A stretch of 59,930 nucleotides of DNA, counting the filler, from Dugesia japonica (lineage: Eukaryota): the NCBI GenBank assembly GCA_001938525.1. It is 6 parts of 6 records of this genome, joined end to end, with 100 filler letters (N's around TTAATTAATTAA, not from the genome) between each part and the next. Parts side by side here need not be neighbours in the genome. Positions count along the whole stretch, not along the records: positions 37,283 to 47,689 come from MQRL01265446.1; 5 more parts are not named here. One strand, written 5' to 3'. Within the stretch, counting starts at the first letter, position 1. Each line of letters starts with the position of its first letter. Positions 1 through 59,930 of this stretch are shown one piece after another. The notes beneath the pieces are model-generated. The model saw nothing but the letters and a program-made list of their open reading frames with translations. It was not told the DNA's origin and ran no database searches. The position numbers and the translations under genes are program-made.

Positions 1-174
1 AGTTTGAGGGTTGTGCGTGATATAATTTTTTGAGCCATATCACCCATGACCCCAACATATATATATATATATATATATAATACAAGAATGCGAAAATTTT
101 ACTTTGCAGACTACTGGTTTAAAATAAGCAAAATTTAAAGAATTTTCATTTTAATTTATGTTTTCATAACTTAC

Positions 175-1492
175 AGATGTTAAAGTATTTAGAATTTTCC
201 CCATTGCTTTTCTTCGTTTTGCTTTTGCTTTATCCATATTTTCCAAATTTCTTAAAACCATGTCAATCTTTGAAACCATAGAAATGATATTATTTTCCAT
301 TTCTTCTACACGTGAATTCAAAATATTGTATTCGTCTATTGAAACTCCTCTAATAACACCTTTCTTTAAGCCTAAATCACAATCTGTCAGCTCGGCTTGT
401 TCAACCATGATTTCATTGTTCACTTCGGCCTATAAAAAAATTATTTAATAAATTTCTATACTTAATATTCATATAAAATTTTAATATATTTTAATGATGG
501 AAAAGGTTTATTTTATTTTTAATTTCTGAAGTTACAAGTAAACGTCTCGGTTCATTAACTGAAATTATTATTAAAATGCTGATAATAATATTTATATACA
601 TTTATTAATTTTTCATACGATCATATTACAGTAAGATTAATGGCGTAATTTGATCCGCACTTCTATTTAATCAATATTCCTTTTAATAAGTGTCGATGTG
701 ATTGATAATTACAATAAAAATATTAAATAATTTAATTTTAAAAATCAAGTCTAATTTTAAGTCTTTTTAAAATCATGTAAATCGACGAAATCAGAAAACT
801 TAGAAATTAAAACACAATCTTCCTAGGTTTATATGGCTTACAATAGTTTTGAGAGCTATCTAGTTCTCGAAAAAATTAAACATAATCTTCCAGTGTGAGA
901 GTGAAAAGAAGATTTCATGTTCATGATGTGCATGGCCGTTTTTCTTTGAGCTGGATTTCATTACAACTCACGACTTTCACCAATCGGTTATTATACTGAA
1001 AGATTCATTTTGTATAATTTGTATCCCTTCGTTATCATAGTTATTTTTGTACATGATAATAATCATCATAGCTAAATATGTGTACAATAGTATTATTTTT
1101 ATACCCATACTTTATGAACTTTCATATCTGAACTATAGTATCAGTTTTATCAAACAAGAACCTTGAACACTTATGGATGATCACACGAGAAACTTGTTAG
1201 ATGAGTTTGGAAAACTCATCTGATGATTAATATCAGAACTCGAATTCATTACAAAATTTATTCAAACAAAATCTATGCTTAACACTATTTGTTTATTCAA
1301 ATTATTCAAACAAATTCAAATACCGTGTTTTCATTGGTGAACATTTGTTTTAATTATTTAATTAACCAAGTTTCCGTTTACTCAAAAATTTTAATTTATC
1401 ATTAAACCAAATATTTGTTATTTAAAATTTTCATGAATAATTTAAATCTTTCTTTAAATAAAAATATTTTAAAAATATGATCACCAATCACA

Positions 1493-1528
<36 letters not shown>

Positions 1529-4500
1529 ACATACTTATACTATTTCAAGAATTCATTTTTAACTTAAAAGTTAAGTTTCATTTATTACTAATTATTACAA
1601 CTGAATATATATCGAACTATTTTTACAAAAAGATATGCTAACATTTATTACTGCGATCATTTTCTACAAACCATTATCAAAGGTTTTGCTAACTGAGGAT
1701 AAATCTTTATCATTGATTACTAAACATCATATACAAGTGTCACCATTGTAGGTTATTTATAAACTTACAACAATTAACAGTGCGAAATTGTTTTAATTCT
1801 TCTTATTATGATTAAAATCACTTAATTTAAATACTGTATTGATCTTATTGTAATTATTGACCATTAACAATTAAAACACATTACAATTTTATCCATAGCC
1901 TTAAAATAAACAAATAACAAATTATACACATTAAGATAATTTATAATTATTAATTAATTATTAATAAAAAAAATTTATTAATTATGATTATTAATTTATG
2001 ATTATTTATAATACAATTTATAATAATTATTAAAACGAATTCAAATTAATAAAAATTCAGCTATTTGTATTATATTTTAAATTCTATTTTTAGTTCTTCA
2101 GTGGTTTCAAATAAAACGTAATTAAAATGTTTTATAATAGAACATTCATATTAATTGAAGGAAATTAACTATAATATACCTTTAAATTTTCTAATTGTCT
2201 TTGCATTTCGATTTGTTCTGTTTGATCTAATACTCGATTTCCATCGGTATCGTATTTTGAGAATACATTTTCGATTTCACTTTCTTCAAAGCCTCGACTT
2301 AATTAAAAGTGGAGTTTAAATAAATTTTTAAAAATGAGTTATAAATGACAAAAATAAACTATTTAGTAAAAAAAATAAAACTTAAAAATTTAAAAATAAA
2401 TGAATTTGACAAATGAAAATATTGACTTGAATAAACTTGAACAATGGTTTCAAATATAATTTGGTAGTTAATAATATTAATAAATATTAAATATTAACTA
2501 CCAAATTATATAAGAAACCATTTCACAGTGGTTTACCCTGGAGTAGCAATGCTACTATTATGCAGAAATTTGATATAATTAAAGGTAAAAGAAATTGAGC
2601 TGAGAGACTATTTTCAAATGAAGAAATAAAATTGATTTCTCTCAAGTTGATAAAAAATAAATTCCTAAATAACGGGTACCAAAATAAAATTTTATCGAAA
2701 TATTTATCTTTGAATCCAATATATATTAAAATCCAACCAAAAACAAACACAGTTATTAAATTACCTTTTCTTAACAAGAAATTTAGCCAAATCATGCAAA
2801 ATATAATAAAAAAAGTCTAAATTCAAGCACAATCGAAGAATTATATTCAAAACGCAAGCACATTTGAGCATCCAATTACAGAAACCACGACAACATATTT
2901 ATGTTCACAAATGCATTGGTGATTGTAGAAATATATGCAATAAGAAAAATGTCACTTATAAAATATCATGCACCTTATGTAAAGAAACATATATAGGTGA
3001 AACATGCAGAACCATTCGTACAAGAATTAAGGAACATCTCAAGCAAAAATAAAGTAAAGTCGACAAATGAAGTGAAATAAAATTTCAGTAGAACATCATA
3101 TAACATGGAAAAAAAACTAAGAACACACTGCATTTCCACATTTTACTGGAAAACCATGAAGAGTTATTAAATGAAGAATATAATCCTAAAATCAATGTCA
3201 TTTATAATAATTAAATAAACTAACCAATAAAAATTCAATAAAATAAATTATTTCCAAAAAATAATTTTTCTCAATAAATACTAATTCATTTAAAATAAAA
3301 GCTTCGATCAAAATTTGTTTTTTGGTTTTTGATAACAATTTTATATTTCGATTTTGTCTTTGTCAGGAATTGAATTTTATTTCTGACCTCAAAGTTGAAA
3401 TATAGAATAGTTATCATAAACCAAAAAACAAATTGATCAAAGCTTTTATTTTAAATGAATTGTGAAAAATAAATATTAAATAAATAAAAATTTCAATTGC
3501 TGATGAAGACAAAGTCGAAAATTTGAAATACAATTAAGAACTAAAAAAACAAAATTAAAAATGAAAAACAATATTTTAGTCGAAACTTTTAATTTAATGA
3601 AAAATAACATTGGTAAAAGAATTATTGAATTTATTGCATATTCTATTAACATTTGTATGAGACTCAATGAAATTTATCTTTTAATGAAAATTGTATAGGT
3701 TTCATATGAAACTGTTATATGTTTTAGTAAATTTATTAAACTTGGATAATCATACTAAAACTATTAAAATTCTTTATTGTCATAAAAACCTTATAAAACG
3801 CTCAAAGTCTATTAAAATATATATCCTATAAATTACGCAAAAATTATTACCATGTGGTATCTCTTAACTCCTTACAATATATAAAATTTATTAAAACCCT
3901 AGAAGTAAACCCTTTATTAAAACCTAATAATAACAGTAAATAATTATCTATAAAACCCATTGAAAAAAATACTTAAAAACCTTATAATTAAGTATATCTT
4001 TTTTATTAAAGATTGTATAATTCTTAAAGAAATCTAGATATATGTCCGGATTTGGTACAGTTTTTGCATATTAACGCTTTATTATATCGGATAATATGAC
4101 TTTCCCAAAACAATTATAACATTTTATTTCTTATTTGATCTTTTGAAATTGATATTTGGGATAATCTGTTTTACAGTTTTTTACCNAAAACTTTATACGA
4201 TTTTCAAGCTAAATTATTCTGTTTTAAGATTTCCATTTCTGGTCATTTTCCCTTGAAGATGGCATTGCTAATAATTCGTAATTTATCATTATATTTAATT
4301 TTCTTTTTCATGAAAAAAGGCTTGCCAAAAAGATGCCAAGCAATTATTAAGACCTTTCAAAATATTGATAAAATAGTCTTCTCTCCATCAGATTTATCAT
4401 AGTCTGGCATTTTCCAAATTCCAGGAGGCAGTTATTACTGTCTAAGAGTCATATCCTCATGTTTTAAAAATAAAATATTAATTTTTGGAATTACCTTAGT

Positions 4501-6173
4501 TGGCCTAACATGATATAGTTCAATTAACTTTGTCTACAGTTATTCCTAGTTTGATTTATTGCATTTAAATTCTGGAATTGATTGAAGTTCTACACATGCT
4601 TTTTCTTCTAAACTTTTTAATTGCTTTTCTGAAAGTTTTGTACTGATTTTTTTAGTCTGTTGGGGCTATGTCTGGTGAGTATGTAGGCTGATGAAGAAGT
4701 TCCAACTGCAGTTCTTGGATTTTTGCCACGTTAATTTGTGCACTGTGTGGTCTAGCGTTATCCCGCAATAAGATAAGAATTGATCTGTTGACCAATTTCG
4801 GCGGTTTTTTCTAAGGTTTTGCATCATTTTTTCCAGCTGGTTACAGTATATTTCAGTTGTGATCAATCACCCAGGNTTCATGAAATCATAATTGATCACA
4901 CCTGCAGTAGACCACCATACACTTACCATAAGCTTCTTTTGGAGTGTGTTTTAGAGATTCATTCTTGTTCAACCCCTGTGCTGAACGTTTGCAATTGCCA
5001 TATTGGATCCATTTCTCGTCACAAGTGATAATTTGATTTAAAAACGAATCAAATTTGTGACAAAAAAACAACATCAAGCAAGCTTTCAATCGCCTTTGTT
5101 TCTTTTTTTTATTCAACTCATGTGAAACCCATTTGTCCAACTTTTTTTCTTTACCTATTTAAATTAAATTGGTTAATATTGTTTGTTTGCTAACACCAAA
5201 CTTCAATGATGATTTGGATAACCAATTTGAAACTGTGTGCTGTGAAGTAACAGTACAGCCAAATACACTATTAATGTTTCACATGGTCTGCGATGTCGTA
5301 GTTCCACGTAAAAAGTCATTTTATAATGTTACGCATTTTTTATCTTTTCAATTTAAAGATATAATCACTAAATAATAAATAAATAATTAAATTTTCAGTC
5401 TACAAAATTAGTAATATTACTAAAATGTTGAGTAAATCAAAATACCTTGCAAATAAATTCAATAAAATAGTTCAAATAAACAATATTATCAATTATAAAT
5501 TTCATAATGGACGGCGCAATATAAATGTAAAACCAATAAAAAACAGAAACCAATAGGCATTTAAGAAATTGATTTTAAATATGTGGTTAGCGAGTGTAAC
5601 CAGTTGTTCTGAATAATAAATATGTAATAAAGTATATAATATTGATATATTTTTAATTAATTACTTTTTAGAAAATTTATCAAATTTAATGATTAAACTG
5701 AATTTAGATTGTTTATTTTACTTAATATTACTGACTGAATTATATGATATTCCTAAAGTGATCTTTATCTATTTTACATAGAAAATTGACATAGGAATTT
5801 GATAATAGGTTAATACATGCGTGTGTGCATAATGTGTATTAATTGATTCATATATATTAATTAATATATATTAATTGATGTATATATATTATTTTATCAT
5901 TTTGTGTAATTAATAAATGTATTATTTTGTAGTTTAGTAAAATATGTTCTTCAGTTATAAAACATATGAAATATTAATGTAAAATACATAAATATTTCAC
6001 TGTTTTATTGTCATTTGTTTCATAGAAATTAAAACTTACACTTTCATAGCAGCTTTCCATTCCTCAAAATCCATTAATCCATCATTGTTTGTGTCAGCGT
6101 TTGTTATTGCATTTTGAATATCAGCTATTTTCTCTTTTTTCAAATTTAATTTTTCCAACATTTTTATCGTTCT
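175..6173 (-). CDS. PKD2: Polycystin-2 / TRPP-family cation channel, 3' part. Exons 6173-6040, 2297-2180, 429-175; possible last micro-exon 110-99 (SAK*)
   Basis: Spliced translation RTIKMLEKLNLKKEKIADIQNAITNADTNNDGLMDFEEWKAAMKV|RGFEESEIENVFSKYDTDGNRVLDQTEQIEMQRQLENLK|AEVNNE...GVSIDEYNILNSRVEEMENNIISMVSKIDMVLRNLENMDKAKAKRRKAMGKIL resembles the PKD2 EF-hand region and C-terminal coiled coil (GVSYEEF..L.RRV..ME.SIGSIVSKID). Junctions are GT-AG and the phases join in frame (2, then 0). Upstream exons are not visible in this contig. Confidence 0.88.
2523..3215 (+). mobile_element. Penelope-like retroelement relic (RT C-terminal region + GIY-YIG endonuclease) in a PKD2 intron
   Basis: Frames give ..KNKFLNNGYQNKIL..IKLPFLNKKFSQ.. 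and CNKKNVTYKISCTLCKETYIGETCRTIRTRIKEH, the PLE GIY-YIG pattern; frameshifted, with stops. Confidence 0.8.
3283..3525. repeat. Inverted copies of a Penelope-associated short repeat with hammerhead-core motifs
   Basis: attcatttaaaataaaagcttcgatcaaaa...tcaaagcttttattttaaatgaat form inverted arms; CTGATGA-agacaaagtc-GAAA at 3500-3520. Confidence 0.55.
4560..5200 (-). mobile_element. Mariner transposase pseudogene fragment
   Basis: WVSHEL, IITCDEKWI and PTYSPDIAPTD motifs across shifted frames. Confidence 0.85.
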
Positions 6174-6286
6174 CTACAAAAATATTAATTCAATTTAGAA
6201 AAATTAGGATTACTAGTAATTGACAAAATTAACAGTTTTACATTAACTACATTTCATTTTATCATATCAAATCTTTAAATAAAATA

Positions 6287-8983
6287 CACTCATCCCTCGC
6301 TTTACAGAATGGTTCCGTTCCCGAAAAGTTGTCCGTAAATCGAAATTCCGTAAATCGGATTTTTTTACGTACATGATGACCATTTTCTATGTACTATAAC
6401 TATGTATGTAGTATGTACATAAATGTTTATATTATATAAATTTACATTTTCAATAAGAGCTACATCTAATAAGAAATTCCAAAGTATGTAATTCAAGAAT
6501 ATTTATTGTGAAATAATAGCTCTTAAAAAAATATGGATGAAAACATAAAAAATATTCAAAAATAAAAATAAATAAGAAAATTAATTCATAAAAATAATAA
6601 TAATACCTAATAATAATTAAAAACATTTCTATTATGATGAATATAAGTCTGAGTAATCTGAATACGAGCTTGTGTCTAAGCTTTCAACTACACCAATAGT
6701 AGGCCTATCGAATCATGTCAAAGAAACTGGTTTTGTAAAATGAGTGCAATGTTTGTTATGTTGCTGTGTTCATTTTCTCTTTGTAGAGTGGCTTGTAGCA
6801 GTCTATAGCCTTATTTAAATTTCGTGATACTTTTAAGATACGTTCTTGTACCGGATTGTTTTTATGCAGGATCTTAATTGCTTCTTTGAAGTTTAAAAAA
6901 CCATAAGATAGATCTTTTGTACTTAATTGTTGAGCAATGTTTGAAGCATTTCCTTCATTCTCATGTTCTTCAGGTGATATATTTTGNNNNNNNNNNNNNN
7001 NNNNNNNNNNNNNNNNNNNNNNNNNNNNNNNNNNNNNNNNNNNNNNNNNNNNNNNNNNNNNNNNNNNNNNAAAACCAAGTTTATTCCCAAGATGTACTAT
7101 ATTTTGGATGACTTCCGGAAGAACTTGAACATCAGCATCATCGTTATTGACGTTCTCTGACCAAATTATTTTCCAAACATTTTTCATTGTGGATGGCTTC
7201 ACTTCTTTCCATGATTCACCAATGTTATGTACGGCATTCTTTATACTATATCTTTTCCATCACTCTTTCATTGTAGAACGATCATGCACTTTGTTTTCTG
7301 TGTCAACAATTAGTTGTTTAAAAGTTCTTTGCAAATAATATGCTTTGAATGGCTGAATCAAGGTAGTAGTATTTTTGGGTAGGTACTCAATCCTCAAATT
7401 ATTGGACAATTCAAATAGATTAATAGGATGCCCAGAAGCATTGTCTTATAACAGCAATGCTTTATTTCCAAGGTTTTTTTTCTAAATATACTTTCACTTC
7501 GGGACAAAAAACCTTTTTAAACCAATCCTCGAAAAACCTTGTAGTCATCCAAGCTTTTTTGTTGGACCTCCAAATAACAGGCAAATAAGATTTATAATAT
7601 CCTTTGAAAGCTCGCGGATGTTTGGAGGTATATATCAATACCGGCTTCAACTTAAAATCCCCAGCAGCATTACCTTCAAGAAGAAATGTTAACCGCTCTT
7701 TTGCCACTTTGAAACCGGGTGCAGACATTTCATCGTTAGAAAAAAATGTTCTGTCAGGCATGCGTTTCCAATAGAGTCCAATTTCATCGACGTTGAATAT
7801 TTGTTCTAAAACATATTTTCCTTCTTCGCTAATTTTCTTTTAAATGCTAGGGTACTCAAGAGCTACTGCAATGTCGGCATTGGCAGCTTCACCTTTCATT
7901 TTTATGGTATGTAAATTGTGGCGATTCTTAAATTTCTCAAACCAGCCTTTGCTGGCACTAAAAGATTCATCGCGAGAAGTTCCATCTACATCATCTTCCT
8001 TTCATTTTTTAAAAAGGTTTTTACTTTTCTCTTTGATCGTCATAGTTTTTATAGGAATAATACGCTGATTATTGTTCTCGATCCACATACCTAAAAGCTC
8101 TTCTATTTTCTTCATAATATTACTTCTATGGCGCGTTAATTTCGTAGCACTTCGAGGAGCAGCTAATTGTGATTGTTCAATAGTTTTAGCCTTGTTATCG
8201 TGTATTGTCCATACTGTAGATTTTGCAAGTTCTAATACTTTTTCAATTCCAATAAGTTTTTCACTTGCTTTAAAATGACGCAATACATCTAACTTAATTT
8301 TCATTGTTTTTCAGCTTCTCTTATTTGCTTCTGTCTTTCCAGAGTTTATCCGCTTTGGTGGCATTTAAGAAATCCTAATTAATTTCTTAAAGTAAAGAAG
8401 AATGTAAAATTATCAATCTTGTGTAACTTAGCTTACAAAAATAAATAAAAGATACGTATCCAAATCACTACATATAAAAAAATATTCTATAGATTTACAA
8501 AGAAATTGCACATAATAATAAACCAAGTAACGAGAAAATATGATGTACCGCCTAATGTAGATATTTCCAAAGAGGAGATGAAAAAATGGATATATGTGTG
8601 TAATATACAAAATCTCACTCATACTATTACATTTTTTGTCCATTTTCGTATGAAAATTAATTTCAATACAACTGCATTTACTTTTTTAATATCAATACTT
8701 ATGCGTTGGCAATCACTAGCCTAAAATTGGCCTAAACAGTGAGAAAATGTATGTACATTGTGCATACCTCAATATTCTCTTCTAAATTGTTCTGTGCATA
8801 AACATAAAAATTAATTCCTAGAATTTTGATTTCAAAAATAATTTTTTCTGGAAAAACTTTTGTTTTAAGGAGTTTTTCCGTAAATCAAAATTTTATTCCG
8901 TAAACAGAGGCAATGGTTTAATTTTTCAATTCCGTTATAGCGATCTTCCGTATAAAGAGTTTCGGTTAATCGAGAGATGAGTG
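6287..8983 (-). mobile_element. Full-length but inactivated Tigger/pogo DNA transposon
   Basis: TIRs cactcatccctcgctttacagaa and (reverse complement) cactcatctctcgattaaccgaa, flanked by TA at 6285-6286 and 8984-8985. Transposase from ATG 8364: HTH_psq/CENP-B N-terminus, FSASKGWLRNLRIA-like block, NVDEIGLYWKRMPDRTF, GNAAGDFKLKP, WRSNKKAWMT; broken by stops and frameshifts. Confidence 0.92.
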
Positions 8984-9085
8984 TATGCAACAATTTTTAT
9001 TAGTTTTGAATGATTGTACAATTCAAATTTCATTTCAAAAGTATTCAGGTTTTTTCAGAGTATTAACTTAAACAAAGTTTTATTT

Positions 9086-9185
9086 NNNNNNNNNNNNNNN
9101 NNNNNNNNNNNNNNNNNNNNNNNNNNNNNTTAATTAATTAANNNNNNNNNNNNNNNNNNNNNNNNNNNNNNNNNNNNNNNNNNNN
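9086..9185. other. Assembly spacer (44 N + TTAATTAATTAA + 44 N); also at 18483-18582, 27914-28013, 37183-37282, 47690-47789
   Basis: The same 12-mer, with stops in all six frames, sits in the middle of the same N padding five times. Confidence 0.97.
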
Positions 9186-9254
9186 GTGGATGTTGAATGA
9201 GTATTTTGAATTGGAATTTTTATTTGTTTTAAAGTTATAATATTAATTTCTTAC

Positions 9255-9489
9255 TGAGCGTGAAGAGAATCATTGCTGTCCGGGTTAACAGATTTAATGA
9301 GAAGACGCGATACCGCAAANNNNNNNNNNNNNNNNNNNNNNNNNNNNNNNNNNNNNNNNNNNNNNNNNNNNNNNNNNNNNNNNNNNNGCCCCTAGATTAT
9401 GTGATAATTGGTTGAAAGCAAGAGTGATGTCAGTCAGAGATGGTTTAAATTAAGAGCATTGAAATATAAAAAATCCTAAAAACCCAACA
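9255..9489 (+). mobile_element. Diverged terminal fragment of the TGTTGGG/CCCAACA element family (see 41873-44991)
   Basis: Shares tgagcgtga, gggtt, aagacgcgataccgcaaa, gcccctaga and aaatcctaaaaacccaaca|atat with the reverse complement of 42105-41869. The 68-N block sits where the other copy has 69 nt. Confidence 0.75.
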
Positions 9490-9667
9490 ATATGTATGTA
9501 TATTGTTACTCCATCAATGAATTATCACAAAATATTTATATCTTTCTTTTATATTTATATGGGGTCACCAAAAAACTTACAATCATAAATGCGGTCGCGA
9601 AAAGTTTAAGACGCTCTTATATGATCAATCTCACTGCTAAATAGAAAGAATTGTAGATATTTTAGAT

Positions 9668-9962
9668 CAAGCATGTGCAACTTGATTTTATTCGATCCTC
9701 ATAATTTTTTCAAAATTTCATTAAAATTACACCTTGAAAATTTTACTCTATATATTTTTAAAAATAAATTTTAATGATAACTTAATATACACATATTTGA
9801 AATAATTTATATCCCTCTTCACACTGTTGATACACTTTGAAATATCTTGAAATACTGCTTTTTACTCTTTATACTGCTTTTAAATTCGAATTATAAATCA
9901 GGCTCGCTGTTTGATGTAATATTTATTTCCCATTCCGCAGTCACAACTAAGTTGCACGTCTG
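9668..9962. mobile_element. Degenerate hAT-type MITE
   Basis: Imperfect TIRs caagcatgtgcaact ... agttgcacgtctg; TSD poorly preserved. Confidence 0.4.
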
Positions 9963-11829
9963 AATTAAATTATTATAACTATTGAATAAAACATGTTGTT
10001 TCAAATTAATATAAAACCTAAAGAAATACGTTAACTACCATCTATACACACTCAATTTGTAAATGTAAGACTGATTCAAAGAATATACATAACTGGGAGA
10101 TTTTTTAATTTTTTCTATATATTATAGGTTGATCGTTTTCTAAATTTATTTTTTAAAACATTTAAATATTTTACAAATATTATAGTAAAAAAAGTACATA
10201 ACAGATATTTAAAATATAAAACATTTTAAAAATGCAAATTGATTAAAATAGTTGCTTTATATTATAATATGGTAAAATTGTAAAAATTATTTTGAAAAAT
10301 GATTAAAATATATTTAATTTCTAAATAGAAAATCGATGTATTTGAAATATTTTATTTTAATGAATTAAAAATTAAATACAAATTTCTCAGATTATTTGTT
10401 TAAATACTATGAATTATTCTTCATCTTTTTTTAAACTTTAATCAAACACTTGTGATAATAAATAATAACTTATGGAGAGTTGTGAGGTGTTTAATTTAAC
10501 TAATTGGCATATATAACTACATTGATCAGCTTTTTTAATATCTGATTTATGTCATTCGTCAAATCTTTAGGTTTTCAAACTATCACAAACCAAGCTTCCG
10601 TTTCACCTTATAACTTTTGAGAAAACCATTTTAACCTTCTTTTAAAAACTTGATATTCATAAAAGTTATTGATGAATGCCATTTATAGATTAATGTCACT
10701 TTATTAGACCAAACTTTGTATTTATTTGAAAATAACGTTATTTTGGATGAAAGTCATTTTTATAATTAGATATAGTGTATAGTAATGATTAGTTAGTTTG
10801 AATTCCGGCTACAAACTCTCAGTAGTAAGCGAGGCAAATGGAAATTTAAAATTGCGAAATAATTTTAGCGCTTGAATTTTTTTATTCATTTTATTATTTT
10901 TGATTTTTAAAATAAAGATTAAATTTCATTTAAAATCGAATTTTTAAAACGTTAATTCCTGAAGAAGATAAAGTCGAAATATAGTTATTTTCAAAATCCA
11001 AAAAAACAAATTTTGATCGAAGCTTTTATTTTACATGAATTCTGAATAAACGACCAATTGTTACATCTAAGAATTATTCTAGTAATAATTGCAATAGTAA
11101 GAGTAAAGTATTGAAATTTTATTAAATATTGAAATATCTTTTGTTAAATATTTGTTAAAATTTTTCTGGATTTTAAATTTCAAATTATTTTGGGTATTTG
11201 TTAATTTTTAAATAACATAATTTATTGAAACATTGATGTAGTTGTGCTAAGTGATAACTACATACAGTTAGTCGATCCACGTTGATTTTTAAATGATTAA
11301 TCAAACTTAAGCAGCAAACTTCGATGTGTTACTTTCGTTATATTTTTAAATTCCTTAGTTTTCAATTTAAACTATTTTACATTATTAAATAATACGTTTC
11401 TTTTTACAAAATTATTTATTTTATAAATTTGTGGTATTTACCGAAACTTGTTTATTTTACAAAAAACTGACTTGATTTTTTGATTCATAATACTTAACAA
11501 AACATTTATTATATAACCTTATAAAAAAGAAAAACAGTCAAAGAACTATTTTGCAAAATCACTCATTCGTTATTATCACTCATGAATTATTTTTCCATTC
11601 TCTAGAAGAACAAGAGAAATTCGTAAAAAAAGAAATCAAACTGTAAACAATACTTAGTTGACTTTGCCTATATAACGGTTGACTCATTTCCACCTGTGAA
11701 ATTTTCATTTATCAAAAGAAATTGTGATTACTATTGGAAATTGTTATCTTCACATAATTTTAAATTATTAATAAAGATTTAACTTTTATTGTTTTTAATT
11801 AGTATTTTATTGCTTTCTTCTTAGCTTCA

Positions 11830-12100
11830 TTGAAAACGACATTTTTTCTTGAGATTCTTCTTCGAGCTATACCTGATAGTATGCATTTCCCAAATCTATT
11901 GAACTGAAATATTTGGCTCCATCTAGCTTTTCCAGCATTTCATCGACATTAGGCATCGGAAAGGCTTGTATTTTCNTTACTGCATTCAATTGTCTGAAAT
12001 CCAAACATATTCTTATGTCTTTCTTTTCCTTTTATCAAACACAGATCAGTGGGGTATTCCATGGAGAGTTGCATTTCCGGATAATATTATTCCCGAAAAG
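11830..12100 (-). mobile_element. Ty3/Gypsy reverse transcriptase fragment
   Basis: Minus strand reads NNIIRKCNSPWNTPLICV..DIRICLDFRQLNAV..QAFPMPNVDEMLEKLDGAKYFSSIDLGNAYYQV, the RT N-terminal motifs. Confidence 0.88.
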
Positions 12101-12884
12101 TGTATTCAGTCTATATTATTTAAACAGAAGTTCAAGCAATTATATAAGATGGCCATAATTATTAATTTTTAAATTTTAACAATTTTTCAAAAGAAGATCA
12201 ATTTAAGTTCTAATAAATTTTTTTTTCTATAATAATATTTTATTAAAATTACTATTTGAAACCTATAAAAATCAAAGTAACAAAAAAACAACGTTTTATA
12301 AAAATATTAAAAATTTTTAATTTTAAAATGTATTCAAAGTTTTTCAAAACTTAAGAAATTGAAAATTATTTTTTGAATTCAAAATTATTATTTTGAAAAA
12401 ATAAAATACAAAAACGTATAAAAACCTATAAAATACATGAAAGTATATTAAAATTTAAAAAATTAAAAAAAATTTTATATCTAGAAAGGACCTTATTGTA
12501 TAATTTCATATACGAGTTCAAAAGTTCCATAAAATCTGAAATATCATGTAATAAAACAAACAAATCTATTAATTCAGGGATTTTCCAACTTTTATCGTTC
12601 GTTCAAAGTTTTCCCATGGCACTCCAAATCAAAGTATTGGTTTATTATTTTAAGGAAATAATTAATAATTTCAGCCAATNGAAAGCGATTAAAGTGATTA
12701 TTAATATTAATTATTTCTATTTACCTGTAATAGTTATACTCAGTAATCTGTGTTAATTGTGAAATAAATGTCTACAAATAATTGTTCTGATATCGAAAAT
12801 AAATTATTATTTGAAGATTATGCAAGTTTTTAATTTATGAATTAATTATATCTTTCCCAGTTATTCATTTATATAGTTTATAGT

Positions 12885-15335
12885 TTGGTGTCACAAAATA
12901 TTACGATCATAAGTCAGTAAATTTTTATTCGTCCTTTGGGTTTGCTACTTTTATAGAAGGCATCTAATATTAGCAAATACTCACGGTGCTCCTGAGAGCC
13001 CCTATATTAACTTATGGCATTTACAACAAGTCCTGATATCAAGATCACGGAAATGAGATCCCTGGCAAAGAATTACAAGGATAAGGAACATTACCATCAA
13101 ATTGCCGAAAAGAAAGATATCTGTATGATACAAAAAACGTTATGAAAATGTAGTTAAACTGTGCATAAATAGAGTTGAAGACATAAAATACGTGTAAATA
13201 ATTTGCCAGTAAAAAGAGTATTTGAGAGGAACACACAACCCGTGATTATGGAAGATAGAACACAAGTGATGAAGCCAAAACCGACAGTATCAATGAAATA
13301 TTTGGCAAGATGTTATTTTAATAGACAGAGAGGATTTCTAGAACCTCGTGAAGAAAACCTCTAATGTTATTGCTGCGGGGAACATGGGCATAAACGATAT
13401 CAATACTCATTAAAAGACAAATGTTTAATTTGCAGCAAGTCTGGTCATAATTTTAGATCTTGTTCGATTGTACAGGGTTTGTCTAGTAGAAGGAACACCA
13501 AACGTTTGGGTATTCAAGAGGAATTGGACGATTCAAAAGAAGACGATAAGAGCGTGACAGATAATGATGTAATAATGGGAAAAAACTAGAACGACTCCAT
13601 TGCTTACATTTCGTCGATGGAGTCAGTATAGAAAAATATAAAATAAATCGAAATGATGATGAAAGAGGAGAGATGTTTGAAAAAGAAGATGAGGGAGAGT
13701 GGAGTAGAGTAGATGTTAATGAGTAAAGTTATAGATTTTGTGGGATTCAGGAGCTTCGGTGACAGTCATGAGTAAAAACTATTAGATTAAAATAGGAAAG
13801 CCATTGTTCTCGATGTATAATATCAGATTAAATGAAGCATTTAATAAGGATGGAGAAAAATCGTTGGGTATAGCAGAATTAAGTATACAATGGAACAAGA
13901 AAGTCAGGAAAGTTAAAGTCATCATAGTTAGACAGATCAACCCAGAATTAATAGGCGGTATTGATGCAAAGCAATGTTTTTTCTGCATTGGTTTTTTGAA
14001 CGACACACAGAAACCAATCAGTTCACGATTCCAGACGCGGATGAAAAATTTGGGAGAGTATGATTTTGAACTAAGTATAGAAAAGGCGAAGAACACAACA
14101 ATGTGGATGGGTTTTTTAGGCTAAAGAGAGTTTATATTCACAATGTAGCATGAAAAACATAGACGCAAAATGAGAAAAAGCGAGGGTGAAACATATTAAT
14201 TGAATTCAACGTGAGACCAATATAATTACAATGATTTGACAGGCTCAGACAGAAGATTCAGTAATACAAAGTTTGTAGAAATGTTGCAAGAAGAAGGTTT
14301 AGAGACTAAAAAGAGTGATCAAGTAAGTTACTGGAATAAACTGAAGCACGAATTGAAAATAATGAATGATTTGTTAGTAGTGGAAAAAGGATATAAATTT
14401 ATGTAAGTAGTTAGTAGCTAGTAGTAATAAAAGAAATTCNNNNNNNNNNNNNNNNNNNNNNNNNNNNNNNNNNNNNNNNNNNNNNNNNNNNNNNNNNNNN
14501 NNNNNNNNNNNNNNAGACAATTAATACAAGTATTGATAAATTTGAGATGTGAGCCAAAAGGAAAGTAGTACAAAGTCGTACAAAAGAAACTCTCATACCG
14601 TGGAGAAACCAAAATTTTTTAGAACAAATCATAGTGGACATAGCTTATATGGAACAGAGCAAGTCTGCAATGAAATATATGGTGGTAATTATTGATTGCT
14701 TTAGCAAACTAGTCACTTTATCTGCAGTTTCAAAAATGGATGAAAGGATGATTTTTATGATAATTTTGAACAAATGGATATACCGTTTTGGTAAACCAAA
14801 ATCAATTCTGACTGACAGATGATAAGTGTTTGAAAGTCAAGTGATGGCTAAGAAACTAGGAAAGTTTAGAATCGTACAGGAATTTAGTTCCCCGTATCCA
14901 CATCCGTCTAATTGTTTGGTAGAACATATGATCTGAACAGTGGGGGATATGATTACGATATCAATAAAAAGGAAATGTAATGAGAAAGATTGGGAGACAT
15001 TATTACCTAGAGTAGAATTTAGTATTAATGATACAATACAAGAGTCAAAAAAATTCTTTCCTTTTGAAATCGTATTTGGTTGAAAGATAAATATGCATAC
15101 CAAAGAGGAAACGCTCTCAAAAGGAAGGACAGATAAAGAAGAGATAGTGCGACAGAATTTGAAGAATGTGGCGCAGAAATTGGAAAATTTCGAGAAAGAT
15201 AAGCGAGGACAAAGATAATTTAAAGAGGGAGAGTGGGTATTAATCCGAGTAGAACCACTTAAACAAAGGAAAAACGGTTTGCTGTATAAATAGAATGGCT
15301 AAAAAGATGGAAAACGTTTTGAAGGAGGGGAGAGT
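12885..15335 (+). mobile_element. Degenerate, internally deleted Ty3/Gypsy LTR retrotransposon (gag zinc knuckles, protease region, RNase H end, integrase)
   Basis: PBS-like tggtgtca at ~12885. CYCCGEHGH..KCLICSKSGHNFRSC knuckles at ~13363-13463. RNase H tail KPISSRFQT..LGEYDFEL..YRKGEEHNNVDG at ~14010-14115. Integrase DIAYME..VIIDCFSK..WIYRFGKPKSILTD..SPYPHPSN.LVE at 14634-14940. PPT-like aaggaggggagag at ~15322-15334. Confidence 0.85.
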
Positions 15336-15479
15336 TATGGAAATTCGAAATGACGTTGTTTGAATAATACGAATTAACGTTAATTTATATTTATTAAAGA
15401 TTCTAATCTTAGTTGCTATTGAAATATGATAGAGTACAAGGATATTGTAACTATTAGAGTTGCCAAATTTCTTGCAAAT

Positions 15480-16040
15480 CAAGCCGGGACTTGCCCATGG
15501 GAATCGATGTTAAATAATAGTTAGTTAGCTATTATGTAGTTTGAATATTATGTAAAGTGTGAACAGGATATGAATATGTCCTATTCCTTCAATGTTTGCT
15601 CAAATTTCAATTATCAATTTACTGTGCACATTGTTATTTCCTTTTCTTTGTTGTCTGCCAAAATTAGCATTGGCATAGTCGCCACTATATCTTTTTAAAA
15701 TCTATTTTCAAACCATTTAACATGTGCATACAAAAATTGACTACCATCTGAAGATTCCCCTCTAAATTCTTCAATTTTAACAATGATTTGAAAACTTGGA
15801 CTTCTGAGCATTTTGAAAGGTTTGTTCGGGACTCATGGTTATCAGGCTTAAAACCAGCGGCAATCCCGATTAATCGAAACGATACATAATACAACTTTTT
15901 AAAGCTTGATTTAGTACATTTGAAGGCTAAACTTTAATACAAAAAATATAAATTATTTTCCTGTTTTTGGGTTGAATGATTTTTGCGTGCGAGGCCCTAA
16001 ACTTTAAGTTCTACAGCTTATTAGTGAATCTGAGAATGGA
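15480..16040 (-). mobile_element. hAT-superfamily transposase relic
   Basis: Minus strand SGDYANANFGRQQRKGNNNVHSKL...IEGIG.HIHIL resembles the DN-NFGG-NNV / GIGC-AHIL block of hAT-like transposases; a ggccctaa..agcttattag subterminal-like motif lies near 15990-16025. Confidence 0.5.
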
Positions 16041-16298
16041 TAAATCTAAGAACTACTGGATACTTCTAAAAAACATTTTTAATTATATAAATTAACGAAT
16101 GAAATTTCATGTAACTCTTAATAAAATAAATCTTTTTAGAACTAATAAAAATCCAATTGAAATAATATTTACTTCACATATTAAATATTTGTTTATTAAT
16201 AATTAATAAAATTTAGTTAAATTTTATTAAATTTTGAAGCGTTAAATTGGTTATTTCAAATTTCGAGATATTCCTTAACCATTATATATATCAAATAT

Positions 16299-17669
16299 TC
16301 ATTGATAAAGTGTTCCTTTACAATATTCTTTTGGTGATATTTTGAAAATCTTTAAATTGATATTATTATTAGAAATAATTTCATTGTTATTACAAGAAAG
16401 CTTTTCATTAATTTTTATTCTTCCATGCTTGTAAATTGATTCGAAATTAGAAATGATAACAGGTATAGGTAGAGCAATAAATAATACTCCGGTAATTGCA
16501 CATAAAGTTCCAATAATTTTACCCAAAATTGTAATTGGATAGATATCCCCATAACCAACAGTTGTAATAGTAATAATAGTCCACCAAAACGAATCTGGAA
16601 TACTCAAAAACAATGATCCATCAGTTTCACCTTCTGCAAAATAGATCGCACTACTAAACAATACTACACAAATTATTAAGAAGAATATTAATAATTCGAT
16701 TTCTTTGGAACTAGCTCTAAGTGTTTTTCCAATCATTTTCAATCCCATTGAATATCGCGATAATTTGAATATTCGAAAAACTTTAAAGAATCGAATAATT
16801 TTCAGAGTGGATAAGACATAAATTCGATTACCCAATTTTTTATCTTTTACAAGAAGAATCACAAGAGATATTATATAAGGTATTATGGCTATAATATCAA
16901 TGATATTCAAAGTATCTTTCAAAAATTTTAATTTCATTGGTGAAAAGGCAAGTCGAATAAGTAATTCGATAGTAAACCAACTCATGCAGCATGTTTCTAA
17001 AATAAAAAGCACATTATTCTGATCATAGACAATCAATATAACATCTCTTGATGATGATTTAGTGTGATTTAAATGATAATCATGCTTAAAATAAGGTATT
17101 GTTTCAAGGCAAAATATCAAAATTGACAGTATAATAATAAGTTCAGAAAATATCGAAAAACATTTTGCATAATTTGAACTATTTGGATATTCCAATATTA
17201 ACCAGACTTGTCGCTGAATTTTGCTTTTAGGTAAAACGATTTTTTCTGACTTTTTATATCTTTCAAAACGTCTAAAACAATCAATTATTTCATGATTAAA
17301 TTCAAAAAATTCCAGTTCTTCTAAAAATATATCAATGTCTACATTATTTGGTCGACGAAGACGACCTCCACTTTGATAATAATACAAAATTGCATTAAAA
17401 GACTTTCGATGACGATCAAAGAAATATTCATTCTTTAAAGTATCATAGTATTTGTTTCTCTTTAATGAACTTCCGAGTAAAGTATTTGGAAATTTCAATA
17501 ATGTAAAAAGATATGTTTCAAATATCAAACCACTTACATTAATTATAATTTTACGATTATCAGCATTATTTTCTTCTCGATTGACAATAATTTCTATTTC
17601 AGATTTCTGATGTTTTGTAATATATAAATTATTATCACTTTCAATTGGATTTATTGAATTATTTTTCAT
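16299..17669 (-). CDS. Voltage-gated potassium channel, Shaker/Kv1 subfamily, intronless, 456 aa
   Basis: T1 domain (IINVSGLIFET..FPNTLLG..EYFFDRHRKSFNAILYYYQSGGRLRRP), S1-S6, S4 KIIRFFKVFRIFKLSR, pore FWWTIITITTVGYGD, S6 ALPIPVIISNF; uninterrupted from ATG to stop. Confidence 0.95.
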   Translation of the reverse strand: MKNNSINPIESDNNLYITKHQKSEIEIIVNREENNADNRKIIINVSGLIFETYLFTLLKFPNTLLGSSLKRNKYYDTLKNEYFFDRHRKSFNAILYYYQSGGRLRRPNNVDIDIFLEELEFFEFNHEIIDCFRRFERYKKSEKIVLPKSKIQRQVWLILEYPNSSNYAKCFSIFSELIIILSILIFCLETIPYFKHDYHLNHTKSSSRDVILIVYDQNNVLFILETCCMSWFTIELLIRLAFSPMKLKFLKDTLNIIDIIAIIPYIISLVILLVKDKKLGNRIYVLSTLKIIRFFKVFRIFKLSRYSMGLKMIGKTLRASSKEIELLIFFLIICVVLFSSAIYFAEGETDGSLFLSIPDSFWWTIITITTVGYGDIYPITILGKIIGTLCAITGVLFIALPIPVIISNFESIYKHGRIKINEKLSCNNNEIISNNNINLKIFKISPKEYCKGTLYQ

Positions 17670-17797
17670 TTGAAAATTGAATTTATATATAAAAAATGAA
17701 TTTTTAAAAAAATTTAAAAAAATTATAAATTATTTACATTATGAAATTTAATATTTTGTTATATAATTTATTTACTATTTAATGATAATGTTTACAT

Positions 17798-18205
17798 CAG
17801 TGTTTTGCAATGTGAGGCGTACGCCCCACAGGGGGCAATTGAAAAAATGAATTTTTAAAGAATGCCAATTTAACCATATGGCCATTCTTAGTCATCTCTC
17901 AGGCTTAGTAAACATTCAGTATGGAGTGCAAATAACCTTTGGCCCCCCATTTCAATATTTCGTGCCATTTTTACTGAATATCTCACAGCGAGTGACTCCG
18001 TTTATAAGAGCAAATATATAAGAACAATGCAATAATATTATTAGGTATCCGAGATGCATACAGATAACTTCGATTTAAATACCTGAATATTTTATCATCA
18101 TCATAAGATACTTATTGAACAATTAAAAAATTTATTTTTGGGGGGACATATTAAAATTTTTAAAGCTTTGGTGGGGCATGGCACGAAAAAGGTTGGGAAA
18201 CACTG
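17798..18205. mobile_element. hAT/Charlie-like MITE just upstream of the Kv gene
   Basis: TIRs cagtgttttgcaa / ttgggaaacactg; TSD gtttacat on the left and gtttac(N) on the right. Confidence 0.75.
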
Positions 18206-18354
18206 GTTTACNNNNNNNNNNNNNNNNNNNNNNNNNNNNNNNNNNNNNNNNNNNNNNNNNNNNNNNNNNNNNNNNNNNNNNNNNNNNNNNNNNNNNNNNN
18301 NNNNNNNNNNNNNNNNNNNNNNNNNNNNNNNNNNNNNNNNNNNNNAAAAGATAA

Positions 18355-18415
18355 ATAATATAAAACGATCAATAGTTATGTCCAACAATTATTCTCGCAA
18401 TAATTGCAATTTTAA
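18355..18415 (+). repeat. Abundant short interspersed repeat (aaacgatcaatagttatgtccaacaattattctcgcaataattgcaat); other copies ~28685-28745 (+), 30590-30840, 51090-51150 (-), 59805-59930 (-)
   Basis: The same ~55-nt motif recurs on several contigs, often abutting masked N runs, and is joined to the aaagcttcgatcaaaa PLE-associated motif at 30640-30840 and 59850-59930. Confidence 0.8.
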
Positions 18416-18418
18416 AAG

Positions 18419-18419
18419 A

Positions 18420-18482
<63 letters not shown>
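18419..18482. repeat. (ATT)n microsatellite at contig end
   Basis: About 21 perfect ATT units. Confidence 0.95.
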
Positions 18483-18650
18483 NNNNNNNNNNNNNNNNNN
18501 NNNNNNNNNNNNNNNNNNNNNNNNNNTTAATTAATTAANNNNNNNNNNNNNNNNNNNNNNNNNNNNNNNNNNNNNNNNNNNNATTAGTTTTTCATAGATT
18601 TTTATGGTTTTCCATAATTTTCTAAGGTTATTGAATATCTTGATTGTATT

Positions 18651-19325
18651 ATGGTTAATTGTATGGGTAGCTTCTTTGAGTATATCTTCTATGTATTGAC
18701 TTATATATTATATGAAAAGTTACCAGAGTATAATATTGAAATGATGATTGAACCTGAGTTAGTTAATCATGAAGAAATAATGATTGAACCAGTGAAGTTA
18801 ATTAATAAAGAGAATAATTTTTCTAATCTCAAAATCACAGAAGAATTGGTTATAAAAGCATAAATCAATGTATGGATAAATGATAATGGAAAACGATCCA
18901 TAAATGTCATCAAATATTGAAAGTTTATATATCAAAGTGGAATACGAATGAAATCACTCTACCATACTCGATAGTTATTCAATTATTCAAAACGATTGTG
19001 GAAATGAAAAATGTTAAAATTAAATTTGGTATACATGTAGAATTTATCAAAGACCAAGAAACAAAAACTTGCAGATTATCAAATATATATGTCCCATTGT
19101 TCAATTCATTTTCGAAGATGGAATAAAACATACAAATTGGAAGAATTTTAATTTGAAGCGAGCTGAGATCTAGTTATATACTGAGTTGTATACTAGAAAA
19201 AAATTTTTAAATAACAAAAATATCAGACATCAGCAGACTATATACCAACACCGAAAAACTTGTAAAAGAAAAAAGTTATTGTTAACGTAAAGAACAACGA
19301 GTATTTTGTTTTCCTTATTTTACTT
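18651..19325 (+). mobile_element. Polinton/Maverick (adintovirus-like) PolB N-terminal relic
   Basis: Fragments VKIKFGIHVEFIK, FEAS.(G)SSYIL and ADYIPTPKNL*KKKVIVNVKNNEYFVF resemble the GSYIPLP..KKAIINIKN.D..CF motif found ahead of Polinton-type PolB; many stops. Confidence 0.55.
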
Positions 19326-20289
19326 AATTCATTTAAACAAAATAATTAAATAAAAAACATTTGACTTTGAAAAAATACTTTGAGTTGTTTTATTAATCAA
19401 TCGTTATTTATAGCCCTAAAGATGGTCGGCACACGTTAATGATTATAATAATAATGATTATAATANNNNNNNNNNNNNNNNNNNNNNNNNNNNNNNNNNN
19501 NNNNNNNNNNNNNNNNNNNNNNNNNNNNNNNNNNNNNNNNNNNNNNNNNNNNNNNNNNNNNNNNNNNNNNNNNNNNNNNNNNNNNNNNNNNNNNNNNNNN
19601 NNNNGAATTATGTGAGAGAATACATGTTTAAAGTGCAAATTCTCACGGTTAAAACAATAATATTTTGAAGCTCACCATTCCATGAAAATTAACGAAAAAT
19701 TTGTATAGTTTAAGGTGTGAAAGTTCACTTCATATCTATAAAAAAACATTTTAACAATAATAAAAATAATGTGTGAAAATTTACACGACAATTAAAAATC
19801 ATTATACAACGGATGAAAAGAGAATTTTTTTTTAAAGAAATGAAGGAAAAAAAAATAGTAGAATATATATTTTATGCTTAATTCATTTTCCAAGTCTAAC
19901 AGTAATTATTGAATTAAAGAACATCTCAGATAGAAAGAAAATGAAGTCTTCAAACACTTTCAAAACAAACATAATGTTTTACAAGAAAATTAATAAATTA
20001 AACCACTAACTGAATAATCAATAGGTAAATGATGATAGCGAGTATTATACAGTTTAGCGAGTTTAGATACTCAACCGATAATATTAACAATTGAAATTGG
20101 GAGAACCCGGATTCCGATATAAAATTCATTTAAAAATTTCTTATTATTTAAACATAGGCTGCTCAACCGAATTTATAAAAAATCCCATGGAAAGTTTTTA
20201 AAAAAATTGAAAATTTAAACAAATTCGACTTTTCACATGAACTTCATTAAAATTCAACCCAAATTTACCATTCCCGAGAAAGAAAGAAA

Positions 20290-20450
20290 GTTCGAAATTT
20301 CCCGAACGAAACCTAACGAACCAAATTCAGTTATCGCAAATTCTCTGTACGCCAGAAATAATTTTCTTCTTACATGTGCGGCATTTATAATTTTTCGCTA
20401 ACAAAATAATAGAACATGTCGAAAATGCATTTTCTCGTCATCCTTGTCAA
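20290..20450 (-). mobile_element. Mariner transposase N-terminal fragment
   Basis: EKMHFRHVLLFC*RKIINAAHVRRKL..AY.E.AITE resembles the mariner HTH start (HFRHILLF.F.KG.NAA). Confidence 0.6.
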
Positions 20451-20916
20451 ATATCCCACCTAAAAATAATTTGATATATTAAAACAAATTTACCTTTAAA
20501 TCAAAATAGATTTGTAAATTGTTGTAATGAGTATTTTTTAATTTTTAATTTAATAAGTTCAAACTGTCTTTGGTGCTTTAAATTAAGAATAAAACATGGA
20601 CACAAAAAGCGAAATTACTTTCCAAACAACCAAATAAAATGTGTGAAATTAATCGTTTTGATATTGAAAAGTATTCGGATTATTTTCCTAAAAATAGGTA
20701 TTTATAAGTAAAGCAATTTCTTTAAATACCTAGCGATATTTAAAGCATATGTATAAAATTTTCCTTTACCAGCTAATAAAAGTTTAAAAATAAATTAAAC
20801 TTTTCCAATTATTTGTAATTATATAAAATTAAATTCTTTTAAGCAATACCATTTCAAATTAAGTAAGTGTGATAGAAAACTTTAAAAGCGAATTAAATTA
20901 TTTTAATAAAGCTTAC

Positions 20917-23900
20917 CAAGGTAGCATTTTGACTCCGTCGATCTTCTTTAGCAGTAGAAAAGATTTTCTTTTTTGCTAAATTAGCTGCTTGTCTACATGG
21001 TTTAGAAGGCATATTTTGAATTATTTGCAAAATTTTTTGATTAGCAGTTTTTCCAAATTCATTTTTATTGTTATCATCAGATTTTTGAAGAGAGAAAACA
21101 ATTTTTTCAGAATGAAAAGAACTACCTTCTAACTTTGACAAGTCTTCATTAGTTGATTTAAAAAGTTTAATTTTAATCGGTTTCTGATATTGAGAATCAT
21201 CATTAGATCGAGATTCTGAGGTTAAATGAGATATTTCTTGATTTAAATAATTTCTTAAATCTTGATTAGTATTATAAACATCAGAACAAACTGTATCATG
21301 ATTTAAAGAGTATTTCCTTTTTCTATTTTTGCGTTTTATTTCATTATTAAGTTCAGCTAGTTTTTCATATTCTTCAGAAGAATTCATTTTATAAGTTATA
21401 TCATCAGATCCAATTATACTACTAAGAAAATGCCTCAGTTTCTTACGCTTTTTCGAATTTTTTTTATGTTTTTTAATATTCGTTGATTCTTCTAATTGAT
21501 CAGGATCTTTTTTTTGAACTTTAATTTTTAATGAAAATGAACCATAATTCCTAGAAAAAGTTTCAACGTTATTCGAATCTAAATACGTGTTAAATTCATG
21601 ATTTGGAGAATCATTTTCAACATTAATGGATTCATTATCATCATTATCAAGATTTTCATTGTAATCTTTAGATTGTAAAACTAGATGCGTAATACTATCT
21701 TTTAATAATTTGACATTTTTATCTAATTTGCCAGAATAATTTCTATAACAATTCAAAATAATTTTAGATTTAGATTTTAATTTATTCTTGAAAATTCTGT
21801 GAACACTTTTTCTCCATAAAGATTTTTTTATAATTTTGTAAACATTAACTTTAGTTTTAATCTTCTTCAAAATAGACCCTTTTAATTTTTTAAAAACATT
21901 TCTTTCAATTTCTTTTAAATTAATTGAATTTATAACATCAATCGCAGAGGTCTTAAAATTATTTCTGAATGAATTTTCTAAATTTGAATCAATTTCCTCT
22001 TTGTTATTAATCATATCACTGTTAACTGAATTAGACGATACACTTAAATTAGCAATTATATCATTATGGGATAGTTTTTCAATAGAACAAATTGGCGTTT
22101 TTAATTTAATATTATTTATAAGATCATTATCATTCTCTAAATTAATATCATGATGTATTTCTGATTTTTTGCACAATCGATTAAATAATGGTCTTTTTAT
22201 TTTTTCTTTCCGTTTTACAAAATTAGTTTTTTGTCGGCATTTGGTTCTTAAGGAATATGTTTTTTGAAAATCTGATACTTCATTTTGTTTCTTTACAATT
22301 GGTTTCTCAAAATTTTTTGATTGATTCGACATATTTGATAAATTTTTATTTTCGCTTAAGTTACTATCAATTAAATTATCATATTCTTTCCTTTTTATAT
22401 GACTGCTGTGATCAGAAATTTCATCTATTTCAACGATAACTAACGGAGCATCTAAACTTTCAATATCATCTGTATCTGAAATCGGTTCATCAGTATTATT
22501 AAAACTCTGAATTTCAATAGTGGCACTATAAGAATCTGGAATAAACTGATTATACATCGAAGTATTAATCAATATATTGCTAGGTTTTATAACTTTTGCA
22601 AATTGACTGCAACATTGAAATCTACAAGGAAAATCGTTTAGACTCATATCTATCAAAGATGCATATTTTATATTGTCGTTTTTCACGTTTGATTCTAAGC
22701 CACTGTAAATTCTCAGTTTTTTATTAATTTTTCGAACTGGATAAAACTTTTTATTAATAAACTCTGAGGTGTGATTATAAGCGTAACGCTTATTTTCCAC
22801 AAAATTTGCAGTCTGGCAGACATTAACGTTAACCGTTGGATATAAAAAATTCTCTATCACAGATTCAATAATTATAGCTTTATTTTCAAAGAAAGCTAAA
22901 TGGAAATCTATGTTTTCATATTCATCTGCATTATTTTTTATCATAGCATTGTTAATATTGTATTGCAGGAGTTTGGTTTTTCTGAATTTCCTCATTCTCT
23001 TAAATTGATTAAGTTTACTATTACTTTTTAAAGTATCTTTTTTATTAATCTCTGACATATTTTGGACATAATTATTTTTACTTCTTTGAATTTTCACATA
23101 AGAGTTGTGTTCTATAAAGTGTTCATTTTCACGCTTAATTGAAATGCTATTCTTTCTTAAATTGTATTTTCTGATAACGTTTGAGTTTTTATAATCAGAT
23201 TTAAATTGATTTAGAATAGTTTTTGAGAAAGGAGGTATTTTTATGTTTGAAAGACGAACATCAATATCATCATTTGTTACAATATTTGAATTATCAATTT
23301 GAGTCTGTAGATTGGATAGTTGATCGATATCTGTACAAGAATTAGAATTACTAATCATATTAATATCGATAAAATTTTCACTTGATTTTTTTTCTGATAA
23401 TTCATGAGAATTTAATGAAATTAAATTCAATGAAATTTCTTTGTTAGAAATATTCTTTTGTGGAACTTTGCTTTTTGAATTCGAAGAAATTTTGTGTCTT
23501 GAAATTGCCTCATAAAATGAGTCAAAGGATTTAGATATAGAACCTTTGGAACGAGTGCATCGCTTAAAATCTGTACTTAACTTTTGCTTTTCTGAAAATT
23601 CAGCCTTTCGCTTAGAATTCATTTTTTTATCAATAGCTATAGAAAATTTATTTTCAATAAAATTAATAGATTGATAAATGGCCAATTTTTTAGGAGGTTT
23701 TCTAAGACGCCTTTGCCTATCTCTTGGAATATCAAACATATTTTCAATTTTATTAATTTTAAATTCTTTAGGAGGATGAATTACTTTTTCGGATTTTTTC
23801 CCTTTCTTCTGTTTTTTTAATGTACTACATACTGTATTTTTAACTTTGTATTTCTGTGATTTATTTATGGGACAATAATCAACATCTAACTCATCAGTTC

Positions 23901-26900
23901 TAATCTTTTGGATTTTATCTTTAACATTATCTTCAATGAAACTTGTAGACATGTTTTCAAAATCTTTTGTAATATCACAATTCATTTTTGTACAAATCAT
24001 ATTTGTTTGATTTCCAATTAAAATTGTTTTTTCATTATTATTTTCGATGTTGCTTTCTAACACTACTAACATATTAAAATCATTTTCCGTTTTATCATTT
24101 AATTTTGTATTACAAATTACATCATCAACATTTTTAAAAGAAATCGAACCATCTTCCGACGATTTTGTCAAATTGTGAAAATCCTCAATTGACTTACTTT
24201 CACAACAAACATTGTCATTTAAAACATGTTCTTCGCTTCTTAAATTTACTTTAGAAAATATATCGAGTATTTTAAGTTCGTCATTACCAATATACCAATT
24301 TTTAGACTGATTTTGAGTTAAGTCATATTTTTGAAAAAGTTTTAAACTTGGTGTATTTTTTATAAAATCATTAAAGTACAATTTTTTAGTGAGATCAAAT
24401 TGTATTTTTTTCATTTTATTTATTCTACTATTAAAATAATTAAACCTTGAAAATTTAAAAGCATATTCATCGATATCTTCATCCTCACTTTCATTATCTG
24501 ATTGTATAGGTGTAGCATCTGATATATCTTCTAAAATAGGTGGTTCAATATATTTGTTGTCATCATCAATAATAGTATTTGCTGATTCATGATTTAAGGT
24601 TTTCATATTTAAAGAAATTTCTCCATCTGTGCAAAACTCAAATAAACCAAAATCATCTAATGTTTTAGACTTTAATGCAGAATCAGTAACGTAGAATGAT
24701 GACTCGTTGTTACGCTTTGAATCGAAATTTATTGACATCAAGCATTGAGTTTTTTCATCTAATAATGCATCATTTGTAGAAGAATAAATAAGCTCTATAG
24801 AAGTATTAGGAATAGTACAAAAGCTAATAGTATTATTAGTATTATTACTAAAGTTTGCTTCCGAAATATGATCATTTTCTTTAGAAAAAATATCTATTTT
24901 ACTTTGACCATCCGAGCTTTCACACATACTATAAATCTTAGACTTAAGTGTTGCTTCGGAATCTTGTTGTGAAGAACTACATGATATTTCAATTTGTTTG
25001 GCAATCTCCGAAAGTTCGTTAGATTCTTTTATATTCAAATCTATTTCCTTCTCTGAATCTTCAATTATTAAATTAGATCGGCAATTTGAATCTATGTCTT
25101 TAAGAATGTTATCATTAATTTTTGAAATTATAGGACATTCAATAGTTGTCGGTAAAGAAACAGGAATCACAGATTGAGAATCGCATCTTATAAGTTCATT
25201 TTGATGACTACCACTATATTGTGCGACAAATTTATCAAGAAAAGCATTCTCTTCTTTTTCAAGTTCAGTCAACATATCTTCAGTATTGAGATTAACAACT
25301 TCAGCAATTTCAATGCACTGTGGCATTTCAATATTGGATGAATTATTTGAATAATTATTTAAATATGTAGAAGTTGTTACTGATGGTAAAACTGTACTAC
25401 ACGGGGGTAAGGTAGTGAAAGAAGATGCATAAGATACTCTGGAATCAATGTTTATCTGGGTTGTGGAACACCTAGTTAGTTCTGTAATATCATCCTTTTG
25501 AATATTTTGTAAAAATTGGTCGAGAATTTCACTTGACACAAAACCATCTGTACCCAAGTTGCTGGCATCATATAAATTGTACGCAGTTGTAAAATCATCA
25601 GTATTACTTAACTCTGCATTAGATATTTCCCAAGCCAAGGAAAGAAGATCTTTTTCGCCAGAATCAGAATTATCCAATAGAGTATTTGAATTAATTTCGT
25701 TAAAAGAATGTGATATAGCAACATGCGGCTGATTTAAATAATCTGATGAATCGTTATTTACATAATAATTGCATTGATATGTACTACGGGTATTCAAAGA
25801 ATTATTGCAGTTTTGTTTCAGTGAATTATTTTCATTATACTGACATGCCTCTTGACTATCTATACTATGCGTTGAAGAAGCATAGCTGGAATTTTTATGG
25901 GATTTTGCTGGAGCACCTCTCTTACGACCAGATTTTTTACCTTTATTACCTTTGCGTCTGCCAGGACCGGATGGGGCCGGAAGCGTGGAACTATTCAAGC
26001 TATCTTGATTGTTAATTGATGTATTTGGACTACTCGTTTTGGGAGCAATTAACGGCTGGCGATATGTTGGTTTAGAAGGTTTTGGAGCTATAGCTCTCAT
26101 TTTTTTACCAGCTGTTATATTAATATTTGAGGACGGACTATAAAGTGAAAGCAACTGATTTGACATTAGTTGACCAGTATTCATATGTATTGATATAGGA
26201 TTAACACCAGATGGTTGAGAAACTGGAGTTAGAGGTAAATTTAAAGGTAAAGTTATTGGCTCACCAGGTTTGAAATTTGAAGGAATATGAAGCAAAAAAT
26301 TCCCAATACCTGGTAGTTGAACCTGAACAGATTGTTGAGACATGCTTAACGTATTTATTGACTCCACATTTTGTAATGTAGAATTTGTGATCTGATACTG
26401 TGACAAAGTATTGTTCAATGAATCATCAGGATGCTAAACATTTAATTAATAAAAATGATATTCAAAATAAATAAAAATTTAAAAAATCTCAAAATTCGTC
26501 ATTAAACGATTTATTTATTTAAATTAATTAATATTAAAATGCTGAATTAGTTTCGAAAAATTCAAACAGTTAAAATTTCCTTCTTTTAATTCTAAATGAT
26601 GATTTAATCGAAAATAATTCTATATAATTTTTAAATTAAAAAAAATTGAATGTCTAAATAAGGAGTCAGCATCCATTTTTTAGCTGCGGATCAAAGTAAA
26701 AAAAATGTGACTATTAAGAATACTATTCGGGTCACTGGATATATATACACATTAATAAAAAATCATCTTTTTGTTTTTTTTAAATAACTCAAAGATTATT
26801 CTCGTGTTGCAATGAAGTTTAGAATGTAATGTAATTGAGATTAACCAAAAATAAAAATATATAAATTAAAAGAATTGTGCATAAAAAAGTAAAAAATAAT

Positions 26901-27669
26901 TATCTTCAATGGTACTGTGATCTTTATTTCTGTTAGGAACAGTGCAAAAGTTGTTGTTTATGCTGTTGTGTAATCAAATATCAAAGAAAAATGCGGTCGG
27001 CATTTTTCTTTCGGTGCATGTGCATCAATTCACACTGTAGAGTTAATATATTTTTGTCTAATTTATTTTTAAAGCTACAGATATTTTTAGGTAATTATTT
27101 AACTGATCCATTGATTTTATTTTTCAATATAAAATGTTAAAAATAATGGTATTTTTTTCAAATAAATAGAACACGATTTTTTAAAATATTTATTAAGTGC
27201 GATTAATTTCGACGATATAACCGTCATCATCAGGCAATTTAAAAATAATAAAACAAACTATTTACTATGACTATATAATTTCAATTATGCAATCTCAATA
27301 AACAATCAATAAAATAATTTTAAGAGCGATGTTGAACTGGACATTAATTTAAAATAATAAATCTTAATTTTTTCAAGTTTTTGATAAAAATTAAAAGAAT
27401 ATTTTGATTTAAGCTCTTTACTTTTACTTATATTTTGAAAATTTTTTTGATCACTTACATTTTCTAAATCTGTATTTTGTGTCGAATAGTCTGATTGACA
27501 ATAAAGAGCCGTATTACCATTTGAATTAATATTTGAACCATTGGAAGATATTATAGAATCATTTGAGAAATAATATGTACATGGAACTTCTTTATTTTCA
27601 TTTAATTTTATCTGATTTCTTTGAGAGTAAATTATACTTTCAGAAGTCACTAAAGATTGATTACATTGT
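20917..27669 (-). CDS. Large low-complexity, probably nuclear protein of unknown family. Exons 27669-27459 and 26433-20917 (5517 nt); 5' and 3' ends not resolved
   Basis: An 1841-codon open frame in AT-rich DNA. Acceptor tgtttag|CAT at 26433 and donor TTG|gtaagc at 20917. The upstream exon ends GAA AAT|gtaagt and joins in phase 0. N/S/K/D-rich with basic clusters (GRRKGNKGKKSGRKRGAP; KKHKKNSKKRKK). Confidence 0.8.
27191..27233 (-). ncRNA. Hammerhead ribozyme-like core in an intron
   Basis: CUGAUGA, stem II gacg/cgtc, GAAA, stem III attaa/ttaat, then AUA; stem I pairing is not evident. Confidence 0.4.
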
Positions 27670-29044
27670 CTGCAAAATATTGATAAAAATCATATTTCCA
27701 TTATATATTTTTTAAAATTAAAATCTCATTAATGAAATTATAATATGAACAGATTCAAAATTACAAACAAGTATTTATTAATACTTATATTTTTTAATAA
27801 TTATTTTATCCAAATATAAAAATGTGGAATATTAAATATTTAAAAAATATTTAGTGATTTCATAAAAAATTTCAAAAATAGTGCAATTATGTTAACAGAT
27901 TAATGATAAAAATNNNNNNNNNNNNNNNNNNNNNNNNNNNNNNNNNNNNNNNNNNNNTTAATTAATTAANNNNNNNNNNNNNNNNNNNNNNNNNNNNNNN
28001 NNNNNNNNNNNNNCTACCTAGAATATATTGATTTAGTTAGTGTTAAGAATTTTTATTTAAGGTAATATTTATTTTCTGAATTCATATAAATTTCTATTTA
28101 ACTCTTTAAACACTGCTTTTTTGTCTCATTAGTTAAGTATTTTATTTTTGATTATTCAAGAATTGAAATTTGATAATGAAATATCGATTGTTTTATGTAT
28201 TGATATATTTTTCTAATTTGAGATTATTTTAGATTAAACTATTTTACATAANNATTAATAATTTTGACGATTTTTCGAAAATATTTCGTAACTTTTTTTG
28301 TACCAGTTTTTTGTTAGGAAAATTCAATTTGAAGTAGTTTTTAATTTAATAAAGTTATTATAAATAAAATACTAATCAATTATTGATGAATTAAATAGGT
28401 TAATTTTCTTTTCATTAGAAAAATCGTCCGAAGTTAATATCAAAACTATCGATTTTNNNNNNNNNNNNNNNNNNNNNNNNNNNNNNNNNNNNNNNNNNNN
28501 NNNNNNNNNNNNNNNNNNNNNNNNNNNNNNNNNNNNNNNNNNNNNNNNNNNNNNNNNNNNNNNNNNNNNNNNNNNNNNNNNNNNNNNNNNNNNNNNNNNN
28601 NNNNNNNNNNNNNNNNNNNNNNNNNNNNNNNNNNNNNNNNNNNNNNNNNNNNNNNNNNNNNNNNNNNNNNNNNNNNNNNNNNNNTAAAACGATCAATGGT
28701 TATGTCCAACAATTAATCTCGCAATAATTGCAATTGTAAAACAATTAATATTTTACCCAATTTTTATTGGCTAATAGTCTTCAAAATTTAATTTTTTCAA
28801 ACTTCTTTTTTGAAAAAATTTCACTTAAGAATTTTTCAAAGTTTTTCTACATTTCTTTCCAATTGTTTCCAATTTTTTCAGATTTTACAACATATTATCT
28901 GCCATGAATTTTCTCCATTATACGATATATTATTAAAATAAAAGCTTCGATCAATTTTTTTTTGTTATATATAAACTTTAATCCATTAAAAATTCTTTTA
29001 ATAAATTTTCATTGGTTAATATTTTTCACAATTATTTCATCTTC

Positions 29045-29515
29045 AAACACAATAATTAAGTTACCTTTTATTAATGAAAAATGTAGCCAAATCATGCAAA
29101 ATATAATAAGAAAATCAAAACTCAAACATAATCCAATAGTTATATTAAAAAAGGCAAGCCCCTTTAGGCATCCAATTACAGAAACCAAGACATAACTTTT
29201 GTGGTCCTAAATATGCATCTGTGGTGATAAAAATATATGCAATAAGAAAAATATCACTTATAAAATAACACGCAGCTTATTTAAGGAAACATATATAAGA
29301 GAAAAATGCAGAACCATCCGTACAAGAATTAAGAAACACCTCAAGCAAAAAGAAAGTGATGTCTTAAGACACTTTCAATACAAACATAATTTTTCACCAG
29401 AAAAACATCATATAACATGAAAAACGTTAGGAACAGGCTACATTTCACATGAAGAAACATGAAAAAATATTGATTAAAGAGGATAATCTAAAATCAATGT
29501 GGTTTATAAAAATTA
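29045..29515 (+). mobile_element. Second Penelope-like GIY-YIG relic (same family as 2523-3215)
   Basis: IKLPFINEKCSQIMQNIIRK..NICNKKNITYKI..ETYI.EKCRTIRTRIKKHLKQKE; collinear nucleotide similarity to 2745-3210. Confidence 0.8.
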
Positions 29516-31493
29516 TAGTAATTTTTAAAAAAAAATTAAGAAAAATTTATATAATTTTAATTTATATTTATATTATTTATAACATAAATAAAACATAAAA
29601 CTAAAATAAATAAAAATTTTAAAAAAATTTTGAATTATAAGAAATAATATTTTATAATAAAAAAAATATTTTTTGTTTTGATTTGAATAAAATTAATATA
29701 GTTTAGATAATTATAATTAAAATAAAATTTTTAAAAAATTGAAAAAATTTAAAAATTAAAAAAAAATACAATTCAATAATATAACATTTAAAAACGTCAA
29801 TTTAATTTAAATTTGATTTAAATCGTCCAATAAAATTTTTAATAAAATACAAGCTATTATGTAAAAAATTTCTAATATCGTTTAAATCTATCAATAAGCC
29901 ATTATATTCCTGAAGAAGACAATAGTCAAAAATTTGAGTATCTATAAAACAACAATCGAATTTGGTCGAAGCTATTTTTTCGATAAAATTTCATCTTAAA
30001 ATATTTAATTTTTTTAAACTTTTTAAAATTTTAAAAATACATTTATCGATTTTTTAAATAATGCCTCATACTATTTATTAAAGTTTTACTAAATATATGG
30101 ATGTGAAAAAAATTAATAATTTGGTAAAATTCTCTCTTCTGAGAGTGTATATTTTACTGTTGGAACAAAATTTGATTGTAAAAATAATAAGTTTTATTTT
30201 ACTCCAAAGTTACACTAGATATTTCAATTTGTAAATGAATTATGTCAAAAGAAAGAATATTTAGGAAATCTAATTGAATAAACAAAAAATCAAATTAATT
30301 AACTAAAATGTACAATAAATTATAATTTGAAACGAAAAAGCGGAGGTTGCAGAAAATTGATGTTATAAATTAGNAAATGGCAAGTAAAATTAAAAACTCA
30401 TAAATGATAGGACTGACATTAATCCGAGAAAGAAACCGAGTAGTTAAAACATAGTTTATTATAAAGACATAATAAATTAGAGATATCAAAAGTAGTTCTA
30501 ATTGACATTATAAATAGATAATTTTAGAACTCAGAAAATGTGGTAATAAATTGAAAAAAACAGAAATTTAGTGGGAAAATAATAATTTTATAATTACAAT
30601 TATTGTGACAATAATTGTTGAACATAACCATTGATCGCATTTTAGATTTTATTAAAATAAAGAAAAAGCTTCGATCAAAATAAAATTTATTTGTAAAGAA
30701 ATTCGACTTTTCAACACTTGTCTTTTTTAGGAATGAAAACATTCCTGTAGAAGACAAGTGTCGACATTTTGAATTTCTTTACAAATTCATTTTATTTTGA
30801 TCGAAGCTTTTTCTTCATTTTAATGAAAATAACAATGTTTTGTATAAAAATTTGAGGCAAATTTGAAAATTTCAATTTCATTATTTACTAACTGGATGAG
30901 ACAATAATTTATAATAGTTGTTTCATATTTATCTGTCTTGTATTGATTATGTTAATTGTTTCTTATTATGATAGCAATTAATACAATCTATTAAATAGTT
31001 CGGTCTTCTTTATCCGAGGAAAACATTTTCACAGTTTGATATCATAAGTGGTAACCGACTTTATAAATATCCACATTTTCATGATTTCAATTTATTAAAA
31101 TATATTATATTTAACTTTTAAATTGAATTTCATCGCTTAAAGAATTTATTTCTTTGTTTAGTTTTATTAAAAAAAATTAATTTAATTCAGAAGTTCAATG
31201 AATTTTTATGACACAAAAATTCATACTTTGTTTAAAGTAAATATTAAATATCTGTTAGATAAAGTTTTAAACTGATTTACTGAGAAAAGTAATTATTTTT
31301 TAAATAGAAATTTAAATATAACACTGCGATGAATTAATCTATAAGTAATATAAGCACATGCTTATGGCATCAAGTAACGCGAGACACCATCTATTCAATT
31401 AAAAAAAATTCAAATTTTAAAAATATTCCGTTAATTAACAAAAAATTAAATCCATAAATTCAAAAAAATTACGTTTGACTTTTAAAATTTCAG

Positions 31494-31929
31494 ATATGCA
31501 AGTCTGTATTTTTGTTGTGCAGTTGAACGGGAAGACAATGAACTCGTTACACTGGAAATTATTCATAGATATGTAGAACTTCTTGACAAATATTTCGGCA
31601 GCGTATTAATTTAACAATGGATAATTTTCGTAATTTGAAATATTCATTTTAGGTTTGTGAATTAGATATAATTTTCAATTTTGAAAAGGCTTATTTTATG
31701 CTCGATGAATTTATGTTAGCTGGAGAAGTTCAAGAAACAAGTAAAAAAAATGTATTAAAAGCAGTTGACGCCCAAGATATGATTCAAGAGGTAATGATTT
31801 GTTTTGGAATATTTTTCTGAATATTTTCACTCTCACTAATGTTTTTTNAATATTTATTAATTTCTATAATTCTTTTCTTTAAAGGAAGAATTGCCACAAG
31901 GATTTTTTGATGATCAAGGACTAGGATAA
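31494..31929 (+). CDS. AP1S: AP-1 adaptor complex sigma subunit, 3' exons (31494-31602, 31653-31790, 31885-31929)
   Basis: Spliced [36 protein letters not shown]|[46 protein letters not shown]|[14 protein letters not shown]; GT-AG introns of 50 and 94 nt. The 5' exon(s) were not found in this contig. Confidence 0.93.
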
Positions 31930-32470
31930 GTATGCAAAATAGTATTAATTGTATAAACAATTTTTGCCGTGTCTTTTTGTGTTGTTTTATAACTCTGCAG
32001 TTTTTTGATGTGAAATTTTTATTTATAATTTAACTATATTTAATATATTAATACAATATAATTTTTTTTTNAAAAATACTAAAATTCTATAATAGCTTTT
32101 GTACAAAGCATAAATTCTTAGCCAATGAATTTTAATTTTTCATTTAAAATTATTATTGCATCTTCAAGAAAGAATTACTTTTANNNNNNNNNNNNNNNNN
32201 NNNNNNNNNNNNNNNNNNNNNNNNNNNNNNNNNNNNNNNNNNNNNNNNNNNNNNNNNNNNNNNNNNNNNNNNNNNNNNNNNNNNNNNNNNTCGTATTTTT
32301 AATGTGATTAGATTTTTCATAATGATGCCTTCGTTTCACAAACTAATTTTATTAATGAAATTTGTATCATTTAAAACTGTTAATAATTATTTCGATAAAC
32401 GTTTACCAATTGTCATGTTTCAGGTTCAATTTTATTATTTGATCTATTTAGTGATGAAAACCCTTTAGAA

Positions 32471-33268
32471 CAGGCGTCGACAAATCTATAACCGTGGGTT
32501 TCCGAGTGACACATTTGATAATTTTAAGGGATCCACTTGAGTTCTGAACTTATAAATGTGAGCAAATATTTCAAACATGAAATTTATTTTAAATAAGAAA
32601 AGGAGTAACTAAACAACAAAAAATTCAAATGATTGTATTCGTCTTAAGACGACTTATATTAGCTAGACTTTGCTAAATTGAAATCACAAGTAGGGTATGT
32701 AATCCCAAGATCCCGGTATTAAAGTGGTGGGATTCCTGGATCGTTTCATTTTACGTATTGATACAGTCCTTGTCAAAACCTTATAACAAAACGTCTATTC
32801 ATTCTTAAACAAACAACAAAACCATCTGTTGAACACTCATGCTTTACTTGGCTGTGCATTTAGCTTGAATGTCTACCAAATTTATCGTAATTTTACTGTA
32901 TGACGTATGTTGTTTTTAATTTGTACAGTCACATGCCTTAACTGTTTCATTGAGTGCAGCACATCAAAAAAAACGCTGGGATTTGTATTCCATAATCACA
33001 AGTTCAACATCAGAGGAACCATTGATATTGAATAGAACGCTTAAAAATAAAGTTTATTCAATTATGTTTATTTAAGTTTAAAAGCGTATTGTAAGTATAT
33101 TCTCAATAAAATTGATTTTATTATTCATCAAAAAGGATTGCTTAAAAATGAAAATACCATTGTCGCATCCCATCAATAGATTACGACAAAACCATTTCTT
33201 TAGAAGAATGAAACTACATATTGATATCAAAACTTTTACTGATTTTATCACCTGTTATTCCCAAAAGG

Positions 33269-33302
<34 letters not shown>

Positions 33303-33483
33303 TTACTCCCAAAAGAGTAAATTGATATCAAATTAAGAAGAAGTATTCAGAGAAATTTTACTAAATAAAAGTATGAAATTTTATAACCAGTTTTCTAAGC
33401 ATTTTTCAAAATACAACAAACACTTCTTAATACTCACATTTTGGAAGATTTTAACCCGCAGCCAAAAAGGTTGTCGACGCCTG
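32471..33483. mobile_element. Non-autonomous hAT element
   Basis: Perfect 13-bp TIRs caggcgtcgacaa / ttgtcgacgcctg; 8-bp TSD ctttagaa / ttttagaa (7/8). Confidence 0.88.
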
Positions 33484-35064
33484 TTTTAGAAGATAATATA
33501 AATAATATCTAAAACAATTTTAAACGAAACCTTATAAATATAAGGTACGTTTGAATCACTGATTTTTAATGTTTTCAAATATTTTTCACTCATCAATAAA
33601 TTATTGAATACTTGAGAATTTTATGTATAAATTCTAAATTTTTATCAGTAATTTTCCCGGTATCTTAGAAACAAACTGCAGAAATATAATTGGAAAAATT
33701 TCGTTATTCTTTTTTAAAAAATTCAACAAAAATATTTAGTGAAATCTTTAAACAAATTGCAAATGAATATTTGTAAGCCTATATTTCTTAATAAATATTT
33801 AGTTAATAAAATTAAATAATTAATATTTTTAAAATAGTATGAAAATTAGATAACGGAATAATATCAATAAGAAATTCTGAAAATTTGTAACGTAATAAAT
33901 GTATTTTTTCGTATTAAATATAAAATATAATAAATTTCAACAATAATTTCATGAAAATAAAATTTGTTCATAAAAGTTATTGAATTAGTAATACTTTTTA
34001 TGGCATATACGCCTTTAATTTGATATTATTTGTTGATTATTTGCTGGCACTAACAAATGATAAATAATTCAAAAATTCTATTTCTGCAATTACCTAAATC
34101 TACTGTAATTTGCATACACGTCTCGGATTTCTATTGGTTAATATTATTCTCACAATTTTATTATTTAACATGTCATTTGAATTTTAGTATGCGGTAAGAG
34201 AATCAATTTTTGAAACAAATAAATTAATTTTGCAAAATTTAATTACCCTTTAAAGTTTGAAATTAATGAATTTTGATCTAATTAGTAGTATTGACATCAA
34301 TTAACTGCTTTGAGTTTTTTTTTTTGTAAAATGTTTCAGTTTTCGGTTTTCGTGGTTATTTTAATGCATCTTGTCTATGTAAATTAGATTTAGCTAACTG
34401 AGCATAATATCTAGCTAATAACAAAATTTTATATAATATTTGGCCTATTTTATTATTGATATTTAATAGAATGAAGACAGATCGAGAATTGCAATAGAAG
34501 ATGCGGAAATTATCAGAGATTAATTTTTACAATATTCATTTGTCTTTGTCTATGTTTATTGTCACTTTTCTCAGTTTTTGCTGTTGTCGTAAATGATTTA
34601 TCGTATCTCTTTGAAAATAAAATTTCTGATTCTATCGAAGTAGAAAAGAAACTTTGTTGCTTTAATATTTTAAAAGTTAATTGTATTTGCCGTTAAAATT
34701 ATTTGCACATTCCAAAATTATTTTAAAAGTTTAAAATTTTTTCAATAAATATTTTGAATTTTTTTGTTTTATTTATTTATTATTTGATTCCATACTAAAT
34801 TATCGACAAATAGTAAAGTGTCAGATTTTGTTTTAATATCTAATAATTGTATGATGCGGTATAATGTGTACTGAAATTCTGTTGTACTGGTGCTAGTAAC
34901 AAGGAGTTCTCAATCTTTTTGTGGCGCGGGTGTATTTTCGGTTGCAAAAAGTTGTGGTGGGCATAATTGGATTTGAAAATAAATGCAAAGTATTATGATT
35001 TTTATTAAATCATACATTTTATAAATAATATTTAATATAACATAGTGTAATCTTTGACACTTCT

Positions 35065-37182
35065 GCTGGGGTTCCACCTCAGTTGGTGTTATTGAAAAAT
35101 ATGGCTTGCGAAAAACAGCCCTCAGGGGATCCCTTAAAGAATTGACCTAATGTCCCTTATTAGTACTTCAGTGTAATAATAATAATTTATTTGTAGTACG
35201 TACTAATAAACCTTTGTCTTCGGGTTCATTATTTTCCCTTTTATTTACCAAATAAATTAACAAAATACTAAAATTAAGATTTATTGTTATTTAACTACAT
35301 ATATTCTAGAGCACCCCGGTCTAACCACTGGATAGGCTCTCCAGACATGAAACTAAATACTGATTCGTCGTCGACGTTATTCCATCTCGTCCATGTCTCT
35401 TACTCACGGCGATTGGCTAAGTCGGCAATATATTGCTAAAGAAATTCGATTTTTTGTGTAAGGATTTGTTTTGCGTGTTCCGCCAACTCACCTTGCTTTT
35501 TAACAATAAGGTCCAATTTTTTAATTAAGCGGTTCCTCTGGGTTAGATGACGTAACAATCTCCGCTCATTTTGTCATTTTATATAACGCTCTAGCAATAA
35601 TTTCTGAATAAGTCGGTGACAACAACGGAGACTGTTAGGTAAAAGAATTCTCGGCACTGAAAAGAAATAGGAAAGTAAAAATCACTCAAAAACCATTATA
35701 GTCAATTCAATTATTCAAATTATTATAAATGAAAAATAATCAAAAAGGTGTCATTAGTAGATTACGACTAAAAGATTTTATTTTATACATAAACAAAAGC
35801 AAAACACGCTATGGTCGTGAAGTTTGAGTTGACTTATCCACCATTAATGGTTCAAGTGGCATGCGTTTCCTCAGTTCTAAAACATCTGCAACCACTTTAT
35901 TGTCATGGCCATGGAGGGACGANTGATCTCAAAAAAGGACTCTAGCTGACCTTTCCAGAGCCGTTCCGGTGCATGGGAGACTTCGACTTCCTTACGAAAC
36001 GTGATGCATTTATTTTTGTTTCTTTTTACCTTACTTACGGCTGCAGCTGTAGCAGCCTCCCAGCGACGTTTGGCCAATTTATACACGTCCCACGTCATAT
36101 AAAGGTCTTCGCTATTTTCTCCAATCTTTTTGGTTGGAGCGGATGATCGGTTGAGTGAGGAGGGCACTGGAAAAATGAAACATAATTGAATAATGAGTCT
36201 ACTCACTAAGGGGATTAATACTCAATAAGATTTAAATGAAGTTTATTATGAATGGTCAAATATTAATTCATGATAATTAAATAANTAAGATAATTAAACT
36301 AGCATGGAAATAATAACAAAAGAAGAAAATGAACACTCGATTAATGATGAATGTAATTTATTAACAATATAAGAGTAGATAATTATTAGAAAAGAAAACA
36401 CAGATTTGGTGTTATTTATAAAGTCACCTAACCCGGAAAATGGTGGTAGATTGGATGGAGAGATAAGGACCACGGAGGGTCCTTCCTGCCACTCTCTAGT
36501 CACCTGCGATTCACCGTTGGAATCTAATCGTGTGGTGGTGACGACGTGAAATGTTTCACGGGCACGTTTAGGCCCTGTCCACTCATAATAGACCTGGCGC
36601 TCAACAGCGTNNNNNNNNNNNNNNNNNNNNNNNNNNNNNNNNNNNNNNNNNNNNNNNNNNNNNNNNNNNNNNNNNNNNNNNNNNNNNNNNNNNNNNNNNN
36701 NNNNNNNNNNNNNNNNNNNNNNNAGTACTTTCCACTTATATTCGACTAAATTAAATAAACATGTGCAAAAGTTAAAAGAGAAGATATGACAATAATTTAT
36801 AATTAACAATAAAACAAATATAACAAAGTCACAATTAATAATGATGTATTAGAATTAAGGTTCTAAATCCAAATCTATTTGACTGGCCTTTACCAGTGGA
36901 AAAAGTTCAATGAAACAGCGGAGGTCTGTCTCATTCAGGTGTAAAATGAGTGACGTGGCTAAAATATGCCCGATCAGTTGGCGTTTCTGCACTTTTATTT
37001 TTTCTTGGCGGATGAATTCGAGGGTGACGCGGAGCAGATCTGACATTAATCTAAAACAACAAGGTTTAAGGGGGAAATCTGATGCGAAAATAAAAGTCAC
37101 CGGAAACTCTTTATTGGTCAAATGTGGATTAAGGTCCCGTCACATCATTAATATCTAAGTATACCCAAAATCCATGTGAGTC
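35065..37182 (-). mobile_element. Multi-cassette element, second family member, cut by the contig end
   Basis: Begins tgctgggg (compare tgttggg), has an agggga..gtccctt stem, then GC-richer minus-strand ORF cassettes 35295-35656, ~35809-36205, ~36294-36745 and 36855->37180 separated by AT-rich spacers. Confidence 0.55.
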
Positions 37183-37330
37183 NNNNNNNNNNNNNNNNNN
37201 NNNNNNNNNNNNNNNNNNNNNNNNNNTTAATTAATTAANNNNNNNNNNNNNNNNNNNNNNNNNNNNNNNNNNNNNNNNNNNNTTCAAAGTTATTATCGAA
37301 ATTTAAAATTTTCTGTTATAACAAAAGTTA

Positions 37331-38200
37331 TTAAAAGTCATCATAATTAATAAATAATGGAGTTGAATGAAAGGATTTCTGAAAACGCCTGCGTTTACAT
37401 TTGTGTATTATGACATAGAGTATTATTGGTGATAAAATAATAACAGAAGCACATACGACCATAATAATAATTCCTGTATTGCTAGATTCCTGTAATTCCA
37501 AATTTGTGGCATTTTCTGTAGGCATTTGAGATGTTGACTGACAGGGGAAGTTCCTACAGTTATATGTATAATATTTTTGAATTATTGTCGTATTATTCCA
37601 TTGAATTTGATGATCACGTTTCAAAGTAATACTATTGATATTGTTAGAATTATAAAATTGGCATTTGTAAATTCCATGACAATAAAATAAAATTATTTCC
37701 CATTTATTTGTTTTTAATAACAATGTTGACAATCCTAAATTTTCTTTTTGATTATGAGGACAAATAACAAAAAGTCGAAATTGATTTATCTCAAGAATAT
37801 CTAGAAAACTGTTTTCTTCTATATTTTTTGGATTCATAATTGTTAGAGAAGTTAAATTTTCTAGACCTTTAAAAGTTGCATAAGAAAAATTATTAACTTT
37901 AATATTTGGTATTTTGATTTCATTAATTTGTTTCACTTCGGCTAAAATTTTAACAAAGACCTCGCTAAATATTGATTCGACATGAACTTGATTTTCATTT
38001 GCAGATAATGTTATTGAGTTATTCTCATTGCTGTAATCACAATTAATTGATTGAAAAGTTGAATTATAATTAGAATTGTTAGCCTTACAAATTAAATTTC
38101 TCTTTTCTACATAACAGTTGATATTATTGCATTCCATTGAGATAAAATTGAAATAAAAATTAAAGGAGAAATATAAGAAAAGAATAAATTTAATATTCAT
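37331..38200 (-). CDS. Single-exon type I membrane protein with LRR-like ectodomain, 289 aa
   Basis: Hydrophobic N-terminal signal, Cys cap (ECNNINCYV..LICK), LRR-like NIKVNNFSYATFKGLENLTSLTIMNPKNIEENSF, TM GIIIMVVCASVIILSPIILYVII, basic stop-transfer HKCKRRR, tail ending YDDF. Confidence 0.7.
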   Translation of the reverse strand: MNIKFILFLYFSFNFYFNFISMECNNINCYVEKRNLICKANNSNYNSTFQSINCDYSNENNSITLSANENQVHVESIFSEVFVKILAEVKQINEIKIPNIKVNNFSYATFKGLENLTSLTIMNPKNIEENSFLDILEINQFRLFVICPHNQKENLGLSTLLLKTNKWEIILFYCHGIYKCQFYNSNNINSITLKRDHQIQWNNTTIIQKYYTYNCRNFPCQSTSQMPTENATNLELQESSNTGIIIMVVCASVIILSPIILYVIIHKCKRRRFQKSFHSTPLFINYDDF

Positions 38201-41200
38201 AATTATTAACGTAAGATTTTAATGAACGGAAGTTATTTTATAAACAGTTAGATCAACAAATTTTACTTAATGGTTTATAATTTATAAACAAGAATAAATT
38301 GATAATNNNNNNNNNNNNNNNNNNNNNNNNNNNNNNNNNNNNNNNNNNNNNNNNNNNNNNNNNNNNNNNNNNNNNNNNNNNNNNNNNNNNNNNNNNNNNN
38401 NNNNNNNNNNNNNNNNNNNNNNNNNNNNNNNNNNNNNNNNNNNNNNNNNNNNNNNNNNAATACTCAATCTAGAGATATTTATAAAGAAAAACGAAATCCT
38501 CTAATCACAGTACTAATTAACTAGAATTCATTTCTCAGCTTTAGCGTAGCTTTGTGGGCAGCATATTCTTGACGAGAGGTCGTCTAGTGTGAATTAGATA
38601 TGAATTTATTTAGTTAGCTGGATATAAAGTTTCAATTAGTTTTGTATGAAGAAAAAAATGTGAAGAACTAATTAATAAATTAGAAATGAAAGCATGTAAA
38701 ATTTCCACTGAGAATAAATCAGTAGAAGATCGAACTGAAAAATCATACTAGAAAAATGGAATTCTTTACCGAATACATTTGGTGCAATGAAAAAGATTAG
38801 CAACTTCACTATTAAATAGGTTGCAATCATCATATGAGTAAGTAGATGTGAGCGCATGACCGCAGGTCCCCCACTAGCGAAAATATATTACACCTGCAGT
38901 ATGCTATCGTACTGGTTATCGTGGATTTATTGATTTTTGATAGGATCAAAATCGACAAAAATGAATTTTTTTCTTTTAATTAATGGGGGAATTTTGCGGG
39001 AATTTTAAATTTTGTTTTAATTTAACACATTAATTAACACATTACGATTGTGCTATGATTTTTTGGTTATTTTTTTTCTAAGATTTTTGGGATCAAAATG
39101 TTTTTGATCGGATCAGTTTTTTTGATTCTGGGGATGCGCGTGTGTATTTTTAAATTTTAAAATTTGTGTGTGTTTGAGTTGCTAAGTTTAAAAAGTAGGT
39201 CAGTTTAAAAAGAAGTAGTAGTTTAAAAAGTTGCTACTTTAAAAAGTAGGTCAAGTTGAGTTTGTGTGTGTGGTTGTGTGTGTACGTGTAAGAATGATTT
39301 TGGACTCGAGGAGGAGCTGGAGATCTTGGAAATGATTTTTTTGGAGTTATTAAGGTTAGATTGTGGCTTGAAAAAAATTTGGTCTATACATTCTCTAATG
39401 GATTTATGAGATTGGATGGATGGTTTTCGCTAGAAGGGTAGTAGCGCCCTGCCACAGGCGTATGAGTTATCGTGGCGTGTTTTTTGGGAGGGTGTAGATT
39501 AATATGGGGTTATTGGATTTAGAGGGTTGATGAGTTGTTGGAAAGGTAATGTGATGGAAAATATTTTGTATGTCGAATGTGCTTTGATTTTTTATTTTAA
39601 GAGCTTGAATTTGATTAGCTGATATTTGTAAGTAGTATAAAAAACTTTTCGGGAGGGGAAGAGTGGTATGGGTGGAAAGATAATTAATTATCAAATTTTT
39701 TAAAATTTATTTGAAATTTTTCTGCCGCGTGGTTATGATGTCATAATCTTTTGAAATCTTTATTTTGAGAAAAATGCTGTATTTTGCTTAAATTGATGAA
39801 TTATTCGAAAGTAATGGTATTTTTGAGTATATTTTGAGTATTTATGATTGGGAAGGGTTGTTTTTAATATTTTTCGATGTTGGAAGAAGGGATTCTTTAT
39901 ATTTTTGAAAACATTTTTGGTGGTAAATGTAAAAATTATTTTTTGGCGGGAAATTCAAAAATTTATTTTTGCATGGGAAATTTATATTTTTTTGAGCAGT
40001 CTTGATATTTATGGATGGGGAGTCTCTTTATATTGAATGAAATGGAGCAGTCTAAAATTCCCAGGCACGTGATTTTCAATGTATGTGTGTTGCATCTGAG
40101 TTGCATGTCTATTGCATTTATTAATAAAAAATGTCCAGGCTCGTGATTTTTAATGTATGTGTGTTGTATATTCATTGCATAAATATTGCATACATATTGT
40201 ATTCATTAATAAAACACTATTTACAATAAGAAACATTTATTACAACAACAACTATTTTTCTTTTCTTCTTTAATTTTTTTCTTCTTCTAGATAGATTTCT
40301 ATTGGTTCCTGAATTTCTATTGGTTCTTGGTTGGTTTCTATCCTTTCTATAACCAATAAAATTATACAGCAAGTACAAAATTACAGATTCTTTTAAATAT
40401 TTCATTATACTAAAAATGGTAGATTTTCGCAATTCATCGCACAAGCAAAATGAATTGTTCAAGAAGATAGATATATGCAACAAAGGTAATAAAGATAGTG
40501 CAGATACTCTATCCAATCAAAGATATACAGTGTTAACAATCGCGAATCAAACCTATACACTAAACTATATGGACAATTTAAATAGGTGTATAGTAAATAA
40601 AGTAGAGAGAATAAAAGGAGAATACAATAGTAGGTAGATAGTGGCACACGGGCACAATTTTTAAATTACACCCTTCCCCCAGATGAGGGGAGGCTTGGAA
40701 ACATATTCCGTTAAAGCTGCGTTTTTTTAGACATGATTTTTGTACTCGTTTTTTTCCTAAGATTTTTGGGATCGAAATTTTTTGATCGGATCAATTTTTT
40801 TGATCTGATAAGTTTTTTATCCGGAAAGTGTGTGTGCATTTTTAAATTTTAAATTTTGTATGTGTTTCGGTTGATAAGGTGGTTTTTAAAAAAAAAGGTC
40901 AAGTTGTGTCTGTGTGCGGTTGTGTATGTGTAAAAGACTGGAAAAAACGAGGAGGTGGAGCTGGAGATCTTGTAGATAATTTTTTTGTGGTTTTGAAGAT
41001 TTTTTTGTTGTTGGACAAAAATTTGGTCTATATATTGTCTAAAAGACTTATGACTTTGGATGGATGGTTTTTGCTACAAGGATAGTGTCACACGGGCACA
41101 GTTGTATGAGTTATCGTGGGTAAATTTTGTGGGGGTTGTAGGTTTTTATGTTTTTGATGGAATTTGTTGGTTGATGTGTTGTTGGAGAGGTAATGTGACG

Positions 41201-42214
41201 GTGAAGATTTTAGTTGTCAAATGTGCTTTGACTTTTTATTTTAAGGGCTTGATTTTGATTGGTTTATTTTGTAAGTAGTATAAGTGTGTTTAAAGAATTT
41301 TTCGTGAAGTGGAGGTATGGTATGTGTGGAAAGAGAATTAATTATTGGATTTTTTANGATTTATTTGAAATTTTTCTGTCAGTTGGTTATGAAGTCATAA
41401 TTTTTTGAAATATTTAATTTGGTTAAAAATGCTGTATTTGATGAATTTAATGAAAGTAATGTTATTTTTGAGTATTTGATGTATTTTTGGATATTTTTTC
41501 GGTATTTTTATCAGGGAAGTGTTGTTTTGTAAGATTTTTGAACGAGGAAGAGGGTAGTCTTGATATTTTAAAAAACTTTTGGCGGGAAATTTAAAAAAAT
41601 ATTTTTGGTATAAAATTCAAAAAAAAAATATATTTGGCCAAAATTCAAAAAAAAATATTTTTGGTTGGGAATTTTTCATTGCAATGGGGGGATATCTTTT
41701 TATTATAATTAAATTAAATTTAATTTAATTTAATTACTTTTTTATGTACGAGATGGGATAGTCTTGATATTTTGCATGCAGAGTCTCTATATTTTGCAAA
41801 AAATGGGCAGTCTTGATATTTTTTAAGATATTAATACAAGATATTGGGCAATCTTGATATTTTTTAAGATATTGTTGGGTTTTTAGGATTTCAAATAATT
41901 TGAATTTAATATCTGCACTCTACGTAATCGAATATTTTCCTAGATACACAAGTTCGATCTTTTTCGTCTAGGGGCATACCTAAAAACCACAAGCATTTGA
42001 GTCACCTCTGTGACATGCCCCTCTTAACACGGGTTCAGCGCAACTTTGCGGTATCGCGTCTTACGTTTCTTTTTCATGAACCCCCATCACAATCACGCTC
42101 ATTTGCTTAGTATTGATTTTCCATAAATCAGGTTTAAAAAATAAATAAATAGTCATACATAACCGCGAATAAATATAATAAGAATCAATGACTTTGAGAA
42201 CTATTTATTCACCT

Positions 42215-42540
42215 CTATTCACATGCATCTAAATCCACCATGGTATTCCCCACGCGCGGCTCATCCGCTGGATTTCGGTACAACAACCACAGTGCCCTCA
42301 AATTGTTGAAGACCATGGCCTCTCTGTCGGCATAAAGTTTGATAATTTCGGCCATCAACCGATTGGTTTGCTTCAATGCCAACTCTTTCTCTTTCAGTTG
42401 TTGATATTTGCTACTATGCTTGGTAGCCTGGCTCTTCAGTTGCAGTACTTCATTTCTTAGCACCCGACACTCCTCTTTCCATTTCTTCAGCAGGGCTATC
42501 ATCTCTTTCGTTGAAGTCTTATTATCCGGTGTCGGATTCA
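42215..42540 (-). CDS. Cassette ORF, coiled-coil protein of unknown function; starts at an acceptor-like tttcag|TG
   Basis: Open frame NPTPDNKTSTKEMIALLKKWKEECRVLRNEVLQLKSQ...DACE with heptad character, GC-richer than its flanks. Confidence 0.55.
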
Positions 42541-43070
42541 CTGAAATAATCATAATAGTTAATTTTGACATCAATTATTCGACTACGTATCGGTTGAAAT
42601 ATAAAAATGAGAAATTGTCAAATTATTTCAATTATTTACAAGGTTAAAGTCTTATACTATGAAATTGATTCTTATTACTGCTAATACTGAGAACAAGAGT
42701 CGATTGTATACAGCAGTATTATTCAAATAAAACCTATTTCATGACAACGACTCAATGATGTTTTCTCGATTCGATACGGATCAAATGAATTGTCCGGTGA
42801 TTACTACGTTTCCTTGTAAATAAACTCAACAACAAAGGATTAGTTATAATCCATTATCCCCTAATTTGCGAATACATTTCTTATCTTCACTCTCATTTTG
42901 GTTTATTTAATTAAAGAAAAATTTCTTTTTGACTAACAATTAAAATTAAAATTATTCAAAGATTGCCTCTGCAATCATTGTGACATACATATCACTTTAT
43001 TTTTCTCTAACAAAAACTCAACTAGATTAAAATCAAAAAAAACAGTTCTCATTGAACACTCGGTATATTT

Positions 43071-43496
43071 TTATTTTTTGTTCACCACATCGACATTTGT
43101 GACAGGACCGCTCAGACCCATCAAATCTCGTATGATCGTGTATTCTTCTTCCTCAGCTTGGGATTCCAGGGTGCTGTTCTCATCAATCCAGCTTCCCATT
43201 TCCGCTTTCGAATGTCCATTATCCTCCGTCAATGTTCCCGATCCGGTCTCCTCAATAACCGCCCTTAATTCATCCCGTTGGGTCGTGAGGAGGCGTAAAT
43301 TTTCCTCCAGGAGAGCAATTCGCAGATTCGCGATCTCAAAATCGGCGCTTAAATCTGAAGTTGCCTCGGCACAATATTTCTTCTCCAGGTGGATCATACT
43401 CTGAACCTCTGACCATTCAATATAATATGTTCCGTTACTGTCGAAATATTGCCAGATATATCAAGGCCGCTTGAGGTTTCGTCTCCTGTTTACCAT
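43071..43496 (-). pseudogene. Cassette ORF, coiled-coil/acidic protein with one in-frame stop
   Basis: ttag|ATG VNRRRNLKRP*YIWQYFDSNGTYYIEWSEVQSMIHLEKKYC...LRIALLEENLRLLTTQRDEL...NKK. Confidence 0.55.
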
Positions 43497-46400
43497 CTAA
43501 TAAATGACCAACAATTATTATCAATCAAAACAAATAAGCATATTAGGGTAATCTTAATAATATTTATTAATGCAAATGGATAATTTTTGAAACGATTTCT
43601 TCGGCCTGAGGCCTATCATTTTTTCCGTTTCAGAACATGAACCAGAGAAGATACCTGCTGGAAACAGCCATCTTTCCTCGTTCCCATTATTGACAAATAA
43701 TATCATTAGATCAACACAATCCTGAAACAACAACTTATTTTAAATACAACGAAAAATGTAATAATTAATAATCACGGAGCCAATAATAAAACTGTGTAGA
43801 TATTTTAATCAAACCATAAGTTGAATAAATATTTTAATGATAAAATTTAATTCATGACAAATATGTCCACGATGTGTGAACAGTTAAATAAATCTCCAAT
43901 AATGGGAACATTACTATTACAAATCAAACAACAGACAAAAAATTGAATTGGAGCATAATAAGTCTGATATAAACTGCTACTCGGTGAAATTTGGCAAGAG
44001 CTCCATTTTCTCCTCAACCCACAGTCACTATCTCACAACTCTTTCCTTAATTCTCGGCATTTAATTCTCCTCAAACTATACTCGTGGAACATTCTCCTTA
44101 TGATCTCTATCAGTCTCGTACTGATCTCAAATCTCTTTTCATATAGTTGAACAACCATTTAACTCCCCAACGCTCCCTTAGTCTCACGAGTTATTATTTC
44201 AACAAATTTGGGTAAGTAAAATTATCTCTCGCTCGCGAGCATACCACGATCATCTCTAAAACCTATCAACACCAAAACAAAAATTTTTAAAATAAACTTC
44301 TGATTATTTTCTCCGTGTATCGATATTTCTTTCCTTCGAAGATTGACGAGCTCTCATTGCTCGCCCAATCGTTTGTCCTCGTTCTGTAATCTCGACATTC
44401 TATTGGATATTGTTTCCTGTTTCTCGTGAATACTTCTGTTGTTGTGCGGATTTCTCTATCCGACCGATGATTGACATCGAATTTGGAAAACCAAATTCGT
44501 GTGGTCAGGAGAATGTCCTTGTCTCACTATCTAGTTTTTCAACTGAATCATCGCTTGGAAAAACCAGAAATAAACGTGACTGGACCAGAATAAATCGAAT
44601 TTTTAATAATATTAAACGCTAATTAGCGTTATTTATAATAACGATAATGGGTCGTAGAGGCNNNNNNNNNNNNNNNNNNNNNNNNNTTATAGTATTTTAT
44701 ATTATTTTTATTATTTGGCTTATTATTTCCTATTGATACATCCAAAATTCATTACTACTTCTTCAAATTTGGGTCCTCTACGCCCAATTTTCATTTTTTT
44801 CTCGTCTCAATAATAATTGTATAATAATTTTAATAATAATAATTACATAATAATAATGATGATATAAGGTAAAATATCTGGTCCAGTACCAATTTTCATT
44901 TAATTTTCCACTTGCTCTCTGATAATTTTCGTATTATTTGGGGATGCTTTGTTATCTCTTTTGCACCAAAATTATGTGTTCTAGCCCAACAATATTATTA
45001 CAAGAAATTTATGCATGGTATGGGCAGTCTTGATATTTTCGAGTATATTATTACAAGATATCAAACAATCTTGATATTTTTTAAGATATTATTACAAGAT
45101 ATCGGTAGTCTTGATATTTTTTATAAGATATTATTACAACATATTTATGCATGTTATAGGCAGTCTTGATATTTTTTAAGACATTATTACAAGATATCGG
45201 AAAGTCTTGGTATTTTGCATGGTATGAGCAGTCTTGAAATTTTGAATGGCTAGCTACTATATTTAACATGAGAGCCTCTATATTTAGCATGGGATGGGAC
45301 AGACTTGATATTTTGCAAGGTATGAGACAGTCTAAAATTCATAGGCACGTAAATTTCAGTGCATGTGTGTTGCATCTGAGTTTTATCTGAGCTATATACC
45401 AATTTCATTTAAAATATCAATAAAAATTCCCAGACATGTGATTTTTAATGTATGTGTGTTGCACCTGAGTTGCAACTGAGTTGCATATCTATTGCATTTA
45501 AAAAAAATCAAAATGCCGGCTATTTTGAGTTTTATAAACTTATTTTTTGGTGAGAAATTTATTAAAAATTCCCAGACATGTGATTTTTAATGTATGTGTG
45601 TTGCATCTGAGTTGCAACTGAGTTCCATATATATTGCATTTAAAAGAAATCAAAATGGCGGCTATGTTGAGTTTTAAAAACTTATTTTTTGGTGAGAAAT
45701 TTATTAAAAATTCTCAGACTTGTGATTTCCAGTGATTTTCAGTGTATATGTGTTGCAGCTGTAATGCTTCTAAGTTGCATTTATGAAAGTATATCTATAA
45801 AAAAAACTTCAAAGAGGGGAGTCTTTGTGATATTTACATAATAAAAAAATTATTAAAATTAACCAAAGAGAGGCGTCTTTGTGATATTTGCATAATAAAA
45901 TATAACTTTTATTAAAATATTCAAATAAAAAAGTTCATAGAGGGGAGTCTTTGTAATATTTGCATTATATAATATTCAAAATAAAACTTTTCTTTACAAG
46001 ATGATAAAAACATAGAAATGTTTTCATAAAAATATATTATTGATGCAATTTTAAATAAAAAGTATCATTAGTGTTGCAATTTTTAATAAAAAACATATTG
46101 ATTGAGAACATTTATGAGAACAAAATGATAAAAAACATAGGACTTTTCCATATATAGCTAATAAGACTATATAAAAATATTTTCATGATTGTATAGTTAC
46201 CTTGTATTACTTTTTACATAGCAACAATGTATTATTTACATAATGACCCTTTATTATATGGTTTATGAGTATATTATTTGCATAGCAACAATGTATTTTA
46301 AAGATTTTGAATGTATTATTACATAGTAACCTGGCTTATCGTGTTTATAAGTATATTATTTACATATCAACCGCGTAATAAGAGATCACCATGCAAAGTG

Positions 46401-46714
46401 TATGTTAATGAAATTAATTTATTTAAAATATTGTTTTTTGTTTACTGATTTTTATCAAAAAAAGAAAACAATTATCCAATAAAACATTTATTAATATAAC
46501 ATTTATTAATTAAACATATTTTTCTCATATTTTTCAGTCATCTTCAAAATCTTTTCTTTTAAAATTTCACAATGGTTCTTATTTTAATTGAAAGGAAAAT
46601 CCGATTGAAGTTCTATGAGGAAGTTGTCCATAACTTGAAACATGTCTCTTGCTTTTGTTTGCAATAAATGTTTAAAATATTTATTCATCATCAACAGCAT
46701 ATATTCATGAAGTA

Positions 46715-47689
46715 TTAGGTTGTCACATATGAAATGTCCAATTACGTAATAGACAATAAAATCAATAAAAGTCCAATAAAATCAAATTTTATTTAAGTAA
46801 AATAGTCACCATCGGATTCTATACATTTTTTGCCATCTAGACACTAGTTTCAAAATACAATTAGCAAAAAACATTTTTTCTCTGGAGTCTATGAATTCGG
46901 ATATGGGCATTTTGACATCCTCCCAAAAAATTATCAAAATACTTAAAAAAATGACAATCTGTTGGAGATAAGTCGGGCGAATATGGTGGATGTGGCAAAG
47001 TTTCAATTTTTTAGTCTGTCAACTTTTGCGGGCATTATCATGCAAGAGGATGATTCCTTTTCTATTGACCAATGAAGGCTGTTTAATGCATAAATGTTTG
47101 TGCATTAAATAAATTTCAGAACAGTTTTTGTCTGAGTTAATAGTTTGACCTTCTTCTAACAAAGAAAAATGTATGACTCTAGCTATGGACCACCAAACTG
47201 TCAGCATTGTCTTTTTCGGATGTAAATCCGGTTTAGAACAGTGTAAAGGAGGTTGATCGGCATCTAATCATTGTGCAGAACGTCTACGATTGTGATGAAT
47301 AACCCATTTTTCATCACAANNNNNNNNNNNNNNNNNNNNNNNNNNNNNNNNNNNNNNNNNNNNNNNNNNNNNNNNNNNNNNNNNNNNNNNNNNNNNNNNN
47401 NNNNNNNNNNNNNNNNNNNNNNNNNNNNNNNNNNNNNNNNNTTTTTTCTTTCCAATGCCTTTCAAATGACGGGAAATTGTTTGACGACTAACGTCTAACG
47501 TTTTACTAAGTTGTCGAACTGATTGACTAGTGTTTAGTTCCACTTCAAGTTTTACATCGTCGTTGCTAATAACAACAACGGGGCGCCCCCTTTTCATATT
47601 GACCCGGGTTTATTTACCCTTTTCAAATTTGTCGAACCATCTCCGAAGAGTTCTTTCATTAGCTGAACCCTCTCCAAATGCAAAATTAA
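46715..47689 (-). mobile_element. Mariner element, degenerate, cut by the contig end
   Basis: TA + ttaggttgtcacatatgaaat terminus; RGRP, CDEKWVIHHN, LHPKKTMLTVWWS, ILLHDNA and HPPYSPDLSPTD motifs. Confidence 0.9.
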
Positions 47690-49048
47690 NNNNNNNNNNN
47701 NNNNNNNNNNNNNNNNNNNNNNNNNNNNNNNNNTTAATTAATTAANNNNNNNNNNNNNNNNNNNNNNNNNNNNNNNNNNNNNNNNNNNNCCTAATTTTCA
47801 GGTTGTGGAATCAAATATTAGCTTCATTTCTCAGCATTTTTACCAGAAAAAAAATATTTCGAAGAATACAATGAATATCTTCCGGTTAGACAAATACTTC
47901 AATTGAGAAATGTGGTTTTCTATAAGTTTTTTCAACCACGATTTCAACTGAATATTTAATATGAGATTCTGCTGGATCTTCNNNNNNNNNNNNNNNNNNN
48001 NNNNNNNNNNNNNNNNGTTCTTCCAATTATTGAAAAGAATTTAGTATTTCAAAAAATTCTTTGTGATTTAAAAAGTCTAATTAGTAATATAGAGTAAATT
48101 TATCAGGGATCTTTATATTTGTTTGATTTTTCAACTATTGAAGAAATAAAAACGCTTGAACACTTAAAAGAAATTCGTGACGGCAGACTAAAGAATAAAA
48201 GAATCCGGAGTTCAGCGAAGTCTAAACAATTTGCAATTAAAGGTGGATATTGTAAACAATACAGGCATAACAGAAGATCTTGTTAAATTATTTATTAATA
48301 ATTAATATTTTATTTATTACAATAAATTATGTGGCATTTTTGGAAATATTTTTTTAAAAACATTTTATTTGTTTTTTTAATTTTTTTAAGATTTATTATT
48401 TTTTTTGTAATTTTATTTTTGTTAGTGAAGTTTTGTCTAATATTTTTAGTTTTGTATTGCAGAAATTTTTAGACTTATTTAATTGTCAATTTAGTTGTGT
48501 TAGAAAATAAATGTTTCCTGAAAATGAATATATTCTGAATGTAGGGTATTTAGACCCAACCCCTGATAATCAAATTATAATTATTGTAAATAATTTTTAT
48601 AGCGTAAATAATTGTGTAAAAATAATTTCCTAAAATTTATATTTTCAAATTTTATGTAAAATATTAAGTTTTTTTAATAGTTATCAGAAAAAAAAATTAT
48701 TATTTAAATATTTATTAAAAGAGTTATCAAGTGTCAATTTCAAATCAGAATGCAAATAAATAGTTTGGAAGCTATTATTATGGTTAAAAATAAAATTATT
48801 GTAATTAATAAAACTGAAATCAAAATGTGTAATGAAAATTCTGTATTAACTAATAAACATAAAATTCTGAAACATTATTGTACTATTAATGATAACATGA
48901 AAAATTTATTTTTTAGTAATAAAAGCTAATATATAAAATATTTCAAAAAATATTTGCATACACAATAATTTAATTATCCAATCAAATTTAAATAAATAAT
49001 TTATTTATATTTTTAAATACTATGTCTGATATGCTAACTTTGATATAT

Positions 49049-50644
49049 GCAAGCGTTTGCATAATAAATAATCTAAATCAGTGGTCGCCAACCTTTGTGA
49101 CTTCACGGACGACTAATTCAATAATTTTTAATCCGACAGACCACTGATAAAATTTTTCTAATGATAAGTATATTTGTAAAATAATGATCATGGAACATTT
49201 TTTGTATTAATATTAAATGCATCTATTTCATGTTGACTGAACAAAATTATAAATCCTTTGTTATTTCTTATTTATGACAAAATATTATGTTAATATAATA
49301 TTGAAAAATTTATTAAATTTAAGCGTTTTAAAAATCTCAGAGCTAGTTATTCTGATTTGTAACGCTAATTGCACAAGAGTTCTTCTTTTGACCTCCACAG
49401 TTTTCCACGGATCAATGGATGGCGACCGCTGTAAGATAAATTTTAAAAGCAGATTTGAATTTTTTGTATTTTAAGGCGAAATTTATTGAAATCAGATTTT
49501 TTAAATATTTAAATTAGTATCATAAAAATAATTTATAAAATAAATAAATTATCATTTTCATTATTTATAAAATTAATAAATTATCATTTTCATTATTTAT
49601 AAAATTAATAAATTATCATTTTCATTATTTATAAAATTAATAAATGTGTATTAAAATTTTTATAATTTTGTTAAAATTTTCAAATTTCTGTTTGTCAATA
49701 AAATATATTTTCTTTACCATATTTTTAAATTTAGCATTAATAAAATTTTGAATAAAATAAAATATGTAAATTTGAAATTAAATAGAGAATAAAATATTAT
49801 CAATATTTTTTTAACTGTATTTTTAAATTTGACATTAAACAAATTTTAAATTAAAATATCTTACAAAATACTGATATTTGATATTTTCCGTGTTTGAGTA
49901 TGAATTTTTAAATTTGTTTGAAAAAAGCAAATTTATGTTTATAGNNNNNNNNNNNNNNNNNNNNNNNNNNNNNNNNNNNNNNNNNNNNNNNTTTTGTTTT
50001 GTGAATAAATCTTTTATGGAAAAACATACAAGATAGTTTTTGTTATGTGAATAAATCTTTTATGGAAACAAGTTTTGTCCTAAAAGATCCGATAAGTACT
50101 TGAGACTCATCTAACATTTTGAACACAAAAATTTCTTGCGGATCACCAGTGGTCCATGGATCAATGGTTGGCGACCACTTTATCTAATGACGGATAAAAA
50201 GACAAACAGATTATAATGAAATCATTCACATTAATTTGTGTCTATATGGTAAATGATAAACAATTAAATATCTGGAAATAAACAACTTCAAATTATAAAT
50301 GATCTATTACAAACATCATACTTTAAGATTTCTGACTTTAGGGCATGTTCGGAATATAATGAATATTGTCAATAGTGATCTAGTTTTTCAAGCTAAGTCA
50401 TTTGTAAACCATTAATCCATAAACCATTTTAAAAGATCGTTCATCAAATCATGAATACAATCTGTTTATTTTACCATCAATCACAGATAAATAATAGTAC
50501 AAAGTTCATAAAGAAAAAGAATATTTTCGGTTTGGTTGTCATTTACCATATAGACACAAGTTATTGTGTATGATTTCATAATAATCTGTTTTTCTTTTTA
50601 TCCGTCATTATATTATTTAGATTTTTTATCATGTAAATGCTTGC
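49049..50644. mobile_element. Fold-back MITE with ~100-bp inverted arms; left arm interrupted by a hAT element
   Basis: 49049-49078 plus 50185-50257 are the reverse complement of 50538-50644. Confidence 0.7.
49079..50180. mobile_element. hAT/Charlie-like non-autonomous element containing a 32-bp tandem repeat (~49535-49645)
   Basis: TIRs cagtggtcgccaacc / ggttggcgaccact; atctaa(a)t-like TSD; an internal second right-end copy at ~49405-49431. Confidence 0.8.
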
Positions 50645-52429
50645 TACATCAGTTAAAATAACCAAGTCTTCATATTTACAACCAGGGTTTGCCCGAACAA
50701 AAGCACAGCCCGATGCAAGGTTTCCTAGCAGGGTCTTGAAAGAAATTTCATACAAGAAACAATAATAAAAAAATTGCCATAAGTAGAATCAAAAGACGTT
50801 GTTTTAGTTTTTCTATTTACACGTATTAATATTACACTAGAAAAAAATTTATAAATACAATTAATCATATGTAATAAATTATTTTAAAGTTATATTAATT
50901 TTTTTAAAAAAACAAAAGATAAAAATAATTTATTAATAACATTTTATTTCAAAACGGAAACGACGCAGAGCCTTTTGCGGTCACACTGTTTGCAACGACT
51001 ATGTTTACAACTAATCATTTTTAAACAAGACTTTAAGAAGAATTCAATAATAATCCACATAAATCAGAAATCCAATTTTAATAGGATAATTGTTTTACAA
51101 TTGCAATTATTGCGAGAATAATTGTTGGACATAACCATTGATCGTTTTATAGAATTCANNNNNNNNNNNNNNNNNNNNNNNNNNNNNNNNNNNNNNNNNN
51201 NNNNNNNNNNNNNNNNNNNNNNNNNNNNNNNNNNNNNNNNNNNNNNNNNNNNNNNNNNNNNNNNNNNNNNNNNNNNNNNNNNNNNNNNNNNNNTTAATAG
51301 GATAAATTCAAGAAATAAATTAATCAAAAAAAATATTAGAAATGATGACTAAATAAATTAGAAACTAAACACATAAAAGGAAAGGGGATAATTAATAATA
51401 TTTCATTACATTATTATTTTTATTATTATTATTAATAAATAAATATTTTATTAATAAAATATCATCATCTCCGCATTACTGAGGTAGAAAATTCTAGGAT
51501 TTTCATATCTCGTAATTTTCTGTTCTATATTTAACTATTTATTAAAAAAGTTTGTCGGTGTGTCTCAGAGGATGGGAAGCAGTATTTACTCATCAACATG
51601 TAAACTGATTTAACTGTTTGATATTTTTACAAATACGATGAAAACTTCATAAACTTTCTCATTATTTAGTGTTTTCATATATTACAGACAANNNNNNNNN
51701 NNNNNNNNNNNNNNNNNNTTTTTTTTCTCACGATTCAATCAAGTTAATTAAATAAAATCATTATGGAAATTTTGAGGAATAGAGTAAGCTTATAAGTTAA
51801 AATACTAGCGCATATAATTTTTCAAAACGAAATAAAATATTTTTCATATCTTATTAATTATTACTAGTTAATTTTACACTAGTCCTGTTAAAAGAATATT
51901 GTTGCTGTGATTATTGGAATTGAGATTGGAGAACCGTATTTTCTCATTAATAACACGCGCCTAGTCGGTTTTTCACTTCTTNNNNNNNNNNNNNNNNNNN
52001 NNNNNNNNNNNNNNNNNNNNNNNNNNNNNNNNNNNNNNNNNNNNNNNNNNNNNNNNNNNNNNNNNNNNNNNNNNNNNNNNNNNNNNNNNNNNNNNNNNNN
52101 NNNNNNNNNNNNNNNNNNNNNNNNNNNNNNNNNNNNNNNNNNNNNNNNNNNNNNNNNNAACAATTGAAGATCTTACCTAGCAATAGATAAATATTTTCAC
52201 AACCTGTTCATTTTTTTTCTTTTAATGTGTTATATCGAGGAGAAAATAGAGTAATTGTAATTTATTAAAAAATTTAACGCCACCACTTATAAGTATTACT
52301 TCCACGGATTGTTATTGAGTGCGGACGATTTCTTGAAGAAACAAAAGTTATGAAAAATTAAAGAACGATATANTTTTATGAAATAATTTATTCTACAAGG
52401 TTATCAATAATCCATTGCTATTATCCAGG

Positions 52430-52975
52430 CTGCAGGATAATTATGCGTTCATCAAACCTGTTAAATTTATTGCAAAAAACTGTAACAATTGGATGTTGAC
52501 ATAATCATTATTGAAATTTTTACCATTAAAGTTTTGCTTAGAGCAAAAAAAAGGTCATCTGAAGGGGCTAGATCTAGGCCAATACATCTCAACCAAGCTC
52601 AAATAATTTGTATCAAGAGACCAATCAGAATTAATTCGTTATCGGCTTGATAAAATTTTAAAGTATATAATTTCTTGGAAATCCTATCTTAGTATCATAG
52701 CTTTTTTTGACGAATATCAATCTTGAATGACGCCTGTATTGTTTCCTCTTGCTCGCACTATGATCCTTTTCTAGGAACATTATGGTATACTATCCATTTA
52801 TTATCACCCGTTATTAGTTGAATCAAGGATTGATGATTTTTGTTGCGTTTGAAAAGCAAATCACATGTGTCAATGCGTTGTGTTTTGTGAATTTCTTTTA
52901 GTTCACGAGGAACTCACAAATCTCGTTTATTCACATAGCCAATCTTCTTTAGGTGGTTTTCAAAGCAGTGTAACT
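52430..52975 (-). mobile_element. Mariner transposase relic
   Basis: VPREL..RIDTCDLL..QLITGDNKWIVYHN and LDLAPSD motifs. Confidence 0.8.
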
Positions 52976-53389
52976 ATAAAGTCGATAGTATTGAATTGTT
53001 TTTAATTTCATGGATTAAACTAGAAATTTGGTATCAAGAAATTTTAACATACTTTTTACTCATCAAACTATACAAATTAATTCCTTTCACATTACATTCA
53101 GATATCCATACATACCAAATGCGTTGTAAATTATCATGATTTAGATTAAATTTCATTAGAATATTTACTTTTAGTCCATTGAAAATAGGAAAGAGATGAT
53201 TGAATTATATCCACTATCCACTCAGTTGATTTACAAGATCCATAATACTAATATAAGAATTAGTACAAAATATAAAAGGAGTTTTTATTTTTTGAAGATC
53301 CATGTTTCATAATTTAAGAAAAACAAAGAAATTAACTAATGAAATGGTTTTCTAATAATAAATTTGAACATTTTGAAATCCATACCAGT

Positions 53390-54162
53390 TAACACCTTGA
53401 CCGACAGCATATTTATTACCCCAACACTAAAATGCAAAACGTCACCATATTTATTTGTTAGTTCATTATTTCTGATAGACCAGTAAAAGAAATATCACTA
53501 GGAGGACATTATCTGTCATTCACAGGTATCCACGAATCCTGTCCAATGTCAATGCCACTTTCAGAATAAAACTCGACTAGGACAGGAGCAACAGTTTCAT
53601 TTGACAAAGTCATCATTTTAGTCTGTTTCATGGCTGCTTTCTCTGTAATATGATCTCGATTAGAATCATCTTCATTAAAATCATCATATGACGCCAATAA
53701 ATTCTGAAATAATGCTGCAACTTCGCTCGCTATCTTTCGTTTTTAGCTAATCACATATAACACTAATGTGATACAAATATAATATAATTCTAATATAGCA
53801 CGTATCAAATGAGGTTAAAATTTTATATAAGATCTGGGCGGATGACTGAAATAATTGAAACTTGATATAACAACATCAACTGATCATACTGCTCAGATAC
53901 CTGATTTGTATGCAGAGTTTCAATGTATCAGCTTACATATGCAGTGATTCATATAGCAAAAATCATAAAAATGCTTATTTTTATTCACCAGATGTCAGTA
54001 CAACTTCATAATTTTATCAACACGCCGATAGAAAAATTAGTTATACGCAGATACGCAGATGAAAGTATAAAGTCTATTTATAAAATATGAGATAACTAGT
54101 ATTCGGTACCTGACAAGTATAAATATTGTACGACAACTCATATCTGGCAGTCTACGATTTAA
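53390..54162 (-). mobile_element. Possible piggyBac 5' fragment
   Basis: Acidic N-terminus followed by SWIPVNDR*CPPSDISFTG (PGBD-like W...P...FTG); degenerate ggcagt..ttaa end near 54146-54162. Confidence 0.35.
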
Positions 54163-54874
54163 AGAACAATTTTGTATCAGTAACCGAAATCCATATTCAA
54201 TAACTCATTAGTTATACATTTACTTTTCATGTAACCTAAATGAAATTGAGAAATAATATTTATTTCAATTTTATTTAATCAAATCGAAATTATTATTCCA
54301 TAAAAATAATATTATTCCATGTTTAATATTTGTAATTTAAATAATTTTTCAAAAAATACACAAATGAAATTAAATTCCATATTTAATGGTTGATTGGTTT
54401 TTTTTTGTTGAAAATAATTGGTCTTTTTGTGGAAAACTATTAAATTCTGTGAATTGATGTTCCATATTTTATTTACTGAAAATAATTTTAAATGAAATTC
54501 ATTTTAGAAATGAAATAAACATATTGTTTAAAAAATGGTAACAATAAAACAATTTTAATAGAAATGTAACAGTTTAATTATTTCATCAAAAAAATAATTG
54601 ATATTTGAGTTTTTAATTTAAATTTATTTTACATAAATAATTCCAATGATTACGATTTATCAATTTCAAACCACTTGAAAACTATAGAAATTATCGATAA
54701 ATTAAAAATGAATCGAAATATTAATTAATGCAATATTATCAGCAATAAGATTTTCCATTAAAATTTAATTAATTACAAATTAAAATTAATTAAATCTAAA
54801 TTTCAAAACGTTATAATATATCTTAAACGAAATAAAAATTTAGTTCTAAAAGAGTACAAATTCGATTTTTTTAA

Positions 54875-55071
54875 CCCCGTTTCCCGCCATTTGGGGTACG
54901 CGACTATTAATGCTCTGCAGTTGGTGGTATTTGCTGGAATATTTTAACTGGCAACATAGTTACGTTCAAAAGAGTCTGAAGCGACATCTTTACAAAAAAT
55001 AATTTGTAATAGTTTTATAAGATTAGAGTTATAAGTTCTAGAATTGGGGAAAAATTTTGGCAGATAACGCG
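54875..55071. mobile_element. piggyBac-like MITE
   Basis: Flanked by TTAA on both sides; imperfect TIRs ccccgtttcccgcca / tggcagataacgcg. Confidence 0.6.
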
Positions 55072-56797
55072 TTAAAATATATTTATTATTTAAATCTCAA
55101 TTGATTTCTCATTTTGATTTTATAAACCATCAGAAATTTATTGATTTAATATCGTTTTGATGTTTCCAATTGAAAATAAATTTTACTTATTAAATTTGTT
55201 TTTCAAAATATTTATTTAAATCCAAAGTCAAATAAAGTGTTTTGAATTGATTTTGATCGAAACATTACATTTTTAAGCTTTGACCATCACAAGGACATCG
55301 CTACAGTTTAAGAAGGATTTTAAAGAAACATGAGAAATTTTATTGAAAAAGCAAAACGCGAAGAACATTTCATAAAAAAGTTGATTGATTGGTTTTTATA
55401 GTTGTGTACAAATTAATGTACAGTATATATATATCTTTAATGAATTATTTAATTGTTCTTTTTCAACGGCTATATATTTCCCACTTCGTATTAATCGTTA
55501 AAACAAACAAACTTGAATTTTTCTATAATAATATTAATTGATAATAAAATTATAAAAATACCGAAATCAAACTTTATATACAAATAAAAGACATAAAAAG
55601 ATGGAAAAATATAATTTGAATTATACGATACCTTATATAAAAGTCCAATATTTTATGGCAAAATGCGTAGAAATTGCCAAAATATAATAATTTCTCATAG
55701 AACGATTTGGAGGTTCCTTAAATTTAGAGGACACAGATATGCGCCAATTTTGCTGTTCGATAGTCCGCCACTGAATGTACTGTATGATATTGTTACTTTA
55801 TTGTTAGGTTTTAATTATTATTTTAATAAATGTAAATATAACCATTTATATCTGCATAATCTTGNNNNNNNNNNNNNNNNNNNNNNNNNNNNNNNNNNNN
55901 NNNNNNNNNNNNNNNNNNNNNNNNNNNNNNNNNNNNNNNNNNNTGTAGGTCAAATGTGAAAAAATCGTTAATAACCAGAATATTACAAAGCGGTTGTTTA
56001 ATTTAATATTAAATTATATAATTTAAAATAATAACAAAATACAAAAAAAAACAAATTTGCTTGTGAGTATTTATTTTCTAATTATTTTTCTTTTCTATTC
56101 GTCCAACAAAATTTTGTTGTGATTAGAAAAATTCTAAAGCTCTATAATTTAATTTTTAATCCCAATCTGGTTAACTTCGTTAAAATTAAATTTTCTTCAA
56201 AAATTACTCTAATACTATTCAAAAAATAATAATAATAATTTGAAATGAAAACTCGGTAATCACCACACTACTCAGTAGACAATTATTATTTCCTGAAATT
56301 ATACTTAATTATATTTGGTTGAGATTCTGAGATAAGACAAAAAGAACAAATAAACAAACCCACAGCTAATATTTATGAGAAACACTTTACACCTAAATAA
56401 ATATGTTAATTTCCTTTAAAGTTAGACAATATTCTTCAAAATATAAAATCAATAAAAAGAAGAAAAAATATTGAAGGAATAATTTTTTTTTGTAAAATAG
56501 AATTTTTCAATTTATATTTATTTATAATTTGTTAACTTTGTAAATTTAATTTTATATATATTTATTTATTAATAATATTTCTATTTTATTTACGGTTTTA
56601 TTTACTATGTTTTTCGTTTTCTTTAATCAATTTTTTCCACTCATTTGTTGTGTAATTATTTATCATTCAATCAATAAGTGAGATATTTGATTAATTTTAC
56701 AGATATTTTCTTGTTAAATGAAACATGATATTCAGTATGATTAAGATAATATATAATCAATTAAATATTGAATTTTCTCTTTATCATTTATCTATAA

Positions 56798-58599
56798 CAG
56801 TGGTTCACAACTAGGGCTTCCAATAACAGAATCCCGGGATTGTTATACTTTACTAAATTTTATCAATTAGAATAAATATTCTAATTTTATTTTAAAATGT
56901 TGTATATAATAAAATTTACAAGTTAACTATGACTATTTTTGTTTGAATGGCAGAGATTTTGGTTGAAGCTCTTTGTCGTAAGGACGCAAACCATATTACG
57001 ACAGACATCACTATTAGTTATACGTTGAAAAAACTGGAGGACGCAGATAATATTATTAGTCGAAAGATGTTTATAGCTTTAACTATTTGAACGAAGCAGC
57101 ATCGAATGGATTAAAAAGAGGACTTTTAAATTACCTACATAATAGCTTGAATAGAATCTGTTAACCCGACCGTTAGTTGGGTTTTGAAAACTCATCGAAT
57201 CNNNNNNNNNAGAATTCAAATTCATTACAACGATTTATTAATATAAAAAACTATAACGACACTAATTGAGTTTTTAAACAAATTAAATTCCTGTTTTAAA
57301 TTGGTGATCGTTTCTTAAGATTTTTTTAAAAATTCATTTAAAGCCATTTGATTTTTTATTAAGAATTTTAAAATAAATTTTCTTTTAATTTCAAAATTTA
57401 AAACAATTACTTATTAGCCATTTGATTTTTTAAAACAGATTTTTTTAAAATAAATTTTCTGTTTACTTATTAAAATTTAAAAACAATTACTTATTCGTAA
57501 TTTAATTTTTCATTTCAATTGAAATCTTTTTCAAAAAATATTTCAAGAAAAACGATCACCCACTACACAAAAATTTCAACTCACTCAAAACATACTCACA
57601 CCGACAAAGAGTTCATTATAGTTCCAACGCCAACTAAGAGCCGTAAATTAATTGTAGATCATCTTGAAAGATTGAATGCAACTTCCATAACAGAATTTTC
57701 TACAATAGTACCTGAAATTGATGAATTCGAAGATGTTTCTGTGCAGGAGGAAATCATTGAAACTATTTCTGTACAACCGTTAACTACAGCCGAAGAAATT
57801 AATAAAGCAATAAATGATGGCATGTCACGTCCATAACTGATACCACATCGATACGAATCGTTAACATCCAAACTCAAAAAAATAATGGCTCTACTTGAAA
57901 ATGGAGGGTCACGTGGCGATTATTAAAACTGTGTATACACATATTTAAAAACGAGAGAACCAATCAGTATCGAGTCAGAAAGACCCTTTTCTCCTGCAGA
58001 GTAATTTTGTAATACATTACCAAGTTCTTTGGGTGATAAGGTTCTAGGTGAGCTCTATTTCCTTAGATAGCACTTTCAACAACCAAAAAAACTTAATCAA
58101 TATTCAATTTTAATACTTCTTAATTTTCAAGATATATTTTATTTTCTAATGTGTATGAATTATCACTATATTTGTTTAATAAATAACGCGGTTTTTTATC
58201 ATTTCGTTTTATATTACTAATGAACTCTCATTATGTTACTAATTAAAAAATTTAATTTTGCACTGAATTTAAACAAAAGATCTAATTTTTACTGTACATT
58301 AATTTTGTTTAGCATAATAAGTCAGTCCTGTATTGATAAAATGTAATCCCGGATTGAAAATTATGTCCGTGATTGGAAACCCTATTCACAACATCATCAG
58401 TTTAATTCCAAGTCAAGGGCCATGCATGCAAAAACTTCAGGCCTAAAGTTGTGCATCTCTGATATTATAGGTACTATACTATATAACTTCGAAAATTTAA
58501 TATAGCACTGCTAGTATAGTATAACAGCTAGTATTTTGGAGGAGATCGTTGTGAATTCGTGAAATATTGGTTGTATAAAATTATATTTGTGCATCACTG
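56798..58599. mobile_element. Small hAT MITE (outer), split by an inner hAT element
   Basis: TIRs cagtggttcacaa / ttgtgcatcactg; perfect 8-bp TSD atctataa at 56790-56797 and 58600-58607. Confidence 0.8.
56812..58384 (+). mobile_element. Internally deleted hAT transposon (inner)
   Basis: TIRs tagggcttccaat / attggaaacccta; perfect TSD ttcacaac; transposase relics VEALCRKDAN.. and dimerisation-domain-like EPISIESERPFS..SSLGDKVLGELYFLR. Confidence 0.9.
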
Positions 58600-59129
58600 A
58601 TCTATAATAAAAAACCATTTTTATGACAGCAATAAAATGTTTCAATTAAAAATTTTGTAAAGTAACTTCTGGACAAATATTGGAGTCTATAAGAGGAATC
58701 CGTTACCATAATTAACTTATTTTAATTTTATTATAAAGTTATCACGCCTACCTCAAGATCGTAACGTAAAAAAACTTATCAAAGCAATGAAAAAACTACA
58801 CAAACAAAAATGATATCAATTTTATTAAAATATTTAAAATTTTAATAAATCATTACTCATTTTCCCATGGGTATACCATGCGAATTTTTAAATCGATTAT
58901 TGCAATATCATAAAGTGAAAAGAATTCATTGCTTTTCAAATTTTCTGCTTCTTGTAAAATTACTATAAGCACTTTTTCTGTGAAGAATTCTTTTTCGTTG
59001 ACTTTTTTCCTTTAAAATCCTGAATTCATTGTTTATAAATACTTTGGTGACTGAATAGACGAGTTTGTTAAGCAAAATAAATATCACATTTACCTCAAAA
59101 TCGTAAGGAATATTGATTGTTTAGAAATC

Positions 59130-59745
59130 GAGTCGGTTCCGATTATCCAAATTTGAGATTTGATAAGTATAAAAGAGTTATTGGATCTAGCAAGAATTTG
59201 GATTCCATAAACAAATTTCCACGAATGGCTACAAAATAGTCTAAGTGTCGGCATATGGACAATGATCGAAACAAATAATAGCTAGATGGCGCACAATCGT
59301 GGGAATATGGAAAATGTGGCATCAGCTCTCATTTTTTAGTCTTCTTTGCTGCATGTGATTTAGCGGTGTCTTGGTGAAGTATCACTTTCTTCGTTGACTA
59401 CTGCTAGCCGCTCAACTTTGAGAACGGCTGTCAAACGAATTAATTGTTCGCATTAAATGGCTACATTAAAGGTCTCGTCAGTCTTTAACATTTCTAAATG
59501 AATTATCTCCATGTAGTCCCACCATATGCACAATAGAATTTTCTTCGGGTGCAGCCCTAATTTGAAGGTATCGGTACTTGACCTGGAGATAACCATTGAA
59601 TTTTTTTTTAAATTTTCATGGAACACCCATTTCTCATCTCCAGTTACTATTTGCTTCCATAAGGGTTCAAGTTCATGGCAAAGGAGTATTGAATTCAAAA
59701 TTGAGAGACGTGATTCTTTCAATATCACTATTCCCATTTCAAAAT
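59130..59745 (-). mobile_element. Mariner transposase relic
   Basis: WKQIVTGDEKWVFHEN, GLHPKKILLCIWWD, LHQDTA and PHFPYSHDCAPSSYYLF motifs. Confidence 0.88.
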
Positions 59746-59930
59746 ATTTCTGATTTTGTTCAGCAAAAAATGCTTTCAGGTATATTTTGATACTGTCATC
59801 TGAATTTTATAATTACAATTATTGCGAGAATAATTGTTGGACTTAACCATTGATCCCATCTGAGATTTCATTAAAATAAGAAAAAGCTTCGATCAAAATA
59901 AAATTTATTTGTAAAAAAGTTCAAATTTTC

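Follow-up and report, generated by a model that had tools for sequence, protein, structure and literature searches.

A long candidate solo LTR in Dugesia japonica with an array of acceptor-led, coding-like cassettes

Introduction

Long terminal repeats (LTRs) are generally regarded as regulatory ends without coding function. In complex retroviruses and adenovirus, a single leader is spliced to one of several acceptors, each with a poly(A) site of its own; these leaders are mostly non-coding, their phase is not fixed, and they do not lie within an LTR. HTLV-1 HBZ, for its part, is a spliced bZIP protein. No paper describing an LTR exon array of the kind considered here appeared in the literature listings searched, and the primary paper on the planarian Burro elements may bear on its novelty. 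The published consensus for LTR ends is TGTTRNR..YNYAACA (PMC3601003), which the ends of the element described here match, and tapeworm solo LTRs flanked by 4-bp ATAT duplications have been described (PMC4558846).

Results

Ends, duplication and copies of element A

The window, a stretch of 59,930 nucleotides of Dugesia japonica DNA analysed as a whole, contains an insertion (element A) delimited by the following features.

41873..44991, no strand: element A, a 3119 bp TG..CA insertion of a multi-copy family
44985..44991, minus strand: far-end terminal motif TGTTGGG, 7 bp, fitting TGTTRNR (PMC3601003)
41873..41879, plus strand: core-end terminal motif TGTTGGG, 7 bp, with 19 nt identical to the end of element B
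44992..44995, no strand: right copy of the ATAT target-site duplication
41869..41872, no strand: left copy of the ATAT target-site duplication

The sequence-only reading had described TGTTGGG/CCCAACA ends, and both are present, at 44991-44985 on the minus strand and at 41879-41873. The ATAT duplication (44995-44992 and 41872-41869) likewise lies within one host repeat unit, as had been claimed, and represents one site only, in an AT-rich target. No terminal inverted repeat was found in element A beyond 7 bp. The family is multi-copy, with members about 90% alike in raw sequencing reads: in DNA runs X1 and X8 diverged pieces covered element A in 30 out of 30 bins, a depth that is not a copy number, and the longest X1 pieces differed from it by 6-21 letters per 135-198 nt. 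Together, the matched LTR end consensus, the 4-bp duplication, the lack of a long terminal inverted repeat and the many copies support the earlier proposal of an integrase-type insertion and a solo-LTR-like unit. None of the 40 difference sites listed, out of 409, fell in stop codons in the six frames tested. Element A has a GC content of 0.35 vs 0.26 for the remaining window, and the mosaic composition noted before is evident, ranging from 0.14 to 0.58 in 50-nt steps. No reverse transcriptase, integrase or transposase had been recognised in it, and the Pfam search agreed, as neither of the two long element ORFs nor any of three further frames had a family above the cut-off; the element frames gave only sub-threshold coiled-coil matches, and Rfam and tRNA searches gave no match. 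The same Pfam search detected a decayed integrase elsewhere in the window, at 14553. Element A is probably a solo LTR that remained after the paired LTRs of a complete element recombined, and this copy is old and decayed.

Two further elements in the window were compared with it.

9186..9489, minus strand: element B, a terminal piece of a related family that shares the terminus and a 98-bp core, the remainder being lost in an assembly gap
34953..37182, minus strand: element C, with a TGTGGTG end and cassettes 37078, 36745, 36166 and 35656, all opening in phase 1

A TGTTGGG at 4658 was considered as the other end of element B and rejected, as the intervening sequence gives no support. The TGTGGTG end of element C agrees with TGTGGYG, the 5′ motif known from the CsRN1 clade (PMC3601003). 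Its other end falls in a gap, and the second end and the duplication are missing, so element C is only a candidate LTR.

Promoter-like core and other non-cassette modules

Outside the cassettes, element A contains four modules.

41966..42063, plus strand: subterminal core of 98 bp, common to many diverged families, with inverted-repeat structure
42099..42149, plus strand: candidate R region, with a TCAKT initiator-like site and AATAAA 41 nt later, opposite to the cassettes
44430..44650, no strand: second module of higher copy number, containing TATAAA and, at 44615-44630, a palindrome of 16 bp
44721..44899, minus strand: candidate far-end leader, comprising a pair of short, mutually similar frames that start with ATG, and open phase-1 GT at 44889, 44781 and 44739

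The 98-bp core is the probable U3 promoter module of element A. Its summed depth in X1 was 162,071-173,018 vs 176-5,517 in the cassette bins; DNA and RNA runs alike show loose ends at its two borders, joints tie the terminus to it, its fold z is -3.09, and it sits at the equivalent place in element B. The initiator-like TCAKT lies 216-233 nt from the end and AATAAA 33-41 nt further in all three element ends (A, B and C), each time on the strand opposite the cassettes, a pattern with a background frequency of 150 of 15,384 windows; in an RNA loose-end consensus, TATAAA stands about 25 nt ahead of the TCAKT position. A T/G-rich tract downstream of the plus-strand AATAAA is absent in elements A and B, where this signal may simply mirror a T-rich tract of the cassette strand. 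Because the promoter-like signals face away from the cassettes, they suggest an antisense unit rather than ordinary retroviral sense splicing, and it is reasonably likely that transcription of the cassette array runs opposite to that of the genomic RNA of the element. The second module, with a summed X1 depth of 32,516-46,361, may be the constant promoter/leader from which the cassette unit is expressed. Open phase-1 GT candidates made up 5 of the 24 GT sites listed, none of them outstanding as a donor. None of the contigs listed spans the unit, and no gag-pol region, primer-binding site or purine tract could be linked to any copy of element A.

Cassettes, phase and poly(A) signals

The minus strand of element A carries the following cassettes and acceptor-like sites.

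42215..42540, minus strand: the clearest cassette, with an acceptor, phase 1, 107 open codons and AATAAA 5 nt past the stop
43071..43496, minus strand: cassette 43496, with its own ATG, phase 0, a stop at codon 12 and then 129 open codons
43554..43721, minus strand: cassette 43721, with 55 codons open in phase 0, not phase 1
43960..44262, minus strand: cassette 44262, decayed, with fewest stops in phase 1 and a frame contested by the codon model
44290..44579, minus strand: block 44579, GC-rich, with an acceptor-like site and an ambiguous frame, overlapping the high-copy module
42720..43021, minus strand: weak acceptor-like sites 43021 and 42812, without clear frame (43913 is equally weak)

All eight AGs that had been proposed as acceptors stand behind T-rich tracts, ranking 4-23 of the 193 minus-strand AGs by T content, and the one at 42812 is AAG, not YAG. 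A GC-richer cassette was said to follow each of them, which fails at 43913, 43021 and 42812, with little or no GC step (0.00-0.05). Phase 1 had been assigned to the cassettes with long frames; it is clean at 42540 only (no stop in 107 codons). At 44262 it is contested, with 3 stops per 100 codons in phase 1 vs 8 and 12 in the other phases and a codon-position model that favours another frame, and block 44579 is ambiguous, with four stops within its first 18 phase-1 codons and again another frame favoured. Nor does the suggestion that short cassettes also read in phase 1 survive at 43721. The separate ATG of 43496 is real, although the frame that it opens stops early as given above; AATAAA overlaps the stop of this cassette. 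Coiled-coil-like helices are predicted for the product of 42540.

Acceptor-like AGs alone are not enriched: there are 8, and the remaining window predicts 7.5. When a GC step of 0.10 or more is also required, five are left on the minus strand and none on the plus strand, with 1.7 expected (block-shuffle P 0.040-0.048); this rule is one of five tried, the effect is modest, and block-shuffle P values span 0.04-0.19. A leave-one-out codon-position model picked the open frame in six out of six clear cassettes of A and C, five of which start in phase 1 (P=0.018 at one third, hand arithmetic). Background sites also lean to phase 1 (24/55, and 12/22 of those with few stops), and the P therefore rises to about 0.06-0.16, again by hand arithmetic. 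Four of the eight cassettes have AATAAA no more than 15 nt from their stop, vs 13% of background stop triplets, and in the others it is found at 46-492 nt; a T-rich tract follows in all three of the cassette signals examined.

Element C has no DNA similarity to element A, yet it has the same anatomy. The acceptor-led terminal-exon layout thus recurs in an independent element of the same window, in agreement with the layout first proposed for element A, and all four of its cassettes open in phase 1, including 37078, which was picked by eye and has a T content of 0.43, just below the threshold. A proposed homology between the last cassettes of A and C was rejected as not significant in shuffles, and no significant likeness appeared among 63 cassette pairs (best p 0.007).

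RNA and protein searches

Two raw RNA runs gave zero or trace depth in the cassette bins 42120-44319. Of the 15 joints listed, with 88 more outside the listing, none was a splice junction from run X22 or X21, in a comparison that had no single-copy control, and an RNA loose end at 44453 was rejected as a junction because the same piece also aligns as a diverged copy. A search of sequencing runs with the element returned no RNA run among the matches listed, the best DNA share being 0.24.

For 42218-42574, five candidate protein relatives were obtained, none of them significant, and none was found for 36858-37139. A single match to 43074-43460 among 1.84 billion was a six-fold repeat protein and was rejected. 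All four exact protein look-ups were absent, and the ESM Atlas gave weak leads only, with recognition below threshold. AlphaFold without alignment predicted long helices for two cassette products (pTM 0.42 and 0.31); long helices of this kind resemble any coiled coil in fold comparison. The core motif matched one metagenomic contig, which was of bacterial origin with 69% GC and was rejected as chance, and no viral contig; a 12-residue match in the viral-contig protein scan was rejected as well. The window also encodes a Kv1 protein that is 46-56% identical to those of many animals and forms a very long branch near flatworm rows in a quick tree of 44 rows, for which 43 of 120 hits were taken.

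Discussion

The cassettes were probably once coding. Our preferred reading, which we hold tentatively, is that element A is a solo Gypsy-type LTR whose accessory terminal exons were spliced from a shared phase-1 leader. Its parent would belong to a large, abundant group of Gypsy-type (Metaviridae-like) retroelements, from which LTR-LTR recombination would leave element A. About 300 bp at the 41873 end would be the ordinary promoter/poly(A) part, and the remaining 2.8 kb would be a series of short exons for accessory proteins, all preceded by a splice acceptor and several with their own poly(A) signal; a 2.8-kb U5 would be unusual. Transcription of the series would start from a far-end promoter or from one inside the internal region of the parent. 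A single short leader, coding and ending in phase 1, would then be joined to one exon at a time, and the products would be small proteins, most of them helical, while cassettes with their own ATG would be independent of the leader frame. Given a solo-LTR origin and former coding function, shared-leader splicing is somewhat favoured. The original proposal is thus supported as regards the integrase-type insertion and the solo-LTR-like unit, and its terminal-exon layout gains support from the second element; within element A its phase rule is weak, and no donor was identified.

An unlikely alternative keeps the same solo LTR and takes the cassettes for independent mini-genes of a polycistron, expressed through spliced-leader trans-splicing or a non-coding leader, with their own or the leader's AUG. 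The succession of stop, poly(A) signal, spacer of 50-221 nt and acceptor resembles operon spacing (up to 300 bp, PMC12582326), and early ATGs occur at 43496, 43913, 43721, 42540 and 44262 of element A and at 36166 of element C. Flatworm leaders end in AUG, which would suit the phase-0 frames of 43496 and 43721; such a leader would give phase 0, however, and five of the six clear frames are in phase 1. Moreover, there is no early ATG at 35656 and none visible in the unmasked part of 36745, and a coding leader is therefore needed there. No leader-like loose end occurred at the listed AGs among the 24 shown (887 more lie outside the listing).

Two other explanations are less probable still, and equally so. 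On the one hand, the cassette array could be real and its carrier not an LTR, namely a whole non-autonomous element or viral DNA captured by the genome, with a Gypsy-like integrase or a Ginger-type transposase responsible for the insertion. Neither a paired copy nor a link to gag-pol was observed, the GC content of element A differs from that of the rest of the window, and Ginger1 ends start with TGTNR; however, Ginger1 has terminal inverted repeats, of which element A has only 7 inverted bp (PMC3601003). In three out of three elements, a promoter/poly(A)-like module occupies one end only, an asymmetry that fits an LTR, and the viral contigs scanned held no relative. On the other hand, the LTR could be real and the cassettes functionless, being fragments picked up from the host or from transposons, with T-rich AGs that arose by chance where AT-rich and GC-rich sequence meet. 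The background-level acceptor counts, the modest shuffle P, the phase-1 lean of background sites and the lack of homologues, RNA and likeness between cassettes agree with this, but the open frames extend over 74-129 codons with coding-like periodicity in 6/6, and the same layout recurs in the unrelated element C. In addition, the GC3 of the cassettes is 0.50-0.56 vs 0.17-0.18 in two host genes, and they are therefore not recent host exon captures. An origin of the cassettes as the exons of a single multi-exon gene, or as pieces of one ordinary pol/env ORF, is very improbable: symmetric internal exons would also show a uniform phase and donor-like GT sites exist inside element A, but every long frame ends at a stop, half of the eight with an adjacent AATAAA, AT-rich spacers separate the frames, and no reverse transcriptase, integrase or env family was matched by the Pfam search that found the integrase at 14553.

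If these units do encode arrays of alternatively spliced small proteins, long LTRs in this lineage would contain an unannotated accessory proteome that survives even in solo copies and possibly serves to counter host silencing. The finding of two unrelated families with the same layout in one 60-kb window suggests that the layout is common in the genome. More speculatively, and with rather low probability, a very abundant group of animal LTR retroelements may combine a constant antisense promoter and phase-1 leader with a family-specific, fast-turnover array of terminal exons inside each LTR; each solo LTR would in that case be a self-contained multi-protein locus, present in thousands of copies across the host genome.

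Comparison with known systems

Element A shares with animal Metaviridae (Ty3/Gypsy) solo LTRs, such as those of the Mag A and CsRN1 clades, the 7-bp inverted TG..CA ends and a 4-bp duplication, together with candidate TCAKT and AATAAA signals, but the modelled animal LTR sets average 213-695 bp, whereas element A is 3.1 kb long and consists mostly of coding-like cassettes (PMC3601003). The TGT ends and Gypsy-like integrase chemistry are also features of Ginger1 DNA transposons, which, unlike element A, are defined by terminal inverted repeats (PMC3601003). The giant Gypsy elements Burro / GYPSM1 of planarians likewise combine an AT-rich host, thousands of copies and accessory ORFs, and a total of >30 kb vs up to 25 kb internal indicates that their ends, too, are long; in the description available for this comparison, their accessory functions are assigned to an ORF upstream and to a giant polyprotein rather than to exons arrayed in an LTR (PMC6431247). 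The antisense gene HBZ of HTLV-1 (PMC11963269) resembles the unit proposed here in giving an accessory protein driven from the LTR. Its product is helical, but HBZ is a single gene outside the LTR proper, with no array. In the plant Gypsy elements Retand, Grande and RIRE2, accessory ORFs run antisense to gag-pol, as proposed for element A, those of Grande with their own promoter, but they are long, mostly TRP28, and located between pol and the 3′ LTR (PMC11963269, PMC7264820), whereas the ORFs of element A are short, acceptor-led and contained within the TG..CA unit.

Insertion and family of element A

The elements discussed are:
41873-44991 (element A, 3119 bp), insertion with cassettes on the minus strand, which starts TGTTGGG and closes CCCAACA
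9186-9489, minus (element B), related family's end with A's 19-nt terminus and 98-bp core, ATAT beyond
34953-37182, minus (element C), cassettes laid out as in A, four of them in phase 1, with a TGTGGTG end

Element A is a real element with an unusual architecture that recurs; it is an integrase-type insertion and belongs to a multi-copy family. The TGTTGGG/CCCAACA ends and the ATAT duplication described in the sequence-only reading were both found, with ATAT on either side of the element inside a single host-repeat unit. In two X1 DNA contigs the host unit runs on without the insertion (joint 41870 to 44996, 23-letter side); because the host repeat is multi-copy, this is no evidence of polymorphism at the site. 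A search of sequencing runs gave 20 partially matching runs from 9 studies (best share 0.24), with no RNA run among the matches listed. Pieces ~90% alike to element A from runs X1 (DNA, uncertain) and X8 (RNA, a guess) cover 30/30 bins along the stretch aligned at 85% likeness. Two modules are far more widely shared than the cassettes: summed X1 depth, usable for ranking only since the alignment tool warns that depth is not copy number, reached 32,516-46,361 at 44430-44649 and 162,071-173,018 at 41900-42119 vs 176-5,517 in the cassettes.

The host repeat around the insertion (38900-41870, 44992-46000) is a very high-copy, strongly strand-skewed composite with a 1.65-kb degenerate duplication plus 41- and 142-bp tandem units. 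Certain N runs (e.g. 9320-9387, 44662-44685) coincide exactly with high-copy modules and resemble hard-masked repeats; the 100-nt gaps of the window contain the TTAATTAATTAA spacer. At 13000-15400 (+) lies a decayed Gypsy-type gag-pol remnant, in which an integrase core (rve E 8e-07) is accompanied by zinc-knuckle-like stretches; it was not found to share an end or core with element A.

In element B, BLASTN recovered the terminus of 19 nt (at 9489) and, at equal spacing, part of the core, with unrelated intervening sequence. Other families give the same picture: contigs join 41891-41897 to 41962-41967, and loose ends flank the core on either side. The 98-bp core of element A (41966-42063) is thus a conserved subterminal module rather than a nested miniature element. 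The terminus can also pair with a stretch inside the core (41875-41991, +; 13-bp inverted match ~90 nt off, fold z -2.65).

Acceptor-like sites, phases and predicted products of the cassettes

Cassettes of element A, named by acceptor coordinate, read as follows:
42540, minus, phase 1 clean over 107 codons with 0 stops
44262, minus, fewest stops in phase 1 (3 vs 8 and 12); codon-position model favours another frame
44579, minus, frame ambiguous, 4 stops within the first 18 phase-1 codons
43496, minus, phase 0, own ATG, stop at codon 12, then 129 open codons
43721, minus, phase 0 open over 55 codons

All eight acceptor AGs proposed earlier lie at their stated coordinates (8/8). Acceptor-like AGs alone are not enriched (8 seen vs 7.5 expected); when a GC step is also required, 5 remain on the minus strand and 0 on the plus, with a block-shuffle P of 0.040-0.048 for what was one among five rules tried. 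The same-phase proposal would not stand on element A alone: it holds cleanly at 42540, 43496 and 43721 are open in phase 0, 44579 is ambiguous, 44262 is contested, and three short cassettes were uninformative.

Element C shows no BLASTN similarity to element A, and its anatomy is nonetheless alike; acceptor-led open frames exist in two unrelated elements. With the rule fixed on element A, sites 36745 (omitted from the window-wide acceptor scan owing to a masked run), 36166 and 35656 were best open in phase 1 (3/3); a fourth cassette, 37078, open over 74 phase-1 codons, was chosen by eye and is slightly below the T threshold. Some 330 bp of non-coding sequence precede the TGTGGTG end, and the opposite end lies in an assembly gap. 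A leave-one-out codon-position model selected the open frame in 6/6 clear cassettes of A and C together. Phase 1 occurs in 5/6 (P 0.018 at one third, hand arithmetic); measured against the window's own lean to phase 1 (24/55 and 12/22) the excess gives P 0.06-0.16 (hand arithmetic), and the phase rule is no more than suggestive. AATAAA stands <=15 nt from the stop in 4/8 cassettes vs 13% in background.

Searches, exact look-ups and a viral-contig scan found no protein relatives of the cassette frames, Pfam gave no family at cut-off, and the ESM Atlas gave weak leads only; single-sequence structure models predict long helices. No significant likeness was seen among 63 cassette pairs. Recent host capture is ruled out for the two clear A cassettes because GC3 differs (0.50-0.56 vs 0.17-0.18 in two host genes).

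Orientation and expression

The cassette array is somewhat more likely than not to be antisense to the element. In A, B and C, TCAKT lies 216-233 nt inward from the core-side TG end with AATAAA 33-41 nt later (150/15,384 background windows), and TATAAA precedes the TCAKT position by ~25 nt in the consensus built from 32 RNA reads at a loose end; all are on the strand opposite the cassettes. The end of element C fits the CsRN1-clade 5' motif given in PMC3601003. The case is weakened because A and B both lack a T/G-rich tract downstream of their plus-strand AATAAA, because they are kin, and because the cassette strand also bears signals near the end (TCAGT in B, AATAAA in C). In A and B this plus-strand AATAAA may simply complement a T-rich tract on the cassette strand.

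Reads aligned along the stretch numbered 493 in RNA run X22 (~25% of the run) and 35 in RNA run X21 (~6%), mostly on shared modules and flanks; 96% and 94%, respectively, continued into unlike sequence. No splice joint came from either run among the 15 joints listed, with 88 more beyond these. This RNA blank at the cassettes is weak evidence, because there was no single-copy control gene and this copy is ~10% from the families in both runs. Planarian LTR elements are reported to be PIWI-silenced (excerpt of PMC8532177) and under-represented in poly(A) libraries (excerpt of PMC6884822), which would apply here if the host is a planarian.

Other features of the window

16299-17729, minus, Shaker/Kv1 channel gene, intronless and highly diverged
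20893-26433, minus, single 1846-codon exon after a phase-0 acceptor, no Pfam family
37331-38218, minus, 295-codon ORF with hydrophobic N-terminus and C-terminal membrane segment, no family

The Kv1 product is 46-56% identical to many animals, with no relative >56% among the best 120 matches listed, and forms a very long branch close to flatworm rows. The host is an AT-rich animal and plausibly a planarian. Remnants that we take to resemble mariner, Tigger/pogo, hAT and GIY-YIG elements lie at 4886-5158, 6756-8310, 47019-47609, 59453-59806, 57500-58000 and 2810-3052.

Possible mechanism and known systems

Element A would be a solo LTR by origin, bearing formerly coding cassettes to which one phase-1 leader would have been spliced, in an array antisense to the element. 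This combination is the favoured reading, and a tentative one. At the far end (44991 side), 5/24 GT sites are open as candidate phase-1 leader donors, and no site stands out. It is less probable that the cassettes are trans-spliced or own-ATG mini-genes; flatworm spliced leaders end in AUG according to excerpts of PMC12582326. A carrier other than an LTR is unlikely. Ends, target-site duplication and copies are those of a Gypsy solo LTR, and the terminal inverted repeats of Ginger were not found beyond 7 bp. Functionless scraps are just as unlikely, the lack of protein relatives speaking for them and the open frames against. One broken gene is the least probable reading.

For the combined reading of leader and cassettes, the HBZ antisense gene of HTLV-1 and the shared-leader splicing of adenovirus are comparison systems. 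Literature searches, at the level of titles and excerpts, turned up no account of an exon array carried in an LTR. Burro elements, candidate relatives, are treated in a review (PMC6431247) and briefly in PMC11410931 and PMC13238120, as far as their excerpts go, and the excerpt of PMC8797187 had nothing relevant to that comparison. In its working element A would resemble a long LTR that carries accessory genes; plant antisense ORFs, in excerpts of PMC11963269 and PMC7264820, sit outside the LTR, whereas the cassettes of element A lie inside the TG..CA unit.

Follow-up and report, generated by a model that had tools for sequence, protein, structure and literature searches.

Leader structures that control the priming of reverse transcription are known from a few model elements (Ty1, Tf1 and retroviruses), and the retroviral U5-IR and Tf1 self-priming structures are simple stems. 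The sequence of long terminal repeats (LTRs) usually diverges quickly beyond its last 7–15 bp. In Ty1, mutants of the 5′ pseudoknot lose reverse transcription, not packaging, according to the available sections of PMC3681743 and PMC4974528. Planarians harbor giant gypsy-like elements, Burro/GYPSM1, which the available part of PMC6431247 describes as having LTRs of several kb, copy numbers in the thousands, tandem repeats and accessory frames. Flatworm LTR elements make 4-bp target duplications (available portion of PMC4558846), and LTR ends follow a consensus of about 7 bp, TGTTRNR...YNYAACA (available portion of PMC3601003).

Here we analyzed a window of Dugesia japonica DNA (assembly GCA_001938525.1), by which we mean the whole stretch of 59,930 nucleotides, made of six genomic parts joined by spacers. 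Near one end of a 3.1-kb element it holds a segment that, in our assessment, is very probably a folded RNA of some function. The element itself is most likely the solo LTR of a large Ty3/gypsy-type retrotransposon, with the following parts:

41873–44991, minus strand (putative sense strand): the element, a putative solo LTR of 3.1 kb, delimited by a terminal inverted repeat, ATAT flanks and a split satellite unit
41869–41872, no strand: left copy of the 4-bp target-site duplication ATAT; uninterrupted satellite units carry the site once
44992–44995, no strand: right copy of the 4-bp target-site duplication ATAT
43071–43460, minus strand: open frame of 129 codons with a weak WWE-like start (Pfam E 0.013, under the cut-off) and no convincing homologues
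42215–42574, minus strand: open frame of 119 codons for which no homologue was found
42204–42209, minus strand: candidate poly(A) signal, the final AATAAA ahead of the motif, followed by a T-rich tract

The termini form a 7-bp inverted repeat of the TG...CA type (TGTTGGG/CCCAACA), and the element splits a unit of a ~41-bp satellite whose intact units, at 45071 and 45166, have a single ATAT. In these ends and flanks we find two marks of Ty3/gypsy-type LTRs as the available portions of the sources give them, a TG...CA repeat of ~7 bp and a duplication of 4–6 bp. Two other identities were rejected: the target duplication and TG...CA ends argue against a Helitron/HINE, and the high copy number argues against a telomerase template. 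The order of features on the minus strand (two frames, AATAAA at 42209, T-rich tract) suggests that U3 lies at the 44991 end and that U5 corresponds to 41873–42185. We infer LTR identity for the element, minus as its sense strand and U5 for the motif-bearing end. Over the whole element AATAAA occurs 12 times on the plus strand, including copies at 42140–42173, and 6 times on the minus strand. No internal gag/pol was seen in 41873–44991, and the window contains no full-length copy with paired LTRs, primer site, gag-pol and polypurine tract. A WWE-like N-terminus would make the 43071–43460 frame an unusual LTR accessory gene; further leads on this frame, an Atlas lead (<0.9) and a single repeat-protein match, were dropped and rejected, respectively.

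The DNA of the window is AT-rich (15–36% GC per kb) and interrupted by the scaffold spacers and 22 further N runs. A larger G-skewed repeat (38900–41872 and 44992–46400), possibly another giant-element LTR, hosts the element and contains a 1,644-bp internal duplication and tandem units of 41, 74 and 142 bp. Elsewhere lie a broken pogo/Tigger-type DDE_1 transposon (6300–8370), mariner remnants (4700–5280, 47200–47690 and 59453–59806) and, on the plus strand at 13000–15500, a decayed small gypsy-like element with a protease-like frame (13786–14124), integrase-like remnants and a purine tract at ~15320, read by eye. A GC-richer stretch (35300–37183), whose two open frames belong to no known family, ends at a scaffold spacer and may be a fragment of a large element. 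An intronless, strongly diverged Kv1/Shaker-type channel gene occupies 16299–17729, with Rfam K_chan_RES at 16446–16559; its protein has at most 56% identity to named relatives and, in an unfinished quick tree, forms a very long branch, which a 97% split places with the flatworms. A 1,846-codon open frame on the minus strand (20893–26433) has no Pfam match.

The conserved motif sits 95–230 nt from the 41873 end of the element, and the window holds a second version of this end:

41873–41891, minus strand: terminal 19-mer, an integrase-type end and also the 3′ strand of helix S2; the same letters stand at 9471–9489
41892–41965, minus strand: AT-rich spacer, variable in sequence and 66–86 nt long in other copies
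42093–42101, minus strand: TGAGCGTGA box, common only to 9255–9263, 229 versus 235 nt from the end and outside the aligned contigs
9255–9489, plus strand: second, diverged copy of the element end, followed by ATAT and starting 70 nt past a scaffold spacer

Four shared blocks are colinear between the two copies, at distances to the terminus of 229/235, 190/188, 103/102 and 19/19 nt (41966 copy/9255 copy), and an 18-mer gives two matches where 0.01 would be expected by chance. An earlier reading of this DNA made from the sequence alone (hereafter the sequence-only reading) had reported these four blocks, and we confirm them, though the 9255–9489 copy runs inverted relative to the 41966 copy. Its further statement that the intervening sequence had diverged completely holds for the outer spacers, which have visibly diverged, but not for the middle, which is an N run (9320–9387, 68 N; the corresponding part of the 41966 copy is 69 nt). 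The motif-bearing end keeps 19 bp between copies, whereas the opposite element end shares just 7 bp with it. Between motif and terminus, AATAAA is absent in both copies.

Conservation of the motif is far above that of the neighbouring terminal sequence, the comparison that the sequence-only reading had singled out as a critical check. Part of the element is present in 19 of the 24 public runs listed, at most 0.23 of its words, and seven runs were aligned. The motif core is carried by thousands of contigs with unlike flanks, at ~100 times the summed depth of neighbouring LTR sequence, where summed contig depth is not equal to copy number. In run X1 this depth is 403,567 and 415,368 at 41969–42010 and 469,513 at 42032–42052, with 158,728 and 257,621 in the bins at block edges; outside the blocks it is 1,647–2,846 in the spacer (41906–41947) and 648–10,340 at 42095–42400. 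The profile of X2 has the same shape. Contigs aligned on 41960–42112 (153 bp) number 2,956 in X1, 2,009 in X4 and 172 in X10, a run which is labelled as another organism and does not count as a second species, its variants and loose ends mirroring those of X1/X4 at ~1/100 of the depth. Pieces across ~41965–42064 differ by 10–18 letters and end at common borders, and the terminal 19-mer is kept 66–86 nt from the core, across a different spacer, in at least 17 X1 contigs, at least 22 X2 contigs and at least 7 X21 reads. At positions such as 41961 and 41922 the whole of the X1 depth has another letter, so the 41873–44991 copy itself seems absent from X1. Scans with the motif gave 0 matches in viral contigs and 0 in prokaryote genomes; the metagenome matches were discarded as chance, all 14 lying in GC-rich contexts without the downstream blocks.

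The motif is present in RNA. RNA reads aligned to it number 311 in X21, 19 in X20 and 10 in X24, and because 94–100% of them continue into unlike sequence, they derive from other copies. Oligo-dT reads span the motif and connect to the terminus. The strand signals conflict, with first mates on the minus strand at ~2:1 in X21 and the opposite in the 10 reads of X24. The ~41-bp satellite next to the element (41801–41863), whose summed depth reaches 1.2–1.5 million in X1/X2, also has oligo-dT RNA reads, and these are biased 3:1 toward the strand that the motif's reads in X21 disfavour. No read-end pile-ups were listed in the three RNA runs, and such libraries would hardly reveal cleavage sites.

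On the minus strand, the motif is predicted to fold into a double pseudoknot clasping the tip of the LTR. Its helices exist as complementary sequence, and in RNA they would form as follows:

41970–42022, minus strand: helix S1 and its loop, 42022–42015 pairing with 41977–41970 (8 Watson-Crick pairs)
41979–41992, minus strand: loop segment with two remote partners, 41979–41988 serving S2 and 41986–41992 serving K (3-nt overlap)
42001–42014, minus strand: hairpin H, 5 bp with a 4-nt loop
42031–42083, minus strand: helix A, 42083–42077 pairing with 42037–42031 (7 Watson-Crick pairs) and enclosing B and a variable AT-rich insert
42039–42058, minus strand: helix B, 42058–42054 pairing with 42043–42039 around a 10-nt loop (4 Watson-Crick pairs and one G-U)
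42046–42052, minus strand: 5′ strand of the loop-loop helix K, pairing with 41986–41992 (7 bp: 6 Watson-Crick and one G-U/A-U)
41878–41887, minus strand: 3′ strand of the crossing helix S2, pairing with 41979–41988 (10 Watson-Crick pairs)

The order on the minus strand is A5′, insert, B5′, loop, B3′, A3′, linker, S1 5′, hairpin H, linker, loop segment 41992–41979, S1 3′, spacer and terminus. Three stems proposed in the sequence-only reading (41970–41977/42015–42022, 42001–42005/42010–42014 and 42031–42037/42077–42083) consist of Watson-Crick pairs throughout. Its inner stem cgca/tgcg does not hold up as a shared feature: it is private to the window copy, needing a letter at 42042 that is missing in ~98% of contig depth, and the shared stem is 42039–42043/42054–42058. 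Its broader proposal of a cis-acting structured RNA near the terminus is supported by the conservation and by some two-sided changes, but it had overlooked the two crossing helices K and S2.

The partner sequence of S2 occurs at one element end only, the other end lacking it past 7 bp. Duplex energies are –8.8 kcal/mol for K, –15.1 for the long S2 (13 pairs, one bulge) and –4.9 for S2 trimmed for K. Because K and S2 share 3 nt, they would either stack as 7+7 bp or alternate, and because K plus the short S2 is close in energy to the long S2 alone, the RNA could switch between the two states. When the S1 loop was shuffled 20,000 times, K turned up in 1,557 trials, S2 in 98 and the two together in one; the test is post hoc, K and S2 having been picked after inspection. 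Nested folding is modest, with z values of –2.43 (plus) and –1.82 (minus) for 41966–42110 and of –1.73 (plus) and –1.04 (minus) for 41865–42125. Scores of the fixed nested core are –28.7 for minus and –22.2 for plus.

Sequence variation was compared with this fold by using marginal frequencies among alignable contigs, without per-copy alignment, which are biased toward invariance at the seed blocks. Across 41966–42063 in X1, 2/54 paired versus 8/30 unpaired positions vary at ≥5%; this count omits the 14 positions of hairpin H, where variant contigs are clipped, its Fisher p of 0.003 is descriptive, and one position per class is private to the window copy. Among the unpaired positions, 21/30 show <2% variation, and at 41966–41993 there are zero variants at ≥2% in 4 runs. 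Both paired variants at ≥5% preserve pairing on minus and lose it on plus. At the middle pair of K, 61% of X1 depth has G-U and 39% has A-U, and one pair of helix B, a G-U on minus in the window copy and an A-C mismatch on plus, is Watson-Crick in 98%. Changes at 42015, 42019, 42039, 42081 and 42082 (2–10%) give a wobble on plus and a mismatch on minus, and 42031 does the reverse; partners of the five plus-favouring changes, at higher depth, could fall below the 2% threshold. The pair that closes S1 is not strictly kept. Two-sided changes, which bear on the other check named in the sequence-only reading (compensatory changes), are seen in majority lines of hairpin H, but not in K, S1, S2 or B, K and B showing one-sided changes that keep the pair. 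In 20–21 X1 contigs (agreement 0.74–0.75), 2/5 pairs of H are changed on both sides with the loop kept, and in 2 X10 contigs 3/5 pairs are changed two-sidedly. The hairpin of 32 X4 contigs breaks 3 pairs, at an agreement of 0.61 and reached from the far side across the variable linker.

The motif matched no family in Rfam, the database to which the sequence-only reading had pointed. At gathering thresholds over the whole window, the sole match is the K-channel editing signal at 16446–16559, and at E up to 10 on 41800–42250 there are three weak matches, all rejected, with no ribozyme family among them. Likeness to the C/D snoRNA U13 (42000–42117) was rejected, at 15.7 bits versus a gathering threshold of 46, E 0.65 and with a broken box C; the short-word likeness is treated as chance. 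The hammerhead core consists of CUGANGA and GAAA in a three-way junction, and scans of both strands agree with the sequence-only reading that it is missing, as is any Rfam hammerhead match. HDV-like ribozymes combine P1–P4 with P1.1, an L3 motif and a J4/2 cytosine; here the L3 pattern is absent, the strand order differs and Rfam gives no match. Twister, pistol, hatchet and twister-sister have no Rfam match at E up to 10, and the core motifs of twister and pistol are absent from the motif.

The function that we favour, tentatively and at somewhat less than even confidence, is that of a leader RNA in U5, which would position or gate the initiation of reverse transcription at a putative adjacent primer site; its functional precedent is the Ty1 pseudoknot. 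In a 5′-LTR transcript, the domain would lie directly ahead of this site. Hairpin A/B would kiss the S1 loop through helix K, the remainder of the S1 loop would pair with nucleotides 6–15 from the LTR end (S2), and a reverse transcriptase that starts from the primer site would run into S2 ~5 nt further on. A helix over the LTR tip would explain why 19 bp are kept at the motif end versus 7 at the other, and why the spacer is kept in length and not in sequence. Pairing with the last 6–15 nt of the LTR also points more to control of priming, a role absent from those suggested in the sequence-only reading, than to 3′-end processing. A role in processing or RNA stability, within R or at the start of U3 if plus is the sense strand, for example by masking the poly(A) signal of the 5′ LTR, would fit the oligo-dT reads that cover the motif and join the terminus, the AATAAA nearby on both strands and the U3-start stem-loop of Sire LTRs (available portion of PMC3601003). 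We consider it distinctly improbable: neither copy has an AATAAA between motif and terminus, and the minus-strand AATAAA lies ~100 nt upstream, which puts the motif in U5.

Loop-loop helices mediate retroviral dimerization (available sections of PMC4974528), so K might form between two genomic RNAs, or Gag might bind the purine loop of H, and a packaging or dimerization signal of this kind would be consistent with an H loop of 4 nt that stays constant while its stem changes and, through a common protein partner, with sharing among diverged families. Even so, we hold it unlikely, since dimers need reciprocal pairing and neither loop is self-complementary, the pairing of S2 to the extreme LTR end is left unexplained and the Ty1 pseudoknot has no encapsidation role in the sections available. 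Less probable still is that the motif acts as a self-priming device, or as a self-cleaving ribozyme not described before, and so supplies the primer or sets an RNA end. The ~100-nt core, its two crossing helices and the 21/30 nearly invariant unpaired positions are what one might expect of such an RNA, LTR-borne hammerheads are known in retrozymes (available text of PMC4918200), and a 5′ LTR segment self-primes in Tf1 and is proposed to do so for Tj1 (available text of PMC4600332); yet Rfam ribozymes are unmatched up to E 10, the hammerhead, HDV, twister and pistol cores are absent, and a cut in U5 would part R from the primer site. The boldest form of this idea, that the double-pseudoknot RNA of giant animal retroelement LTRs is a new catalytic or self-priming class that cleaves itself or offers its own strand as primer to reverse transcriptase in place of the host tRNA, with a switch between two folds as the timer, we regard as a long shot. 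Conservation could also act at the DNA level, the motif being an inverted inner copy of the integrase/transposase site accompanied by palindromic sites for proteins, whether the element is an LTR or a DNA transposon with short TIRs. Segment 41979–41992 does repeat the terminus imperfectly in inverted orientation, the majority of blocks show invariance and not covariation, and internal gag/pol was not seen, but the motif stands at a single end, the G-U wobbles of common variants are kept on one strand, and neither the two-sided changes of hairpin H nor helix K is accounted for; we give this explanation little credence.

A ~100-nt block tied to the LTR tip and nearly invariant among very many diverged LTR copies is a compact RNA for in vitro testing, and the motif is a marker with which to find and orient these large elements, at whose ends assemblies break. 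Catalytic or self-priming activity, if present, would make the motif a new class of RNA. A literature search, whose scope lay outside the primary Burro description, found no description of the motif, nor does the available text of PMC11410931 and PMC8532177 with their supplements contain one.

Compared by description only, the putative 3.1-kb solo LTR has the size expected of Burro-like elements and resembles them in its thousands of copies, tandem repeats, accessory frames and AT-rich animal host, but the available part of PMC6431247 describes no such RNA for Burro/GYPSM1. The motif resembles retrozymes in being a conserved structured RNA inside LTRs of diverged elements with Ty3/gypsy-type ends; retrozymes, however, as far as the available text of PMC4918200 goes, are small and carry a hammerhead, whereas the motif lacks the hammerhead core. 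With the retroviral U5-IR stem and the self-priming structure of Tf1, which are named in PMC3601003 and in a reference title of PMC4974528, it would have in common the pairing of the U5 end beside the primer site; it comprises, however, several helices and a loop-loop contact in a domain of ~100 nt, joined to the tip across a 66–86-nt spacer, and no primer site was seen here. Ty1, finally, likewise has a pseudoknot in the 5′ region of LTR-retrotransposon RNA, in which, according to the sections available, nt 1–7 of R pair with a stretch of GAG that lies downstream from the primer site; the motif described here has every strand inside the LTR, two crossing helices, and the LTR tip itself as one of the strands.
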